A stretch of 63,750 bases of DNA, counting the filler, from Aduncisulcus paluster (taxonomy: Eukaryota): the NCBI GenBank assembly GCA_024181965.1. It is 26 parts of 26 records of this genome, joined end to end, with 100 filler letters (N's around TTAATTAATTAA, not from the genome) between each part and the next. Parts side by side here need not be neighbours in the genome. Positions count along the whole stretch, not along the records: positions 2,064 to 3,669 come from BQXS01009782.1; 25 more parts are not named here. One strand, written 5' to 3'. The notes under the pieces are model-generated. The model did not search any database and was not told the DNA's origin. It was given only the letters and a program-made list of their open reading frames with translations. Below are positions 1 through 63,750 of this stretch, in pieces; the first letter of the stretch is position 1, and every line of letters begins with the position of its first letter. A program made the translations under genes and the position numbers.

Positions 1-29
1 GCGACAATATCATGATATATTGGGAGTAT

Positions 30-1963
30 TCACTCAATAACCTTCAAGAACATTGTTTTGATTTCATCAATAACTCCAAACATCTCTGCACAATGGGGAA
101 GGAATGGTTTCCTCTCTTCGACATGTTGAATAGCATGAGACAAGGATACACGTGCACTGTTCTCCATGTGCATCAGTTCATGGTGCAACTTATCACACAC
201 GAGGACACACACAGTCTCACGAGTGTCAACTTGAACAAGGGCAACATGACTGGACAGGATCAGAGGTTTCGAAAGAATGCCGTTGGGGATGGCTTTACCA
301 GAATCTTTAATCCCACCAACATCCACAATGGTATTATCAATCCCCCAGATAGAAGAAAAAGAAACAGAATCAAAGTAAGTTTGACGTGGATTATGTGGTT
401 GTGTATTCCAGATATACTCGGATAATGGGAATAATCTCTCAGACTTTGGAGCAGTGAAGTCAGTAAAACAACTGATTGATGTAGAACTACCAAATCCGTA
501 AGATACATTTGTTCTTTCTCCACACAACTCCTTGCTATCATACAACACAGCATCACACACACCATTGGAATACATTGATGGGGCATCTGGTAAAATGATC
601 CATTCGTATTCTTCACCAAATGCTTCCACATGTGGGAGACACGTGGTCAAGGCAGGGATGGAAGAAATGAGAGTGTTCACTTTCATGCAAATATCATTCA
701 CTTCACACATCAGAGCGGATAGCTCACTTGATGTCCTGGACGAACCTGAAAGGGAACAAGCTTTACGCATCATGTAGTTGTATAATAGTGAGGCCATCTT
801 AAGCATCTCACCTTTCAGAGCATGTTTGTGGAGAAGTGGACTATCGAAGTTCCATTGCCCATGAGTGATACAACGGGGGAGGTTGAACAGTGTCGTTGGG
901 ATAAGTGGTGTGGATTCAACATTCCCATCAGAAAGATCAGTCTCGAATAACGCAGCATATTGAACGTTGAACAAACGATAACATCCAATGAATGGGATAT
1001 TTGCATACACATCCGCATACCACTCTCCATTCTTCGCTTTCATGCACAGTCCAGAAATATTTCCATCACTCAGCATACCATACACACTGTAAGGCCACAA
1101 TGGCATGAATGATTGTCTTGGCGGACATAGCTTGGTGTAGATGGAACTCAGTTGAGCACATGCAGCACTGTATGACACGGATCCACATGAAGCACGCCAG
1201 TCAACCAAGGCTGCATGAAGTTTTCGTAGAACGGCAAGAGGCATCTGATCAAAGGAAGTCTTCTCAAACGAACCAATGTACATGGACCCACTGTTCACGA
1301 AGAAAGAACAACTATACTTCTCAGAAGGGAAAGAGGACATGTCCACAACATCCTTCATGAAGGGATGGAAGTTGGTAGGGGAGTCAACTATCTGACGACC
1401 AAAAGGAACTGGACCTGTCGCTGAAAACTTCCCATCGACTTTGAATGTGCCTATTGTTGCCTCCTCAGAGAAAGGGAATGAATATTTGCTCCATTGGATA
1501 ACAGACATATCAACCATATCTTGAATATCGGGCAGAACTTCAACAGGACATTCCTTTTCAGAATAAAGAATCTCAGATCCAAAGGGTTTATGGCCATAGG
1601 CATCAAAACTCAAAGCTTTCACACATGATGGTTTCTTCAAAGAGCTAGAAGCCTCAATTCGAGTGATAAGAGCTTTTCCATACACACTTGCGGGCTTTGA
1701 CTCTACTGCAGGAGCAGTAGGGAGTGCACCACTTCCAGTTTGTCCAAACCCACCAAACCCACCACTGGGCTGTCCGAATCCCCCACTGGGCTGTCCGAAT
1801 CCACCGAATCCCCCACTTGGTTGTCCGAATCCACCGAATCCCCCACTGGGTTGACCAAAGGAGAAACCAGATGTTTGGACAGGATTCTTTGTTGACATGA
1901 CCTTTGAATACAAATCCGAAATAACTCCCATTGGTTTGCTCAGATCTTCTCCAGGACTGGACT
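30..1963 (-). CDS. Eukaryotic hypothetical protein with an N-terminal GGFGQPS (FG-like) repeat tract; 5' partial
   Basis: 633-aa ORF. The frame stays open upstream of ATG 1931 to the contig edge (SSPGEDLSKP). No recognisable catalytic motif. Confidence 0.7.
1740..1870 (-). repeat. Coding tandem repeat (GGFGQPSGGF)n with 21/30-nt units
   Basis: Repeated ccgaatccaccgaatcccccactgggctgt-like units on the + strand. Confidence 0.9.
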
Positions 1964-2063
1964 NNNNNNNNNNNNNNNNNNNNNNNNNNNNNNNNNNNNN
2001 NNNNNNNTTAATTAATTAANNNNNNNNNNNNNNNNNNNNNNNNNNNNNNNNNNNNNNNNNNNN
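1964..2063. other. Artificial contig-concatenation linker N44-TTAATTAATTAA-N44 (first of 25)
   Basis: The same 100-nt spacer, with stops in all six frames, recurs between all contigs. GC content and apparent taxon change abruptly across it. Confidence 0.99.
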
Positions 2064-2912
2064 AAAGCTGTGAATACCAGATATGAACGTTACTTCAAAT
2101 GTACCAACAGTATCTTTTCTGAGGAACTCCCCGGAGAGAATCAGGAACAGTATGCGACTGGTGCTGCTCGAAGTGGCGACAATGTTTACAACTCTGTTTT
2201 GACCTTTGGTCCGCGCAGGCGGAAGACCTTAACCAATTCTGATTGGTCTTATATGATCAACTTGCGTTACGGCTTGTTAAAAGAACCAAACAGTAAGGGT
2301 AACTGCCCTCTTTGTAAGGCTAGGAACCCGAGGTTAGGTCACCACTGTGTCTGCAAAGCGAATTCATCTGCGAAAATGAAACGTCATGCACACATCCAGA
2401 AGGCGACTGCTAAGGTTTTCGACTACTCTGGCATGGTCTCGGTATATGAGGACGTCACCTATTCCCATATTAATACTAATGGTAGACGCACTCATATCCC
2501 TGACTTCCGAGTTGAGGATCCCATGGGCACTCGCACGGGAGCAATTGTGGATATTGTTGTGACTGATTTATGGCGGACTGGTGAGCCTACCATGACAGGG
2601 GAGAACTCCTTTGTCTATGGTGCTGATGCTCAAAAGTGGGCTGCAAGGAAAAGAAGAGAATATGCAGGCGTTGACAAGAGCTTGCCATTGATTGCTTTGG
2701 CTATTGAGACCTCTGGACTCATAGATACTGAAGCGTATTCTGAAATGAAACGTCGTTTGACCCCCAGACTTGTAAAGAGGTGGAAGTTTGAGGTTGGCCT
2801 TGCCTTAATCAAATGGTGTAATATTGCCTTTTCTTGTGCTCATTCTACTCACTTTCAGGCTCTTAGACGCCTGAATCCTGAGTTAACTGATTTGATTGAT
2901 TACGATAAGTGA
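2064..2912 (+). CDS. C-terminal part of an RLE-type non-LTR retrotransposon ORF (zinc knuckle + restriction-like endonuclease); 5' partial
   Basis: LRYG...CPLC-x7-HHCVC knuckle, then RH, E, then IPDF...VDIVV (PD..D core), then RKRREY and LAIETSG. This is the motif order of CRE/NeSL/HERO/R2-type elements. The frame is open to the contig edge. Confidence 0.85.
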   Translation, partial: KAVNTRYERYFKCTNSIFSEELPGENQEQYATGAARSGDNVYNSVLTFGPRRRKTLTNSDWSYMINLRYGLLKEPNSKGNCPLCKARNPRLGHHCVCKANSSAKMKRHAHIQKATAKVFDYSGMVSVYEDVTYSHINTNGRRTHIPDFRVEDPMGTRTGAIVDIVVTDLWRTGEPTMTGENSFVYGADAQKWAARKRREYAGVDKSLPLIALAIETSGLIDTEAYSEMKRRLTPRLVKRWKFEVGLALIKWCNIAFSCAHSTHFQALRRLNPELTDLIDYDK

Positions 2913-3319
2913 TCTTAAAACCTTGAGGGTGGTGATATTGGCTAGGCGTTTGGGGGAGCTGTAGTACTGGTGTATGCTATTTTCTCCTTTTGCTACCTGT
3001 TGGTGTTGTTCTTTGTCTTACGTTAGAGCTGATCATTAATCTTGTTGTGATAGATGTGTTCGACACGATTCCTTTTGTATCCATGCATGTATGTGCGATA
3101 GTCCCCTGACTTTTAGTCTTTTGACTGATTGTCTTGTACTTTGTCATGTACTTATGTTTGGAGTCTTGGCTTCTGACTGGTACCAATTTCCTTTTAAATT
3201 TGCCGAACTAATATTGCCATGCCCTCTGTAGGTTACTTCTATTTAAATGTACTGATTTCTATTTTTTATTATGATGCAATCTGTGATTGTCGTTTCCACG
3301 AGTGTGATGGAATAAATTA
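2064..3319 (+). mobile_element. 3' end of an RLE non-LTR retrotransposon (ORF + ~400-nt 3' UTR ending AATAAATTA)
   Basis: The ORF is followed by T-rich non-coding sequence ending in AATAAA immediately before a half-tRNA. The right boundary is inferred from the tRNA junction. Confidence 0.65.
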
Positions 3320-3364
3320 TGACTACGGATCAGGAGGTTGCAGGTTCAAGTCCTGCTGTGTCCG
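3320..3364 (+). pseudogene. 3' half of tRNA-Arg(ACG); 5' acceptor strand and D-arm missing
   Basis: TGA-CTACGGA-TCA anticodon arm (ACG at 3325-3327), T-arm GCAGG-TTCAAGT-CCTGC, acceptor 3' strand TGTGTCC+G. No GGACACA or D-arm directly upstream. Confidence 0.85.
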
Positions 3365-3769
3365 AATTTATCCGTTATTACAAGGTTTTATCACTCTTTA
3401 AACGTATTTCTAAGCTTTCCCTAAGGTTTTAGTCAAAGCGTTTGCGAATAGCTTCAACCGTTCGGTAGATAAACATAAAACATCAGGTTTTTACAGCTCC
3501 CCAAGCTTTTACCAAAGTTTTATTACCCTATTACTATAAATCATTGCTGCTTCTGCAGATAACTTTTCTACTTCTGAATATTCTCTTTTTTACATTTCTA
3601 TCTCCTTTTTCTTACTTCCATCTAATTTTTTACTAATGAATTCATCTTTTTCCGCTCAAGTGTTAAGCGNNNNNNNNNNNNNNNNNNNNNNNNNNNNNNN
3701 NNNNNNNNNNNNNTTAATTAATTAANNNNNNNNNNNNNNNNNNNNNNNNNNNNNNNNNNNNNNNNNNNN

Positions 3770-5225
3770 AGGTCAGAGATGGAGTTGTCACTCAGAGTCA
3801 GATGAGTCACACCGGAGAGACCAGGCTGGAGTGAAACGATGGAAGGGTCAGAGATATCATTGGAGGACAGATCAAGATGGGTCAGAGTGGATGACAATGG
3901 ATATACTTTCGTTCCATCATCATCACTGCTGACACACTGACCACTGCACATGGCAATGTTGTTCAGCAAAGAAGTGAATGATGACAGATCGGAACCAATG
4001 GAATCATCACTCCCACTGATCTCCAAGGAACGCAACGAGCACAGACCAACACAGTACGATTCAGAGATTCCATTCCAGCGTGAAGTGTCAGACTCAAGAT
4101 CCATCTTCAGAGCACCGACAGCATCCGTCAATGTGCTCAGAAGTGATACATCCATGTTTTCAAGTGAATCAAGCTCAAGCACATACAACGAGGATAAGGA
4201 AGCAATGGGAGATAGATCAGAGATGAGAGTGTTCCCGGATTCAAACGAAAGGATCCTAAGGTGTTCGGCATATTCAAGCCCTGAGAGGGAAGACACAGTG
4301 GCTGGGATGGTGAGAGATGTGATGGTGGAGAGATCATCCACAGTCAGTGAGGAGAGAATGTTTTCGTCAGAAGAAGAAGAGAAACATAACGATTGAACAT
4401 CTGCATCACCATATTCATCAGCATCATACATGGACTCACAGATAGCTTCAACGAGGGCAACATCCATCCCAAGGGAAGACAGCAATGTCACTCCACTCTC
4501 AATCTCACACAGGTCACCAGTCATGAGAGGTGACGATGAAGATGAATAAGAGCAGGTGCATGTGTGTGTTTCAGAGTTACAAGGATTATTATTGGTTCCA
4601 TCATCATCATTCCCACATTCATACCCATACTCATCAACAGGACATTTGGACAGACAATCATCGCCATACCATCCTTCAGAACAGATAATAGATATGTCAT
4701 TTGTAGACATAGTAGATGCATCAGATCCTATTCCAATGCACTTCTTGTTGGTTCCTGAGAGACTAAGACCAGAGCACATGGCATACAAGGATGCAGTTCT
4801 ATCGTCATCATCATCATCATCATCATCACCATCAATGAGCACACACGATAATGAGGAGGAACTCACATCGGTGTAACACGATGAACAACATGTTGCAGAA
4901 TACTCGCCAGGCCAGATCTCAGAGCAGACGATATTAGATGAGAGTGAGATGGAAGATGATGTAGAATCATCAATACACAAACATTCATTGTTATCGAAGA
5001 TAGAATACCCATCTTTTGTGAACGGTGATAATGGCGATGTGAAGACAGACACGAAAGCATTCACTTCCTCTTCATCATCCATGCCACAGACATTGTTGAC
5101 ACGCAGATCAAGTGTGGTGAGAGTGGATGAGAGCAAGAACAATGGAGATGGATCAGAGATGTTGTTATCACTGGCATCCAGATACTCTAACATCGGGAAC
5201 AGGATCGTGAAAGAGGAAGAGTTAG

Positions 5226-5260
<35 letters not shown>

Positions 5261-6138
5261 ACTTCATAGAGCCACAACAAATCATCCACTCCATGCCACT
5301 CACATCAAGCTCTGTCAAACACGATCCGAAAATGGATGCAACATCAGAGAGTGAGAGAGTTGGGGTGTCGTCACTTCCACCAATACCAACAATGCCTCCA
5401 ATGCCAATGGAAGTGAGTGTGTCAGACAAAGATGATATCTGACTCAAATCTGTTACAGCTGTATCAGAGATGTTCAGGGCAGTCAGATGGTTAAATTCAC
5501 TCAAGGAGTCAAGAACAGAGATGTCACTCAACAAAGTGTTTCCACTCAGATCAATGCATGCAATGTTCGTGAGATATTCGAGTCCACTTAGATCGGTGAT
5601 GTTACAATTCGACAGATCAAGACATGACATTTCTCCATCCTCTTCACCCGACACAATCCCTGCAAGATCACTCTCAGTCAGATCGTCACATGTGGAGGCA
5701 TGCCCATCAACAAGTGAACACAGAGCAGAGAGAAGGTTGGCATCAGGGATTGTGACATATTGACACGCATCACCATGGAAGCCAGATACAACAGAGCAAT
5801 CACAAGTATGTGTTGAATCGTCACATGTTCCATACTCATAGCCTCCACATTCCTCAGTGCCTTGGAATGGGCATTCATCCTGACACTCATCGCCATACCA
5901 CCCTTCAACACATCCACTCACGATAGAAACGGTTCCATCGGATCCATCATTGTATATAGCCACACACTGAGTGTTGGGATTGGACTCGATGCCAGACAAA
6001 CATGTTAAGGAAGAAATGTCAACATCAGATCCAAAGTTCACACATGCTAATGATTCGTCAGAGTCAGAATTGGAGTAATCACGATAGCTGAAGATGGCAC
6101 AATCTGCACGAAACTCGCCACTCCACACCTCTTTGCAC
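3770..6138 (-). CDS. EGF-like/cysteine-rich + internalin-type LRR protein; partial at both ends, frameshifted near 5290
   Basis: ORFs 5187-6128 and 3718-5289 carry C..GWYGD.C EGF motifs, an IPDANL LRR cap and LxxLDLSxNxIxD repeats. Adding one G at ~5292 gives the continuous reading LDVSGMGVDDLLWL. Confidence 0.85.
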
Positions 6139-6238
6139 NNNNNNNNNNNNNNNNNNNNNNNNNNNNNNNNNNNNNNNNNNNNTTAATTAATTAANNNNNN
6201 NNNNNNNNNNNNNNNNNNNNNNNNNNNNNNNNNNNNNN

Positions 6239-6826
6239 ATTGGGATGATTCAGCGAACAGGCAAGCAAGAGATCATCAAGGAGATACTCAGGGAGTTCAA
6301 CATCATCATCAGACTTTTTGACTTCACGACCACCCACACTCTTACGATTCTTCTTTATCCTCCTTCTCCCACCAAGGATGGCCACTTTCCTTCGTTTCTC
6401 ATCATTCGCCTTACCTTCCTCATCCAAGGGTCCATATTTTGGATATTTGGAGTAAGTGTCATTAATCACACCTGTTACCATCTCATGGATTTCATCAGGA
6501 ATGAGCTTATTGAGGAATATGGTCGACACAAGAGAACGGATGGGGTTCAGAAACACGGAAGGAGGGAAAGAAGAGATCAAGGGTTTGTTAAGAGCCTTGA
6601 CTGCATTGAGAGAAGCGCACAAATTCTTTGCAACACGGATACGAATGTAGTCAAGCCATCTCTTTGGAATGTGATTCGGATCGATGGAAAAACGACAACC
6701 AGAAGTGTCATATTCAAAATAAGATTTGCCATGAGGAATCTTATTCTTTGGAGATACTCTCTGTCTGATGCATAGTTGTACTATTGATTGTAATGATGAG
6801 GTAGGGATAAAGTTGATACCTGTCAC
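6239..6826 (-). CDS. Hypothetical protein, 3' partial (probably eukaryotic)
   Basis: ~195-codon ORF with a basic NLS-like stretch (KRRK..RRRIKKNRK). Start uncertain. Confidence 0.45.
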
Positions 6827-7074
6827 AATTATCTGTGATAAAGTAGATAAAATAAAAACATTATGATAACACTGAAAATGACTAAAAAATGAAATTTACT
6901 TAAATTATAGAAATCTATCTTTCTCATACAAAGATATAATTACTACATGATCAAATGGGAAAATAGTCATATTAAAAAACAATAAAATAAAGCGAAAAAG
7001 ACAAATCAAGCTCGTATAAAATGAAATTATATATATTATTTAAACATTGAAAGATTGTTAACTCCACGTCACAT

Positions 7075-7603
7075 TTGCTTATGCAACGGGTAAGAAGACC
7101 TCTTGAAGATCGAGATTTATTGGAATATATTGCCGATGTGGCTGAAAGGAGCTTGAAGAAGCAGACCGAAAAAGGGATTGGAAAAGTGGCCAAGTCAATT
7201 GAATTGGCTTTATTCTGGAGGAAACACGAGGGTAATACCTGTATAAAAGGGGTGATAGATGACATTGGACGTGAAGGAGGAAGATCTATTTCAATTACTG
7301 CGGTAAAAGAAAAATTAGTTGAGATATACAAACTAAAGCTGATTGAGGAGGGTGTTGTGACAGCCGAAGAATCAGCAATCAGCATTGTAAAATTCTTAAC
7401 ATATAACATCAAGAGAATGTTACGGGAGCATTCTGAGACTGCAAACCCACGGGTAAATAGTTCTCAAATCAGAGATGATGATGAGTTTGCATTTATTCCG
7501 AGATCGCAAGCCATTTCAACCTCAATCAGCATAGATGATCCTGCCGATGATCTTGTTGATGATCTTGTTGATGATCTTGTTGGTGATCATGATGATCACA
7601 CAG
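7075..7603 (+). CDS. Hypothetical protein, 3' partial, with DDLV repeats
   Basis: ~176-codon ORF diverging from the previous one across an AT-rich spacer. Start uncertain (ATG 7081 is possible). Confidence 0.45.
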
Positions 7604-7703
7604 NNNNNNNNNNNNNNNNNNNNNNNNNNNNNNNNNNNNNNNNNNNNTTAATTAATTAANNNNNNNNNNNNNNNNNNNNNNNNNNNNNNNNNNNNNNNNN
7701 NNN

Positions 7704-10270
7704 CACCAAATTTTCCAATGGGCTCACATCAGATATTTGATTGTTGTACAAAATCAAATAGGTTAGATTCACCATTCCAGATAAATCGGAAATGTCAGAT
7801 ATCTGATTTGAATATAGGTATAGAATATTCATATCATTCATTCCAGAGAGGGCAGAGATATCTGAGATATTGTTGTTGTAGAGATACAAATACTGTAAAC
7901 TTATCATGTTTATCAAAGAATCAATTGAAGCAATTTCATTATATGCAAGATGCAAATATGTTAGCTTTGTTAGAGAATTCAAATAGGAGATATCTGATAT
8001 ATTGTTCACCTGGAGTTCTAATCTCACCAATTCTTCCATTCCAGATAGAGCAGAGATATCCGAGATATTATTGTAATAGAGATACAACTCTGTCAATTGG
8101 AGCATATTTGAGAGAGATGAAATCGATGATATTTGGTTATGTCCAAGATGAAGATATGTGAGATTAGTGATGTTGACAAGAGGTGAAACATCTGAGATAC
8201 TGTTTGAATAAAGATATAGAGTCGTTAAGTTTATCATTCCTGATAGAGCAGAGATATCCGAAATATTATTGTCATAGAGATACAGAGATACTAAATCATC
8301 CATGTTTGACAAAGAATCAATGGAAGTAATCTGATTAGATCCAAGTTCCAAGGTTGTCAATTTCACCAAATTTTCCAATGGGCTCACATCAGATATTTGA
8401 TTGTTGTACAAAATCAAATAGGTTAGATTCACCATTCCAGATAAATCGGAAATGTCAGATATCTGATTTGAATATAGGTATAGAATATTCATATCATTCA
8501 TTCCAGAGAGGGCAGAGATATCTGAGATATTGTTGTTGTAGAGATACAAATACTGTAAACTTATCATGTTTATCAAAGAATCAATTGAAGCAATTTCATT
8601 ATATGCAAGATGCAAATATGTTAGCTTTGTTAGAGAATTCAAATAGGAGATATCTGATATATTGTTCACCTGGAGTTCTAATCTCACCAATTCTTCCATT
8701 CCAGATAGAGCAGAGATATCCGAGATATTATTGTAATAGAGATACAACTCTGTCAATTGGAGCATATTTGAGAGAGATGAAATCGATGATATTTGGTTAT
8801 GTCCAAGATGAAGATATGTGAGATTAGTGATGTTGATAAGAGGTGAAACATCTGAGATACTGTTTGAATAAAGATATAGAGTCGTTAAGTTTATCATTCC
8901 TGATAGAGCAGAGATATCCGAGATATTGTTGTTGTAGAGATACAAATACTGTAAACTTATCATGTTTATCAAAGAATCAATTGAAGCAATTTCATTATAT
9001 GCAAGATGCAAATATGTTAGCTTTGTTAGAGAATTCAAATAGGAGATATCTGATATATTGTTCACCTGGAGTTCTAATCTCACCAATTCTTCCATTCCAG
9101 ATAGAGCAGAGATATCCGAGATATTATTGTAATAGAGATACAACTCTGTCAATTGGAGCATATTTGAGAGAGATGAAATCGATGATATTTGGTTATGTCC
9201 AAGATGAAGATATGTGAGATTAGTGATGTTGACAAGAGGTGAAACATCTGAGATACTGTTTGAATATAGATGTAGAGTTGTTAGGTTTATCATTCCAGAT
9301 AGAGCAGATATTGAGGATATATTATTGACGGCAAGATGCAAATATGTCAATTCCACCAAACTTTCCAATGGACTCACATCAGATATTTGATTGTTGTAGA
9401 GATACAAATACTGTAAACTTATCATGTTTATCAAAGAATCAATTGAAGCAATTTCATTATATGCAAGATGCAAATATGTTAGCTTTGTTAGAGAATTCAA
9501 ATAGGAGATATCTGATATATTGTTCACCTGGAGTTCTAATCTCACCAATTCTTCCATTCCAGATAGAGCAGAGATATCCGAGATATTATTGTAATAGAGA
9601 TACAACTCTGTCAATTGGAGCATATTTGAGAGAGATGAAATCGATGATATTTGGTTATGTCCAAGATGAAGATATGTGAGATTAGTGATGTTGACAAGAG
9701 GTGAAACATCTGAGATACTGTTTGAATATAGATGTAGAGTTGTTAGGTTTATCATTCCAGATAGAGCAGATATTGAGGATATATTATTGACGGCAAGATG
9801 CAAATATGTCAATTCCACCAAACTTTCCAATGGACTCACATCAGATATTTGATTGTTGTACAAATGCAAATACGTCAGATTCACCATTCCGGATAGAGCA
9901 GAGATATCCGAGATGTTATTGTCATAGATACACAGATATACTAAATCATCCATGTTTGACAAAGAATCAATGGAAGTAATCTGATTAGATCCAAGTTCCA
10001 AGGTTGTCAGATTCACCAAATTTTCCAATGGACTCACATCAGATATTTGATTGTTGTACAAATGCAAATACGTTAGATTCACCATTCCAGATAGAGCAGA
10101 GATTGAGGATATATTATTGATGCCAAGGTGTAAAAATGTCAATTCCACCAAATTTTCTAATGGGCTCACATCAGATATTTGATTGTTGTACAGATGCAAA
10201 TATGTTAGATTCACCATTCCAGATAGAGCAGAGATATCTGAGATAATATTGTCTCGCAAGGTCAACTCAA
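7704..10270 (-). repeat. Higher-order 66-bp-unit repeat; a near-identical multi-unit block occurs four times at spacings 660, 396 and 462 bp
   Basis: The marker agcatatttgagagagatgaaatcg starts at 8101, 8761, 9157 and 9619. Confidence 0.92.
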
Positions 10271-10695
10271 CAAGCTGCTCCTCAACACCACTCAAAGAAC
10301 CAAGAACACTATGAGAGTCTGTCAATCCAGTGTTTCTCAGATCAAGCTTTGTTAACATTGTGAATGCGGATAAAGACACATCCTCAGATAATACAATGTT
10401 CTGCAGATACAACGTGGATAAGGATGACGTTGGAAGATACCCAATCTCTGTCGAGCCAATCTCAAGGTCAGATGTGGATGTGCCATCGATGGTGAGTGAT
10501 GCAAGTTCTGTAGCACAAGACAATCCTTCGAAGGTGTCGACAGAGGATGCACTGAGGGAAGTCAACGACAGCATGTCAATATTGGTTATGACTGGACAAT
10601 TAGCAGGAAGCCCAATAGAACTAACGAGAGCAGAACACACAGCAACTCGAAGGTTTACATCGGGGATAGAAACATCATGGAACTCACAGTTAGTA
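7704..10695 (-). CDS. Internalin-like LRR protein (~39 x 22-aa repeats); partial at both ends
   Basis: LxxLxLxxNxIsDisxLxxm/l 22-aa units after a CEFHDVSIPDVNLRVAVC cap. Same family as the 3770-6138 gene. Confidence 0.95.
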
Positions 10696-10797
10696 NNNNN
10701 NNNNNNNNNNNNNNNNNNNNNNNNNNNNNNNNNNNNNNNTTAATTAATTAANNNNNNNNNNNNNNNNNNNNNNNNNNNNNNNNNNNNNNNNNNNNCC

Positions 10798-13290
10798 ACT
10801 GGTGTTCCCAAAGGTGTTGCGGTGACTCAGCACAATGTGATTCAGCTGTTCGACGAGCTGGATATCGGCGTGCAACTGGCTCCGGATCAGGTGTGGACAC
10901 AGTTCCACTCTTATGCGTTCGATTTCTCGGTGTGGGAGATCTGGGGTGCGCTCCTGCACGGCGGCCGGTTGGTGGTGGTGCCCGACTCGGTGGCGCGCAC
11001 GCCGGAGGACTTCCATGATCTCTTGGTTGGCGAGGGTGTCACGGTGTTGACCCAAACACCCTCCGCGGCCGGGATGCTCTCACCGGACGGACTGGAGTCG
11101 ACGTCGTTGGTGATCGGTGCCGAGCCCTGCCCGCCCGAGTTGGTTCGTCGGTGGGCCCCGGGACGGGTGATGGTCAATGTCTATGGCCCGACCGAAACAA
11201 CCATGTGGGCCTGCAAGAGTGAGCCGCTGCGCGCGGACTCGTCGGGTCAATCGGTGCCGATCGGTTCGCCGGTCGCGCACGCGGCGTTCTTTGTGCTCGA
11301 CAGGTGGCTGCGCCCGGTGGCCGACGGTGTTGTCGGCGAGTTGTATCTGGCAGGTTCCGGAGTCGGATCCGGCTATTGGCGCCGCACGGCGTTGACGGGG
11401 GCGCGGTTCGTGGCCTGCCCGTTCGGGAAGCCAGGCGACCGTATGTACAGGACCGGGGATTTGGTGTCGTGGGGTTCGGACGGGCAGCTGCAATACCTAG
11501 GGCGAGCCGATGAGCAGGTGAAGATTCGCGGATATCGGATCGAACTCGGCGAGATTGAGGCCGCACTGGTGCGACTGGATGGGGTGCGGCAGGCGGCGGT
11601 GATCGCCCGTGAAGATCGTCCCGGTGACAAGCGACTCGTCGCCTACATCACCGGCACCGCGGATCCACTCGGCGCTCGTGCCGCACTGGCCGAGCAACTC
11701 CCGGGATACATGGTGCCGGCAGCGGTGGTGGTGATGGAGACGTTACCCCTGACGGTGAATGGCAAGTTGGACAAGCGCGCGCTTCCCGCACCCGAATACC
11801 GCGATCTCGGTGCGGATTACCGAGCACCATCGACCCCCGTGGAGGAGGTTTTGGCGGGGATATATGCCCAAGTGCTCGGTGTTGATCAGGTCGGCGTGGA
11901 CGACTCGTTCTTCGACCTGGGCGGCGACAGCATTTTGTCGATGCAAGTTACCTCCCGTGCGCGCGCAGCGGGTGTCTTGTGCCGGCCCCGTGACATCTTC
12001 GTGGAGCAGACCGTGGCCCGGCTGTCGAGGGTGGTGACGCTGGCCGACAACGACACCCGGAATGTCGATGAAGGCATCGGACTCGTCGAGGCGACTCCGA
12101 TCATGCACTGGCTCCACAGCGTGCAGGGCCCCGTCGACCGCTTCAACCAGACGGTGGTGCTGCAAGCCCCGGTGGGGGCCGATGAGGCCGACATCGTCGT
12201 TCTGCTTCAGGAGCTGCTGGACCGACACGCGACTCTGCGGCTGCGCGCCGAGAGCAGTGATAGCGGCTGGCTACTGCGCGTGCCCGACAAGGGATCTGTC
12301 GATGCCCGAGCGTGCATTCGTACCGTCGAAGCGCTATCCGATGAAGCGTTGGGGGCAGCGTGTTCGCGGTTGGATCCGGGAGCCGGAGTGATGCTCAGCG
12401 CCGTGTGGGCCCCCGGCGGAGGCCAGTTGGCGTTGACGATTCACCATCTCGCGGTGGACGGGGTGTCATGGCGAATCCTGTTAGAGGACTTGAATATTGC
12501 CTGGGTGCAACGCCGCAACGGTCAGGACGTGGTGCTGGCGGGTTCAGGGACATCCTTCGCTCGATGGGCGTCCCTGCTGCACGAGTACGCACAACGTGCG
12601 GGTGTGGTGGAGTCGGCGGATATCTGGCGATCGGTATCCGCGGTTCCGCCGGCGCTGCCTGTGGTGCGGCCCGGCGTGGACACCTACGCCACCGCCGGCT
12701 CGTTGTCGGTATCCCTGGATGCCGACGTCACACGGATGCTGCTTAGCGAGGTTCCGGCGGCTTTTCATGCTGGGGTGCAAGATATCTTGCTCATCGCGTT
12801 CGGATTGGCGTGGAACGAATTCTTGGGCGCAGGGGGAGCTCCCATCGGTATCGACCTCGAAGGCCATGGCCGCGCCGAAGAATTGGTCACCGATGTTGAT
12901 CTGTCGCGGACGGTGGGATGGTTTACCGCCAAGTACCCGGTTGCACTTTCGATGGGCCAACTCACATGGGCGCAGGTGATCGACGGCGGCCCGGCTCTGG
13001 GCGCCGCCGTGAAGGCAGTCAAAGAACAGCTTCGGGACCTCCCGGATCCACTGACCTACGGCCTACTGCGGTATCTGAATCCGGAAGTCGGCCTCCCGGA
13101 TTCAGATCCGACTATCGGCTTCAACTATCTCGGACGCTTGGGCGCAGGAGCGACGGACGTCTCCGACGAGCTGTGGCGGATCAGCCAGGAGAATTTGTTA
13201 TTGACCGGTGCATCCTCAGCGATACCGATGCCCATGATGCACACCGTAGAGGTCAACGCCGGCGTCCTGGAATCAAGTGTGGGGATGGGG
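10798..13290 (+). CDS. Non-ribosomal peptide synthetase fragment (A-PCP-E), mycobacterial type; partial at both ends
   Basis: A-domain motifs [40 protein letters not shown] and [17 protein letters not shown]. Epimerase motifs [22 protein letters not shown] and FNYLG. Confidence 0.97.
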
Positions 13291-13390
13291 NNNNNNNNNN
13301 NNNNNNNNNNNNNNNNNNNNNNNNNNNNNNNNNNTTAATTAATTAANNNNNNNNNNNNNNNNNNNNNNNNNNNNNNNNNNNNNNNNNNNN

Positions 13391-13648
13391 GTTGCGCCAG
13401 ATCGTGAGGCGCGTCAGTTCGGGCGCAATGCCCCCCTCGGCCAGAAGCTGTTTCACGATCCGAGCGGCGACGGTGGGGCGATAGGGTGCGTGGCAGTTGT
13501 CGGCCCGACGGCGGGCGTCAACGATCTTCTTCCCGCCGTGGTAGAAGCAGACGTTCAGGCCGCGCACGGCGATGGCTCCGCAGCCTTCCTTGCCGCACGT
13601 CCGTTGCCCGCCATTCCCGAACTGCGTCCGCGCCCACGAAAACCGCAT
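13391..13648 (-). CDS. Small Cys/His zinc-finger-like phage protein (C-x4-C-x9-C-x2-HGG; HGGxSTG-like); 3' partial
   Basis: The minus frame reads RTCGKEGCGAIAVRGLNVCFYHGG, while the + frame of the vWA ORF has stops at ~13482 and ~13542. Confidence 0.55.
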
Positions 13649-13700
13649 GAAGATCGTGGCTTTCCTGTTCGCCGGGCTGAACAACCTGCAACAGCAGCAA

Positions 13701-13732
<32 letters not shown>

Positions 13733-14951
13733 GCAAGACGACCAGCAGGGCGACCAGAAGGGCGACCAGCAGGGCGACCAGCAGGGCGACCAGCAAGACG
13801 GCCAGCAAGACGACGGCGACGACGGCCAGCAAGACGACGGCGACGACGGCCAGCAGGGCGAAGGCGAAGGCGAAGGCGAAGGCAAGGGCGAAGGCGACCA
13901 GCAGGGCGAAGGCAAGGGCGACGGTGACGCGGACGGCGACGACGACGACGACGCCAACGAAAGCAAACCCGGCAAAGCTGGCGGGCTGCAAGACAACGGC
14001 AAGCCCGTGCCTGTCCCGCCGCCTGCGATGGACCTGCAAGCGGCCCGCGATCAGGCGCTGGCGGACGCGGCCCCGGACCTCAAAGGGCAGAAAGTCAGCT
14101 CGACCCGGACCGGGACCGCGCTGATTGCCAGCGACGCGGAGGCCGAACAATACCGCCGCCTCCTGCTCAACGCGGGCAGTTCGAACGGCTCGGCGCAGCA
14201 ATCCCGCGCCGCCGCCTCGGCCATTGACGCCCGCGCCCTCGCGGACGCGGCCCGGCGCGGCCTGCAATCGGTTGAGAAGATCCAGCAAGAGCGCCGTTTG
14301 CAGGTCGGACGGCTCGACCGTCGCGGCCTGACCCGCGCCACGATGGGCGCGCAGGACGTCTTTGCGCGTCGCACGGTGACGCCGGGCATTGATACCGCTG
14401 TTCTGGTGATGGTGGACGGCTCAAGTTCGATGAATGACAGCGTAAGCCTGCGAGGGCGTTACGGCTATGTGTCCGCCACGCGCCACACGGCCACAATGGG
14501 CGCGCTTGCGCTGATCCTCCCGGCGCTGCACCGCGCGCGGGCGCAGGTCGCGGCCATGATGTTCACGAGCTACGAGCAACGGTTGTATTGGCTGAACCAG
14601 TGGCACGAGGTGCCGACGACGGCGAACATGCTCGCAACGCACGGCCCGACGGCAGCATATGGCGGCACGCCCATGTTGCTCGAAGCCCGCACGGCAGTTG
14701 CGCAACTCAAGGCACGCCGGGCGACGCGTCGCGTCTGCCTGTGGCTCGCTGACGGTGAACCGGGCGACGCCGCCCACCAAGTCCAAGCCGAACTTGAGCG
14801 CGGACGCCGGGCGGGCATCGAGCACTTGGCGATTGGCCTGCAAGCGCCGCTCATCCGTGATCTGTTCGGCCCCAACTACTCGGTGAACCTCTCCGATCTG
14901 GGCAAACTGCCTAACGCGTTCCGTGACCTCCTGTTGGGGGATGCGAAATGA
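13647..14951 (+). CDS. CobT-like vWA-domain protein with Q/D/G-rich linker; N-terminal domain apparently missing
   Basis: GRLDRR, DVF.RR, VLVMVDGSSSM (MIDAS DxSxS), GGTP and LADGEP, preceded by polyQ/GDQQ/GEGE low-complexity sequence. Confidence 0.85.
13689..13955 (+). repeat. Coding microsatellite / low-complexity tract: (CAG/CAA)n, GDQQ, QQDDGDDG and GE repeats
   Basis: Seen directly in the sequence. Confidence 0.9.
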
Positions 14952-15052
14952 GCCGCGCCCCGCGCCCCGGCATGATCCGGCATTTCCTTGAATGTCTCGT
15001 TGGCGGCCTGTCGATCTGCCTCGCCCTTTGGGTGCTGTTGATCCTGTTCTGA
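14948..15052 (+). CDS. 34-aa single-TM small protein
   Basis: ATGA overlap with the vWA stop. Reads MSRAPRPGMIRHFLECLVGGLSICLALWVLLILF and is followed by a terminator. Confidence 0.6.
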   Translation: MSRAPRPGMIRHFLECLVGGLSICLALWVLLILF

Positions 15053-15080
15053 CCAGCAACGACCCACAAAACGCTGATTT

Positions 15081-15107
15081 GGCCGGGCAATGCCCGGCCT
15101 TTTCTTT
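15081..15107 (+). terminator. Rho-independent terminator
   Basis: GGCCGGGCA-A-TGCCCGGCC hairpin followed by TTTTCTTT. Confidence 0.85.
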
Positions 15108-15173
15108 GCCTGTGGTGCTGTTCGCGCATATCCTCCTGCGCAATCACCCACCAACTGCACGAGAGCGCACGAC

Positions 15174-15578
15174 ATGGCCCGCAAAGCATCCCGCAAGCCC
15201 GATCCCGCCGCCGATCCCGGCCCGCTCGACCTCGATCCCCTCGCGCCCGCCGGGGGCGGCTTTGCCGATCTGTTGGCCGATCCAACTGACACGCAACCGA
15301 CAGGCAACCGTGACCCTTCGGATATATTCGAATTTGATGATATGTCCAACGCATCCGATACGGACCTTGCGCGCTTTGCTTTGCGCCTGATTTTGCAGGA
15401 TAAAACCGCCCCGGCAGCATCGCGCGCGGCGGCGGCTCGGACCTTGGCGGAAATGGCGGGCGCGCTCGGACGGCACGCGCCGCCGCCCTCGAAAGCCTCC
15501 AAGCCGATCACGGAAATGACCCGCGAAGAACTGGAAGCGGAGTTGAACGCGGGAGATTCCAGCGCACCCGCCACCTAA
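15174..15578 (+). CDS. Phage protein, candidate terminase small subunit
   Basis: ATG 15174 with GAGAG RBS. The C-terminal AASRAAAARTLAEMAGALG...ITEMTREELEA pattern resembles TerS-like proteins (inference). Confidence 0.5.
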   Translation: MARKASRKPDPAADPGPLDLDPLAPAGGGFADLLADPTDTQPTGNRDPSDIFEFDDMSNASDTDLARFALRLILQDKTAPAASRAAAARTLAEMAGALGRHAPPPSKASKPITEMTREELEAELNAGDSSAPAT

Positions 15579-15780
15579 ACCCCCGAAAACATTAATGAAG
15601 TCACGCCCACCATTAGGGAGAGTTGGGCGTGATCTGCCCTCGAACTGGCCCGATCCGCCACGTCCGCGCCCCGCGTCCACGCGGCCCCGGACGCGGCCCG
15701 ACCCCACCCCCCGGCCTCCCCCGCGCGCCGCGCCGTTTATATTATCGGGTCCAAATACAAAGCGCGGATTTTCCTGACTT

Positions 15781-15797
15781 TTTGACACTTTAGACAA
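15781..15797 (+). promoter_or_regulatory. Repeated phage intergenic motif TTTGAC-N4-TAGACAA, copy 1
   Basis: A second copy at 25896-25912 matches 13 of 17 positions. Both precede structural gene blocks. Confidence 0.5.
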
Positions 15798-15924
15798 ACG
15801 AAACGAGGGGGAAGCCTCGAAACCCCCGGTTTCGTGGGGAAACCCCTAGCTTTCGCTTCATTGCCCCGGCCTTTGTTGGTTACGTCTGTTGGCAGAGCCA
15901 ACAAACTCCCAGCAAGGGCGAGCA

Positions 15925-18900
15925 ATGACCGAGCCAGTTCCGACCAAGCGCGACCGGGAATATTCGTTCCGCAACTTTCAGGTTGGGCAGCCGCAGGCTC
16001 CCCTGCCCGGCGATAAGCTGGACAGCGAACTTGACGAAACCAATTCCGCCCTCGCCACGCTGATCGACTTCGTGCGTCAGGCCATTGCCGACGACGGCAA
16101 GGTCCGCATTGATTCCGTGGACTTCACCAGCTTCAAGGGCGAGCAAGGCGACCCCGGCCCCGTCGGGCCTGTCGGCCCTCTCGGTCCCGTCGGCCCGCAG
16201 GGTCCGACCGGCCCCGTCGGTCCGACCGGCGTTCAGGGTCCGCAAGGCCCCGACGGTATTCGCGGCCCGCAAGGTCCGCAGGGCCTGATCGGCCCCACGG
16301 GTCCGCAGGGTCCGCAGGGCTTGGCAGGTCCGCAAGGTGCCGTCGGCTCGACCGGCCCGGAAGGTCCGCGCGGCCCCGTCGGCGTGGAAGGCCCCACCGG
16401 CCCCGAAGGTATTCGCGGCCCGGAAGGCCCCATCGGTCCCGAAGGCTCCGCCGGTCCGCAGGGTCCGCAGGGCCTCAAGGGTGTGCAGGGCGATCAAGGC
16501 ATCCCCGGCCCGCAGGGTCCGTCCGGCGTGGCAGGCCCCGCCGGTGCGCAGGGTCCGCAAGGCCCGACCGGCGATCAAGGTATTCTCGGCCCGCAAGGCC
16601 CCTCCGGCGTTGCCGGTCCTGCTGGCGCGCAAGGCCCCGAAGGCCCGACCGGGCCGCAGGGTCTGATCGGCCCCACCGGCGCGGCTGGTGCGGCTGGCCC
16701 GGCAGGCGCTCAAGGCCCCGAAGGCCCCACGGGTCCGCAAGGCGCTGCCGGTCCGCAAGGCCCGCAGGGTGACGCAGGCGTGGCAGGCCCGCAGGGCGCG
16801 GCTGGCGTGAAAGGTTCGCAGGGCGACGCGGGCGCAATCGGTCCGCAAGGCCCGGCTGGCGTCGCTGGCCCGGCTGGTGCGCAAGGCCCCGAAGGTCCGA
16901 CCGGCCCGCAGGGCCTCGTCGGCCCCACCGGCTTGACCGGCCCGCAAGGCTCGGCAGGTCCGCAGGGTCCGACCGGCCCCACCGGCGCGCAGGGCCTCGC
17001 AGGTCCGACGGGTCCGGCAGGCCCGGCAGGTCCGCAGGGCGTGGCCGGTCCGCAAGGCACCGTGGGCGCGCAAGGCCCCGAAGGCCCGATTGGTCAGTCC
17101 TTCGTGCCGGACGAGGCGGGCCTTACCGCTGACCGCGCGGCCTACGACGCGGAACCTATGGGCTTCGCCTTCCTCGATACGCAGGCGGGGATTATCTACT
17201 GGAAACTCTCGAACACGCTGGCCGATTGGTCGGCGGGCGTGAACTTCGGGCGCGGCCCGACCGGCGCGCAAGGCCCGGCAGGTCCGCAGGGCGACCAAGG
17301 CCCCGTCGGTCTGACCGGCCCGCAGGGTGACATTGGCCCGCAGGGTCCGCAGGGTGACACCGGCCTGACCGGCCCGCAGGGCATTCAAGGCCCGCAGGGC
17401 GATCAGGGCGTCCAAGGCCCGCAGGGCGACCAAGGCCCCACCGGCCCGACCGGCCCGCAAGGTCCGCGCGGCTACACCGGCGACACCGGCCCGCAGGGTG
17501 TGCAGGGCACGCAAGGCCCGCAGGGTGTGCAAGGCCCCATCGGCCCGGCTGGCCTCTACTGGCAGGGCGCTTACGCCGCAGGCACCGCCTACGCGGCGAA
17601 CGACGTCGTGTCCTACTCGGGCAGCGCCTACGTCGCCAAGCAGGCGACGACCGGCAACGTGCCGACCAACACGACCTATTGGAGCCTGCTCGCGCAGAAG
17701 GGCGCGACCGGGGCCACCGGCGCGCAGGGTCCGACCGGCCCCACGGGTCCGCAGGGCCTCAAGGGCGACACCGGCGACACCGGCCCCATCGGCCCGCAGG
17801 GCGTCGAAGGCCCCACGGGTCCGACCGGCAGCCAAGGCCCGAAGGGCGACAAGGGCGACACTGGCCTGACCGGCCCGCAGGGTATTCAAGGCCCGACCGG
17901 CGCGACCGGCGCGCAGGGTCCGATTGGCAACACCGGCCCGCAAGGCGCGACCGGCGCGACCGGCCCGCAGGGTATTCAAGGCCCGCAGGGCAACATCGGC
18001 CCGGCGGGCCTGACGTGGCTCGGGGCCTACTCCGCCGCGACCGCCTACGTCGCGACCGACGCCGTGTCCTACGGCGGGCGCGCCTATGTCGCGAAGGGGG
18101 CCACCACCGGCAACCTGCCGACGAACACGACCTATTGGGATTTGGTGGCCGACAAGGGCGCGACCGGCGCGACCGGCGCGCAAGGCCCCATCGGTCCGCA
18201 AGGCTCCCTCGGCCCGACCGGCCCGAAGGGTGACACCGGCGCGACCGGGGCCACGGGTCCNNNNNNNNNNNNNNNNNNNNNNNNNNNNNNNNNNNNNNNN
18301 NNNNNNNNNNNNNNNNNNNNNNNNNNNNNNNNNNNGGGCGACACCGGCCCCACCGGCCCGCAAGGCCCCGACGGACCCGAAGGTCCGCAGGGTCCGCAGG
18401 GCAACACCGGCTTGACCGGCCCGCAAGGCCCCGCAGGTCCGACCGGCGCGACGGGTCCGCAGGGTTCGTCCGGCCCGACGGGTCCGACCGGCCCCGCTGG
18501 CGCGGACGGCGCGGAGTGGCACAACGCGGGCAGCGCGGCCCCCACCGGCACGCTCGGCGTGATCGGGGATTGGGCGCTGCGCTCGAACGGCTACGTCTAC
18601 GAGAAGACCGGCACGTCCACGTGGACCTATCGGTATTCGATCCAAGGCCCGACGGGTCCGCAGGGTCCGACCGGCCCCACGGGTCCGCAAGGTGCGCAGG
18701 GTCCGCAAGGTATTCAGGGCCAGACCGGCCCGACCGGCTCGACCGGCCCCGTGGGTCCGGCAGGCGTGGACGCGTCCGCACCCATCGGCGCGTTCGCATG
18801 GTTCGCGGGCACGACGGCCCCCGACGGCTGGCTGATCTGTGACGGCTCGCCCGTTACCAGCCTCTATCCCGATCTGCGCGCCCATCTGACCGCGCAAGGC

Positions 18901-20094
18901 TCGCCCTTCGGCAACAACGGGTCCGACCCGCTGCGCCCGGACCTTATGACTGTTGGCCGCTTCGTGCGCTCCATGACCTCGACGCTCGCGCTCGGGACGT
19001 ATCAGGACGACGCGATCCAAGATCACGACCACAGCGCCGGTCTTGCGCACTACAGCGGCTTCACCGCGCTCTTTGGGCGGTCTTCTGCCCTTGGCTATGG
19101 CCGCCCCACCGGCGACACGGCGGACGCAAGTTCGACGTCGCCCTATACGTCGAAACTGTCTGATCGCCTTGACGCGGTAACGGCTCGCTTCGCGGACGAA
19201 ACCCGCCCGAAGAACGTCGCGCTCCTGCCGATCATCAAAGCCTACGGCGCGGTGAACATCGAAGGACAGGCCGACCTCTCGCAACTCCTGAACGCGGTCG
19301 CGACGCAGGCGGAAGCCGAAGCAGGGACCGACGACACCAAACTTATGACGCCGCTGAAAACGGCGCAGGCCATCTTGGCGGTCGGCAAAGGCACCCTCTA
19401 CGACTTCCAAGAATTTGCAGCCAGCGGAACTTGGACGAAACCGGCGAACGCGCGGCCTGACGATATTGTCGAAGTCCACGTAGTCGGCGGCGGCGGCAGC
19501 GGCGGGCGCGACAGCCAAGGCACGGCCACCGGCGGAGGCGGCGGAGGCGGCTCCGTTCGCCGCTTCACGATGGCCGAATTGGGCGCGACCGAAGACGTGG
19601 TTGTGGGCGCTGGGGGGCTGGGAACGTCGGGGGCTGGGATCGACGGCGGCAGCAGTTCGTTCGGCACCCCGTCCTCCGGCGTTGAAGTTCTTGGTCTGTT
19701 TGTTGTTGCGAGCGGCGGCAAAGGCGGCTGGACGAACATCTCGTCCGGCTCCGCTGCGGGCGGCTCGGCGGGCTACCACAGCACCACCACCATCAACACC
19801 GAGACTTGGGCCTACGGCGGGATCGGGTCGCAAACCGGCCACGGCGGATCGTCCATGTTTGGCGGCGGCGGCGGCGGCGGCACCGGGGCTAACCCTCGCC
19901 TCGGCGGACAGTCGTTCTACGCAGGCCAAGGCGGGTTCTCCCCCGGAACGGGCGACGCGACCACCGCGATGATCGACGGCACGTGGCCCGGCGGCGGCGG
20001 CGGAGGGATCAACACTTCGGCGTCTGGCGACACGCGCGGCGGCCACGGCGCGGACGGCTGCGTCCGGGTCTGGTGCTATCGGAAGGAAACCTAA
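15925..20094 (+). CDS. Collagen-like tail fibre protein with two aromatic-rich CBM-like inserts, tail-collar domain and Gly-rich C-terminal domain (internal N gap 18261-18335)
   Basis: Long (Gly-X-Y)n tracts, [22 protein letters not shown] tail-collar motif, [33 protein letters not shown], and a [10 protein letters not shown]...GGGGSGG Gly-rich domain. Confidence 0.92.
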
Positions 20095-20558
20095 TGCGGC
20101 TCGCTGAAATCAAAGACGGCATCGTCGTCAACATCATCAAGGTTGACCCGGCTAAAATCCCCGCCTTCGCGCAGGGCTGGCCGGAAGCGACCGAAGGCGC
20201 GAGCGTCGGAGCGACCTACGACGGCGCGGCCTTCACGCCCGCCCCCGAACCTGACCGCCTCACCCCGTGGCGTGACGAAGCGACGCTGACCAAGGCGCAG
20301 TTCTGTCTGGCCGCCAAGCGCCTCGGGATGCTGGACGCAACCGAAGCCGAAGTGGCCGCCCAAGGCGGCTGGCCGGACAGCTTCGCGGACGCGCTCGCCG
20401 CCCTGCCCGTGACCATCGACCCGGCAGATGCCCGCATCGTCTGGGCCGCCGTGGCCGTGGTCTACCGCAACGATCCTGTTTTGAACGCCGTCGCGGACGC
20501 GAAAGGCATCACCCAAGACCAGCTCGACGGAATGTTTGGCTGGCAGACCTCGAACTGA
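20094..20558 (+). CDS. Tail-fibre-associated (assembly/chaperone-like) protein
   Basis: TAATG coupling to the fibre gene, [24 protein letters not shown]...G.TYDG..F.P motif. Confidence 0.7.
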   Translation: MRLAEIKDGIVVNIIKVDPAKIPAFAQGWPEATEGASVGATYDGAAFTPAPEPDRLTPWRDEATLTKAQFCLAAKRLGMLDATEAEVAAQGGWPDSFADALAALPVTIDPADARIVWAAVAVVYRNDPVLNAVADAKGITQDQLDGMFGWQTSN

Positions 20559-20569
20559 CGGAGAACCCC

Positions 20570-20788
20570 ATGACGACGATCACGGCAGAGAACGTCCACG
20601 AATACGGGATCGGCCAGAACTTCACCGGCACGATCTACGCCCGCGACCTCGGGCAAGTCGTCTACGGCGACGACGTGGGCCTGCTCACGACCAGCAACCC
20701 CGAGAAGTCCGGCGGCACCGTGCCTTACTGGAAAGAATACTCTTACGACCGCTGGTGGAAAATCGGCCTCAAGGCCACGTCGGCCTGA
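20570..20788 (+). CDS. Hypothetical phage protein (72 aa)
   Basis: GGAGA RBS, phage-like codon usage, fits between its neighbours. Confidence 0.75.
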   Translation: MTTITAENVHEYGIGQNFTGTIYARDLGQVVYGDDVGLLTTSNPEKSGGTVPYWKEYSYDRWWKIGLKATSA

Positions 20789-20799
20789 TCGGGTGAAGC

Positions 20800-21072
20800 A
20801 TGGAAGAACACGCTCGCCTGACCCGGATCGAAGACAAGCTGGACAAACTCGCGGACGCGATGGTCACGCTTGTCCGTGTTGAAGAACGCGTTGTGACGAT
20901 CTTCAACCGCCTCGACATGCTCGACCACAACACCGCCACGATCACGGGGCGGCTGCTTGCGGTTGAGAAGGTCACGGACGGGCGCGGCGTGGTCTTCCGC
21001 ATCCTCGACCGCCTTCTGTGGATCGTCGTTTCGGCGGTCACTGGCTACCTGATCTACCTCTTTAAGAAGTGA
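20800..21072 (+). CDS. Coiled-coil + C-terminal TM protein (holin/antiholin-like)
   Basis: RLTRIEDKLDKL heptads and a single C-terminal TM, directly upstream of the endolysin. Confidence 0.7.
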   Translation: MEEHARLTRIEDKLDKLADAMVTLVRVEERVVTIFNRLDMLDHNTATITGRLLAVEKVTDGRGVVFRILDRLLWIVVSAVTGYLIYLFKK

Positions 21073-21077
21073 GCGAC

Positions 21078-21623
21078 ATGCGCAAGATCACCGAAATTTT
21101 CGTCCATTGCTCCGCCACTCAGCCCGAGTGGATGGAGGGCCAAAGCATCGAAGCCAAGAAAGCCGAAATCGACCGCTGGCACCGCGCGCGCGGGTTCAGC
21201 ATGATCGGCTATCACTACCTGATCGACCGCGACGGCACGATCACCCACGGACGCCCCGAGGCGCAAGTGGGCGCACACGTGAAGGGGCACAACGCCAATT
21301 CCATCGGCGTCTGTCTGTTCGGCGGCTTCGGGTCTGAGGCGACCGACGACTTCACCAAGAACTTCACCCCGGCGCAGAACCTCGCGCTGAAATCCGTGCT
21401 GAAATCGCTCGCGCTGAACTACCCGGACGCGAAGGTCCGGGGGCACAACGAAGTCGCGGCCAAAGCCTGCCCCGGCTTCACGGTGGCGAAGTGGCTGAAC
21501 TCGGGCGCGACTTTTGCGCCGCAAGTGTCTGTTTCGCCGCCCGCCAAAACCAGCACGTCCAACCCGCTCGCCGGGCTGATCGAATTCATCGCGGGGCTGT
21601 TCGCCCCCAAGGGGGTCAAATGA
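21078..21623 (+). CDS. Endolysin, N-acetylmuramoyl-L-alanine amidase (T7 lysozyme / Amidase_2 type)
   Basis: IFVHCSAT, IGYHYLI, GAHVKGHN.NSIGVC and GHNEVAAKACPGF. Alternative GTG start at 21069. Confidence 0.95.
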   Translation: MRKITEIFVHCSATQPEWMEGQSIEAKKAEIDRWHRARGFSMIGYHYLIDRDGTITHGRPEAQVGAHVKGHNANSIGVCLFGGFGSEATDDFTKNFTPAQNLALKSVLKSLALNYPDAKVRGHNEVAAKACPGFTVAKWLNSGATFAPQVSVSPPAKTSTSNPLAGLIEFIAGLFAPKGVK

Positions 21624-21811
21624 CCAAAGCAGACCTCGTGCCCCTCGTCCGCATCGCGCTCTACCTGCTGGCCGGTTGGCTCTCGGCGCAGGGCACGGAC
21701 AGCCTCGTCGTGGACTACCTGCGCACGGACCCGCAGATCGCGGGCGCAATCGTCGCGGCCCTGACCGGCCTGTGGTGGCAGATCGCCAAGCGCAAGGGCT
21801 GGGCGACGTGA
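21620..21811 (+). CDS. Putative holin (63 aa, 2 TM)
   Basis: ATGA overlap with the endolysin, two hydrophobic segments, basic C-terminus (KRKGW). Confidence 0.75.
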   Translation: MTKADLVPLVRIALYLLAGWLSAQGTDSLVVDYLRTDPQIAGAIVAALTGLWWQIAKRKGWAT

Positions 21812-22059
21812 TGCTGTTCCCCACCCTGCTCGACTTCCTGCGCAGCACCGTGAGCCGCGTCCTCGTGGCCCTCGTGACCGTGGCCGTGATCGCCGCCGGT
21901 CTGCTGCGCTGGCGCGACAAGCACGCGACCGAGCAAGTCCAGAAATCCCTGAAAGAACAAGAGGATCGCGATGAAAAGCGTGCTGGCGAAATTCGCTCTG
22001 CCGCTGCTCGTGCTGGCCGGGTGCAACACCCCGCCGACGGGCGCGGCTACCGCGACTGA
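21811..22059 (+). CDS. Putative i-spanin (Rz-like)
   Basis: N-terminal TM followed by a charged helix. Overlaps the downstream lipoprotein gene. Confidence 0.75.
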   Translation: MLFPTLLDFLRSTVSRVLVALVTVAVIAAGLLRWRDKHATEQVQKSLKEQEDRDEKRAGEIRSAAARAGRVQHPADGRGYRD

Positions 22060-22186
22060 CCGGGCTTGGTGCGAAAGCCTGAACGCGGTCCTGCCCACCC
22101 GGTCGCACAGCGACACGGCGCGGACGCAGACCGAAATCGGGTCGCTCTATGACTTCTACGAGGGGGCCTGCGATGCCCAACTCTAA
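21971..22186 (+). CDS. Putative o-spanin (Rz1-like lipoprotein)
   Basis: GAGGA RBS, signal peptide with lipobox LAGC, two further Cys, start inside the i-spanin in another frame. Confidence 0.8.
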   Translation: MKSVLAKFALPLLVLAGCNTPPTGAATATDRAWCESLNAVLPTRSHSDTARTQTEIGSLYDFYEGACDAQL

Positions 22187-23759
22187 CGCGACCCCCACCC
22201 CGGCGTCGCGCCGTCAAGACCTGATCCGCCGCCTGCTGGCGGCGCGGACCGCGCAGGACGACCTGATCGAATACATCAAACTGTCCATGCCGGACTTCGC
22301 GGACCGCAACCCGAACCCGCGTTCGCGCTACATGGTGGGCCGCCACCACAACCTGCTGGCGCAGACCCTGCAAGAACTCGAACAGGGTCTGATCCGGCGG
22401 GTGATCGTGAACATCGGTCCGCGCCACGGCAAAACCGAAATGGCGTCGAAGCGGTTCATGGCGTGGTATAGCGCCCGGCACCCCGATCAGTCCCTGATCT
22501 TCGGCACCTATAACGAGACGTTTGCGCAGGACGTGGGCCGCGCGGTCCGCGACAACGTGACCTCGCCCGAGCACAAGCTGATCTTCCCCGGCCACACGCT
22601 CAAGGAAGGCAGTCAGGCCGCGCAGCGTCTGGAAACGCAGCTTGGCGGCATCCTCGCTTTCGTGGGGCGCGGCGGCTCGATCACGGGCCGGGGCGGCCAC
22701 GGCATCATCATTGACGACCCGATCAAGGACCGTCAGGAGGCCGATAGTAAGCTGATCCGCGACCAGCTTTGGACGTGGTTCACGCAGGTTATCTCGACCC
22801 GCCTCATGACCTCGGACAGTTGGATCATGCTGATCCAAACCCGCTGGCACGAGGACGATCTTGTCGGGCGGCTCACCGATCCGATGAACGCCTATTACGA
22901 CAAGGACGAGGCCGCGCAATGGCGCGTGATCGACCTTCCCGCCCTGGCATTTGAGAACGAGCCGGACATTCTCGGGCGCAAGCCGGGCGAAGCCCTGTGG
23001 CCTGAGAAGTTCGGGCGCAAGTTCCTGCTGGGCCAACAGCGCCTCGACCCGCGCGGTTTCCAAGCCCTTTACCAAGGCCGCCCGAGCGCGGACGGCGGGA
23101 ACTTCTTCAAGGCTGAATACATCAAAACCTACAAGCCTGACGAACTCCCCAAGAACCTGCGCATCTACGTCGCCTCGGACCATGCCGTCAGCACCCGGCA
23201 GGACCGGGACAAGACCGCGCTGATCCCCGTGGGCGTGGACGAACGGGATAACATCTATGTCCTGCCGGACGTGTTCTGGCGGCACGCCGCCGCCGATACG
23301 ACCGTGGACGCGATGCTCAAGATCATGTCCGAACGCCGCCCCCTGTTCTGGTGGGCGGAGCGCGGGCACATCACGAAGGCAATCGGCCCGTTCCTGCGCA
23401 AGCGCATGGCGGAGGAAGGCATCTATGCCTCCATCGTGGAACTGACCCCGATTGCGGACAAGCAGACCCGTGCGCAGTCGATCCAAGGCCGCATGGCGAT
23501 GGGCAAGGTCTACTTCCCCGAATTCGCCCCGTGGTGGCCCGAAGCCCGCGACCAACTCATCAAATTCCCCAACGGCGCGCACGACGACTTCGTGGACGCC
23601 CTTGCCTACATCGGCCTCGGGCTGGCGCAGCAGGTTTCCGCAGGGAAATTCGCAAGCGCCAAGACCTACGGGCGGAAGGGAACCTTCCGACGCCTCTTTG
23701 CTGAGACGCGGGACGAAGCGCGCCGCGACGCGCAAAAACGTAACTCCGGCGGATGGTGA
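22173..23759 (+). CDS. terL: Terminase large subunit
   Basis: GPRHGKT Walker A, ITGRGG..IIIDDP Walker B, IQTRWHEDDL, ALYQGRP, ASDHA and FPNGAHDDFVDA nuclease motifs. Confidence 0.97.
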   Translation: MPNSNATPTPASRRQDLIRRLLAARTAQDDLIEYIKLSMPDFADRNPNPRSRYMVGRHHNLLAQTLQELEQGLIRRVIVNIGPRHGKTEMASKRFMAWYSARHPDQSLIFGTYNETFAQDVGRAVRDNVTSPEHKLIFPGHTLKEGSQAAQRLETQLGGILAFVGRGGSITGRGGHGIIIDDPIKDRQEADSKLIRDQLWTWFTQVISTRLMTSDSWIMLIQTRWHEDDLVGRLTDPMNAYYDKDEAAQWRVIDLPALAFENEPDILGRKPGEALWPEKFGRKFLLGQQRLDPRGFQALYQGRPSADGGNFFKAEYIKTYKPDELPKNLRIYVASDHAVSTRQDRDKTALIPVGVDERDNIYVLPDVFWRHAAADTTVDAMLKIMSERRPLFWWAERGHITKAIGPFLRKRMAEEGIYASIVELTPIADKQTRAQSIQGRMAMGKVYFPEFAPWWPEARDQLIKFPNGAHDDFVDALAYIGLGLAQQVSAGKFASAKTYGRKGTFRRLFAETRDEARRDAQKRNSGGW

Positions 23760-25900
23760 ACCCGATGGAAGATCAAACCCAAGAACTGAGCAACATCGTG
23801 GACGCCGCGCCGCAGGCCGCGCAGACCGATACCAAGATTATGTCCCGCGACGCCCCGGACCCGGTGGAAGAACGGGCGAAGCTGGTCAAATGGTGGACGG
23901 ACCAAGTGATCGCGGCCCGGTCCTACTGGACCGACAAGGCGTTCAAGCGGATGCGCAACGACATGGCGTTCGCCGCCGGTCGCCAGTGGCCCGCCCACGC
24001 CGTCGATCAGTTCGTGGACGAAGCCGAAGAACGCTACGTCGCGAACATCACGCTCCGCCACATTCAGGCCCGCACGGCGGCGATCTACGGCAAGAACCCG
24101 AAGGTTGTCGCGCGCCGGAAGAAGCGCCTGCTCTCGACCGTCTGGGACGGCAACGCCGCGACGCTGCAAGGCGCGATGGCGATGCTGCAAGCGAACCCGA
24201 TGGACGTTCAGGCGCAGATGGTGCTGCGAGACGCGGCCATGACCATGCAGGAAGACGCGAAGCTGTCCAAGATCGGGCAGACCCTCGAACTCCTGTTTGA
24301 GCACGAGATTGCCGAACAGCCTGTGCCCTTCAAGGTGCAGATGAAGTCCACCGTCCGGCGCGGCCTGACGACTGCCGTGGGCTACGTCAAGCTGGGCTAT
24401 CAGCGGGTGATGCAGCGCCGCCCGGACGTGGACGGCCAGATGCACGACATTGGGGCGCGGCTCGCCACGCTCGAACGTCTGAGCGCGGACCTCGCGGACG
24501 GGGAAATCGACCAGCACGCGAAGGAAGCCGAACAGCTTCGGCAAATCTTGGAATCGCTTTCGCAGGAGCCGGAAGTCGTGGTGCGCGAGGGTCTGACCTT
24601 CCATTACCCCGACAGCACGTCGATCATCCCCGACACGAACTGCCGTCAGCTTCGCGGTTTCGTCGGCTGTTCGTTCGTGGCCGAGGAATACTTTCTGACG
24701 TCGGATCGGATCAAGGAAATCTACAAGGTGGACGTCAAGTCCGGCGGCGCAAGCAGCTACCTTGAGCGGTCCGACGGCGAGTTTGAGCGAGGCAACGCGA
24801 CCGACAACGCGACCAAGCCCGAGCACTTCTGCGTCTGGGAAGTCTACAACAAGGACGACGGCCTCGTTTACACGATCTGCGACGGCTACAAGGACTTCCT
24901 GCTCGATCCGGCGCAGCCGGACGTGTGGCTGAAACGGTTCTGGCCGTGGTTCGCTTTCGTGGTCAACGAAGTCTACGACGACAAGTCCGTCTTCCCGCCC
25001 TCGGACGTGACCCTGATGCGCGACATGCAGATGGAACTGAACCGCGACCGGCAGGGTCTGCGGGAGCACCGGCGCGCGAACCGTCCGAAGACCTACACCC
25101 GCGCGGGCGCGCTCGAAAAGTCCGACAAGACCAAGATCGAGACGTGCCAAGCGAACGAAGTGATCGAGTTGCAGGGCCTGCAACCGGGCGAAGACATTCG
25201 GACCCTGCTGCAAACGCACGCGGGCGTGAACATCGACCCGGCGCTTTACGATCCCGGCCCGGCCTTCGAAGACTACCTGCGCGTCCTCGGGCAGCATGAG
25301 GCGAGCCTTGGCGGCGCGTCCTCGGGCGCGACCGCAACGGAAGTGTCCGTGGCCGAAGGCGCACGCGCCACCACGGCGGCTGCCGTGGTGGACGACCTTG
25401 ACGAATTCCTGACGGAACTCGCGGGCGCGGCGGGCCAAATCCTCTTTGACGAAGTGCCGGTGGAGCGCGTCAAGGAAATCGTGGGGCCGGGCGCGGTATG
25501 GCCGGACCTGACCCGCGATCAGGTCGCGGACCAGATTTATCTGGACGTCGAAGCCGCCAGCACGGGCCGCCCGAACAAGGCGCAGGAAATCCAGAACGCG
25601 CAGCAGGTCTTCCCGCTCCTGATGCAAATCCCCGGCGTCAGCCCGGAATGGATGGCCCGCGAACTCCTGCGGCGTCTGGACGACAAGGTGGACCTCACGG
25701 ACGCCTTCGCCGCCAGCGCGCCTTCGGTGATGATGATGAACCGCGCGCAGCAGATGGCCCCGCCGGAAGCCGCCGGACAGGGCAACGCGCCGACCGATCA
25801 GGGCGCGCAGGGCGCGAACAACGCCCCGGACACCGCGCCGCCGCAGGTCAACGCGGCCCCGCGTCCGGGCGCGGGCCAAGCGCAAATGCCCCCGCTTTGA
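23753..25900 (+). CDS. Portal protein
   Basis: 715 aa directly after TerL. DMAFAAGRQW, MRDMQ.ELNR and TATE motifs are typical of P22-like/podoviral portals. Confidence 0.88.
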   Translation: MVNPMEDQTQELSNIVDAAPQAAQTDTKIMSRDAPDPVEERAKLVKWWTDQVIAARSYWTDKAFKRMRNDMAFAAGRQWPAHAVDQFVDEAEERYVANITLRHIQARTAAIYGKNPKVVARRKKRLLSTVWDGNAATLQGAMAMLQANPMDVQAQMVLRDAAMTMQEDAKLSKIGQTLELLFEHEIAEQPVPFKVQMKSTVRRGLTTAVGYVKLGYQRVMQRRPDVDGQMHDIGARLATLERLSADLADGEIDQHAKEAEQLRQILESLSQEPEVVVREGLTFHYPDSTSIIPDTNCRQLRGFVGCSFVAEEYFLTSDRIKEIYKVDVKSGGASSYLERSDGEFERGNATDNATKPEHFCVWEVYNKDDGLVYTICDGYKDFLLDPAQPDVWLKRFWPWFAFVVNEVYDDKSVFPPSDVTLMRDMQMELNRDRQGLREHRRANRPKTYTRAGALEKSDKTKIETCQANEVIELQGLQPGEDIRTLLQTHAGVNIDPALYDPGPAFEDYLRVLGQHEASLGGASSGATATEVSVAEGARATTAAAVVDDLDEFLTELAGAAGQILFDEVPVERVKEIVGPGAVWPDLTRDQVADQIYLDVEAASTGRPNKAQEIQNAQQVFPLLMQIPGVSPEWMARELLRRLDDKVDLTDAFAASAPSVMMMNRAQQMAPPEAAGQGNAPTDQGAQGANNAPDTAPPQVNAAPRPGAGQAQMPPL

Positions 25901-25912
25901 CGACCTAGACAA
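25896..25912 (+). promoter_or_regulatory. TTTGAC-N4-TAGACAA motif, copy 2
   Basis: Matches 15781-15797. Followed by the hairpin CCGTCCCGTC-TTTT-GACGGGGCGG (25916-25939). Confidence 0.5.
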
Positions 25913-26039
25913 CAGCCGTCCCGTCTTTTGACGGGGCGGTCAGAAACCCCCGCATTTCCTGCGTTTTCCCCGTCCGTTTTGTTGAACGACACGACAGACA
26001 CTCGCAAAATCGGGACGTATCAGAAGGGACAGGAGCAAC

Positions 26040-27158
26040 ATGCCTTTCGAGAACGAACAAGGGACTGAGGCCACTTCGCAATCTCCCGGCGAAATGTCCG
26101 CCGCGCTGGAAACCCCCGCGCCCGAGGCACCGGCCACTGAAACGGACAGCACCCCGCCTTCGTCCAGCGGATCGGAAGCCCCGGCTGCCGGTGATGAAGC
26201 CCCGAAAGCATCTTCGCTTGAAGACGTGATCGGCGCTGCGCTCGACCAGAAAGACCCCGAACCCACGGACACCCCTGCGGCAAAGACCGAGGACACCGAC
26301 GGAGAGGGCGAAGATGGCGCGAGCGAAAAAACCGACGACCCCGAGAACCCTTCCGGTGAAGCCGCCGAAGACGGCGCGACCGGCGAAGACGCGGACCCTG
26401 ACCAAGCTGAACTCGACGCCATGCGTCCGAAACAGCGCAAGCGGGTCCAGCAACTCCTTTCGCAGCGCAACGAAGCGCGACGGGAAGTGGATAGCCTCAA
26501 AGGCGACGCCACGAATTACCAGCAAATCCGCACCTTCATGGAGACGAATAGTCTCCAAGATCAGGAAGTTGCGGAACTGTTTCAGCTAGGGGCCGACCTC
26601 AAGTCGGGCAACCCCGAGCGCCTCGGAAAGTTTCTTGAGCGCGTGATGCCCATCGTTCAACAGGCGATGGAACTGACCGGCCAGAAACTCCCGGCGGACC
26701 TGCAAGCGCAGGTCGAAGCTGGGGACATGACCGAGGACGCGGCCCGGACCATGAGCCGGACGCGGACGCAGGCGGCCTACGCGGACGCGCAAGCCCAACG
26801 GGCGACGGCGCAGATGCAGCAGACGCAGACGCAGGTATCCCAAGCGCAGATCACCAGCGCCATCGAAGGGTGGGAGCAGCAAATTCGTCAGTCCGATCCC
26901 GACTTCGACATGAAGGCCCAAGCGATGCAGCGCGTCGCGCAAGCAATGGTCGCAGAACGCGGACTTCCCCAAACGCCCGCTCAAGCCGTGGACTACGCGA
27001 AAGCAGCCCACGCCGAAGTGAGCAAATGGATGAAGTCGAGCCGCCCCGCGCCCAAAGCCTCGCGCCCCGCGCCGACTACGCAGACGGCCCCGCGAACGGG
27101 TTTGACCCCGGCCCCGACCTCGCTCGAAGCGATCATCGGTCAGGCGCTCGACGGCTGA
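26040..27158 (+). CDS. Putative capsid scaffolding protein
   Basis: AGGAG RBS, acidic disordered N-terminus plus coiled coil, located between portal and capsid. Confidence 0.75.
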   Translation: MPFENEQGTEATSQSPGEMSAALETPAPEAPATETDSTPPSSSGSEAPAAGDEAPKASSLEDVIGAALDQKDPEPTDTPAAKTEDTDGEGEDGASEKTDDPENPSGEAAEDGATGEDADPDQAELDAMRPKQRKRVQQLLSQRNEARREVDSLKGDATNYQQIRTFMETNSLQDQEVAELFQLGADLKSGNPERLGKFLERVMPIVQQAMELTGQKLPADLQAQVEAGDMTEDAARTMSRTRTQAAYADAQAQRATAQMQQTQTQVSQAQITSAIEGWEQQIRQSDPDFDMKAQAMQRVAQAMVAERGLPQTPAQAVDYAKAAHAEVSKWMKSSRPAPKASRPAPTTQTAPRTGLTPAPTSLEAIIGQALDG

Positions 27159-27187
27159 ACCCGTAGGTTTGACGAAAGGTCAAAACT

Positions 27188-27301
27188 ATGGCTGTTACTC
27201 AGGCACAGCTTGATTTCATCGCCAACTCGGCGCTTGATTTCTATCTGAACAAGGGTGAGGCGTTCCAGCAGCAACTGCAAAAGCGCCCGCTCGTTTCCGT
27301 G
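27188..27301 (+). CDS. Probable major capsid protein, N-terminus only
   Basis: MAVTQAQLDFIANSALDFY...KRPL immediately after the scaffold gene, with GAAAGG RBS. Confidence 0.65.
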
Positions 27302-27563
27302 NNNNNNNNNNNNNNNNNNNNNNNNNNNNNNNNNNNNNNNNNNNNTTAATTAATTAANNNNNNNNNNNNNNNNNNNNNNNNNNNNNNNNNNNNNNNNNNN
27401 NTGCTGTCCCGGCTCATCACCGGCGCCCTGGTCAAGCGCGGTTCCTGATCGCCTGCCCGCACTGCGGGCCCCAAACCGGCGATGGCGCGGACCCTGGGCC
27501 GCTCTCACATGTAAGCTCACACGCCGAGAGGTCCTACTAGCTCTGCTGGACGGACCGGCCTCC

Positions 27564-27637
27564 GCCGATGTAGTTCAATGGCAGAACATCAGCTTCCCAA
27601 GCTGAATACGCGGGTTCGATTCCCGTCATCGGCTCCA
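27564..27637 (+). tRNA. tRNA-Gly(CCC), CCA encoded
   Basis: GCCGATG/CATCGGC acceptor stem, TCAGC-TTCCCAA-GCTGA anticodon arm, GCGGGTTCGATTCCCGT T-arm. Confidence 0.97.
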
Positions 27638-27682
27638 CGATAAACTGCACCAACGCCGTTCGATCTGTTCGATTCCGTGCCT

Positions 27683-27780
27683 TCAGTGCCACGACATTGT
27701 CACAACCCGATTGGAAGTGGCACCAGCGGCTTTCAAGGCGTCATCTTGCAAGTCGCATACAGCCCTCGGTGTGGCGAGTT
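27683..27780 (-). pseudogene. Degenerate C-terminal remnant of a tyrosine integrase
   Basis: The minus strand reads L-Y-A-[frameshift]-L-Q-D-D-A-L-K-A-A-G-A-T..R-V-V-T, like mycobacterial integrase ends (YAHSQDDALKAA). It terminates ~45 bp from the tRNA 3' end. Confidence 0.5.
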
Positions 27781-27902
27781 CGGCGAACATGGCTGCCTCG
27801 GCGCCGACTGCCCGCGGCAGCCGGTACGCATAGTCATGCATCGCGACGAACAACGTTGAGGCTTCGGCCAATCCGTCTTAGTTAGGCGTTAATGTCGGCC
27901 GT

Positions 27903-28643
27903 GTGAGCGCGTTTGAGCCAGTCAAGTTCACCATGTGGACCGACGACGGCGAATCTGAAACGGTCGACCTAAGTGGGCCGGGGGGCACAATTCGAGTGGC
28001 CGTCGGAGAACAGGGCCGCCAGTCAGGGATCTGGCGAATATGGGCGCCTCCGAATAAGTCCGACGTGTACATCGGCGTTCGTGCGATCCTCGGCAACCAA
28101 AAGTGGAGCTTGCACGAATCGGGGGATTGGCGGCACCAATTCGTAACCGCCGAAGCCGCCGCGGAGTTCGGGAAGTCGGATGGCCGAATAATCGACCGAT
28201 GGCAGCAGCCTGCGGAGATGGGCGACTCGGGTTGGACGAAGAGCTTCTCTATACGAGTTCGCCACAAAGACCTCGTTGAGGTCAAAAGCAGCCCGAAGGC
28301 ACCCAGTGATACGTTCTGGGTTCCGGCACCCCCGGCAGGGCGATTTATCGGTCTGCACATTGCTATAGCGAGGCCAAGTGAAGTTGCGGTTCCGCTTAAC
28401 GGACTGATCCCAGTCGGTGGGTTCACCCTTATCGACGGGCGCGCCGTCATTCTTGGGGTGACGGTCGAACTGATCACAGACGAGCACAACCAGACGATTG
28501 CGGACGCCCTCGCGAAAGCCACCGAGTTGGCGAAGCAGGGCGGCGTCAACCTGTCGACGGTCGAGGCCGCGCGCGCCGCTCTGTCGTGCGTATCGGATGA
28601 GGGGGATCGCTCGGTATGGGACGTTGCCGTCACCGGTGGGTGA
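27903..28643 (+). CDS. Hypothetical protein (246 aa), island cargo
   Basis: Protein-like composition (W-rich, beta-type). Family not recognised. Confidence 0.7.
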   Translation: MSAFEPVKFTMWTDDGESETVDLSGPGGTIRVAVGEQGRQSGIWRIWAPPNKSDVYIGVRAILGNQKWSLHESGDWRHQFVTAEAAAEFGKSDGRIIDRWQQPAEMGDSGWTKSFSIRVRHKDLVEVKSSPKAPSDTFWVPAPPAGRFIGLHIAIARPSEVAVPLNGLIPVGGFTLIDGRAVILGVTVELITDEHNQTIADALAKATELAKQGGVNLSTVEAARAALSCVSDEGDRSVWDVAVTGG

Positions 28644-29082
28644 CGCGCGACGTTGCTCGCCGACAGATTTGACACAAGGTTGAGCCGGCCGTCGAAAGCC
28701 AGGCTGTATAGCACTTCTCCGCAGGGCTGAGCTAGTCGATTCCGAGCGTGGGGATGAACGTCTCCACAGTGCGACGCAGCCACCGCCTTGTGCGCGGTTC
28801 TCGACTCAAACCAGCTGCTGGCTGTCCGGGGCTTTTGTAATTGGGTGTAGCCCGACACGCACGCCACTCCGGCGCGCACCACCGCAACTTCGTCAGGGTG
28901 CGGTTGTAGCGTTTGATCCGTGATGTGACGGACCTCGATCGGGGGTTCGGCCCGCCAGTCGGGGTCCGCATTGAAATGCTTTTGGCGGTGTGATTCAAGC
29001 CGTAACACCTGGCACACCGGTTCAGCAGAAACGGCCGTTCGGCGGGCCGACAGTTTCGACCATAGTCAGGACGGATGAAGCC

Positions 29083-30307
29083 GTGGCGACCGACGATGAA
29101 CCGCTACGAATAGATGAGACCCACAAGCGGTTGCTCGACTGGACGTATGGGCAGCCGCCTTCGGAACGGCTCGCTGCACAGATCCTCNNNNNNNNNNNNN
29201 NNNNNNNTCCCACCCCCTCGGCGGTCCTGACGGCGGCCGCGACGGTGAGTGCACACGTGATAGCGAAAGCGGCGTATGGGCGGTGTACTTTCCCCGGGAT
29301 CAGCAGACGCTGAAGATGATCGAAGACAAGCTCAAGGCCGACATCGATGCCGCTCGAAAGCACAATCCGGAGTTCCTCGCCTTCGTCACAAATCAGGAAC
29401 TTCGGCAGTCCGAGCGCACACAGCTACGAGCGCTCGGCGGTGACATCAGGATCGACCTGTTCCATTTGGAGCGGGTGGCGACCATCCTGGACAGGCCCCG
29501 CATGGCCCCCGTCCGTGAGCAGTTCTTGCGCATCCGTGCGACTCAGCAGGCGCCCAGCCCGGCAGCGGCCGACCAACCGCCGCTCAGCATCACTGCAACG
29601 ATTGTCGGNNNNNNNNNNNNNNNNNNNNNNNNNNNNNNNNNNNNNNNNNNNNNNNNNNNNNNNNNNNNNNNNNNNNNNNNNNNNNNNNNNNNNCACTGCA
29701 ACGATTGTCGGCAACGCCCGCATGTTTACCGACGACGCCGAAGTCCTCGATCGCCTTGTCCGAGGTCAAGAGATGCGGATACGCGAGAAGTCCAATGAGG
29801 GGCACGCGCGCGTGCGTGCCGAGCGCGAGGCAAAGGAGCAGGCCGAACAGGAGGCGCGGGCTCGACGGGCTCAAGAGGAAGCAAAGAAGGCGCAGCAGCA
29901 GGCGCTGGACGCCGTGCGCCCCAAGCGGCCTTGGGACGTCGTCATAGATCGGCCTCCGCTGAGCGAAGTAATCAATCAGAGCGGACTGCTCGATTCGATT
30001 GCGAGGCAGTACAGCCGCCCGTCGGTTCACTACCTCCCACGCCTTGCGGGCGTTCCCGGCTCGGGGGAGCCGCCGAAGCCACCGGAACCTCTGACCGACG
30101 AGCAGATCGAGGCGAAGGTGGCGACATACCAGGCCGAATTGGAATCGCGTTGGCCATCTTGTCGGGATTACCTCGCGGGTATCGCGTGGCCGGCCCTGCA
30201 TTGTCGAATCAAGAACGAAGCCAAGAGCTTTCTGACCGACGTCGAGGTCGTTCTGACCTTCCACGGGGCGCGGGGCATCGACTTCGAGAACCTCGACGAT
30301 TTCGAAG
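29083..30307 (+). CDS. Restriction-endonuclease-like (PD-(D/E)xK, Mrr-like) N-terminal domain fused to an unknown C-terminal region; 3' partial, split by two N gaps
   Basis: Stitched reading DETHKRLLDW...SERLAAQIL-[gap]-HPLGGPDGGRDG...AVYFP...FVTNQEL...LERVATILD, then coiled coil and Pro-rich linker. The flanks of the second gap overlap (cactgcaacgattgtcgg). Confidence 0.7.
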
Positions 30308-30439
30308 NNNNNNNNNNNNNNNNNNNNNNNNNNNNNNNNNNNNNNNNNNNNTTAATTAATTAANNNNNNNNNNNNNNNNNNNNNNNNNNNNNNNNNNNNN
30401 NNNNNNNGCATAAGATAACACTTTACTTGTAAAATTTTA

Positions 30440-30652
30440 TTATTTAGATTTTTCTAAAGCTGCAATTAGAGCATCAACATTTTCTTTTGGAATATGTACT
30501 TTCCATTCAGGTTCTTTACCTGTTAATGAAATACCAATACTTGTAACATCACCACTTCCTGCACCATAAGGTTCTGTTATATGAGAAACACTTATAACAC
30601 CTTTTTTTGTATTTGCTAATGCGATTTTTTCTATTTCTGTTGTAGTTGACAT
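30440..30652 (-). CDS. Small hypothetical protein (70 aa)
   Basis: AAGGA RBS, complete ORF. Confidence 0.75.
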   Translation of the reverse strand: MSTTTEIEKIALANTKKGVISVSHITEPYGAGSGDVTSIGISLTGKEPEWKVHIPKENVDALIAALEKSK

Positions 30653-30748
30653 TTTGTTTCCTTTAATATTTATTTTAATGTATTAATGATACTCTTAATA
30701 GTATTAAATTCAATTAAAAAATAAGAAGTAAATTTTTCAAAAGAGATA

Positions 30749-31801
30749 TTACTGAAGTAATCTCATAATATCATTATAAACACCCAAAGACATAAGACCT
30801 AATAAAATTGCCCAACCAGCTGCTGTAAGTGCTATAAGTACCTTATCACTTGGTTTTCTTTTTGTAATCATCTCATAAAGATTAAACATAATATGTCCAC
30901 CATCAAGTGCCGGTATTGGTAAGAGATTTAAAACACCTAAATTCACAGAAATCAAAGCCATAATAGTTAATAAAGCAACAAAACTAGACTGACTTGCATC
31001 AGATATCACTGTACCGATACTAATCACTCCACCTATTTCACTACTAGGAACAATTCCTTGGATCAGTTTCTGTACTCCTAAAAATATCATTTTACTAGAT
31101 TCTATTGTTTTATCATAAGCAAATGAGATAGATTCTAATGGCGAATAAAAGATTGTTACAACTTTAGGCGCTGGTGCAATCCCTATCATCCTTTTTTTAA
31201 TTTTTTCTTTAAATATATTTTCAGAATTACTCATTTTTGGAAAAATCATAAATGATTTTACTTCATTATCTCTACTAACTGTAAAGTGTAGTGCTTTATT
31301 GGAGTCTTTAATAATATGACTTAAATCATCCCAAGTTTTGATCTCTTCATTATTGATTTTTAAAATTTTATCATTTTTCATCAAACCTGCTTTTTGTGCA
31401 GGTGAATTTTCTATCACTTTGCCAATAGTAGGTGAAAGATGATTATTTCCTAATAGTCCTATCCCTATGTATAATACAAACGCCAATAAAAAATTTGCAA
31501 AAGGACCCGCTAATAAGATAAGTATTCTTTGAAATGGTGTTTTTACATTGTAGCTATCACTATCATTATTTGCTAAGGCAGGATTTAAGTCCTCTTGACC
31601 TTTCATCTTTACATATCCACCTAAAGGTATCATAGAAAAAGACCATTCTGTCCCTTTCCATTGCTTAGAGATTAATTTTTTTCCAAACCCTATAGAAAAT
31701 ACATATACTTTTACACCTAAAAGTCGTGCAACTGTAAAATGACCTAATTCATGAATGAAGACTAAGATTGATAATACAATCAGAAAAGTTATAAAACCCA
31801 A
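30749..31801 (-). CDS. rseP: RIP metalloprotease RseP
   Basis: HELGH, PDZ domain, NLLPIPALDGGH. Confidence 0.97.
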   Translation of the reverse strand: MGFITFLIVLSILVFIHELGHFTVARLLGVKVYVFSIGFGKKLISKQWKGTEWSFSMIPLGGYVKMKGQEDLNPALANNDSDSYNVKTPFQRILILLAGPFANFLLAFVLYIGIGLLGNNHLSPTIGKVIENSPAQKAGLMKNDKILKINNEEIKTWDDLSHIIKDSNKALHFTVSRDNEVKSFMIFPKMSNSENIFKEKIKKRMIGIAPAPKVVTIFYSPLESISFAYDKTIESSKMIFLGVQKLIQGIVPSSEIGGVISIGTVISDASQSSFVALLTIMALISVNLGVLNLLPIPALDGGHIMFNLYEMITKRKPSDKVLIALTAAGWAILLGLMSLGVYNDIMRLLQ

Positions 31802-31810
31802 GTTTCTTCC

Positions 31811-32361
31811 TTATTTTAAATAGTCTCTTATATACTCATATCCTGAGTAAAGAGTAAGAAATACGGCAAACCACAAAAGCTCACTTGCATATGGCCAATT
31901 CATAATTAAAAAACCAATTGCAATCATCTGCACAACTGTTTTAATTTTTCCTGCCATTGTTGAAGCTACTGATTTTCCTTCAGAAACTGCAACAACGCGA
32001 AGACCTGTGATAAAAAATTCTCTTGAAAGTATTAAAAATATAGCAAAAGCACTTACTCTATCCATCGCTAATAAACCAATGAAACCAGCCAAAACTAACA
32101 TTTTATCGGCTAAAGGGTCTAAAATACTCCCAAGTTTTGTCATCTGATTCCAGCTTCTTGCAATGTAACCATCAAAAAAATCAGTTACAGAAGCTATCAC
32201 AAAAATAAGCCCAGCAAAATAATCAAACCAGCTAGGATGCCATCCATCAAAAATAGGATTTGATTGATCTGCCATAAACCACAACATCAAGGGAGCTAAC
32301 AGAATTCTAAAAGCTGCTAAGATGTTCGGTAAATTTAAATTTTTTTCTTTTTGTTTTATAG
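31811..32361 (-). CDS. pgsA: CDP-diacylglycerol--glycerol-3-phosphate 3-phosphatidyltransferase; start probably off contig
   Basis: LNLPNIL..FR and TDFFDGYIAR...G..LDPLADK motifs. pgsA-rseP synteny as in Campylobacterota. Confidence 0.95.
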
Positions 32362-32554
32362 NNNNNNNNNNNNNNNNNNNNNNNNNNNNNNNNNNNNNNN
32401 NNNNNTTAATTAATTAANNNNNNNNNNNNNNNNNNNNNNNNNNNNNNNNNNNNNNNNNNNNTGTCTCTAAAACATGTTGTTTCCGTTAGAATTATTTTTG
32501 TTTAATATCTAAGTTTTAAAAAATAATCGTATAGAGGATTTTACTGGAGCGCTT

Positions 32555-33334
32555 ATGAGAACCGTTGGGGCCTTTGTGCCACGAAGTGTACCCATCGATT
32601 CGTCTGCCGAGAACGCAGATTGTTTCTATAAGGCCGTTTGGGTAGCAATGGGCTACGATGTTGCAACGGTACAGCCGTTAGCAACTGCCCTGAAGGCTAG
32701 GACTGTTCTCAACCTCTTTCTGACACATAGGCTGGATCTAGCCGAGTTCACGGAGGCTCTCCTTCCGAGTTCCCTTGCTCACAACGAGCATTATATGCAA
32801 GTCGCAATGGATTTGGACCTCTGCATATGGTTTATGTCATTTGGAGACCAACACCTTGCCGTTTACAACCACTCTGGACGTAAGAGGATATATATTGGCT
32901 GGCACAACAATCACGTAAGACCAATATTTTTTTGGGGGGGTGTATTAACGATTGACGACCTAAAAAAGAGGTCATGGGAAATTGATAAGATTGAGACATG
33001 GTTTGACCCCCAAGGTCAAGTTGGGAAAACAGCTACCACACCAAACCTACTGTATGAGATGTTCACAAGAAAAACTGGTCTATACAGTCGGCTGGATGTC
33101 CGATATGATGGGCAGCGGAGGCCTCGCAGAGCCTATATCAGATGCCCGGAATGCGGTGCCACATTGGCAACTATGGTCTACAAAGAGCATAAGCTCTGGG
33201 AATTGACTAAAGCTCCACTTGACCACAGGGAATCATGTGTTCTATTCTCTTATGAACACTGTACCATCCGCGGGCAGGAAACGTCTGACGATCATTGTCC
33301 GATTGGAGCTACTGAAATGCCAAAAAAAGAATAA
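32555..33334 (+). CDS. Hypothetical protein: OTU-like Cys/His domain + C-terminal CxxC..H..C zinc-finger-like domain
   Basis: ADCFYKAV...IYIGWHNNHVRPI, then YIRCPECGA...DHRESC. Confidence 0.55.
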   Translation: MRTVGAFVPRSVPIDSSAENADCFYKAVWVAMGYDVATVQPLATALKARTVLNLFLTHRLDLAEFTEALLPSSLAHNEHYMQVAMDLDLCIWFMSFGDQHLAVYNHSGRKRIYIGWHNNHVRPIFFWGGVLTIDDLKKRSWEIDKIETWFDPQGQVGKTATTPNLLYEMFTRKTGLYSRLDVRYDGQRRPRRAYIRCPECGATLATMVYKEHKLWELTKAPLDHRESCVLFSYEHCTIRGQETSDDHCPIGATEMPKKE

Positions 33335-33396
33335 AATGAATATATTTAAAAAGCAAAAAAAAAAAAAAAAAAAACATTTATTGCTATAGTAGAAAA

Positions 33397-33956
33397 TTAC
33401 TTTTCACCACTGTCTGTTGTAGCTGGAGCAGGTACGGAAGGTGTAGCAACTTTACGGGCGATTTCTATCTCTTCAGGGTCTCCACCATTGGCGAGTACCC
33501 ATCCCAGGAAATCATTGCTAGTATCGCCGAGCTCCTTAAGTAGATAATGAAATCTTGTTGTAGTATCATCGGCGAAACTACCCATTAACCATGCCCAGCA
33601 ATTCAGGGTACGCAGGCGGTCTTCTTCCTCCATTGGTCCACCAATTTTAGCCTCTTTTTCAATCAGCCTTGCCCAATTAATAATCCTTGTATCCGTTAGA
33701 AAGAGGCTAATATCCCTGCAATAACGAGTCACATGCATATAATTGGCAAGCGAGGCAATTAAGTCCGGATGGGATACAGGTGTATAACGTTCTTTCTTGG
33801 CCCAATTGATACACACCTCAACTGCAGGCCATAAACATGCAAGTGGGTTACATGTGCGGGCCTCGCGGTCAATGATAGTCGCGTTATACACCAATTTGGA
33901 CATAGCCGAAACATAATCGGCATCACGCTTAACGCGTTCAATCAAGTGTGGAGCTG
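33397..33956 (-). CDS. Hypothetical protein, probably 5' partial
   Basis: 182-aa ORF converging on 32555-33334 across an A20 tract. Confidence 0.6.
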
Positions 33957-34056
33957 NNNNNNNNNNNNNNNNNNNNNNNNNNNNNNNNNNNNNNNNNNNN
34001 TTAATTAATTAANNNNNNNNNNNNNNNNNNNNNNNNNNNNNNNNNNNNNNNNNNNN

Positions 34057-34627
34057 TGCCAAACTGGCCGCCAAACGGGCTGTCGGGTGCGGTGACGGGA
34101 GCCGAGGGTTGGGCGCTGCGTGCGGCGGAGGCCACCACGTGGTTGTTGGTCAGGATCAAACCGTCGGCGCTCAGCACTATGCCGGACCCGGATTCCTGCT
34201 GGCGGCCACTTTGGATCTGCAGTTGCACCACACTGGGCAGCACCTTGGCCGAAACCTCTTCCACCGAACCGGCCGGCGCAACGGCAGCCGGCTTCCCCAG
34301 AGTTGAACCCGTTGCCGGGGAGGCCTTTCCGATAGGAGCCACGCTCGACGCCTGCCCTGCGGCCGGGTGCGCGGACTGGTTCACCACGGCGAACGCTGTA
34401 GTGGCGCTGGCGACAAAAGCCACCGCAACGCCGCCGAGAGCCAGTCCGGCGACACGTAGGCGTTTCCGGGGCACCGGATTGGGCGCCAGTGCGGCACGGT
34501 TCGGGAACGTTTCGCCGTAGGCGTAGCGCGTCCGGGTCGCCGCGGACGGACCATGCACCAGCCGATAGCCGTGCGGTGTCGTCGGGAAATCGTCTGTGTA
34601 CGGCGGATGCCCGGACCGATCGTTCAT
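34057..34627 (-). CDS. HtrA/PepD-like S1C serine protease, N-terminal part
   Basis: TM anchor, KVLPSVVQL, GSGIVLSADGLILTNNHVV. Confidence 0.9.
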
Positions 34628-34745
34628 TACTGTTCCTTCTTCCTCAACATGCATCAGGGCACACGCCGCGGTTGATGCGCACTGTTACAGTGCCTGGGCC
34701 CGCTGAGGCGACGCTGAGAATTTCCTCTCTGCAGCCCAAGACTTT

Positions 34746-37034
34746 TCAGGAGGCAGTAGGAGCGGACGGTGGTTGCGGTCCCGCGTCCACCACCGGAAGC
34801 GGCGCCGTCGTCGGTTCGGACACGTGCGCCACGGGGTCACGCCGGACGATCGCAAAGACGTTGATCGGCCACCAGAACCAACGGCCCAGAGCCGCGGCAA
34901 TCGCGGGCGTCATGAATGCCCGGACGATCAGCGTATCGACGATGAGGCCGATACCGATGGTCATGCCGAGCTGGCCGACCACCCGCAGATCACTCACGAT
35001 CATCGACATCATGGTGAACGCGAACACCAGACCGGCGGCGGTCACGACGCGTCCGGTGGCACCCATGCCGCGGATCATGCCGGTGTTGAGCCCGGCGTGG
35101 ATTTCCTCCTTGAGCCGAGAGACCACCAGCAGGTTGTAGTCCGAACCCACCGCCAGCAGGATCACCATCGACAGCGGGATCACGATCCACTGCAGGCCCA
35201 ACCCAAGGATGTCCTGCCACAACAGCACTGACAGACCACATGCGGTGCCCAGGGACGCGGCCACGGTGCCGACGATGACCAGGGCCGCCACCACGCTGCG
35301 TGTTATCAGCACCATGATGGCGAAGATCAGGATCATCGATGCGATGACTGCGATCGTCAGGTCGACGGTCACGCCGTCCTGCATATCGGCGAACATCGAC
35401 GCGGTACCCGCGATCGAGACCTTCGCATTGGACAGTGGGGTGCCTTTAACCGCGTCAGCGACAACGCCTTTGAGATCACGGACGTGGTCGATGCCCTCGA
35501 CGGACGCCGGGTCGCCCTGATGGGTGATGATGAACCGAACTGCCTTACCGTCGGGCGATACGAACATCTTGAGTCCACGTTTGAAGTCGGGGTTGGTGAA
35601 CACGTCGGGCGGTAGATAGAAGAAGTCATCGTTCTTGGCTTGGTCAAAGTACAGGCCAATTTCGGTGGCGCCCTTCGCAAGTTCCTGCTGCTGAGCCTGC
35701 GTACCAGCCTGGGTGCTGTGGCTGGCGATCATGAAGTCGCGCATTCTGCCCATCGAATCGATCATGGTTCTCAGGATCGGCAGCATCTGCGGCATCAGCT
35801 GATCCATGTGATCCATATCGGAGATGAGACCGCGCATCTGATCAGCGAGCACGTCAATGCTGTCCAAGACATCAAAGATCGACCGCAGCGATTGGCAGAT
35901 GGGGATGTCGAAGCAGTGCTTCTCCCAATAGAGGTAGTTGCGCAGCGGCCGGAAGAAATCATCGAGATTGGCCATGTTGTCACGCATCTCATTGATGGTT
36001 GCCTGCATGTCGTGCATCTGGCCGACCATGCTGTGCATGGTGCCCGTGAGGTCCTGCATGAGGCCGTACATGCGTTCCATGCTGGCGAGGGTCTTGCTCN
36101 NNNNNNNNNNNNNNNNNNNNNNNNNNNNNNNNNNNNNNNNNNNNNNNNNTCAGCTCGTCGGCCTGCTCGAGCATCTGAGCAGAGCTTTCGTTGTTGAATT
36201 TCGCGGTCTGTAGGGTGCCCGCGTTCTGCGCACCGAGCATGAACGGGATCGAGCTGTGCTCGATGGGTGCGCCCAGCGGACGCGTAATGGTCTGCACCCG
36301 TTCGATACCGCGCATATGCACGACGGATTTGGCCACCCTGTCGATGACCAACATGTCGGCCGGGGTGCGCAGATCGTGGTCGGCCTCCAGCATCAACAGC
36401 TCCGGGTTCATGCGTGCTTGGGAGAAGTGTCGATCCGCGACCCCCATCGCAAGGTTGGCCGGCATGTCGGCGGGCGTGAATTTCTGATCGTTGTACTGCG
36501 GCACATAGGTCATCAAGCTGACGAAGCCGATGATCGCAACCAAACTGGTCAACACGATGATGGGAATGGGCCAGCGCACCACCGAGGTGCCGACCTTGCG
36601 CCAGCCCGTACTGGAGAGCTTGCCCTTGGGCTCGAGAAGCCCGAATTTCGAGGCCACCGTCAGGACGGCGGGTGCCAGCGTCAGGGCTGCGGCCACGATC
36701 ACCAAGACCGAGATCGCGCACGGCAGGGCCATGCTCTGGAAGTAGGGCAGCGTGGTCATGGACAGGCACATGCAGGCACCGACGATGGTCAAACCGGAAC
36801 CCAGAATGACGTGTGAGACACCGTGATAGGCAACGTAATACGCGTCCTCGGGGCTCAGCCCCTTCGATCTCTCCTCGTGATAGCGGCCGAACAGGAAGAT
36901 CACGTAGTCCGTGCCGGCGGCCAGCGCCAGCATCGTCACCATGCTCACCGCGTACGGGGTCAGGCCGATGATGTTCAGATAACCGGCGGTGGCCGTAACA
37001 CCCTGCGCGGCAAACAGTTCCAGCCCGATAATGA
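34746..37034 (-). CDS. mmpL: MmpL-family RND transporter; 5' partial, internal N gap
   Basis: AAGTDY, YLYWEKHCFDIPIC, DDFFYLPP, LAVGSDYNLL, LGRWFWWP. Confidence 0.96.
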
Positions 37035-37136
37035 NNNNNNNNNNNNNNNNNNNNNNNNNNNNNNNNNNNNNNNNNNNNTTAATTAATTAANNNNNNNNNN
37101 NNNNNNNNNNNNNNNNNNNNNNNNNNNNNNNNNNAT

Positions 37137-38051
37137 GAATCAAGAGCATTAAAAGAAGGAGTTACAAATCTTGATATTGCTTTATCTTTACAAAGTGCCT
37201 TAAGTGGATTTGAGGTAACAACATTTAGAAAAGGAGATAAACTTATTCCTATCGTTTTACGTTCAAACGAAAATACCAAAGACGATTTAGATAGATTATC
37301 ATCAATTAGCGTATACTCTCAATCTAGCGGAACAAACATTCCTCTTTCTCAAGTTGCAAGAATCAAATCAGTTTTTGAAGAATCAAAAATAGTTAGGCGA
37401 GATAGGCAAAAAACAGTTACTGTTGGGGCTTATGTAAAAGAGGGTTCGAATGCACTTGCCATTTTTACACAAATACGTCCATTTATGGATAACTTTCAAG
37501 AGGATTTTCCTTTGGGATACTATTACGAGTTTGGTGGAGAGTTTGAAGCATCTGGAAAAGCAAATGATTCAATTTCTGTTAATCTTCCAATAGCATTTAT
37601 GGTAATTTTACTTCTTATGGTTGCTCAGTTTAATTCATTAAAAAAGCCAATTATTATACTCACTACTATCCCTTTAGGGATAATTGGCGTTTCTATTGGA
37701 CTTTATACGACTGGTTCATATTTTGGATTTATGACTTTGCTTGGAATTATCTCATTATCAGGAATTGTGATAAATAATGCGATTGTATTACTTGAACGTA
37801 TCAAAATAGAAGAGATTGAAAATGGCTTTTCTAAGTATGATTCTATTATAGAAGCTAGTATTAGTAGATTTAGACCAATATTACTCACCACGGTTACAAC
37901 AATATTTGGGCTTGTTCCCTTGTGGTTGAGTGGTGGCGTTATGTGGGAACCTATGGCAATTTCAATTATCTTTGGGTTGATGTTTTCAACAATACTAACA
38001 CTTGGTTTCGTACCAGTTTTATATTCTTTATTTTTTGGAATAAAAAGATAA
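37137..38051 (+). CDS. AcrB/AcrD/AcrF-family RND permease, C-terminal part
   Basis: GIVINNAIVL and RFRPILLTT. Frame open to the contig start. Confidence 0.95.
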   Translation, partial: ESRALKEGVTNLDIALSLQSALSGFEVTTFRKGDKLIPIVLRSNENTKDDLDRLSSISVYSQSSGTNIPLSQVARIKSVFEESKIVRRDRQKTVTVGAYVKEGSNALAIFTQIRPFMDNFQEDFPLGYYYEFGGEFEASGKANDSISVNLPIAFMVILLLMVAQFNSLKKPIIILTTIPLGIIGVSIGLYTTGSYFGFMTLLGIISLSGIVINNAIVLLERIKIEEIENGFSKYDSIIEASISRFRPILLTTVTTIFGLVPLWLSGGVMWEPMAISIIFGLMFSTILTLGFVPVLYSLFFGIKR

Positions 38052-38099
38052 AAAATAGTATTTTTATTTAAAATAAATTTATAATATTCAAAAGGAAAA

Positions 38100-39078
38100 A
38101 TGATGTTAAAAAAACTTTGGTTTCAAGTTGTGATAGGAATGATTTTAGGTATAGTTGTTGGTTTGATTTTATCACCAAATGCTTTTGCTTTAGTACCAAA
38201 AGATGTAGCATTAGCGATTGCACCTTGGGTTGCACTTGCAGGTAATATTTTCTTGGCTTTAATTAAAATGGTTGTAATTCCATTAGTTATGAGTTCCATT
38301 ATTTTAGGTATTACAAGTGCCAATAATACTGAAACTTTAAAAAATTTAGGTATGAAAATAGCTCCATATTTTGTATTTACCACAATAGTTGCAGTAACTA
38401 TTGGGATTTTAATCGCTTTAACTATTCAACCTGGTAATTTTGTTTCAAGTGATATTGTAAATAATATAACTACTAGCACAACAATTGTAAAAGAAGTAAT
38501 ATCTATCCAAAGTATTTCAATCCCTGATATGATTGTTGGATTAATACCTATAAATACCGTCCAAGAAAAGCTTGATGGCAATATTCTAGCTTTCGTAATA
38601 TTGGCAATTTTTATTGGCGTAGCTTTAATGAATATGGATAAAAATGATGCGCAACCAATGAAAGATTTAGCTAGATCATTTCAAGCTTTTTCAATGAAAG
38701 TTGTTGAATGGGCTATGAAATTAGCACCAATTGCAGTATTTGGTCTGTTGTGTAGTATTACAATTAAAATTGGATTTGATGCTATCTCTTCTATGTCAAT
38801 GTATGTTTTTACCGTTTTATTTGGACTTATATTATTATTATGTTTCTATCTCTGTATTGTATATTTTATAGGAAAAATTAAACCACTAGACTTCATAAAG
38901 AAAATAAAAGAAGTTCAGCTTATGGCATTTTCAACATCAAGTTCAGCTGCTGTTATGCCTTTATCAATGAAAATAGCTGAAGATAAACTTCATATTCCAA
39001 TTCCAATTTCAAAGTTTGTAATACCTTTGGGTGCAACAATTAATATGGATGGAACAGCTATATATCAAGTGATTGCTG
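38100..39078 (+). CDS. Dicarboxylate/amino acid:cation symporter (DAACS); 3' partial
   Basis: AFSTSSSAA and PLGATINMDGTA. Confidence 0.95.
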
Positions 39079-39229
39079 NNNNNNNNNNNNNNNNNNNNNN
39101 NNNNNNNNNNNNNNNNNNNNNNTTAATTAATTAANNNNNNNNNNNNNNNNNNNNNNNNNNNNNNNNNNNNNNNNNNNNTAGTTAATGCGGTCGCTGCCAG
39201 CAGTGATGCACCAATTATCAAGCTAGTCT

Positions 39230-40186
39230 TCATCTTTCCCATCTTTCTACGCTTCCCGCGTGTCGCCGCACTGCTGCCGTATAGGCCTCACCGAATGCGC
39301 CGTCGACGAGGATTTCCAGGGTTTGGGTATCAGGATTAATGCGGGTAATGCATTGCACGGCGCCGCCGTGCCAGAAGTAGGTGTTGTGACTGACCGTACC
39401 GCCGGGCGCATCGTGGGCCTGGCGTAGGCTCGCTGACGCCAGCAAGCTCACAGCCTCCTCGGGCGCTGCGGAACCAACCGCGTGTAGCAACAACACGCTT
39501 CGGTACGGCACCCCGAAGAGCACCCCGAGCGATGCGTGGCCACCGAGCACCGTGTCAATCAGATACGGCATGTTCAAGGCCTTGGACGCGATGAAGTACG
39601 AGCCGCCGGTCAACGCGTACACCTCGTGATCGAGGCGCTCAATGGTCATCGGCTCGGCATCGGTGTTGCGTTGCCCGACCTCATACAGGAAATCCAGGTC
39701 GCGACCGGCGACATCGCTGTCGCCAATGGTGCGGACAGCGGTCGGTAGGTCGCGGTTCAACTCTGCGACAAGCCCGTCAAATGCCGGCCGGGCGTAGTTC
39801 ATCGACAACATGCCGGAGGTATCCGGTTGTTGCAGACGGGTGCGCACCTGGGCGAGGAACTCGGCATAGGCCAACTCGCCCACTGGCGGAGCCTCACGGG
39901 CCACGAACTGCTGCCGGAAGTGAAACTCGACTGCCCCAGCCCATTCGGGTTCGGACAGCTTGGCGCACTGAAGCTGAAGGTTGTGCAGCCAGTACTGTTG
40001 CCCGGCATCATCAACCAGCCGATCGTCACCGAGTGAGTCGTGAGCTGCCGGTCGCACGCTCAGGCCGCAGCGGTCTAGGTACTGTACCGCCAAGGCGCGG
40101 ATAGTCCTGCACCGTTGCTCCTCTGCGCCGCTGGCAGCAGCAATGTCATCAGCGGCCGGTTCGTTGCTGTCGCTGTCGCTGCTCAA
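39230..40186 (-). CDS. Hypothetical actinobacterial protein (318 aa)
   Basis: Complete ORF with GAGGT RBS. The GGSYFIASKAL...GVLFGVP.R pattern is loosely DUF1444-like. Confidence 0.75.
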   Translation of the reverse strand: MSSDSDSNEPAADDIAAASGAEEQRCRTIRALAVQYLDRCGLSVRPAAHDSLGDDRLVDDAGQQYWLHNLQLQCAKLSEPEWAGAVEFHFRQQFVAREAPPVGELAYAEFLAQVRTRLQQPDTSGMLSMNYARPAFDGLVAELNRDLPTAVRTIGDSDVAGRDLDFLYEVGQRNTDAEPMTIERLDHEVYALTGGSYFIASKALNMPYLIDTVLGGHASLGVLFGVPYRSVLLLHAVGSAAPEEAVSLLASASLRQAHDAPGGTVSHNTYFWHGGAVQCITRINPDTQTLEILVDGAFGEAYTAAVRRHAGSVERWER

Positions 40187-40254
40187 TTGCCTACCTCACG
40201 CCGAGTCGCTGGGGCCAATCTTGACGGAACTTTCGGAATTCTGTTCTGATCGCG

Positions 40255-41187
40255 CTAGTGCGGTTGCAGCCGATCGTCATTGGCCAACGCCGTGGTGGCC
40301 GCAAGTGGCGTTAGGTCGGTACGGCTCAGATGGAAACCAATGCCTTTGCCATATTCAACGCAGGTCAAGCCATCGGTATCCATACGGCATTCCGTGTCGT
40401 CCGTCAGCCTGATCGTGGAGCCGTAATCCAGGACGTTCGACACCGCGTAGACAACCGGATCTGGCGCGGCGATGCCGTTTTGCAAGCTTTCAAACCCGAA
40501 CGTGGTGACCGAGTCTTGCCAATTACCTTGAAAATCAACGGGTTTTGGTGTCCGCGGATATGTTCCGCGTGGGACATCGCAGACGAGTACGTATTTACGC
40601 CAGGTGCACATGATCGCGCCGGTAGGTGATTGGAAATGCAGATAATCTGGCGAGCTGGCGGTCGGGGGATCCTCGGGCAGGTAGCCGCCCACGTGATAAG
40701 GCCCCGGGTCAACCAATGTGCCTTGCGCAATGCGGGATAGCTTGACCGTCGCGTCGACAGTGGGTTGGGGGAATTTCACGTCTCCGGGTGCAGACGCAGT
40801 CGGTTCAGACGGAGTGGGCATCGAATCGGGGCCGGTTGCTCGGGTCTCGAATTTTGCGTGCCGTAGGTTCTGGACGCTCTGGCGCATCAGCTGGGTGTCC
40901 TGCTGAGTGAGAGCGGGTTCTGCGATCACCAGCAGCCCGCGGACCCGGAGCAGCGATACTGTCCGGCCGTTTGTATCGGTCCGATCGCTAGGGAGGTGAA
41001 AACTGGTGATGTCGATGCCGTCGAGCTGCGGGGTGGGCACGCTCGCAAAGTGACATTGGTTGGCCCACTTGATTGTTTCGTCGACTACCGAAGATCCAGA
41101 ATGCTCGAGTCCCAGCGTCACAGTGTCGGTCGAGTATGTGTCCTTGTCGGCCTTACGTGACATGGACACCGAAGCGATCTTGCGGAA
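40255..41187 (-). CDS. Mycobacterial exported/lipoprotein-like protein, 5' partial
   Basis: C-terminal FQSPTGAIMC...CD...LDYG...C...GLTC..GFHLS motif typical of LppI-like domains. Confidence 0.7.
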   Translation of the reverse strand, partial: FRKIASVSMSRKADKDTYSTDTVTLGLEHSGSSVVDETIKWANQCHFASVPTPQLDGIDITSFHLPSDRTDTNGRTVSLLRVRGLLVIAEPALTQQDTQLMRQSVQNLRHAKFETRATGPDSMPTPSEPTASAPGDVKFPQPTVDATVKLSRIAQGTLVDPGPYHVGGYLPEDPPTASSPDYLHFQSPTGAIMCTWRKYVLVCDVPRGTYPRTPKPVDFQGNWQDSVTTFGFESLQNGIAAPDPVVYAVSNVLDYGSTIRLTDDTECRMDTDGLTCVEYGKGIGFHLSRTDLTPLAATTALANDDRLQPH

Positions 41188-41290
41188 NNNNNNNNNNNNN
41201 NNNNNNNNNNNNNNNNNNNNNNNNNNNNNNNTTAATTAATTAANNNNNNNNNNNNNNNNNNNNNNNNNNNNNNNNNNNNNNNNNNNNTTG

Positions 41291-41863
41291 TTAAATTTTT
41301 ATTTGCCCTGTAATAGCTTTGGAAAGTGATAATATATCTACATTTTCCAAGCTAACACCTGTAGGAATACCTTGCGCTATTTTCGTAAAAATGATATTTC
41401 TATTTTTAAGTCTATCTTCTATATAAAGTATAAAAGCATCATTTGCAAGACTTGGCGTAACTGCAAATAAAATATTATCAACCTCAAATTTTTCAACAAG
41501 TTTGATAAGATCGTTGATGATATCTTCTTCTAGAGATTCTATAACAAAATATTTTCCACTAAACTGTTTGGATTCTTCCATTATAAATATATCTTTTGCA
41601 CTTTGCACAATACAAAGTGTTGTAGGATCTCTATCTTCATCTAAGCAGATTTCACAAATTTCATTTTCACTCATTGCGTGGCATCGTACACACTGTTTTA
41701 TATCTCTTACTGCTGTTTCAATACTGTGAGCGAGTTTCATACCTATATAGGTGTTTTCAGTTACTATATAATAAGCTAATCTAATAGCTGATTTTTTTCC
41801 AATTGTAGGAAGCATTTCAAATGATTCTACAAGATCATAAAATTTTTCTAAACCTTTATTCAT
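41291..41863 (-). CDS. recR: Recombination mediator RecR
   Basis: LPTIGKKSAIRLAY, C4 zinc finger, KIAQGIP.G. True start is ATG 41863. Confidence 0.96.
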   Translation of the reverse strand: MNKGLEKFYDLVESFEMLPTIGKKSAIRLAYYIVTENTYIGMKLAHSIETAVRDIKQCVRCHAMSENEICEICLDEDRDPTTLCIVQSAKDIFIMEESKQFSGKYFVIESLEEDIINDLIKLVEKFEVDNILFAVTPSLANDAFILYIEDRLKNRNIIFTKIAQGIPTGVSLENVDILSLSKAITGQIKI

Positions 41864-41931
41864 AAGAAATATTATAGCTGAATTTAGATAAAATAGGGCA
41901 TTAAATATTATAAACATTAAAAGGAAAAACA

Positions 41932-42552
41932 TTGACTAATCTTTGTTATTATGAAATTTTAGAAGTTCAAAGAGATGCTGAAAAAAGCACAATAAAAAAA
42001 GCATATAGAAAAATGGCTATGAAATATCATCCTGATAAGAACCCTGGTGATAAAGAAGCAGAAGAGAATTTTAAAGCTGTAAATGAAGCATATCAAGTAT
42101 TAAGTGATTCAGAAAAAAGATCTATTTACGATAGATATGGTAAAGATGGTTTAGAAGGACATGGTCAAGGTGGAGGATTTTCTCGTGGTGGAGGATTTGA
42201 TGATTTAGGTTCAATATTTGAAGAGATGTTTGGAGGAAGTGGATTCGGTGGTGGACGCCAGCGTCAGAGAAAAACATATAATTATGATTTAGATACTGAG
42301 ATTGAAGTAGACTTAGAATTTAATGAAGCAGTATTTGGTTGTAATAAAGAGATTAAATATAAGTATAAAATAGCTTGTAAATCATGTAAAGGAACAGGTG
42401 CTAAAGGTGGAAAATTAAGTACTTGTAAAACATGTAATGGTCAAGGTCAAGTTCATATGAAACAAGGTTTTATGACATTTGCTCAAACATGTCCACATTG
42501 TAACGGAACAGGACAAGCAGTTGCAGAAAAATGTAATAGCTGTAGTGGTTCT
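41932..42552 (+). CDS. dnaJ: Chaperone DnaJ, 3' partial
   Basis: HPD J-domain, G/F region, CxxCxGxG repeats. Confidence 0.97.
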
Positions 42553-42652
42553 NNNNNNNNNNNNNNNNNNNNNNNNNNNNNNNNNNNNNNNNNNNNTTAA
42601 TTAATTAANNNNNNNNNNNNNNNNNNNNNNNNNNNNNNNNNNNNNNNNNNNN

Positions 42653-44031
42653 GCACCAAATTTGAAAATTTCAAATTGTACATACCATACAGCTATTGAA
42701 ATAATGTATCCTAATAAAATAGTCCATGAATATTGCATATGGGCTCTAAAAGTATAAATACCTGGGAGTTTACCCATTACACCCACACCAGCAGCAGATC
42801 CAAATGCAATCATAGAACCACCAACACCAGCTGTTAAAGTTACTAACATCCACTGAGCATGCACCATATCTGGATTTGCTTTTAATACAGCAGACATAAC
42901 AGGAACATTATCAACAACAGCTGATAAGAAACCAACACCAATATTTGACCATGTTGGTCCTAAAACTGATGGATCATATACAACTGCAGCAACTGCTAAC
43001 CATCCAATAAAGTATAATGCACCAACAGCTGCTAATATACCAAAGAAAAATAGTAATGTATTGTTTTCAATTTTTGCCATAGCACCAAATACATCAAACT
43101 CTGTATTATGTACTTTTTTTAGTCTATATGCATAAAGTTTTAAAAGTGATAATCCAAACATCATCCCCCACATAGCAGGAAGATGTAAAATTTGGTGAGA
43201 CATTACAGCACAAAAAATTGTAAATACACCTAGTCCTATTACTACATTAGCACCTTTCATCATTACAGGTTTAGTCTCTTTTGCTACATCAAAATCAGGT
43301 ACTTCATTTGGAACAAATTTTGACAATAGATAAGCTGTTGCTAAATAACCGAGTATCGAAGCTGGAAATAAGTATAAAAAGTCTGCAAAGTGACCTTTTC
43401 CAGCTGTCCATGCCATAAGAGTTGTAATATCTCCAAATGGCGACCATGCACCACCTGCATTTGCAGCAACAACAATATTAATAGCACCTGGTACTAAAAA
43501 ATCTTTTCTTGTTTTTTCAATTGTTATTAAAACTGTAGAAAGAATTAATGCTGTAGTTAAATTGTCTGCAATTGGTGAGATAAAAAATGCTAATATCCCT
43601 GTTACCCAAAATAACTTTTTGTATGTATATCCTTTAGATACAAGATTGTATTTTAACTTATCAAATACTCCCATATGTATCATAGATTCAATATATGTCA
43701 TTGCAACAAATAAGAAAAAGAAAATTTCTGCAATCTCTAAAATAAGATGTTGTGCTTGTGTATGAACTAAATCCATATCCATACCATTTATTGCATAATA
43801 AGCTGCAATAAGCATAAACAAAAATGTTCCTGTCAAAAGAGCAGGTTTTGCTTTATCAATATGATATTTATCTTCCATTGCAATGAAATAGTATCCAATC
43901 ACAAATATAATTACAGATAAGATACCAACCCAAGTCATTGTAATATCTGGATTAACCACAGGAGTACTCTCTCCTCCTCCACTTGCAAAAGCAAATATAC
44001 TTAATAAACTAACTATTAGTAGTTTAAACAT
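42653..44031 (-). CDS. nhaD: NhaD-family Na+/H+ antiporter (3' end at contig edge)
   Basis: SPIADNLTTAL, ANAGGAWSPFGDITT, SAVVDNVP, GSAAGV. Confidence 0.92.
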
Positions 44032-44280
44032 TATTTCTCCTTAATATAGTGTGCTCCAATAGAATGTTTTCTATCAATAGCACTTTTAATAATGGATTTT
44101 GCCGTAAGTAACCTTAAAAAAAGAAGTCTTCCTATATCTTCACAAAGGTATGATTCTACTTCATCATAAGCATCAATTAACTCTTGGCGTTCTCTTACAA
44201 TTCCAACATTTGTCCACATTAAATTTCTCAAACCATTTTTTATTGCTTTATCTGTGTCTTTTAATAAGATATAATGAGGT
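44031..44280 (-). CDS. nadB: L-aspartate oxidase, C-terminal fragment
   Basis: LRNLMWTNVGIVR...SAIDRKHSIGAHY. Confidence 0.8.
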
Positions 44281-44380
44281 NNNNNNNNNNNNNNNNNNNN
44301 NNNNNNNNNNNNNNNNNNNNNNNNTTAATTAATTAANNNNNNNNNNNNNNNNNNNNNNNNNNNNNNNNNNNNNNNNNNNN

Positions 44381-46487
44381 CTGCTCAAATGGAATTACTT
44401 TATGCTGATATTCCAGAAGCAATAGAAGCTACACAGGAAATTGCAAACAAATGTAATTTGGAGATAAAACTAGGTGATCCTACTCCTCCTAATTTTAAAT
44501 TTACTAGAGAAAAAGCAGCACTTTTTAATTTAGATTTACCAGAACCTGACTTGGAGTATAGTTTAGAGAATGATAAAGTACTTTTTATTGATGAGTGTAG
44601 AAGAGGACTTGAGGAACGACTCAAAATTGTAGATGCTTCAAGGCATCAAGAATACAAAGATAGACTACAAGTAGAAATTGATATCATTAATAATATGAAA
44701 TTTCCAGGTTATATGCTTATTGTTTGGGATTTTGTTGAGTATGGAAAGTCTATAGGTGTACCTGTAGGTCCTGGTCGTGGTTCAGCTGCTGGAAGTTTAG
44801 TTGCTTTTGCTTTAAAAATTACAGATATTGACCCAATCCCTTATGGACTTCTTTTTGAGAGATTTCTAAATCCAGAAAGAGTATCTATGCCAGATATTGA
44901 TATGGATTTTTGCCAAGGAAGAAGACAAGAGGTTATTGACTATGTTGTTGAAAAATATGGTCGAGCCAATGTTGCACAAATTATTACTTTTGGTAAGTTG
45001 CTAGCAAAAGGGGTTATACGAGATGTTGCTCGAGTTCTTGATATGCCATATTCTCAAGCAGATGCAATGGCAAAACTTATTCCTGATGAACTAGGAATTA
45101 ATCTTGCAGATTCATGGGAGAAAGAACCAAAAATTAAAGAGCTGTGTGATATGGATCCAAAAGCTGCTAGAGTATGGGAATATGCTGTAGCTCTTGAAGG
45201 TTTAAATAGAAATGCAGGGACACATGCAGCTGGTGTTGTTATATCAAACGAAGCTTTATGGAAAAAAACTCCACTTTTTAAACCCTCAGGACTTGATACT
45301 TTAGCGACACAATACAACGGTAAATATGTTGAAGATGTTGATCTAATTAAGTTTGACTTCTTGGGCTTAAAAACTTTAACAGTAATTGAAGGTGCTTTAC
45401 AACTTATAGAACATCGACATAATAAACGGATAGACTTTACCCTAGAAGATGTAAATAATAAAGATGTATACGATCTTATTTGTACAGGAAATACAATAGG
45501 TTTATTTCAAATAGAATCATCTGGTATGCAAGATTTATGTAAGCGTTTAAAACCATCGAACTTTGAGGATATTATTGCGGTTTTAGCCTTGTATCGTCCA
45601 GGTCCAATGGAGTCAGGTATGCTTGATGATTTTATTGATAGAAAACATGGTCGAGCTGAGATTAACTATTTTTATGATGAGTTTGATGAACCTTTACGAC
45701 CAATATTAGAACCAACTTATGGGGTAATTGTATATCAAGAGCAGGTTATGCAGATTGTTCAAGTTATTGGTGGATTTTCACTTGGTGGCGCTGACTTAGT
45801 ACGGCGTGCTATGGGTAAAAAAATTAAAGAAGAGATGGATAGACTTAAAGAAGAGTTTGCAGATGGTGGAGTAAAAAAAGGGTATGTAAGAACACACTGT
45901 GAAGAGCTTTTTGATTTGATTGTTAAGTTTGCTGGATATGGTTTCAATAAATCACATAGTGCTGCTTATGCAATGGTAACTTTTTATACGAGTTATTTAA
46001 AATGTTACTATCCTACAGAGTTTATGGCTTCATTACTTACTCTTGAAAAAGACAATACCGATAAAGTTGTTAAATATGTTGATGAAGTTAAAAGAATGGG
46101 ATATGACCTAGTTCCTCCAGATATTAATAAATCTTTTTTAGTATTTAGTGCAGATACTATTGATGATAAAGAGGTTGTATTGTTTGGTATGGGTGCTTTA
46201 AAAGGTGCAGGGGATGTTGCTATTAACTCTATTATAAAGTCAAGGCAAGAGGGTGAGTTTGAAAACTTAAGCGATTTTGTAAGTAGAATTGATAGTAGTA
46301 AAGTAAATAAACGAGTTATTGAAACTTTAATCCGTTCTGGGGCTTTTGACAATTTTGGATACACAAGAAAAGCACTTCTCATGCAAGTTGAAGATATAGT
46401 TGAAGCAGCAGGAAAAGCTGCACAAGCCAAAAAACAAGCAGTTGGTTCACTCTTTGGTGATGATGAAGATATGACAAAAGTTGAAGT
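44381..46487 (+). CDS. dnaE: DNA polymerase III alpha subunit, internal fragment
   Basis: GPGRGSAAGS, FERFLNPERVSMPDIDMDF, KFDFLGL, FAGYGFNKSH. Confidence 0.99.
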
Positions 46488-46589
46488 NNNNNNNNNNNNN
46501 NNNNNNNNNNNNNNNNNNNNNNNNNNNNNNNTTAATTAATTAANNNNNNNNNNNNNNNNNNNNNNNNNNNNNNNNNNNNNNNNNNNNAG

Positions 46590-47090
46590 CATAAAGTAAA
46601 TTATTTTGCGGATGGTGGAACACCTATAAAACTAACAGCAGTAGATAAAATAGTGAATTTTGGACGGAGTAATTCACTTTGGCCTATGACTTATGGACTT
46701 GCTTGTTGTGCTATAGAGATGATGGCAACAGGTGGTTCACGATTTGATTTTGATAGATTTGGTACGATTTTTCGAGCGAGTCCTAGACAGTCAGATGTAA
46801 TAGTTGTAGCTGGAACTTTGACAAAAAAACATGCTGAGTTTATGCGAAGATTATATGACCAAATGCCAGATCCTAAATGGGTTATTTCGATGGGATCATG
46901 TGCAAATACAGGTGGTATGTTTAATACTTATGCAACAGTTCAAGGTGTTGATAGAGTTATTCCGGTTGATATTTATTTACCTGGTTGTGCTCCCCGACCT
47001 GAAACACTTCAATATGCTCTGATGATGTTACAACGAAAAATAAGAAGAGAACCTGCAAAAATGGCTCAAAAAGCAAAAAGGTTGATATAG
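46590..47090 (+). CDS. nuoB: NADH-quinone oxidoreductase subunit B, 5' partial
   Basis: [28 protein letters not shown]. Confidence 0.98.
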
Positions 47091-47909
47091 ATGAGAAAAT
47101 ATACTCCTAAAAACGATGTACAAAAAAAGTCTTTTCATAGTGATAGATTTTTTGTAAAACCATCTGTTCCTAGAAAAGAAGTTCAACAAAGTGTTTTTAC
47201 TGAAGAGTTATCGAGTGTTCAAAATATCACAGAGGTTTTAGATTCTTATATTGAGCTAGACCATTTAATTTTGATCATCAATCCAAATGAAAATGTAAAA
47301 GTTATACAACATTTAAAAGATATTTGTTTCTATGATTTTATGATTGAGTTAACAGCCGTAGATTATATAGCTAAACGAGGTGGTTTTGAAATTGTTTATG
47401 AGATGTTATCAACTTCTAAAAAAAGAAGAGTTCGTGTAAAAACTTTTATCAAAAAAGATGAATCTATTCAATCAATAGAATCATTATTTAGAATGGCTGA
47501 TTGGGGTGAGCGAGAGATGTATGATATGTATGGTGTAAAGGTTATCAACCATCCAAATCTTAAAAGAATTCTTCTTCCAGATGACTGGCAAGGACATCCT
47601 TTACTAAAAACATATCCATTGCATGGAGATGAGGCTGCTTCTTGGTATGAAGTAGATAAAATTTTTGGAAAAAATGCAAGGGATACTATAGGACCTGAGT
47701 TAAGAGACTCAGCTTGTGTTGATAGATACGACACTACGAGGTTTGCACGCCTTGGGCATGAAGTAGATAAAGGTGTGCCTGTTAGTGAGGGGAATGAACC
47801 TGATACTCCTATCCGATATCAAGAAGAGGGTGGAGTGAAACTTTTTGGAGTACGACTGGTTACTCCCTTTGATGAGATAAAAAAAGTAGATTTAAAAAAG
47901 AGGAAATAA
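47091..47909 (+). CDS. nuoC: NADH-quinone oxidoreductase subunit C
   Basis: [27 protein letters not shown]. Confidence 0.97.
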
Positions 47910-47910
47910 T

Positions 47911-48690
47911 ATGCAACAAACAAATAGGTTACGACCTTTTTTTGAGAATATAAATTTCGAGAGAGAAGACAACACAATGGTTGTAAACTTTGGACCGCAA
48001 CACCCTTCAGCTCATGGGCAATTAAGACTAATACTGGAGCTTCAAGGTGAAGAGGTTACTAAAGCTTCTCCTGATGTAGGCTACTTACATAGAGGTGTTG
48101 AAAAAATGGGTGAAAATATGATCTATAATGAATTTTTACCTACTACTGATCGAATGGATTATATTGCATCTACTTCAAATAACTATGGTTATGCACTTGC
48201 AGTTGAAAAACTCTTGGGAATAGAAGCACCTAGACGAGCAGAAGTTATAAGAACAATGCTTTTAGAACTCAATAGAATCATCTCTCATCTTTTTTGGTTA
48301 GCAACACATGCTTTAGATGTAGGTGCTATGTCTATTTTTCTCTATGCTTTTAGGGAAAGAGAATATGCACTTGACCTAATGGAAGATTATTGTGGAGCAA
48401 GACTTACTCATAGTGCTGTACGAATTGGTGGAGTACCTTTAGATTTACCAAACACTTGGATAAAAGACTTAGAAAAGTTCATAACAACTTTAGAATCACA
48501 AATTCCTATTTATGAAGGGCTATTAACCAAAAATAGAATCTGGAGAATGCGTCTTGAAAATGTAGGACTTATCCCTGTAGAAATGGCTAAGTCTTGGGGT
48601 GTAACAGGTGTCGCTTTACGAGGAAGTGGAGTAAAGTGGGACTTAAGAAAAGAGATCCCTTATGGACTTTATAGTGAACTTGATTTCGAT
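47911..48690 (+). CDS. nuoD: NADH-quinone oxidoreductase subunit D, 3' partial
   Basis: [23 protein letters not shown]. Confidence 0.98.
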
Positions 48691-48790
48691 NNNNNNNNNN
48701 NNNNNNNNNNNNNNNNNNNNNNNNNNNNNNNNNNTTAATTAATTAANNNNNNNNNNNNNNNNNNNNNNNNNNNNNNNNNNNNNNNNNNNN

Positions 48791-48861
48791 AGGAGTGATT
48801 TATCTTCACCCATCCTTTTACTTGCACCACCACTTAGGATGATACAAGGGATATTTATCAT
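48791..48861 (-). CDS. mobA: Molybdenum cofactor guanylyltransferase, N-terminus
   Basis: IILSGGASKRMGEDKSL. Confidence 0.85.
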
Positions 48862-48862
48862 T

Positions 48863-50143
48863 TTATAATGATGATGGATCTGTGATATATCCACTAATAG
48901 CTGAAGCTGCTGCAACAGCACTATTTGAAAGGTATACTTTAGAAGTTCTACTTCCCATTCTTCCTACAAAGTTTCTATTTGTTGTAGAGATACAAACTTC
49001 ATCGTCACCTAAAATACCCATATAACCACCTAAACATGCTCCACAAGTAGGATTAGATACAACAGCACCTGCGTCAATTAAGATATCAATGTATCCAAGT
49101 TTTGTAGCTTCTCTTAAAATCATTTGAGTACCTGGAGTTACAATCATTCTTGTATGTTGCGCTATTCTTTTACCATTTAAAATTTCTGAAGCGATTTTTA
49201 AGTCACTTAATCTACCATTTGTACAAGATCCTACAAAGACTTGATCTACTTTGATATTATCTTCAACTGCTTGAGTAATTGAGTGACCATTTTCTGGTAA
49301 AAAAGGATAAGCAATAACTGGTTCTAAAGCAGCAACATCGATTTCAACAACTTGAGAATAAACAGCATCTTCATCACTATAAAACTCTTTTGGAGTATCT
49401 CTTAACCCACCATTAACTTTAGCTCTATCGTCTAAAAATTCTCTTGTGATATCATCAACTGCAACTATACCATTTTTAGCTCCAGCTTCAATTGCCATAT
49501 TACATAATGAAAATCTATCATCCATACTTAAGTACTGAATCGTATCACCAGTGAACTCTAAAGTTTTATATAAAGCTCCATCAACACCTAAAATTCTAAT
49601 AATCTCTAATATTAAATCTTTCCCAGTAACAAATTGGCTAGGTTTCCCTTTGAAAACTACTTTGATAGCTTCTGGTACTTTAAACCAGTTTCCTCCAGTA
49701 ACCATTGCAAATGCTAAATCTGTACTTCCCATTCCTGTTGAAAATGCCCCAAGTGCACCATGTGTACAGGTATGTGAATCTGCTCCAATGATTACATCTC
49801 CAGGAATTACTAAACCTTTTTCAGGTAAAAGAGCATGTTCAATCCCCATATCTTTTTCATCAAAAAAGTTTTTCAAATTGTGTTTAGCTGCAAAGTCTCT
49901 ACTTACTTTAGCTTGGTTTGCTGATGCTATATCTTTTGCTGGAATAAAGTGATCAAGTACAATACTAAAGCCATCAGGATTGGCTAGTTTTGTAGCACCA
50001 CTTTCTTCAAATGCTTTGATTGAAATAGGAGTTGTGATGTCATTTCCGATAACCATATCTATAGGACTTCGTACAATCTCACCCGCAAATACATCATGTC
50101 CAACATGATTACTAAATATTTTTTCTGTTATTGTTTGTGCCAT
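48863..50143 (-). CDS. leuC: 3-isopropylmalate dehydratase large subunit (short, homoaconitase-like type)
   Basis: GADSHTCT.GA, GSCTNGR, CGACLG, STTNRNFVGRMG. Confidence 0.95.
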   Translation of the reverse strand: MAQTITEKIFSNHVGHDVFAGEIVRSPIDMVIGNDITTPISIKAFEESGATKLANPDGFSIVLDHFIPAKDIASANQAKVSRDFAAKHNLKNFFDEKDMGIEHALLPEKGLVIPGDVIIGADSHTCTHGALGAFSTGMGSTDLAFAMVTGGNWFKVPEAIKVVFKGKPSQFVTGKDLILEIIRILGVDGALYKTLEFTGDTIQYLSMDDRFSLCNMAIEAGAKNGIVAVDDITREFLDDRAKVNGGLRDTPKEFYSDEDAVYSQVVEIDVAALEPVIAYPFLPENGHSITQAVEDNIKVDQVFVGSCTNGRLSDLKIASEILNGKRIAQHTRMIVTPGTQMILREATKLGYIDILIDAGAVVSNPTCGACLGGYMGILGDDEVCISTTNRNFVGRMGSRTSKVYLSNSAVAAASAISGYITDPSSL

Positions 50144-50258
50144 TTATATATCTCTTTTTATTATATTTTTATTATCATATCAAAAAAATCATTTTATACC
50201 ACTTATAAGCCATTTAAGGTTAAAATAAAATATATATTATGTGAAATAAGGAATAACT

Positions 50259-50774
50259 TTGAATAATAAAAATATTATATTGATTGGTTTTATGGGAGTA
50301 GGAAAAGGTACTATTGCTAGAGCTTTAGTAAAACAAAGCGACTACTTTGCAGTTGATACAGATGATTTAATCGAGAGTTTAGAAAATAAAAAAATAAAAA
50401 AAATTTTTGAAGAAAACGGCGAGCCATATTTTAGAAATTTAGAAAAGAAATGTGCATTATGGTGTGAAAAAAATGTCAAAAATTCTATCATTTCAACGGG
50501 TGGTGGATTTTATAAACAAGCAAATATTAAAAATATAGGAACAGTGATATATCTTGAATCTACATTTGATAAAATTATAGAAGGTCTACACAATGCTCCA
50601 AATTCGAAAAAGAAGTTTAAAAAAAGACCACTTTTAAACAACTTGGAAGAAGCAAGAAAAATTTTTAACCAAAGAATACTCGAGTATAAAAATGTAGCCG
50701 ACATTATTATCAATGTAGAAGATTGGGATGCAAATATCGCTGCAGGAAAAATTTTGAAAGAGATTTCTAAGTAA
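50259..50774 (+). CDS. aroK: Shikimate kinase
   Basis: LIGFMGVGKGT, GEPYFR..E, STGGG, RPLL. Confidence 0.96.
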   Translation: MNNKNIILIGFMGVGKGTIARALVKQSDYFAVDTDDLIESLENKKIKKIFEENGEPYFRNLEKKCALWCEKNVKNSIISTGGGFYKQANIKNIGTVIYLESTFDKIIEGLHNAPNSKKKFKKRPLLNNLEEARKIFNQRILEYKNVADIIINVEDWDANIAAGKILKEISK

Positions 50775-50959
50775 TTGTTAAGAAGAAAAACATCTTTTAG
50801 AAATATTAAAGATAATTTCGATATAATCCACAACTTATTTTTGTTTGAGCGTTTAAANNNNNNNNNNNNNNNNNNNNNNNNNNNNNNNNNNNNNNNNNNN
50901 NTTAATTAATTAANNNNNNNNNNNNNNNNNNNNNNNNNNNNNNNNNNNNNNNNNNNNCA

Positions 50960-51031
50960 GCTGATATTGAACAATCTTTAGTTATAGGGGCTCATGGACC
51001 AAAATCAGGATATGTGATTTTTATAGACTAA
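50960..51031 (+). CDS. LUD-domain (LutC-like) protein, C-terminal end
   Basis: ADIEQSLVIGAHGP motif. Confidence 0.75.
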   Translation, partial: ADIEQSLVIGAHGPKSGYVIFID

Positions 51032-51082
51032 GGAAATAGTTAATCTTTGATATAATAAAATAAAGAATTTTAAAAGAGTATC

Positions 51083-52447
51083 ATGAAAGCATTTATTTTT
51101 ATTATATTTTTAACGATTACTTCAATCTATGCAAAAGAGGTTTTATTACTCCATTCATATCATAAAGGATATGCTTGGAGTGATGCTATTTCAGAAACTG
51201 TAGAAGCAGAACTCTTTCCATATCAAGATATAGAACTCTCTACTCTTTATATGAATTCAAAAAAAATAAATAGTAGTTCATATCTTAACAAACTTTCACG
51301 CTTATATAAAGAGCAATTTCATAAACGCCATTTTGATCTTATAATTGTATCAGACAATGATGCTTTTGATTTTGCAATAAAACACAAAAATACTCTTTTT
51401 AAAAATCTTCCTATTTTATTTTGTGGTATAAATAATTTTGACAAACAAAAGTTCTATACTAAACAACTCAACAACTCCATGACAGGTGTACTTGAAAATG
51501 TAAATATTGAAAAAAATTTTGAACTAATTAGCCATTTACAACCCCAAACAAAAAAAATTTTGATTTTAAACGATAAGTCAAAAACAGGACTTGCATTAAA
51601 AAAAGACCTTAATCCTATTATTGAGAAATATAAATCTATTATGGAGGTTGAATATATTGATAATATGAACATCGAGAATATTCAAAACAAAGTTTCTACT
51701 TTAGATAAAGATACTGTGATTTTATTTTTATTGTTTTCAAAAGATAAAAAAAATAGATATTTCACATATAAAAAAGGGTTCAAAAAAATAAAAGAGCATG
51801 CAAATGTTCCTATTTATGGAGTATGGGATTTTTATTTGGAGTCTGGTTTACTGGGAGGTTTACTCACAACAGGTAAAGAGCAAGGTAAAATTGTTTCCAA
51901 AATGGCTATAGATATTTTGGAAAATAATAAAACTATAAAAGATTTACCGCTTGTTGAAAAATCTCCAAACCATTATATGTTTAGTTATCAGGAGTTAAAA
52001 AAACACAATATAACACTCACAGATAAACTACTCAACTACACCATAATCAACAAGCCAAAAAGTATTTATGAAGAGTATACTGAGTTTGTACTGTTATCTA
52101 TTGTTTCAATTATTATTTTAACTGTATTAGTTATTTTAATGAGAATTAATATTCAAAAAAGAAAAAAAGTAGAAAAAGATTTACAAAATAGAATAAAGTT
52201 TGACAAAGTACTTCTAAATACTATACCTAGTGCTATTTATTATAAAAATAAAGATGGTAAGATACTTGGTTCAAATCAAGCCTTTGCAAATCTTTTTCAT
52301 CTTGATATTCAAGATATTATAGGAAAAACTGCACATGATTTATACCCTTATGAGATTGCTGTCAAAAATGAAAATGTAGATAAAAAACTACTCAAAAACT
52401 TAGGACAAGACAACTCAGAACTTACACTCCATTTTCCAAATTCAACA
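51083..52447 (+). CDS. Sensor protein: periplasmic ABC-substrate-binding-like domain + TM + PAS; 3' partial
   Basis: LLHSYHKGYAWS, PILFCGIN, TM, then NTIPSAIYYKNKDG PAS. Confidence 0.88.
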
Positions 52448-52547
52448 NNNNNNNNNNNNNNNNNNNNNNNNNNNNNNNNNNNNNNNNNNNNTTAATTAAT
52501 TAANNNNNNNNNNNNNNNNNNNNNNNNNNNNNNNNNNNNNNNNNNNN

Positions 52548-53105
52548 TTAAGTTTTTTTGATGTTGGTGGTGGTTTAGGTATTGTATATGATGATGAAAC
52601 ATTAATCGATACATACGAATATGCGCAAACTGTTTTAGATGCTTTATTTGGAATAGATATTACAATAGTATGTGAACCAGGTAGATTCATTGTAGGAAAC
52701 AGTGGAACATTTGTTACCAAAGTTTTATATGAAAAAATAAATGGTAGTAAAAGATTTGTCATTGTTGATGGTGCTATGAATGATCTTCTTCGACCAAGTT
52801 TATATGATGCTTATCATAAAGTTGAAGTATTAGAAAAAACTGAAGATATAAGTGACTGTAATGTTGTAGGTCCAGTTTGTGAAAGTGGAGATTTTTTTGC
52901 TAAGAATATCTCTTTACCAGCAACAAAACACAATGACTTAATTGCTATTTATAGTGCAGGTGCATACGGTTTCACAATGGCTAGTAACTATAATACAAGA
53001 GGTAGAGTTGCTGAGATTGCTTTAGAAAATGGTGAAGATAGACTTATTAGAAGAAGAGAAACTTTTGAAGACTTGATTGCTCATGAAGAGGAATATCTTA
53101 AATAG
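52548..53105 (+). CDS. lysA: Diaminopimelate decarboxylase, C-terminal part
   Basis: DVGGGLG, EPGR, RPSLY, GPVCESGD, AGAYG..MASNYN. Confidence 0.97.
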   Translation, partial: LSFFDVGGGLGIVYDDETLIDTYEYAQTVLDALFGIDITIVCEPGRFIVGNSGTFVTKVLYEKINGSKRFVIVDGAMNDLLRPSLYDAYHKVEVLEKTEDISDCNVVGPVCESGDFFAKNISLPATKHNDLIAIYSAGAYGFTMASNYNTRGRVAEIALENGEDRLIRRRETFEDLIAHEEEYLK

Positions 53106-53120
53106 ATATTTACAAAGGAA

Positions 53121-53947
53121 ATGGATATGAATGAAGAGGTTGAATTAAAAAAATTGCGAGACACTCTTGATGTTATTGATGATCAGTTATTGGTTCTTTT
53201 AAATAAAAGAATGGAAACTGTGCATAAAGTTGGAAGTGTAAAAGCTCAAAGTGGTGGAGCTATTTATAGACCTGAACGAGAAAAAGCTATTATTGAAAGA
53301 TTGTATAATCAGTCAGTTCAAGCAAAAGGAAACTTAAATAAAGCTGCTATAGAAGCGTTATTTTTGGAAGTATTTGCAATATCAAGAAATTTAGAATTAC
53401 CTGAAAATATAGCATATCTTGGACCAGAGGGGAGTTTTACTCATCAAGCAGCAGAGAGTAGATTTGGTGCCATGAGTGCTTATTTACCAATAGGTTCGAT
53501 AAAGGGCGTTTTTAGAGAAGTTGCTAATGGTAAAGCAAAGTTTGGTGTAGTACCGATTGAAAATAGTAGTAATGGTATTGTAAATGATACAGTATCTTGT
53601 TTCGCCGATACAAATTTAAGAATCATTGCAGAGGTTATGGTTGATATTCATCATACTTTAGCTTCACGAGCAGATCATATAAAAGATATTCGTAAGATAT
53701 ATTCAAAAGATATAGCATTTGATCAGTGTCATAAATTTTTGGAAGATTTAGGTTTAAATGAGTGTGAGCTTATTCCTGTAGATTCAACTGCAAAAGCTGC
53801 AAAACTAGCAATCGAAGATGAACATTCTGCTGCTATATGTTCACATGTGGGAGCTAAAATGTACAATCTTCCTATTTTATTTGAAAACATTGAAGATACA
53901 GGGGATAATAGAACACGATTTTTAATTATCTCAAATTTTGAAAATGG
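53121..53947 (+). CDS. pheA: Chorismate mutase/prephenate dehydratase, 3' partial
   Basis: YRPERE, YLGPEGSFT, VPIENS, NRTRF. Confidence 0.97.
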
Positions 53948-54047
53948 NNNNNNNNNNNNNNNNNNNNNNNNNNNNNNNNNNNNNNNNNNNNTTAATTAAT
54001 TAANNNNNNNNNNNNNNNNNNNNNNNNNNNNNNNNNNNNNNNNNNNN

Positions 54048-54202
54048 ATCTCAGGCATTTTTATTTGATCACCTTGTGCAATCAGTGTAAATGTAACCGT
54101 ATCATTTTCATAAAAAGTATCGGGTGATTGTAGAAGTACCTGCGCATTTAAAATATATGGGAAAAGAAAACAAAGAATTATTTTACCAAGGTTGTTTTTC
54201 AT
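54048..54202 (-). CDS. BatD-like protein, N-terminus
   Basis: Signal-peptide-like start overlapping the upstream TPR gene, in Bat-operon order. Confidence 0.55.
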
Positions 54203-55253
54203 TATATTTACTCTCCTTATTTGTATTTACTTTTTGTATGTAGATAGGTGTTTTTTGATTTTGCAACATTTTCATCCATTTTTTCTCTTCCATATCTGAT
54301 ATTTCATCTTTTTTAAGTTTAGCAGATTGTTGCTCTGATTGCTTCTGTTCGATTTTATTTTGCTCTTCTTGTTTCTTTTTATCTTGAGTTTGCTTATTCT
54401 CTTGTTCATTTTCTTCTTGAGATTGTTTTTGTTCGCTGTTCTGTTTTTTATTAGCTTTATCTTCTTGTTTTTGTTGTTGCTTATCTTGATTTTGATTTTC
54501 TTGATCTTTATTTTTTTGCTGATTGTTATCTTGCTGTTTGTTCTTATCTTCTTTATTTTTATTGTTTTGTTTTTCTTCTTGCTTTTTTTGTTTTTCAAGC
54601 TCTTTATTTACTAATTCAAGATTCTCTTTAGTATCTTTATCCTCTTTTATCTTTAAAGATTTTTCATAAAACTCTTTAGCTTTTTCTAGCTTATTTACTT
54701 GTACATAACTATTTCCTATGTTATATAGTTTTTGCGCTTCTAGACCTTTGTTGTCTGTCACTACTTTACTGTAAGCTTTTATTGCATCTTCGTATTTTTT
54801 CTCTTTATACAAAGAGTTTCCTAGATTATAAAACACTTCACTATTTGGATTTACTTCTCTATAATTTTGGCTTGCTTTACTGTACTCTTTATTTTTGTAT
54901 GCTTGTTCTGCTTTTTCAATATTCTCAAAATTAAAAGTAAATGCATAAGTTTGTATAGGGTTTGATACTTGGTATGCTATAAAAAATACAAATAAAACAC
55001 TTTGTAATCTGTTTTCTTTTTTTCTAATAAAAACTTTAGGAAAAGAACTTAAAGCTAATAAAAGTAAAAAAAGCGCAAGAGCTAAAGGATAATAAAAAAG
55101 TTCCGTGTATGTTTTGATTTTTTGAACATTTAGTTCCTCCTTTTTACTTTGCTGATTGATTCTATTTATAATTGATGTAACATCTGTATTATCTAAACTA
55201 AAATCTATATATCCACCACCACTTTTTAAACTCAACTTCTTGATCGACTCATT
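54183..55253 (-). CDS. BatB/BatC-like vWA-TPR protein, C-terminal part
   Basis: ELFYYPL TM, YNLGNSLY and YNIGNSY TPRs, K/Q/E/N-rich tail ending PW. Confidence 0.85.
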   Translation of the reverse strand, partial: NESIKKLSLKSGGGYIDFSLDNTDVTSIINRINQQSKKEELNVQKIKTYTELFYYPLALALFLLLLALSSFPKVFIRKKENRLQSVLFVFFIAYQVSNPIQTYAFTFNFENIEKAEQAYKNKEYSKASQNYREVNPNSEVFYNLGNSLYKEKKYEDAIKAYSKVVTDNKGLEAQKLYNIGNSYVQVNKLEKAKEFYEKSLKIKEDKDTKENLELVNKELEKQKKQEEKQNNKNKEDKNKQQDNNQQKNKDQENQNQDKQQQKQEDKANKKQNSEQKQSQEENEQENKQTQDKKKQEEQNKIEQKQSEQQSAKLKKDEISDMEEKKWMKMLQNQKTPIYIQKVNTNKESKYNEKQPW

Positions 55254-55354
55254 NNNNNNNNNNNNNNNNNNNNNNNNNNNNNNNNNNNNNNNNNNNNTTA
55301 ATTAATTAANNNNNNNNNNNNNNNNNNNNNNNNNNNNNNNNNNNNNNNNNNNNA

Positions 55355-56503
55355 GGACAAAGAGATGGTGCATTAACTATCATCTCACCTATTGATGATA
55401 CACCTGCATATAAAGCAGGAGTAAAATCAGGAGATATTATCATAAAAATTGATGATGCTTCTTCTATCAATATGAGCTTATCTGATGCCATTGATATCAT
55501 GAGAGGAAAACCTGGAACTCCTATAACTATTACTGTTGTAAGAAAAGGGGTTCAAGAGCCAATTGAGATAAATATTGTTCGAGATATTATCAAAATTCAA
55601 TCAGTATATGCAAAAACTATAAATGATGATATTTTATATTTAAGAATCTCCTCTTTTATGGATATGAAAGTAGCCTCAGAGCTTAAAAAATATATCAAAC
55701 AGTATGAAAAAACAACAAAAGGGATTGTTTTAGATTTAAGAAATAATCCAGGGGGTCAGTTGGGTCAAGCGATTGATACTACAAACATATTTGTAGATAA
55801 AGGTATTATTGTTTCTCAAAAAGGGAAAGATGATAACGAAAATGAAGAGTTTGAAGCAACTTCATCTACAACGCTAACCGATGTGCCAATGGTTGTATTG
55901 GTAAATGGGGGAAGTGCAAGTGCAAGTGAAATTGTATCCGGTGCTTTACAAGATTTGAAAAGAGCTGTTATCATTGGAGAAACAACTTTTGGAAAAGGTT
56001 CAGTACAAAGAATTATCCCTATTAATGATGATGGAAGTGAAGCGATCAAACTTACTATTGCTAAATATTATTTACCAAGTGGAAGAACAATACAAGCTAA
56101 AGGGATAGTACCTGATATCACAGTATTTCCAGGAAAAGTTTTGACACAAGAAAAATCAAGCTTTAAACTCAAAGAATCAAACATGAGAAAACATCTTGAA
56201 GGTGAACTAGAAAAAGTAACTGATGATTCTAAAAAAGAAGATAAAAAAGAAACAAAAAAAGAAGATAAAACTATCATCACAAAAGAGATGATTATGGAAG
56301 ACAATCAACTCAAGGCTGGTATCGATATACTTAAATCTTTAACTATAANNNNNNNNNNNNNNNNNNNNNNNNNNNNNNNNNNNNNNNNNNNNNNNNNNNN
56401 NNNNNNNNNNNNNNNNNNNNNNNNNNNNNNNNNNNNNNNNNNNNNNNNNNNNNNNNNNNNNNNNNNNNNTATACTTAAATCTTTAACTATAATACAAAAC
56501 TAA
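55355..56503 (+). CDS. ctpA: S41 carboxyl-terminal protease, 5' partial
   Basis: PDZ, LDLRNNPGG, SASASEIV.GALQD, TFGKGSVQ. Confidence 0.96.
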   Translation, partial: GQRDGALTIISPIDDTPAYKAGVKSGDIIIKIDDASSINMSLSDAIDIMRGKPGTPITITVVRKGVQEPIEINIVRDIIKIQSVYAKTINDDILYLRISSFMDMKVASELKKYIKQYEKTTKGIVLDLRNNPGGQLGQAIDTTNIFVDKGIIVSQKGKDDNENEEFEATSSTTLTDVPMVVLVNGGSASASEIVSGALQDLKRAVIIGETTFGKGSVQRIIPINDDGSEAIKLTIAKYYLPSGRTIQAKGIVPDITVFPGKVLTQEKSSFKLKESNMRKHLEGELEKVTDDSKKEDKKETKKEDKTIITKEMIMEDNQLKAGIDILKSLTIXXXXXXXXXXXXXXXXXXXXXXXXXXXXXXXXXXXXXXXXXILKSLTIIQN

Positions 56504-56515
56504 AAAGGGATAAAT

Positions 56516-57465
56516 ATGACTATAAATGAAATTTCAAAACTTGGACTTTGGCCAGAATCAAAGAAAACAACAACACAAAAAGGTATCGATGAGTTAGAAA
56601 ACTTAGGGTATAACTTATTTTATATAGGAAAAAATGCAGATTTATATACATGTCCAGGAGCTGATTCCAAAGTACTTTTAGTAAGAAGTGATAGATGTTC
56701 AGTATTTGATATTCCATTAAACTTAGAGATTGATGGTAAGGGTATCTATCAAACAGCTATTTCAAATAATGGTGCCGCATTTGCAAGAGAGATGGGCATA
56801 AAAACAGCAATTTTAGATGAAAATGTTGATAGTTCTTTAGAGATTGCACCTAGATGTCAAATGATGGAACTATGTAAACCATTAGAAGCAGAGATCGATG
56901 GTGAAGTTGTACAGTTTGAATTTATTTTTAGAAACTATTTAACTGGTTCTTTATATGAAGCATGTCAAAATGGAAATGACCCTTATGGATTGGAGTTATC
57001 TTCTGACTTAAACCAATGGCATAAATTTGAGACACCTATTTTCACACCAACTACAAAAGGGGTAAAAGATATCCCTTTAAATTCAGCAAAGGTGAGAGAA
57101 GTATTTCCAGAAATTATAACAACTTTAGAAAAGTTATTTAAAGAGTTCACACAATTTGCCCAAGATAGTGGAATTGTAGTTGTTGATACAAAATTTGAAG
57201 CATTTGTTGACTCAGATGGGAAATGGGTACTTGGAGATGAAATTTTAACACCAGAGAGTTCAAGATTTATTGCAAAAAAAGATTTTGACAATGGTGATTT
57301 TATCTCTATGGATAAACAAATATTAAGAGATTTTGGTAAAAAAGACAACTGGAAAGAGAAAGCAAAAGAGCTATCTTCTAAAGAAAAGTTAGAAGTAGTT
57401 GTTCCAGATTCTATTAAAAATGGGATCCTTGATGGGTATAAAATAATATTAGAAAGTCTACAACG
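56516..57465 (+). CDS. purC: SAICAR synthetase (long ADE1-like type); 3' end at contig edge
   Basis: SDRCSVFD, RNYLTGS, PIFTPTTK, DTKFE, DEILTPESSRF, DKQILRD. Confidence 0.93.
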
Positions 57466-57702
57466 NNNNNNNNNNNNNNNNNNNNNNNNNNNNNNNNNNN
57501 NNNNNNNNNTTAATTAATTAANNNNNNNNNNNNNNNNNNNNNNNNNNNNNNNNNNNNNNNNNNNNTGAGAAGTGGAAAATCTCATTATCGTATTGTTCTT
57601 TATAGATAAAGTCGAACAAAGTATAGTTTTTACTTTTAATATCATTAAAATATCATTTTTTCTAAATATACTAATTTTAATAAAATAACAAGGAGAACAA
57701 TT

Positions 57703-58966
57703 ATGAATTTTGAATTAAGTGAGGATCATAAAGTACTAGTTGATAGTATAAAAGATTTTGTTGATAATGAAATTAAACCTTTGGCAATTGAGATTGATGA
57801 AAAACATGAAATACCAACAGGATTAATTTCACAAATAGGTGAGTTAGGTTTTTTTGGGACATATATACCAGAGGAATATGGTGGAGCAGGAATGGATTAT
57901 TCTTCTTATATACTTACAGTTGAAGAGGTATCAAAAGCTTGTGCATCGACAGGAGTACTGATAGCTGCTCACACATCTTTATGTTGTGGTCCAATATTAT
58001 CTTATGGAACAGAAGATCAAAAGAAGAAATTTCTTCCTGATTTATCAAGTGGTGAAAAAATTGGTTGTTTTTTACAAACAGAGCCAAATGCAGGTAGTGA
58101 TGTATCAAATATTGATACAAGATATAAAGAAGAAGATGACTGTTATGTGATAACTGGATCTAAAATATTCATCACAAATGGTGCATATAAAGGTACAGGA
58201 ATTGTAATCGCTACTAAAGATAAAACACTAGGTCATAAAGGTTTATCTGCATTTATTGTAGATTTAGAAACTCCTGGTGTAGAGGTGATTAAAAATGAAG
58301 AAAAAATGGGTATCAGAGGAAGTTATACAACTGCATTTGGTCTTGATGGTGTAAAAGTTCCTAAAGAGAATATGTTAGGAAAAGAGGGTGATGGTTTCAA
58401 AATTGCTATGGAGACTCTAAATGCAGGAAGANNNNNNNNNNNNNNNNNNNNNNNNNNNNNNNNNNNNNNNNNNNNNNNNNNNNNNNNNNNNNNNNNNNNN
58501 NNNNNNNNNNNNNNNNNNNNNNNNNNNNNNNNNNNNNNNNNNNAATGCAGGAAGAATTAGTATCGGAGCTCAAGCTTTAGGTATTGCTGAAGGTGCGTTA
58601 GAGAGATCTATTGAATATACACAAGAGAGAAAACAGTTTGGAAAACCACTTTCAGCTTTTCAAGCAGTATCAATGAAATTAGCAGAAATGAAAGTACGAA
58701 TTGAACAAAGTAAGTTATTAATTTATAAAGCAGCATGGCTAAAAGAGAATAATAAAACTTATATCATGGAATCTGCAATGGCTAAGCTTTCTGCATCTGA
58801 GACTGCTACTTTTGTTACTAAAGATGCGATTCAAGTTCATGGAGGTTATGGATTTGTGTGTGAATATGAAGTTGAGAGAATGTATAGAGATGCGAAAATT
58901 ACAGAGATATACGAAGGTACAAGTGAAATTCAAAGAATTATTATTGGGAAAATGTTAATAGCATAA
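57703..58966 (+). CDS. Acyl-CoA dehydrogenase (butyryl-CoA type); spurious internal gap
   Basis: PEEYGGAG, TEPNAGSD, GSKIFITN, KMGIRGS, RKQFGKP, QVHGGYG, IYEGTSEIQR. Confidence 0.97.
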
Positions 58967-59003
58967 AATATAACAAAGTATTGAAATAAATGTAGGGAGT
59001 AAC

Positions 59004-59718
59004 ATGGAAGTATCTAATGAAATAACGAGAGAAATATATTGGAATGTAGGAAATAATGCAACAACTATTGGACTAATGTATTTTTTTACTTTTTCTGCAA
59101 TGGCATATGTAGGATATCTTTTTTATAAAAGATATCAAGTGTATCAATTAGGAAAACCTTTAAATAGAACAGATAATATAGGCCAAAGAATAAAATATAT
59201 GCTCATAAATATGGCGGGACAAATTCGTGTGAGAAGACGTAGTCGACCAGGACTTGCTCATAGTATGTTTTTTTGGTCATTTACAGTTTTATTTATAGGT
59301 ACCTTTTTAGTTTTTATACAAGCTGATATCACTGATCTTTTATTTGATTATGTCTTTTTAAAAGGAGATTTTTATAAAGTATATTCTTTTTCTTTAGATA
59401 TAGCTGGATTGGTAGGAATTATCATGATGAGTGGTTTGTATATCAGAAGATATTTTTTTAATCCAAAAAACTTAGTAACATCAAGAGATGATGCAATTAT
59501 TCATTTTCTTCTATTTTTAATTCTAATTACAGGTTTTTTGGTTGAAGGTATCCGAATGGCAGCTACTGAAATGATTACAAATCCTGAGTGGATGATTTTT
59601 TCACCAGTGGGAATGGTAATTGCCAAAATGCTTACAGGTGTTAGTTCTGATGCATTGTTGCTCTCTCATAAAATCTTATGGTGGGTTCATATGTTTATTG
59701 TTCTAGCTTTTTTCATTG
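59004..59718 (+). CDS. FadF-like membrane Fe-S oxidoreductase (NarI/heme-b-like N-terminal domain); 3' partial
   Basis: TREIYWN, AHSMFFW.F..LFIGT, TGFLVEG.R and WWVH. Follows the acyl-CoA dehydrogenase. Confidence 0.8.
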
Positions 59719-59818
59719 NNNNNNNNNNNNNNNNNNNNNNNNNNNNNNNNNNNNNNNNNNNNTTAATTAATTAANNNNNNNNNNNNNNNNNNNNNNNNNN
59801 NNNNNNNNNNNNNNNNNN

Positions 59819-60670
59819 ATCTTCTTTAAGCTCTAAAAGATCTTTTATTTTTAACTCTGTTTCTGCAAGCATCACATCTATTTTCATTTGGGAACCAGAT
59901 ATAAGAGCATTGATATCTTTCTGTTTACTTACTTTTCTATTTTTAGCTTCAGCAAAAACTTTTTCTACTATCACATCTAAAAGTTGTTCAATATATGAAA
60001 TAGGATAACAAATAGATAAAAATCCAGATTCATCATCTATACTTATTTCAAAAACTACGAGTAACACAATCTCATGATCAGAAATAATCTGGATTGCATT
60101 GGCATTGGTATCCATACTTTCTGTTTTAAGATTTATAGTAGAAACATCATCCCATGCTTTTTTTAGATTCTTCATAATAAGTTGATAAAAATGGTTAAAT
60201 ACTTGAAGTTCTATCTCTGTAAGCTCTTTTTCTGTTGAATCAGTTAATGAACTTTCCCCATTACCAAGAAGATGCGCAATAATTTTATGAGAAATTGCAG
60301 GATTACACTCCATAACAATTCTTCCTTCAAGAGGTTTAATAGAAAGAGTATTTAAACTTGTAATTTGAGGAATAGATAAAATAAACTCACCATAAGTCAT
60401 TTGCTCAATACTATAAAGCTTAACATCAACAATTTTTCTTAGCATTGCTGAGAGTTCACTAATAGTAGTTCTTAACATCTTATCATGTAAAGCACTAAAA
60501 GCTTTCATCTGTTCAGCTGATATTCTATTTGGTTTTTTAAAGTCATAAATTGCATAACTTTTATCTTTAGCATGATTGCCTGTCTCAATCGGTAAATCTT
60601 CTAAACCACCATCTTCATCTGCAATATCTAATAACGCATCAATCTCGTCTTGACTTAAAAATTCTGCCAT
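59819..60670 (-). CDS. fliM: Flagellar motor switch protein FliM, 3' partial
   Basis: MAEFLSQDEIDALL, YDFKKPNR, EQMTYGEF. Confidence 0.97.
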
Positions 60671-60671
60671 T

Positions 60672-61156
60672 TTATCTCACCATCTCAACTTCTGCATTAA
60701 TAGCATCTAAACTATCAAGCATTTTTATCGTTTCTATTATCTCTGTTATATCAACTTTCATCATTTTCATAGCACGCATGAGATCAGATACTGTTGGTTG
60801 CTTTTGAGTATTTATAAGTGCATTATTGATATCAATAACGACTGGTTGATCCATCACTTGATCAGGTAGTTGTTCAACTTTAGTATCATCACCTATATCT
60901 TTCCCTTTGTTTACAGCTTCATCATTCCAAGCTTTTTCTCCAAGATCACTTTTTTTGATTCGTATAGTAAAATTTTCACGAGAAATGGTAACTGGGCTTA
61001 TCGTAATGTCTGCACCTGCAATGATTATCTCTTTTACAGAGTCTATAATAACTTTCTTTTTCATCATAATATCTATTTTAATGTCTTGTATTTCAGCTAT
61101 GAAACCAACCATTGACATATCCATAGGTTTTTGCACTCTTATAGTTCTTGTATCAT
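60672..61156 (-). CDS. flgI: Flagellar P-ring protein FlgI, C-terminal part
   Basis: KKVIID..KEIIIAG..I.ISPVTIS, TVSDLMRAM, AINAE. Confidence 0.75.
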
Positions 61157-61258
61157 NNNNNNNNNNNNNNNNNNNNNNNNNNNNNNNNNNNNNNNNNNNN
61201 TTAATTAATTAANNNNNNNNNNNNNNNNNNNNNNNNNNNNNNNNNNNNNNNNNNNNGC

Positions 61259-61759
61259 GGCGCAAAGGCCGAGGAGGGTTGGCCTTGCGGACGTGAGCGG
61301 CCCGGCTGGTGCCCAGATAGGCGCTGGGACTTGCCACCCGGTCTCCCCCACACCGTTTTACACCGCTCGCTCGTACTGACTCCACCGAAGACCGAGACAG
61401 GCCGCCGAGTAGTCCCCATCCCTGCGCCACTATTGGGTGAGCTGCGCACGTATATAGACAGCTCGAACGGGCCCAACCCACATAATCTTGTCTGGCACAG
61501 CGCGTCTGGGCATCCGATCAACCCGCGTGCAGACGCGCGAGCGTGGCACGAGGCGCTCTCGAAAGCTGGACTCCCACCTGCTCCCCCGTACGTTTCGCGA
61601 CACACCACCGCAACGCTGCTGCTTGAAGCTGGGGTTTCCGAAGAGGTTCGGATGGCGATCATGGGACACTCGTCGGCAGCGGCGCAGCGTAAGTACGTGC
61701 ATGTCAACCAGGACCGCGCCCGCGAGGCACTGTCCAACCTCGATGGGTTACTCGGTTAG
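61259..61759 (+). CDS. int: Phage tyrosine integrase, C-terminal part
   Basis: PKT..GRRVVP, YVSRHTTATLL, IMGHSS, KYVH. Confidence 0.95.
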   Translation, partial: GAKAEEGWPCGRERPGWCPDRRWDLPPGLPHTVLHRSLVLTPPKTETGRRVVPIPAPLLGELRTYIDSSNGPNPHNLVWHSASGHPINPRADARAWHEALSKAGLPPAPPYVSRHTTATLLLEAGVSEEVRMAIMGHSSAAAQRKYVHVNQDRAREALSNLDGLLG

Positions 61760-61794
61760 ACGTGAAATCTCACCGGTTACGTTCAAATTCAAGG

Positions 61795-62220
61795 TCATTC
61801 GTCGCCTAGTGCATGTTCCAGTTCGGCTGTCTCTATCGGATCGAGGGTGGCCATCCGGGTCCGCAGCGTCGGGCCGTCAACCCACAGCCCTTCGGCCAGC
61901 TCTGCTGGGTCGCGCGTCCAGCGCAGTCCATCGACTAGCTGGCCGAACGTGATGAGCCTGCGTGCAGCCAGCTCGTCCACCGTGCGTTCCTCGAGCTCGG
62001 CCCCGCGTGGGTCTGCAGGCAGGGGGCCGCGTTCTAAGTGGATCAGCTCGTGGGTCAGGGTGCATCGTCGGTGGACCTGTCGTAGGCGCTTGCACAGCCA
62101 GATCTTCTGCCTAGGGAAGCTGGTTAGGCCCCATACCTGCTCGGGTAGTTCCCGGCGGCAGCTGATGACGACGTTCGGGAAGTGCTCGGCGGCGTGACGC
62201 CAAGGATGCCAACGACTCAT
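61795..62220 (-). CDS. ImmA/IrrE-family metallo-endopeptidase (anti-repressor)
   Basis: RRCTLTHELIHLERG (HExxH), EE..VD..AARRLI, ELAEGLWVD. Converges on the integrase. Confidence 0.92.
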   Translation of the reverse strand: MSRWHPWRHAAEHFPNVVISCRRELPEQVWGLTSFPRQKIWLCKRLRQVHRRCTLTHELIHLERGPLPADPRGAELEERTVDELAARRLITFGQLVDGLRWTRDPAELAEGLWVDGPTLRTRMATLDPIETAELEHALGDE

Positions 62221-62227
62221 GATCTTG

Positions 62228-62250
62228 AAACTATCGGCGGGTACCGACAA
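62228..62250 (-). promoter_or_regulatory. PafBC-dependent (RecA-NDp) promoter, leaderless
   Basis: The minus strand reads tTGTCGG-tacccgccga-TAgttT, matching TGTCGG-N10-TANNNT, with 7 nt to ATG 62220. Confidence 0.8.
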
Positions 62251-62502
62251 AAATGGCTCTGACCTCGAATTACGTCTATGTTATTTCGGTTTGTCGAAGC
62301 CCTCGAGTCGACNNNNNNNNNNNNNNNNNNNNNNNNNNNNNNNNNNNNNNNNNNNNTTAATTAATTAANNNNNNNNNNNNNNNNNNNNNNNNNNNNNNNN
62401 NNNNNNNNNNNNGCTCTATCACACCCCGTCGTATTCTTCTTGAGGAAGAGGTCAAACGTCTGAGAGAAAGAGAGAGGAAGAGAAGGGAGGAAGACTCTGA
62501 GA

Positions 62503-63102
62503 TTGTTCGTAGCATCAGCAATATCGATGGTGTTGCCGGTTATTCAACTCACTGTGGGGTCTCTTGGAACCCTCATGTTCCCGAATCTTGACGACTTTTA
62601 CTCCCCCTCCCGAAACCTCTTCCTCTCCTTTTCTGTCCCTGAGGATGAAGAGGCCACTGATCTCTACGCCGGTTTCAATTCTGATGGAATGTCTTTCTCG
62701 TTGACTTTTGACATGCGAATTGATGTTGCTCAGAGTGGTACCTATGACACCTCGGCCGAGGAGATTGCCGTTGTTCGGTTCGATATTTCTGGCTCTGGTG
62801 AGATGACTGCCACTGATACCCCGTCTCTTGATGGCATTATTATTGCTGGTAATATTACGTCTATTGATGTTACCAATCCTTCCATCGAGTTTTTGAAAGA
62901 TGATCTTGACGTTTCTACATACTTCTTTGATGATTTTGCTTCTATCCTGAATCCTATCCTCGAGTCTGTCCTCATTCCCATCATTAACAAGACCCTTGAA
63001 TCAGGCATGGAGATCCAATTGCCAGAGGGAATGACCGCGGATGGTGTGACCATCTATTATTTCGAAGAGATGTGTTACATCACATGTGATATCCTCGAAT
63101 AG
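62503..63102 (+). CDS. LBP/BPI-like (TULIP) protein, C-terminal domain; start uncertain
   Basis: FPNL..FYSP.RNL.L.F and terminal L.PIIN..L..G.....P.G...V.I.Y....YI pattern. T-rich eukaryote-like 3' flank. Confidence 0.5.
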   Translation: MFVASAISMVLPVIQLTVGSLGTLMFPNLDDFYSPSRNLFLSFSVPEDEEATDLYAGFNSDGMSFSLTFDMRIDVAQSGTYDTSAEEIAVVRFDISGSGEMTATDTPSLDGIIIAGNITSIDVTNPSIEFLKDDLDVSTYFFDDFASILNPILESVLIPIINKTLESGMEIQLPEGMTADGVTIYYFEEMCYITCDILE

Positions 63103-63274
63103 ATTTTTTTTTTTGCGAAGGTTTCAACCGTGTTTGTATTTTACATCCTTTTTACTCGTCAGATTTTTATATTTGCAAGCTTTGAAGTGATTTTGAAAAT
63201 CGACGTTTTATTGTTTCCTTTTTTCTTTTGGTTTTGTTTGTTTTATGGTTTTTTTTTTTTTTTTTTTTTTTTGT

Positions 63275-63750
63275 TCAATTTAGACGAATAATTGTCTGGA
63301 AATATCGGATTGACTGTTTCATATCCTTGGAAATGGCACGTTCAAGTTTGGTAATTCCTTTACACATGGACACAGCTCTGTCAATAAGATCAATACCTCC
63401 TCCACTCTGAACCATCAGAGTCAACAGATTGGAGAGCTCGGCAAATTCAATCAATATCTGCTCTTTCTTCAATCCAATTCTATCCACAACAGCCATACGA
63501 GGCTTGGATTGATCAATAATTCCAGAATGCATAAGTTTCAGATGGTGGAGGTAATTCTTAGCCAACTGAGCATGAATAAACGAGAAAGACTTCAAATTGA
63601 CTGGTTTGTTTGTCCTGGCACTCACCACTTTCCTCCTTCCGTCCCCAGCATCACTGAGAGAAGAAGCAAGTGAAGCAACGGATGGACGACGACTATCGAT
63701 GCCAGTTCCAGTACTAATGTCACTCAAGGAAGAGGGACGTCTGATGCTAC
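63275..63750 (-). CDS. Eukaryotic hypothetical protein, C-terminal part
   Basis: Ser-rich then helical ORF converging on the BPI-like gene across T-rich sequence. Confidence 0.6.
   Translation of the reverse strand, partial: SIRRPSSLSDISTGTGIDSRRPSVASLASSLSDAGDGRRKVVSARTNKPVNLKSFSFIHAQLAKNYLHHLKLMHSGIIDQSKPRMAVVDRIGLKKEQILIEFAELSNLLTLMVQSGGGIDLIDRAVSMCKGITKLERAISKDMKQSIRYFQTIIRLN

Follow-up and report, generated by a model that had tools for sequence, protein, structure and literature searches.

A candidate R2-like retrotransposon joined to the 3' part of a tRNA-Arg(ACG) gene in the genome assembly of the protist Aduncisulcus paluster

Results and Discussion

We identified the 3' part of a retrotransposon whose last base is directly followed by the anticodon-proximal and 3' portion of a tRNA-Arg(ACG) gene. 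The evidence below makes it probable that this is an R2-like, active element of low copy number whose specific insertion site lies in the tRNA-Arg(ACG) genes of Aduncisulcus paluster or a close relative, and most likely the element targets the tRNA-Arg gene rather than having reached it by accident. The window, that is, the whole stretch of DNA analysed, comprises 63,750 nucleotides, in which positions 2064..3669 form a separate contig of 1,606 bp; the joints with the unrelated contigs on either side are artificial N44-TTAATTAATTAA-N44 linkers.

The 3' junction within the tRNA gene

The element closes with a 3' UTR of 407 nt (2913..3319, plus strand) that ends AATAAATTA, carries no poly(A) and contains AATAAA at 3311-3316. 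Its RNA fold gave a z-score of -2.86 against 100 shuffles, one of which was equally good. With zero spacer and on the same strand, the UTR is followed by nt 29-73 of a tRNA-Arg(ACG) gene (3320..3364), comprising the anticodon loop CTACGGA with the anticodon ACG at 3325-3327, the variable loop, the T arm with the B box, the acceptor strand TGTGTCC and the discriminator G. When the searched stretch was set to start at 3320, this piece matched the Rfam tRNA family RF00005 as a 5'-truncated hit over model positions 28-71 of 71, scoring 30.5 bits (gathering score 29, E = 1.3e-4). The single result of an Rfam scan of the whole contig was YrlA on the T arm, which at 18.7 bits stayed below its threshold of 69; no tRNA was returned. 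The sequence-only reading, which preceded this work, had described a 3' UTR of about 400 nt abutting the 3' half of tRNA-Arg(ACG) in the same orientation, and these results bear that description out.

The junction (3319..3320, plus strand) was placed by alignment with six intact tRNA-Arg(acg) genes. The 37-nt core at 3320-3356 occurs exactly in six metagenome loci, and in all six ARAGORN called an intact tRNA-Arg(acg) gene around it. The intact genes read ...CC|TGACTACGG and the window reads ...TA|TGACTACGG, and from this difference homology begins at tRNA nt 29, directly after the last element base. The junction thus lies within the anticodon stem, on its 5' strand and 5 nt ahead of the anticodon, which is where the cut had been predicted. 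The 5' half of the gene is absent, as had also been noted: ARAGORN called no tRNA at the junction, the Rfam match is 5'-truncated, and none of the seven GGACACA sites of the window offers a plausible 5' half. An uninterrupted tRNA-Arg(ACG) gene with exactly the same 3' half was found in no contig.

After the discriminator G at 3364 comes AATTTATCC, so that no CCA is encoded, and the tRNA piece keeps its genomic trailer; both features mark it as derived from a gene and not copied from a mature tRNA. A retro-chimera on a mature tRNA was ruled out on the same sequence. We also ruled out a tRNA-derived SINE, because only nt 29-73 are present, ARAGORN makes no call and the upstream sequence is the UTR of a protein-coding element.

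The downstream flank of the split gene (3365..3669, plus strand) has 32% G+C and contains no ORF and no RNA family; its G+C resembles that of the low-GC bacterial contigs of the window. This resemblance, together with the mixture of protist and bacterial contigs in the window, one of which (2.1 kb) is 98% identical to the prokaryote genome G001, could point to an artefact, either a chimeric contig that joins a retroelement to the tRNA of a food bacterium or of another locus, or a cDNA chimera formed by template switching or tRNA priming. However, the 1,606-bp contig had no match in G001, and neither the junction nor the 45-nt tRNA half had an exact match in prokaryote genomes representing 185,579 species (one genome per species). 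The lack of CCA and the genomic trailer speak against copying from a mature tRNA, and the junction is spanned at high depth by contigs built independently from two runs. An artefact of this kind is very improbable.

The encoded protein

The 3' part of the element's ORF spans 2064..2912 on the plus strand and translates into 282 codons plus a TGA at 2910-2912, open at the contig edge. The sequence-only reading had seen a zinc knuckle and a PD..D endonuclease in this ORF, and both are present. A CCHC-type zinc knuckle (2304..2354, plus strand) has the spacing C81-x2-C84 ... H93/H94-C95-x-C97 and is followed by an R107-H108 motif (2382..2387, plus strand) that matches the RH of R2Bm and of P0125, a relative discussed below. 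The endonuclease core P146-D147 ... D163-I-V-V-T167 lies at 2499..2564, and a helix with K196...Y200 and the strand P-L-I-A-L-A-I-E215-T-S-G218 lie at 2649..2717, both on the plus strand. In the alignment of the query with two relatives, the invariant columns are C81, G92 and H93 in the knuckle, H108 after it, D147, D163 and T167 in the core, and K196, Y200, E215, T216 and G218 in the helix and strand. D163 (domain position D115) and Y200 (domain position Y152) showed no variation in 70 sequences.

Sequence searches with the ORF tail returned 0 Pfam families at E <= 10, and nothing significant among PDB sequences with phmmer and a three-sequence profile. With a profile of 70 relatives, the top PDB sequence match was R2Bm 933-985, the zinc knuckle and RH region, at an E-value of only 0.43. 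An AlphaFold model built on the three-sequence alignment was discarded (pLDDT 33), and the model used had a pLDDT of 78. In a Foldseek search of the PDB with this model, R2 proteins accounted for all seven matches with E <= 0.001 (8e-8 to 1.5e-5), and the first match after them had an E-value of 0.05. VIA-align placed the model on R2Bm 892-1107, which comprises the zinc knuckle and restriction-like endonuclease; the R2 rows had Z-scores of 13.3-15.4 over 184-196 residues (rmsd 3.7-3.9 A), and the rows after them were PD-(D/E)XK nucleases with Z <= 8.8. As modelled, the ORF tail comprises three parts of an R2-like protein, namely the C-terminal linker, the CCHC knuckle and the restriction-like endonuclease, and the order of a CCHC knuckle followed by a PD-(D/E)XK endonuclease, by which RLE-type elements are recognised, is present in it.

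Position 2064 is a contig edge and no biological start, which was not visible in the sequence-only reading. Because the contig ends there, the reverse transcriptase (RT) region of the element would lie beyond it. Among 1.84 billion representative proteins, the sole strong relative of the ORF tail was P0002 (E = 3.8e-13), which also contains RVT_1 (71-288), located upstream of the part homologous to the tail; P0125 (1,115 aa) likewise combines an RT with the same tail. Furthermore, the 2,946-nt record 9 of run contig set X2, described below, ends on 2064..2511, and its length and overlap extend the element by about 2.5 kb further 5', to at least 3.75 kb in all. The complete element presumably encodes an RT and an N-terminal DNA-binding part. 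A word-indexed search found no longer relatives, an RT-region search with P0002 gave only four matches and no named retrotransposon family, and a comparison of the ORF tail with metagenome contigs gave 45 pattern matches, 0 of which were confirmed. With one clear relative in 1.84 billion proteins, the endonuclease tail samples almost unexplored sequence space.

Copies, variants and flanks

To compare copies of the element, we used contigs of two runs of one sample (X1 and X2, the latter perhaps an RNA run), which is possibly the window's own source, so that the contigs are not independent of it. Such run contigs drop rare variants, and only one junction was readable base by base. X2 record 13 bridges this junction from 3057 to 3369 with eight substitutions and one gap relative to the window, differences that identify it as a copy other than the window's. 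The junction is thereby real in independently built run contigs. Two UTR variant classes (X2 records 10 and 12; X1 records 5 and 6) both stop at 3086, and record 13 overlaps both classes by 30 nt. On the other side, X2 records 14 and 15 both begin at 3340, again with a 30-nt overlap with record 13. Record 15 covers 3340..3669 with 0 differences from the window, and the run contig adds 709 nt beyond it. The alternative flank begins after 3369 in X2 record 14 and in a loose end of X1, TTCTTTTAGA; both flanks share AATTT after the discriminator, and the alternative one goes on TTCTTTT. We read this arrangement as a fork: beyond 3369, which is 5 nt after the tRNA ends, the sequence continues into two different flanks.

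In these contigs of two runs of one sample, the same junction is shared by two flanks and by UTR variants of at least two diverged kinds. The UTR variants differ by 2-7%, whereas neither the tRNA half nor the 330-nt flank shows any difference. Among the 13 substitution sites between copies, nine are in the 407-nt UTR and four in the 849-nt ORF part, and all four ORF sites are synonymous third positions. Such synonymous-only changes indicate lineages that, to judge from their sequence, would be competent for retrotransposition. Diverged variants that share a junction, with a fork only after the tRNA, are what site-specific insertion predicts.

One chance or ancient insertion into a tRNA-Arg gene that was later copied with its flanks by segmental or tandem duplication, leaving an element that is not or no longer tRNA-specific, could also produce several copies with one junction. 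Contig depth fits such a history: in X2 the identical flank of record 15 has a depth of 484, close to the 330-570 of the element, and in X1 the flank, at 6,850 and more, is at or above the 3,800-5,500 of the element, all of these values being contig depths and not copy numbers. There are also only two flank classes, both with AATTT. However, a random strike within a tRNA gene of about 73 bp is a priori very unlikely, and the divergence of the UTR beside an unchanged tRNA half and flank favours repeated insertion over co-divergence. The synonymous ORF changes and the fork 5 nt after the tRNA end likewise speak against a single duplicated insertion, which we consider unlikely.

The same fork bears on whether the tRNA part (3320-3369) is instead the element's own tail, which an ancestral insertion into a tRNA gene would have supplied through read-through or 3' transduction and which would now be carried to other sites. 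The X2 junction unitig is unbroken to 3369 and forks only there, and AATTT, the 5 nt after the discriminator, is common to both flanks, which would also fit a carried tail. AATTT, however, also opens a T-run trailer of the kind usual behind tRNA genes, with the alternative flank continuing TTCTTTT, and R2-type elements give exactly such a picture at their true targets. A weak hint in the same direction is that the X1 depths across the tRNA bin add up to 39,300, far above the depth of the element, although other tRNA genes contribute to this sum. Such a tail would still require an ancestor that targeted tRNA-Arg, and we regard this history as decidedly improbable. Repeated insertion into tRNA-Arg genes remains our preferred reading.

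Comparison with known elements

Most RLE elements have multicopy RNA genes, including tRNA genes, as their specific targets, as excerpts of two papers agree (PMC4640811, PMC5035012); the sequence-only reading had likewise named multicopy RNA genes as targets. Its further statement that insertion inside a tRNA body is rare for the class is contradicted by the excerpts of PMC4640811, in which NeSL-1_TV is tRNA-Pro-specific (Kojima and Jurka 2015), and LIN15_SM and LIN25_SM of the planarian R5/LIN lineage are tRNA-Arg-specific and tRNA-Glu-specific, respectively. On these excerpts, tRNA targeting is already known for the RLE class, and the element adds another case.

R2 (R2Bm, R2Tg, R2Pm) shares with the element the C-terminal linker, CCHC knuckle and RLE fold, a structured 3' UTR without poly(A) and a precise 3' junction in a multicopy RNA gene. 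In contrast, its target is 28S rDNA and not a tRNA-Arg gene, and over the C-terminal part, to which the comparison was confined, identity is 12-16% with no significant sequence match. Assignment to the R2 clade proper by the 28S rDNA site was rejected, the downstream target being tRNA-Arg(ACG) nt 29-73. The NeSL/Utopia/LIN clade, as far as the excerpted descriptions go, holds known tRNA-specific families, and the element shares with it a tRNA-gene target. NeSL-1_TV, compared by its excerpted description only, is an RLE-group, tRNA gene-specific element but targets tRNA-Pro instead of tRNA-Arg. We take its suffix TV to denote Trichomonas vaginalis, a metamonad, in which case the probable hosts of both elements are metamonads. 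No named Trichomonas protein occurred among the relatives of the ORF tail in the 1.84 billion representatives. LIN15_SM and LIN25_SM, also compared by excerpted description only, are RLE-group elements with tRNA gene targets, LIN15_SM sharing tRNA-Arg, but they have an animal host. GilM, GilT and GilD (Genie) of Giardia have a fornicate host, as is probable here, and were reportedly described by Burke et al. in 2002 as RLE-bearing, early-branching non-LTR elements; they are said to reside in their own tandem arrays or near telomeres, unlike the present element in its tRNA gene.

YURE had been named in the sequence-only reading as a tRNA-Arg-targeting element. The sea squirt elements of this name (YURECi, YURE_CSa, YURE-2_Cis) are RLE-group and related to Utopia/NeSL, but in the excerpts of PMC4640811 they prefer satellite repeats derived from U2 snRNA, not tRNA-Arg. 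Dada DNA transposons, according to excerpts of PMC8869645, likewise exploit multicopy small RNA genes, and tRNA genes are among their insertion sites, with the anticodon arm used by several families. They differ in that they are DNA transposons, which encode a DDE transposase and produce target-site duplications, and in an orientation opposite to the tRNA, whereas the element has the same orientation as the tRNA. A Dada transposon, which would be marked by a DDE transposase and terminal inverted repeats, was ruled out because the encoded protein is R2-like.

Source of the contig

The element probably comes from a free-living relative of Giardia. Its host is probably the fornicate protist Aduncisulcus paluster or a very close relative, as suggested by the neighbouring contigs in the same window, which also holds bacterial contigs, and by the relative P0002, which together with P0007 stands for a second family in the species. 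We found no second copy of the contig in the rest of the window by blastn or tblastn, and a neighbouring ORF gave no usable match in the protein atlas. The Aduncisulcus genome announcement does not report a repeat analysis in its main text (PMC9933649), and our literature search found no paper combining Aduncisulcus and a retrotransposon.

Proposed mechanism and implications

The mechanism proposed here is drawn by analogy with R2; its nick position, 5' junction and target specificity are our inferences, as is the host named above. The element protein would bind a tRNA-Arg gene, and its C-terminal PD..D endonuclease would nick the antisense strand of that gene at the boundary of nt 28/29 in the anticodon stem. 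From the freed 3' OH, the element RNA would then be reverse-transcribed, starting at the end of its structured 3' UTR, which lacks poly(A) (target-primed reverse transcription). Immediately 3' of the element this would leave tRNA nt 29-73, followed by the trailer of the gene itself. The insertion would put at least 3.7 kb between the A box and the B box and thereby kill the gene copy, a loss that other tRNA-Arg copies may buffer.

Site-specific RLE retrotransposons are a model for target-primed reverse transcription, and every new target specificity informs how such proteins read DNA. R2 proteins are reportedly being put to use for RNA-templated transgene insertion at multicopy loci (PMC11371274). 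A tentative extension of our reading, about which we are of two minds, is that the element represents a deeply divergent, still active R2-like lineage of free-living fornicates that gained its precise tRNA-Arg(ACG) nt 28/29 specificity independently of the planarian and Trichomonas families. In that case it would supply a new natural pair of protein and 3' UTR for RNA-templated insertion at a tRNA gene, and no target-specific element would have been described before it in Carpediemonas-like organisms. A tRNA-Arg-specific fornicate family, if real, would be a third distant lineage with tRNA targeting by the RLE class and would support an early specialisation of RLE elements for multicopy RNA genes in eukaryote history. 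On a practical level, the element is a repeat at which this draft assembly breaks, and tRNA gene counts will be misjudged if half-genes are left out.

The 3′ junction in a tRNA-Arg(ACG) gene

The contig at 2064..3669 (1,606 bp, 41% G+C, separate from its neighbours) contains a genuine and well-preserved 3′ junction of an R2-like retrotransposon with a restriction-like endonuclease (RLE) in tRNA-Arg(ACG). As the sequence-only reading had described, an ORF tail running on the plus strand from 2064 to a TGA at 2910-2912 (282 codons, open at the contig edge) is followed on the same strand by a 407-nt 3′ UTR (2913-3319; AATAAA at 3311, last bases AATAAATTA) and then by the 3′ half of the tRNA without its 5′ half. 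Because the contig boundary lies at 2064, this position is an assembly edge and not the start of the element.

The tRNA piece at 3320-3364 matched positions 28 to 71 of the Rfam tRNA model (30.5 bits, E 1.3e-4, flagged as 5′-truncated), exceeding the gathering score of 29. ARAGORN called no tRNA at 3320-3364, and an Rfam scan of the whole contig gave no tRNA match; half a gene would not be expected to give one. Six exact matches to the 37-nt core (3320-3356) occurred in metagenome contigs, all inside intact tRNA-Arg(acg) genes. Aligned with such genes, TGACTACGG is preceded by CC in the genes versus TA in the window. This places the break in the anticodon stem, on its 5′ strand, after tRNA nt 28 and before nt 29, in agreement with the earlier placement about 5 nt upstream of the anticodon (3325-3327). 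After the discriminator G (3364) the sequence reads AATTTATCC and not CCA, indicating that the piece came from a gene rather than a mature tRNA. The 5′ junction was absent from the window, where both the tRNA 5′ half and a second element copy were sought.

Identity of the ORF tail

The ORF tail matched zero Pfam families and nothing significant among PDB sequences. HMMER, run exhaustively against 1.84 billion representative proteins, returned four matches at E <= 0.001. The closest relative was P0002 (E 3.8e-13), a partial protein of 738 aa, 29% identical, that carries Pfam RVT_1 at 71-288 and whose C-terminal 213 residues align with the ORF tail; P0005 (E 8.8e-4) is an endonuclease-only fragment. 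Residues C81, G92-H93, H108, D147, D163, T167, K196, Y200 and E215-T216-x-G218 are invariant in all three sequences, which is the pattern of the R2/NeSL/CRE restriction-like endonuclease. P0003 and P0004 are internally repetitive and matched in 7-8 short pieces; both were rejected as spurious.

A profile search added 117 relatives, nearly all fragments, of which 68 with good query coverage were aligned together with two typed domain sequences. Using this alignment, which is dominated by P0005-like sequences, AlphaFold modelled residues 48-281 with a pLDDT of 78.1 and a pTM of 0.73. All seven Foldseek matches in the PDB at E <= 0.001 were R2 proteins from zebra finch, turtle and silkworm (E 8.3e-8 to 1.5e-5), the eighth rank falling to E 0.05. 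VIA-align superposed the model on the same seven entries (Z 13.3-15.4, rmsd 3.7-3.9 Å, 184-196 residues) at R2Bm 892-1107, which corresponds to the C-terminal linker, knuckle and RLE of R2Bm; the next rows were generic PD-(D/E)XK nucleases (influenza PA-N, Prp8 endonuclease-like domain) with Z <= 8.8. The invariant motif columns and the R2 fold match of the predicted structure uphold the zinc-knuckle and PD..D endonuclease ORF proposed from the sequence, and its assignment as a predicted R2-type endonuclease is well supported. From P0002, from P0125 (1,115 aa, reverse transcriptase plus the same tail) and from record 9 of run contig set X2, which extends 2,498 nt upstream of 2064, we infer that a reverse transcriptase lies upstream in the element, beyond the window.

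P0002, P0007 and P0006 represent a second, very divergent RT+RLE family in Aduncisulcus paluster (29% identity in the endonuclease tail), annotated as hypothetical proteins on contigs of 2.2-3.6 kb. P0124, a fragment with 80% identity, is annotated as fused to a hAT-dimerisation-named protein. P0005 and P0008-P0123 (117 hits) make up a large family of ORF fragments that encode only a CCHC+PD..D endonuclease. Most lie on ENA contigs of up to 18 Mb, and one member comes from the moth Leguminivora glycinivorella; these are presumably tails of animal RLE retrotransposons outside Pfam coverage.

Other copies of the element

Two runs of one sample (contig sets X1 and X2) contain 80% of the element contig's sampled words. 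The comparison used contigs, not reads, and the sample is possibly the window's own source; the junction was thereby assembled independently, but the organism is not independently confirmed. X2 record 13 (312 nt), which is another element copy, crosses the junction (3057..3369) and differs from the window by 8 substitutions and 1 gap. At UTR sites 3112, 3121, 3238, 3243 and 3252, every run contig has the non-window base, and at 2597, 2609 and 2636 X1 has two variants side by side (depth 2,370 vs 1,228). A more diverged variant (X1 record 6, X2 record 12) shows 6-7 differences in 98 nt; the 30 loose letters before 2989 in this variant look like window UTR with indels.

The diverged and nearer UTR variants both stop at 3086, where record 13 starts, overlapping them by 30 nt. 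X2 records 14 and 15 share a start at 3340 and each overlap record 13 by 30 nt; we read this as the sequence simply forking after 3369. The window flank forms one branch (record 15, 1,039 nt, 0 differences over 3340..3669), and the other is a different sequence, present in X1 too as the loose end TTCTTTTAGA. Two variants meeting record 13, together with the fork, indicate at least two diverged element lineages with one junction.

The flanks diverge just 5 nt past the tRNA end. Since AATTT is common to both and the fork comes only after it, the fork position would also fit a tRNA piece that is the element's own tail, carried along with it. The contig depth of the flank was about equal to or greater than that of the element (depths are not convertible to copy numbers), a pattern that fits more target copies than insertions; a single insertion duplicated together with its flank would give the same relation and fits equally on flank depth. 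No uninterrupted tRNA-Arg(ACG) gene with this 3′ half was present among the run contigs listed, an absence that means little because contigs break at forks and most X1 records (74 of 82) lie outside those listed. Site specificity of the element for its target is most likely.

Of the 13 substitution sites, the 407-nt UTR carries 9 and the 849-nt stretch of ORF carries 4. All four ORF substitutions are synonymous third-position changes. This pattern points to a protein under purifying selection and, by extension, to an element active recently. The 3′ UTR folded somewhat better than its shuffles (z -2.86, 1 of 100 as good). About 45 nt past the tRNA end, the alternative flank (X2 record 14) has an inverted, gapped match to 3283-3337, which possibly represents a tRNA-like hairpin nearby. 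In a further X1 contig, agreement with the tRNA half stops at 3337, and the sequence goes on as GAAGCAGATAAGT.

Proposed mechanism and known tRNA-specific elements

By analogy with R2, we regard target-primed insertion into the tRNA-Arg(ACG) gene as the probable overall mechanism. The element protein would recognise the gene, its PD..D endonuclease would nick the antisense strand at tRNA nt 28/29, and the freed 3′ OH would serve as primer for reverse transcription starting at the end of the UTR, which lacks poly(A). An element inserted in this way would lie in the tRNA orientation, followed by nt 29-73 and the trailer of the gene, and the split gene, its A box to B box spacing lost, would be dead. 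Because the element sense strand has many T4-6 runs, a full-length template is unlikely to arise by RNA polymerase III reading through from the tRNA promoter.

Two papers acknowledge tRNA genes as a target class of non-LTR elements (PMC5035012; PMC8869645). Kojima and Jurka 2015 (PMC4640811) describe NeSL-1_TV as specific for tRNA-Pro genes and the planarian LIN15_SM and LIN25_SM as specific for tRNA-Arg and tRNA-Glu genes, respectively, and give the sea-squirt YURE families a preference for U2-derived satellites. By this account, the naming of YURE as a tRNA-Arg-targeting element in the sequence-only reading was wrong, and the description of tRNA-body insertion as rare for this class was overstated. 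Full-text searches found nothing on tRNA-specific RLE elements beyond these three papers, and nothing for Aduncisulcus with retrotransposon. Targeting of tRNA by RLE elements is already known; new here are the host lineage, the very divergent protein and possibly the target position within the tRNA.

Host and composition of the window

A. paluster is a free-living fornicate cultured with food bacteria. The element's host is probably this species or a very close relative: P0002 is an A. paluster protein, and an ORF on the contig next to the element (33-1931) clusters with proteins named for the species. The assignment is inferential because the window contains bacterial DNA too. The published draft genome comprises 25,863 contigs (N50 4.6 kb, 39.1% G+C; PMC9933649), figures in keeping with the window.

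The window is not one locus: about 30 short contigs, unrelated to one another (26% to 70% G+C), are strung together by N44-TTAATTAATTAA-N44 spacers (1964-2063, 3670-3769 and so on), and any spacer-crossing feature is artificial. The low-GC contig at 44381-46487 matches a complete prokaryote genome of 2.4 Mb (G001) at 98% identity; the contig's 716-aa ORF is, by eye, presumably a DNA polymerase III alpha subunit. A chimera of the element with bacterial DNA is unlikely: the element contig has no match in G001, and neither the tRNA half nor the junction had an exact match across 185,579 prokaryote species (one genome each).

Other contigs of about 30% G+C look bacterial (30408-32361, 37135-39078, 41288-61156), with long ORFs that we take by eye to be respiratory-complex-I-like and aconitase-family-like; these contigs probably come from food bacteria or from contamination of the protist culture. 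Several high-GC contigs carry genes for bacterial-type proteins. Contigs of 60-70% G+C with actinobacteria-like ORFs (10796-30307, 34057-37034, 39179-41187, 61257-62312) form a second bacterial component, with a tRNA-Gly(ccc) at 27564-27637 and large multi-pass membrane proteins at 34746-36948, presumably MmpL-like by eye.

On the contig neighbouring the element, a 633-aa ORF (33-1931, minus strand) with an N-terminal GGFGQPS repeat run matched no Pfam family; its exact sequence is present in public collections, where partial proteins named Aduncisulcus paluster share its 90%-identity cluster. Large leucine-rich-repeat proteins are encoded at 7704-10695 and 3770-6138 (both minus strand). One has 28 LRR_4 stretches in 979 aa, and the contig neighbouring it combines LRR and Cys-rich EGF-like modules with poly-Asp runs; the two gave no further domains.
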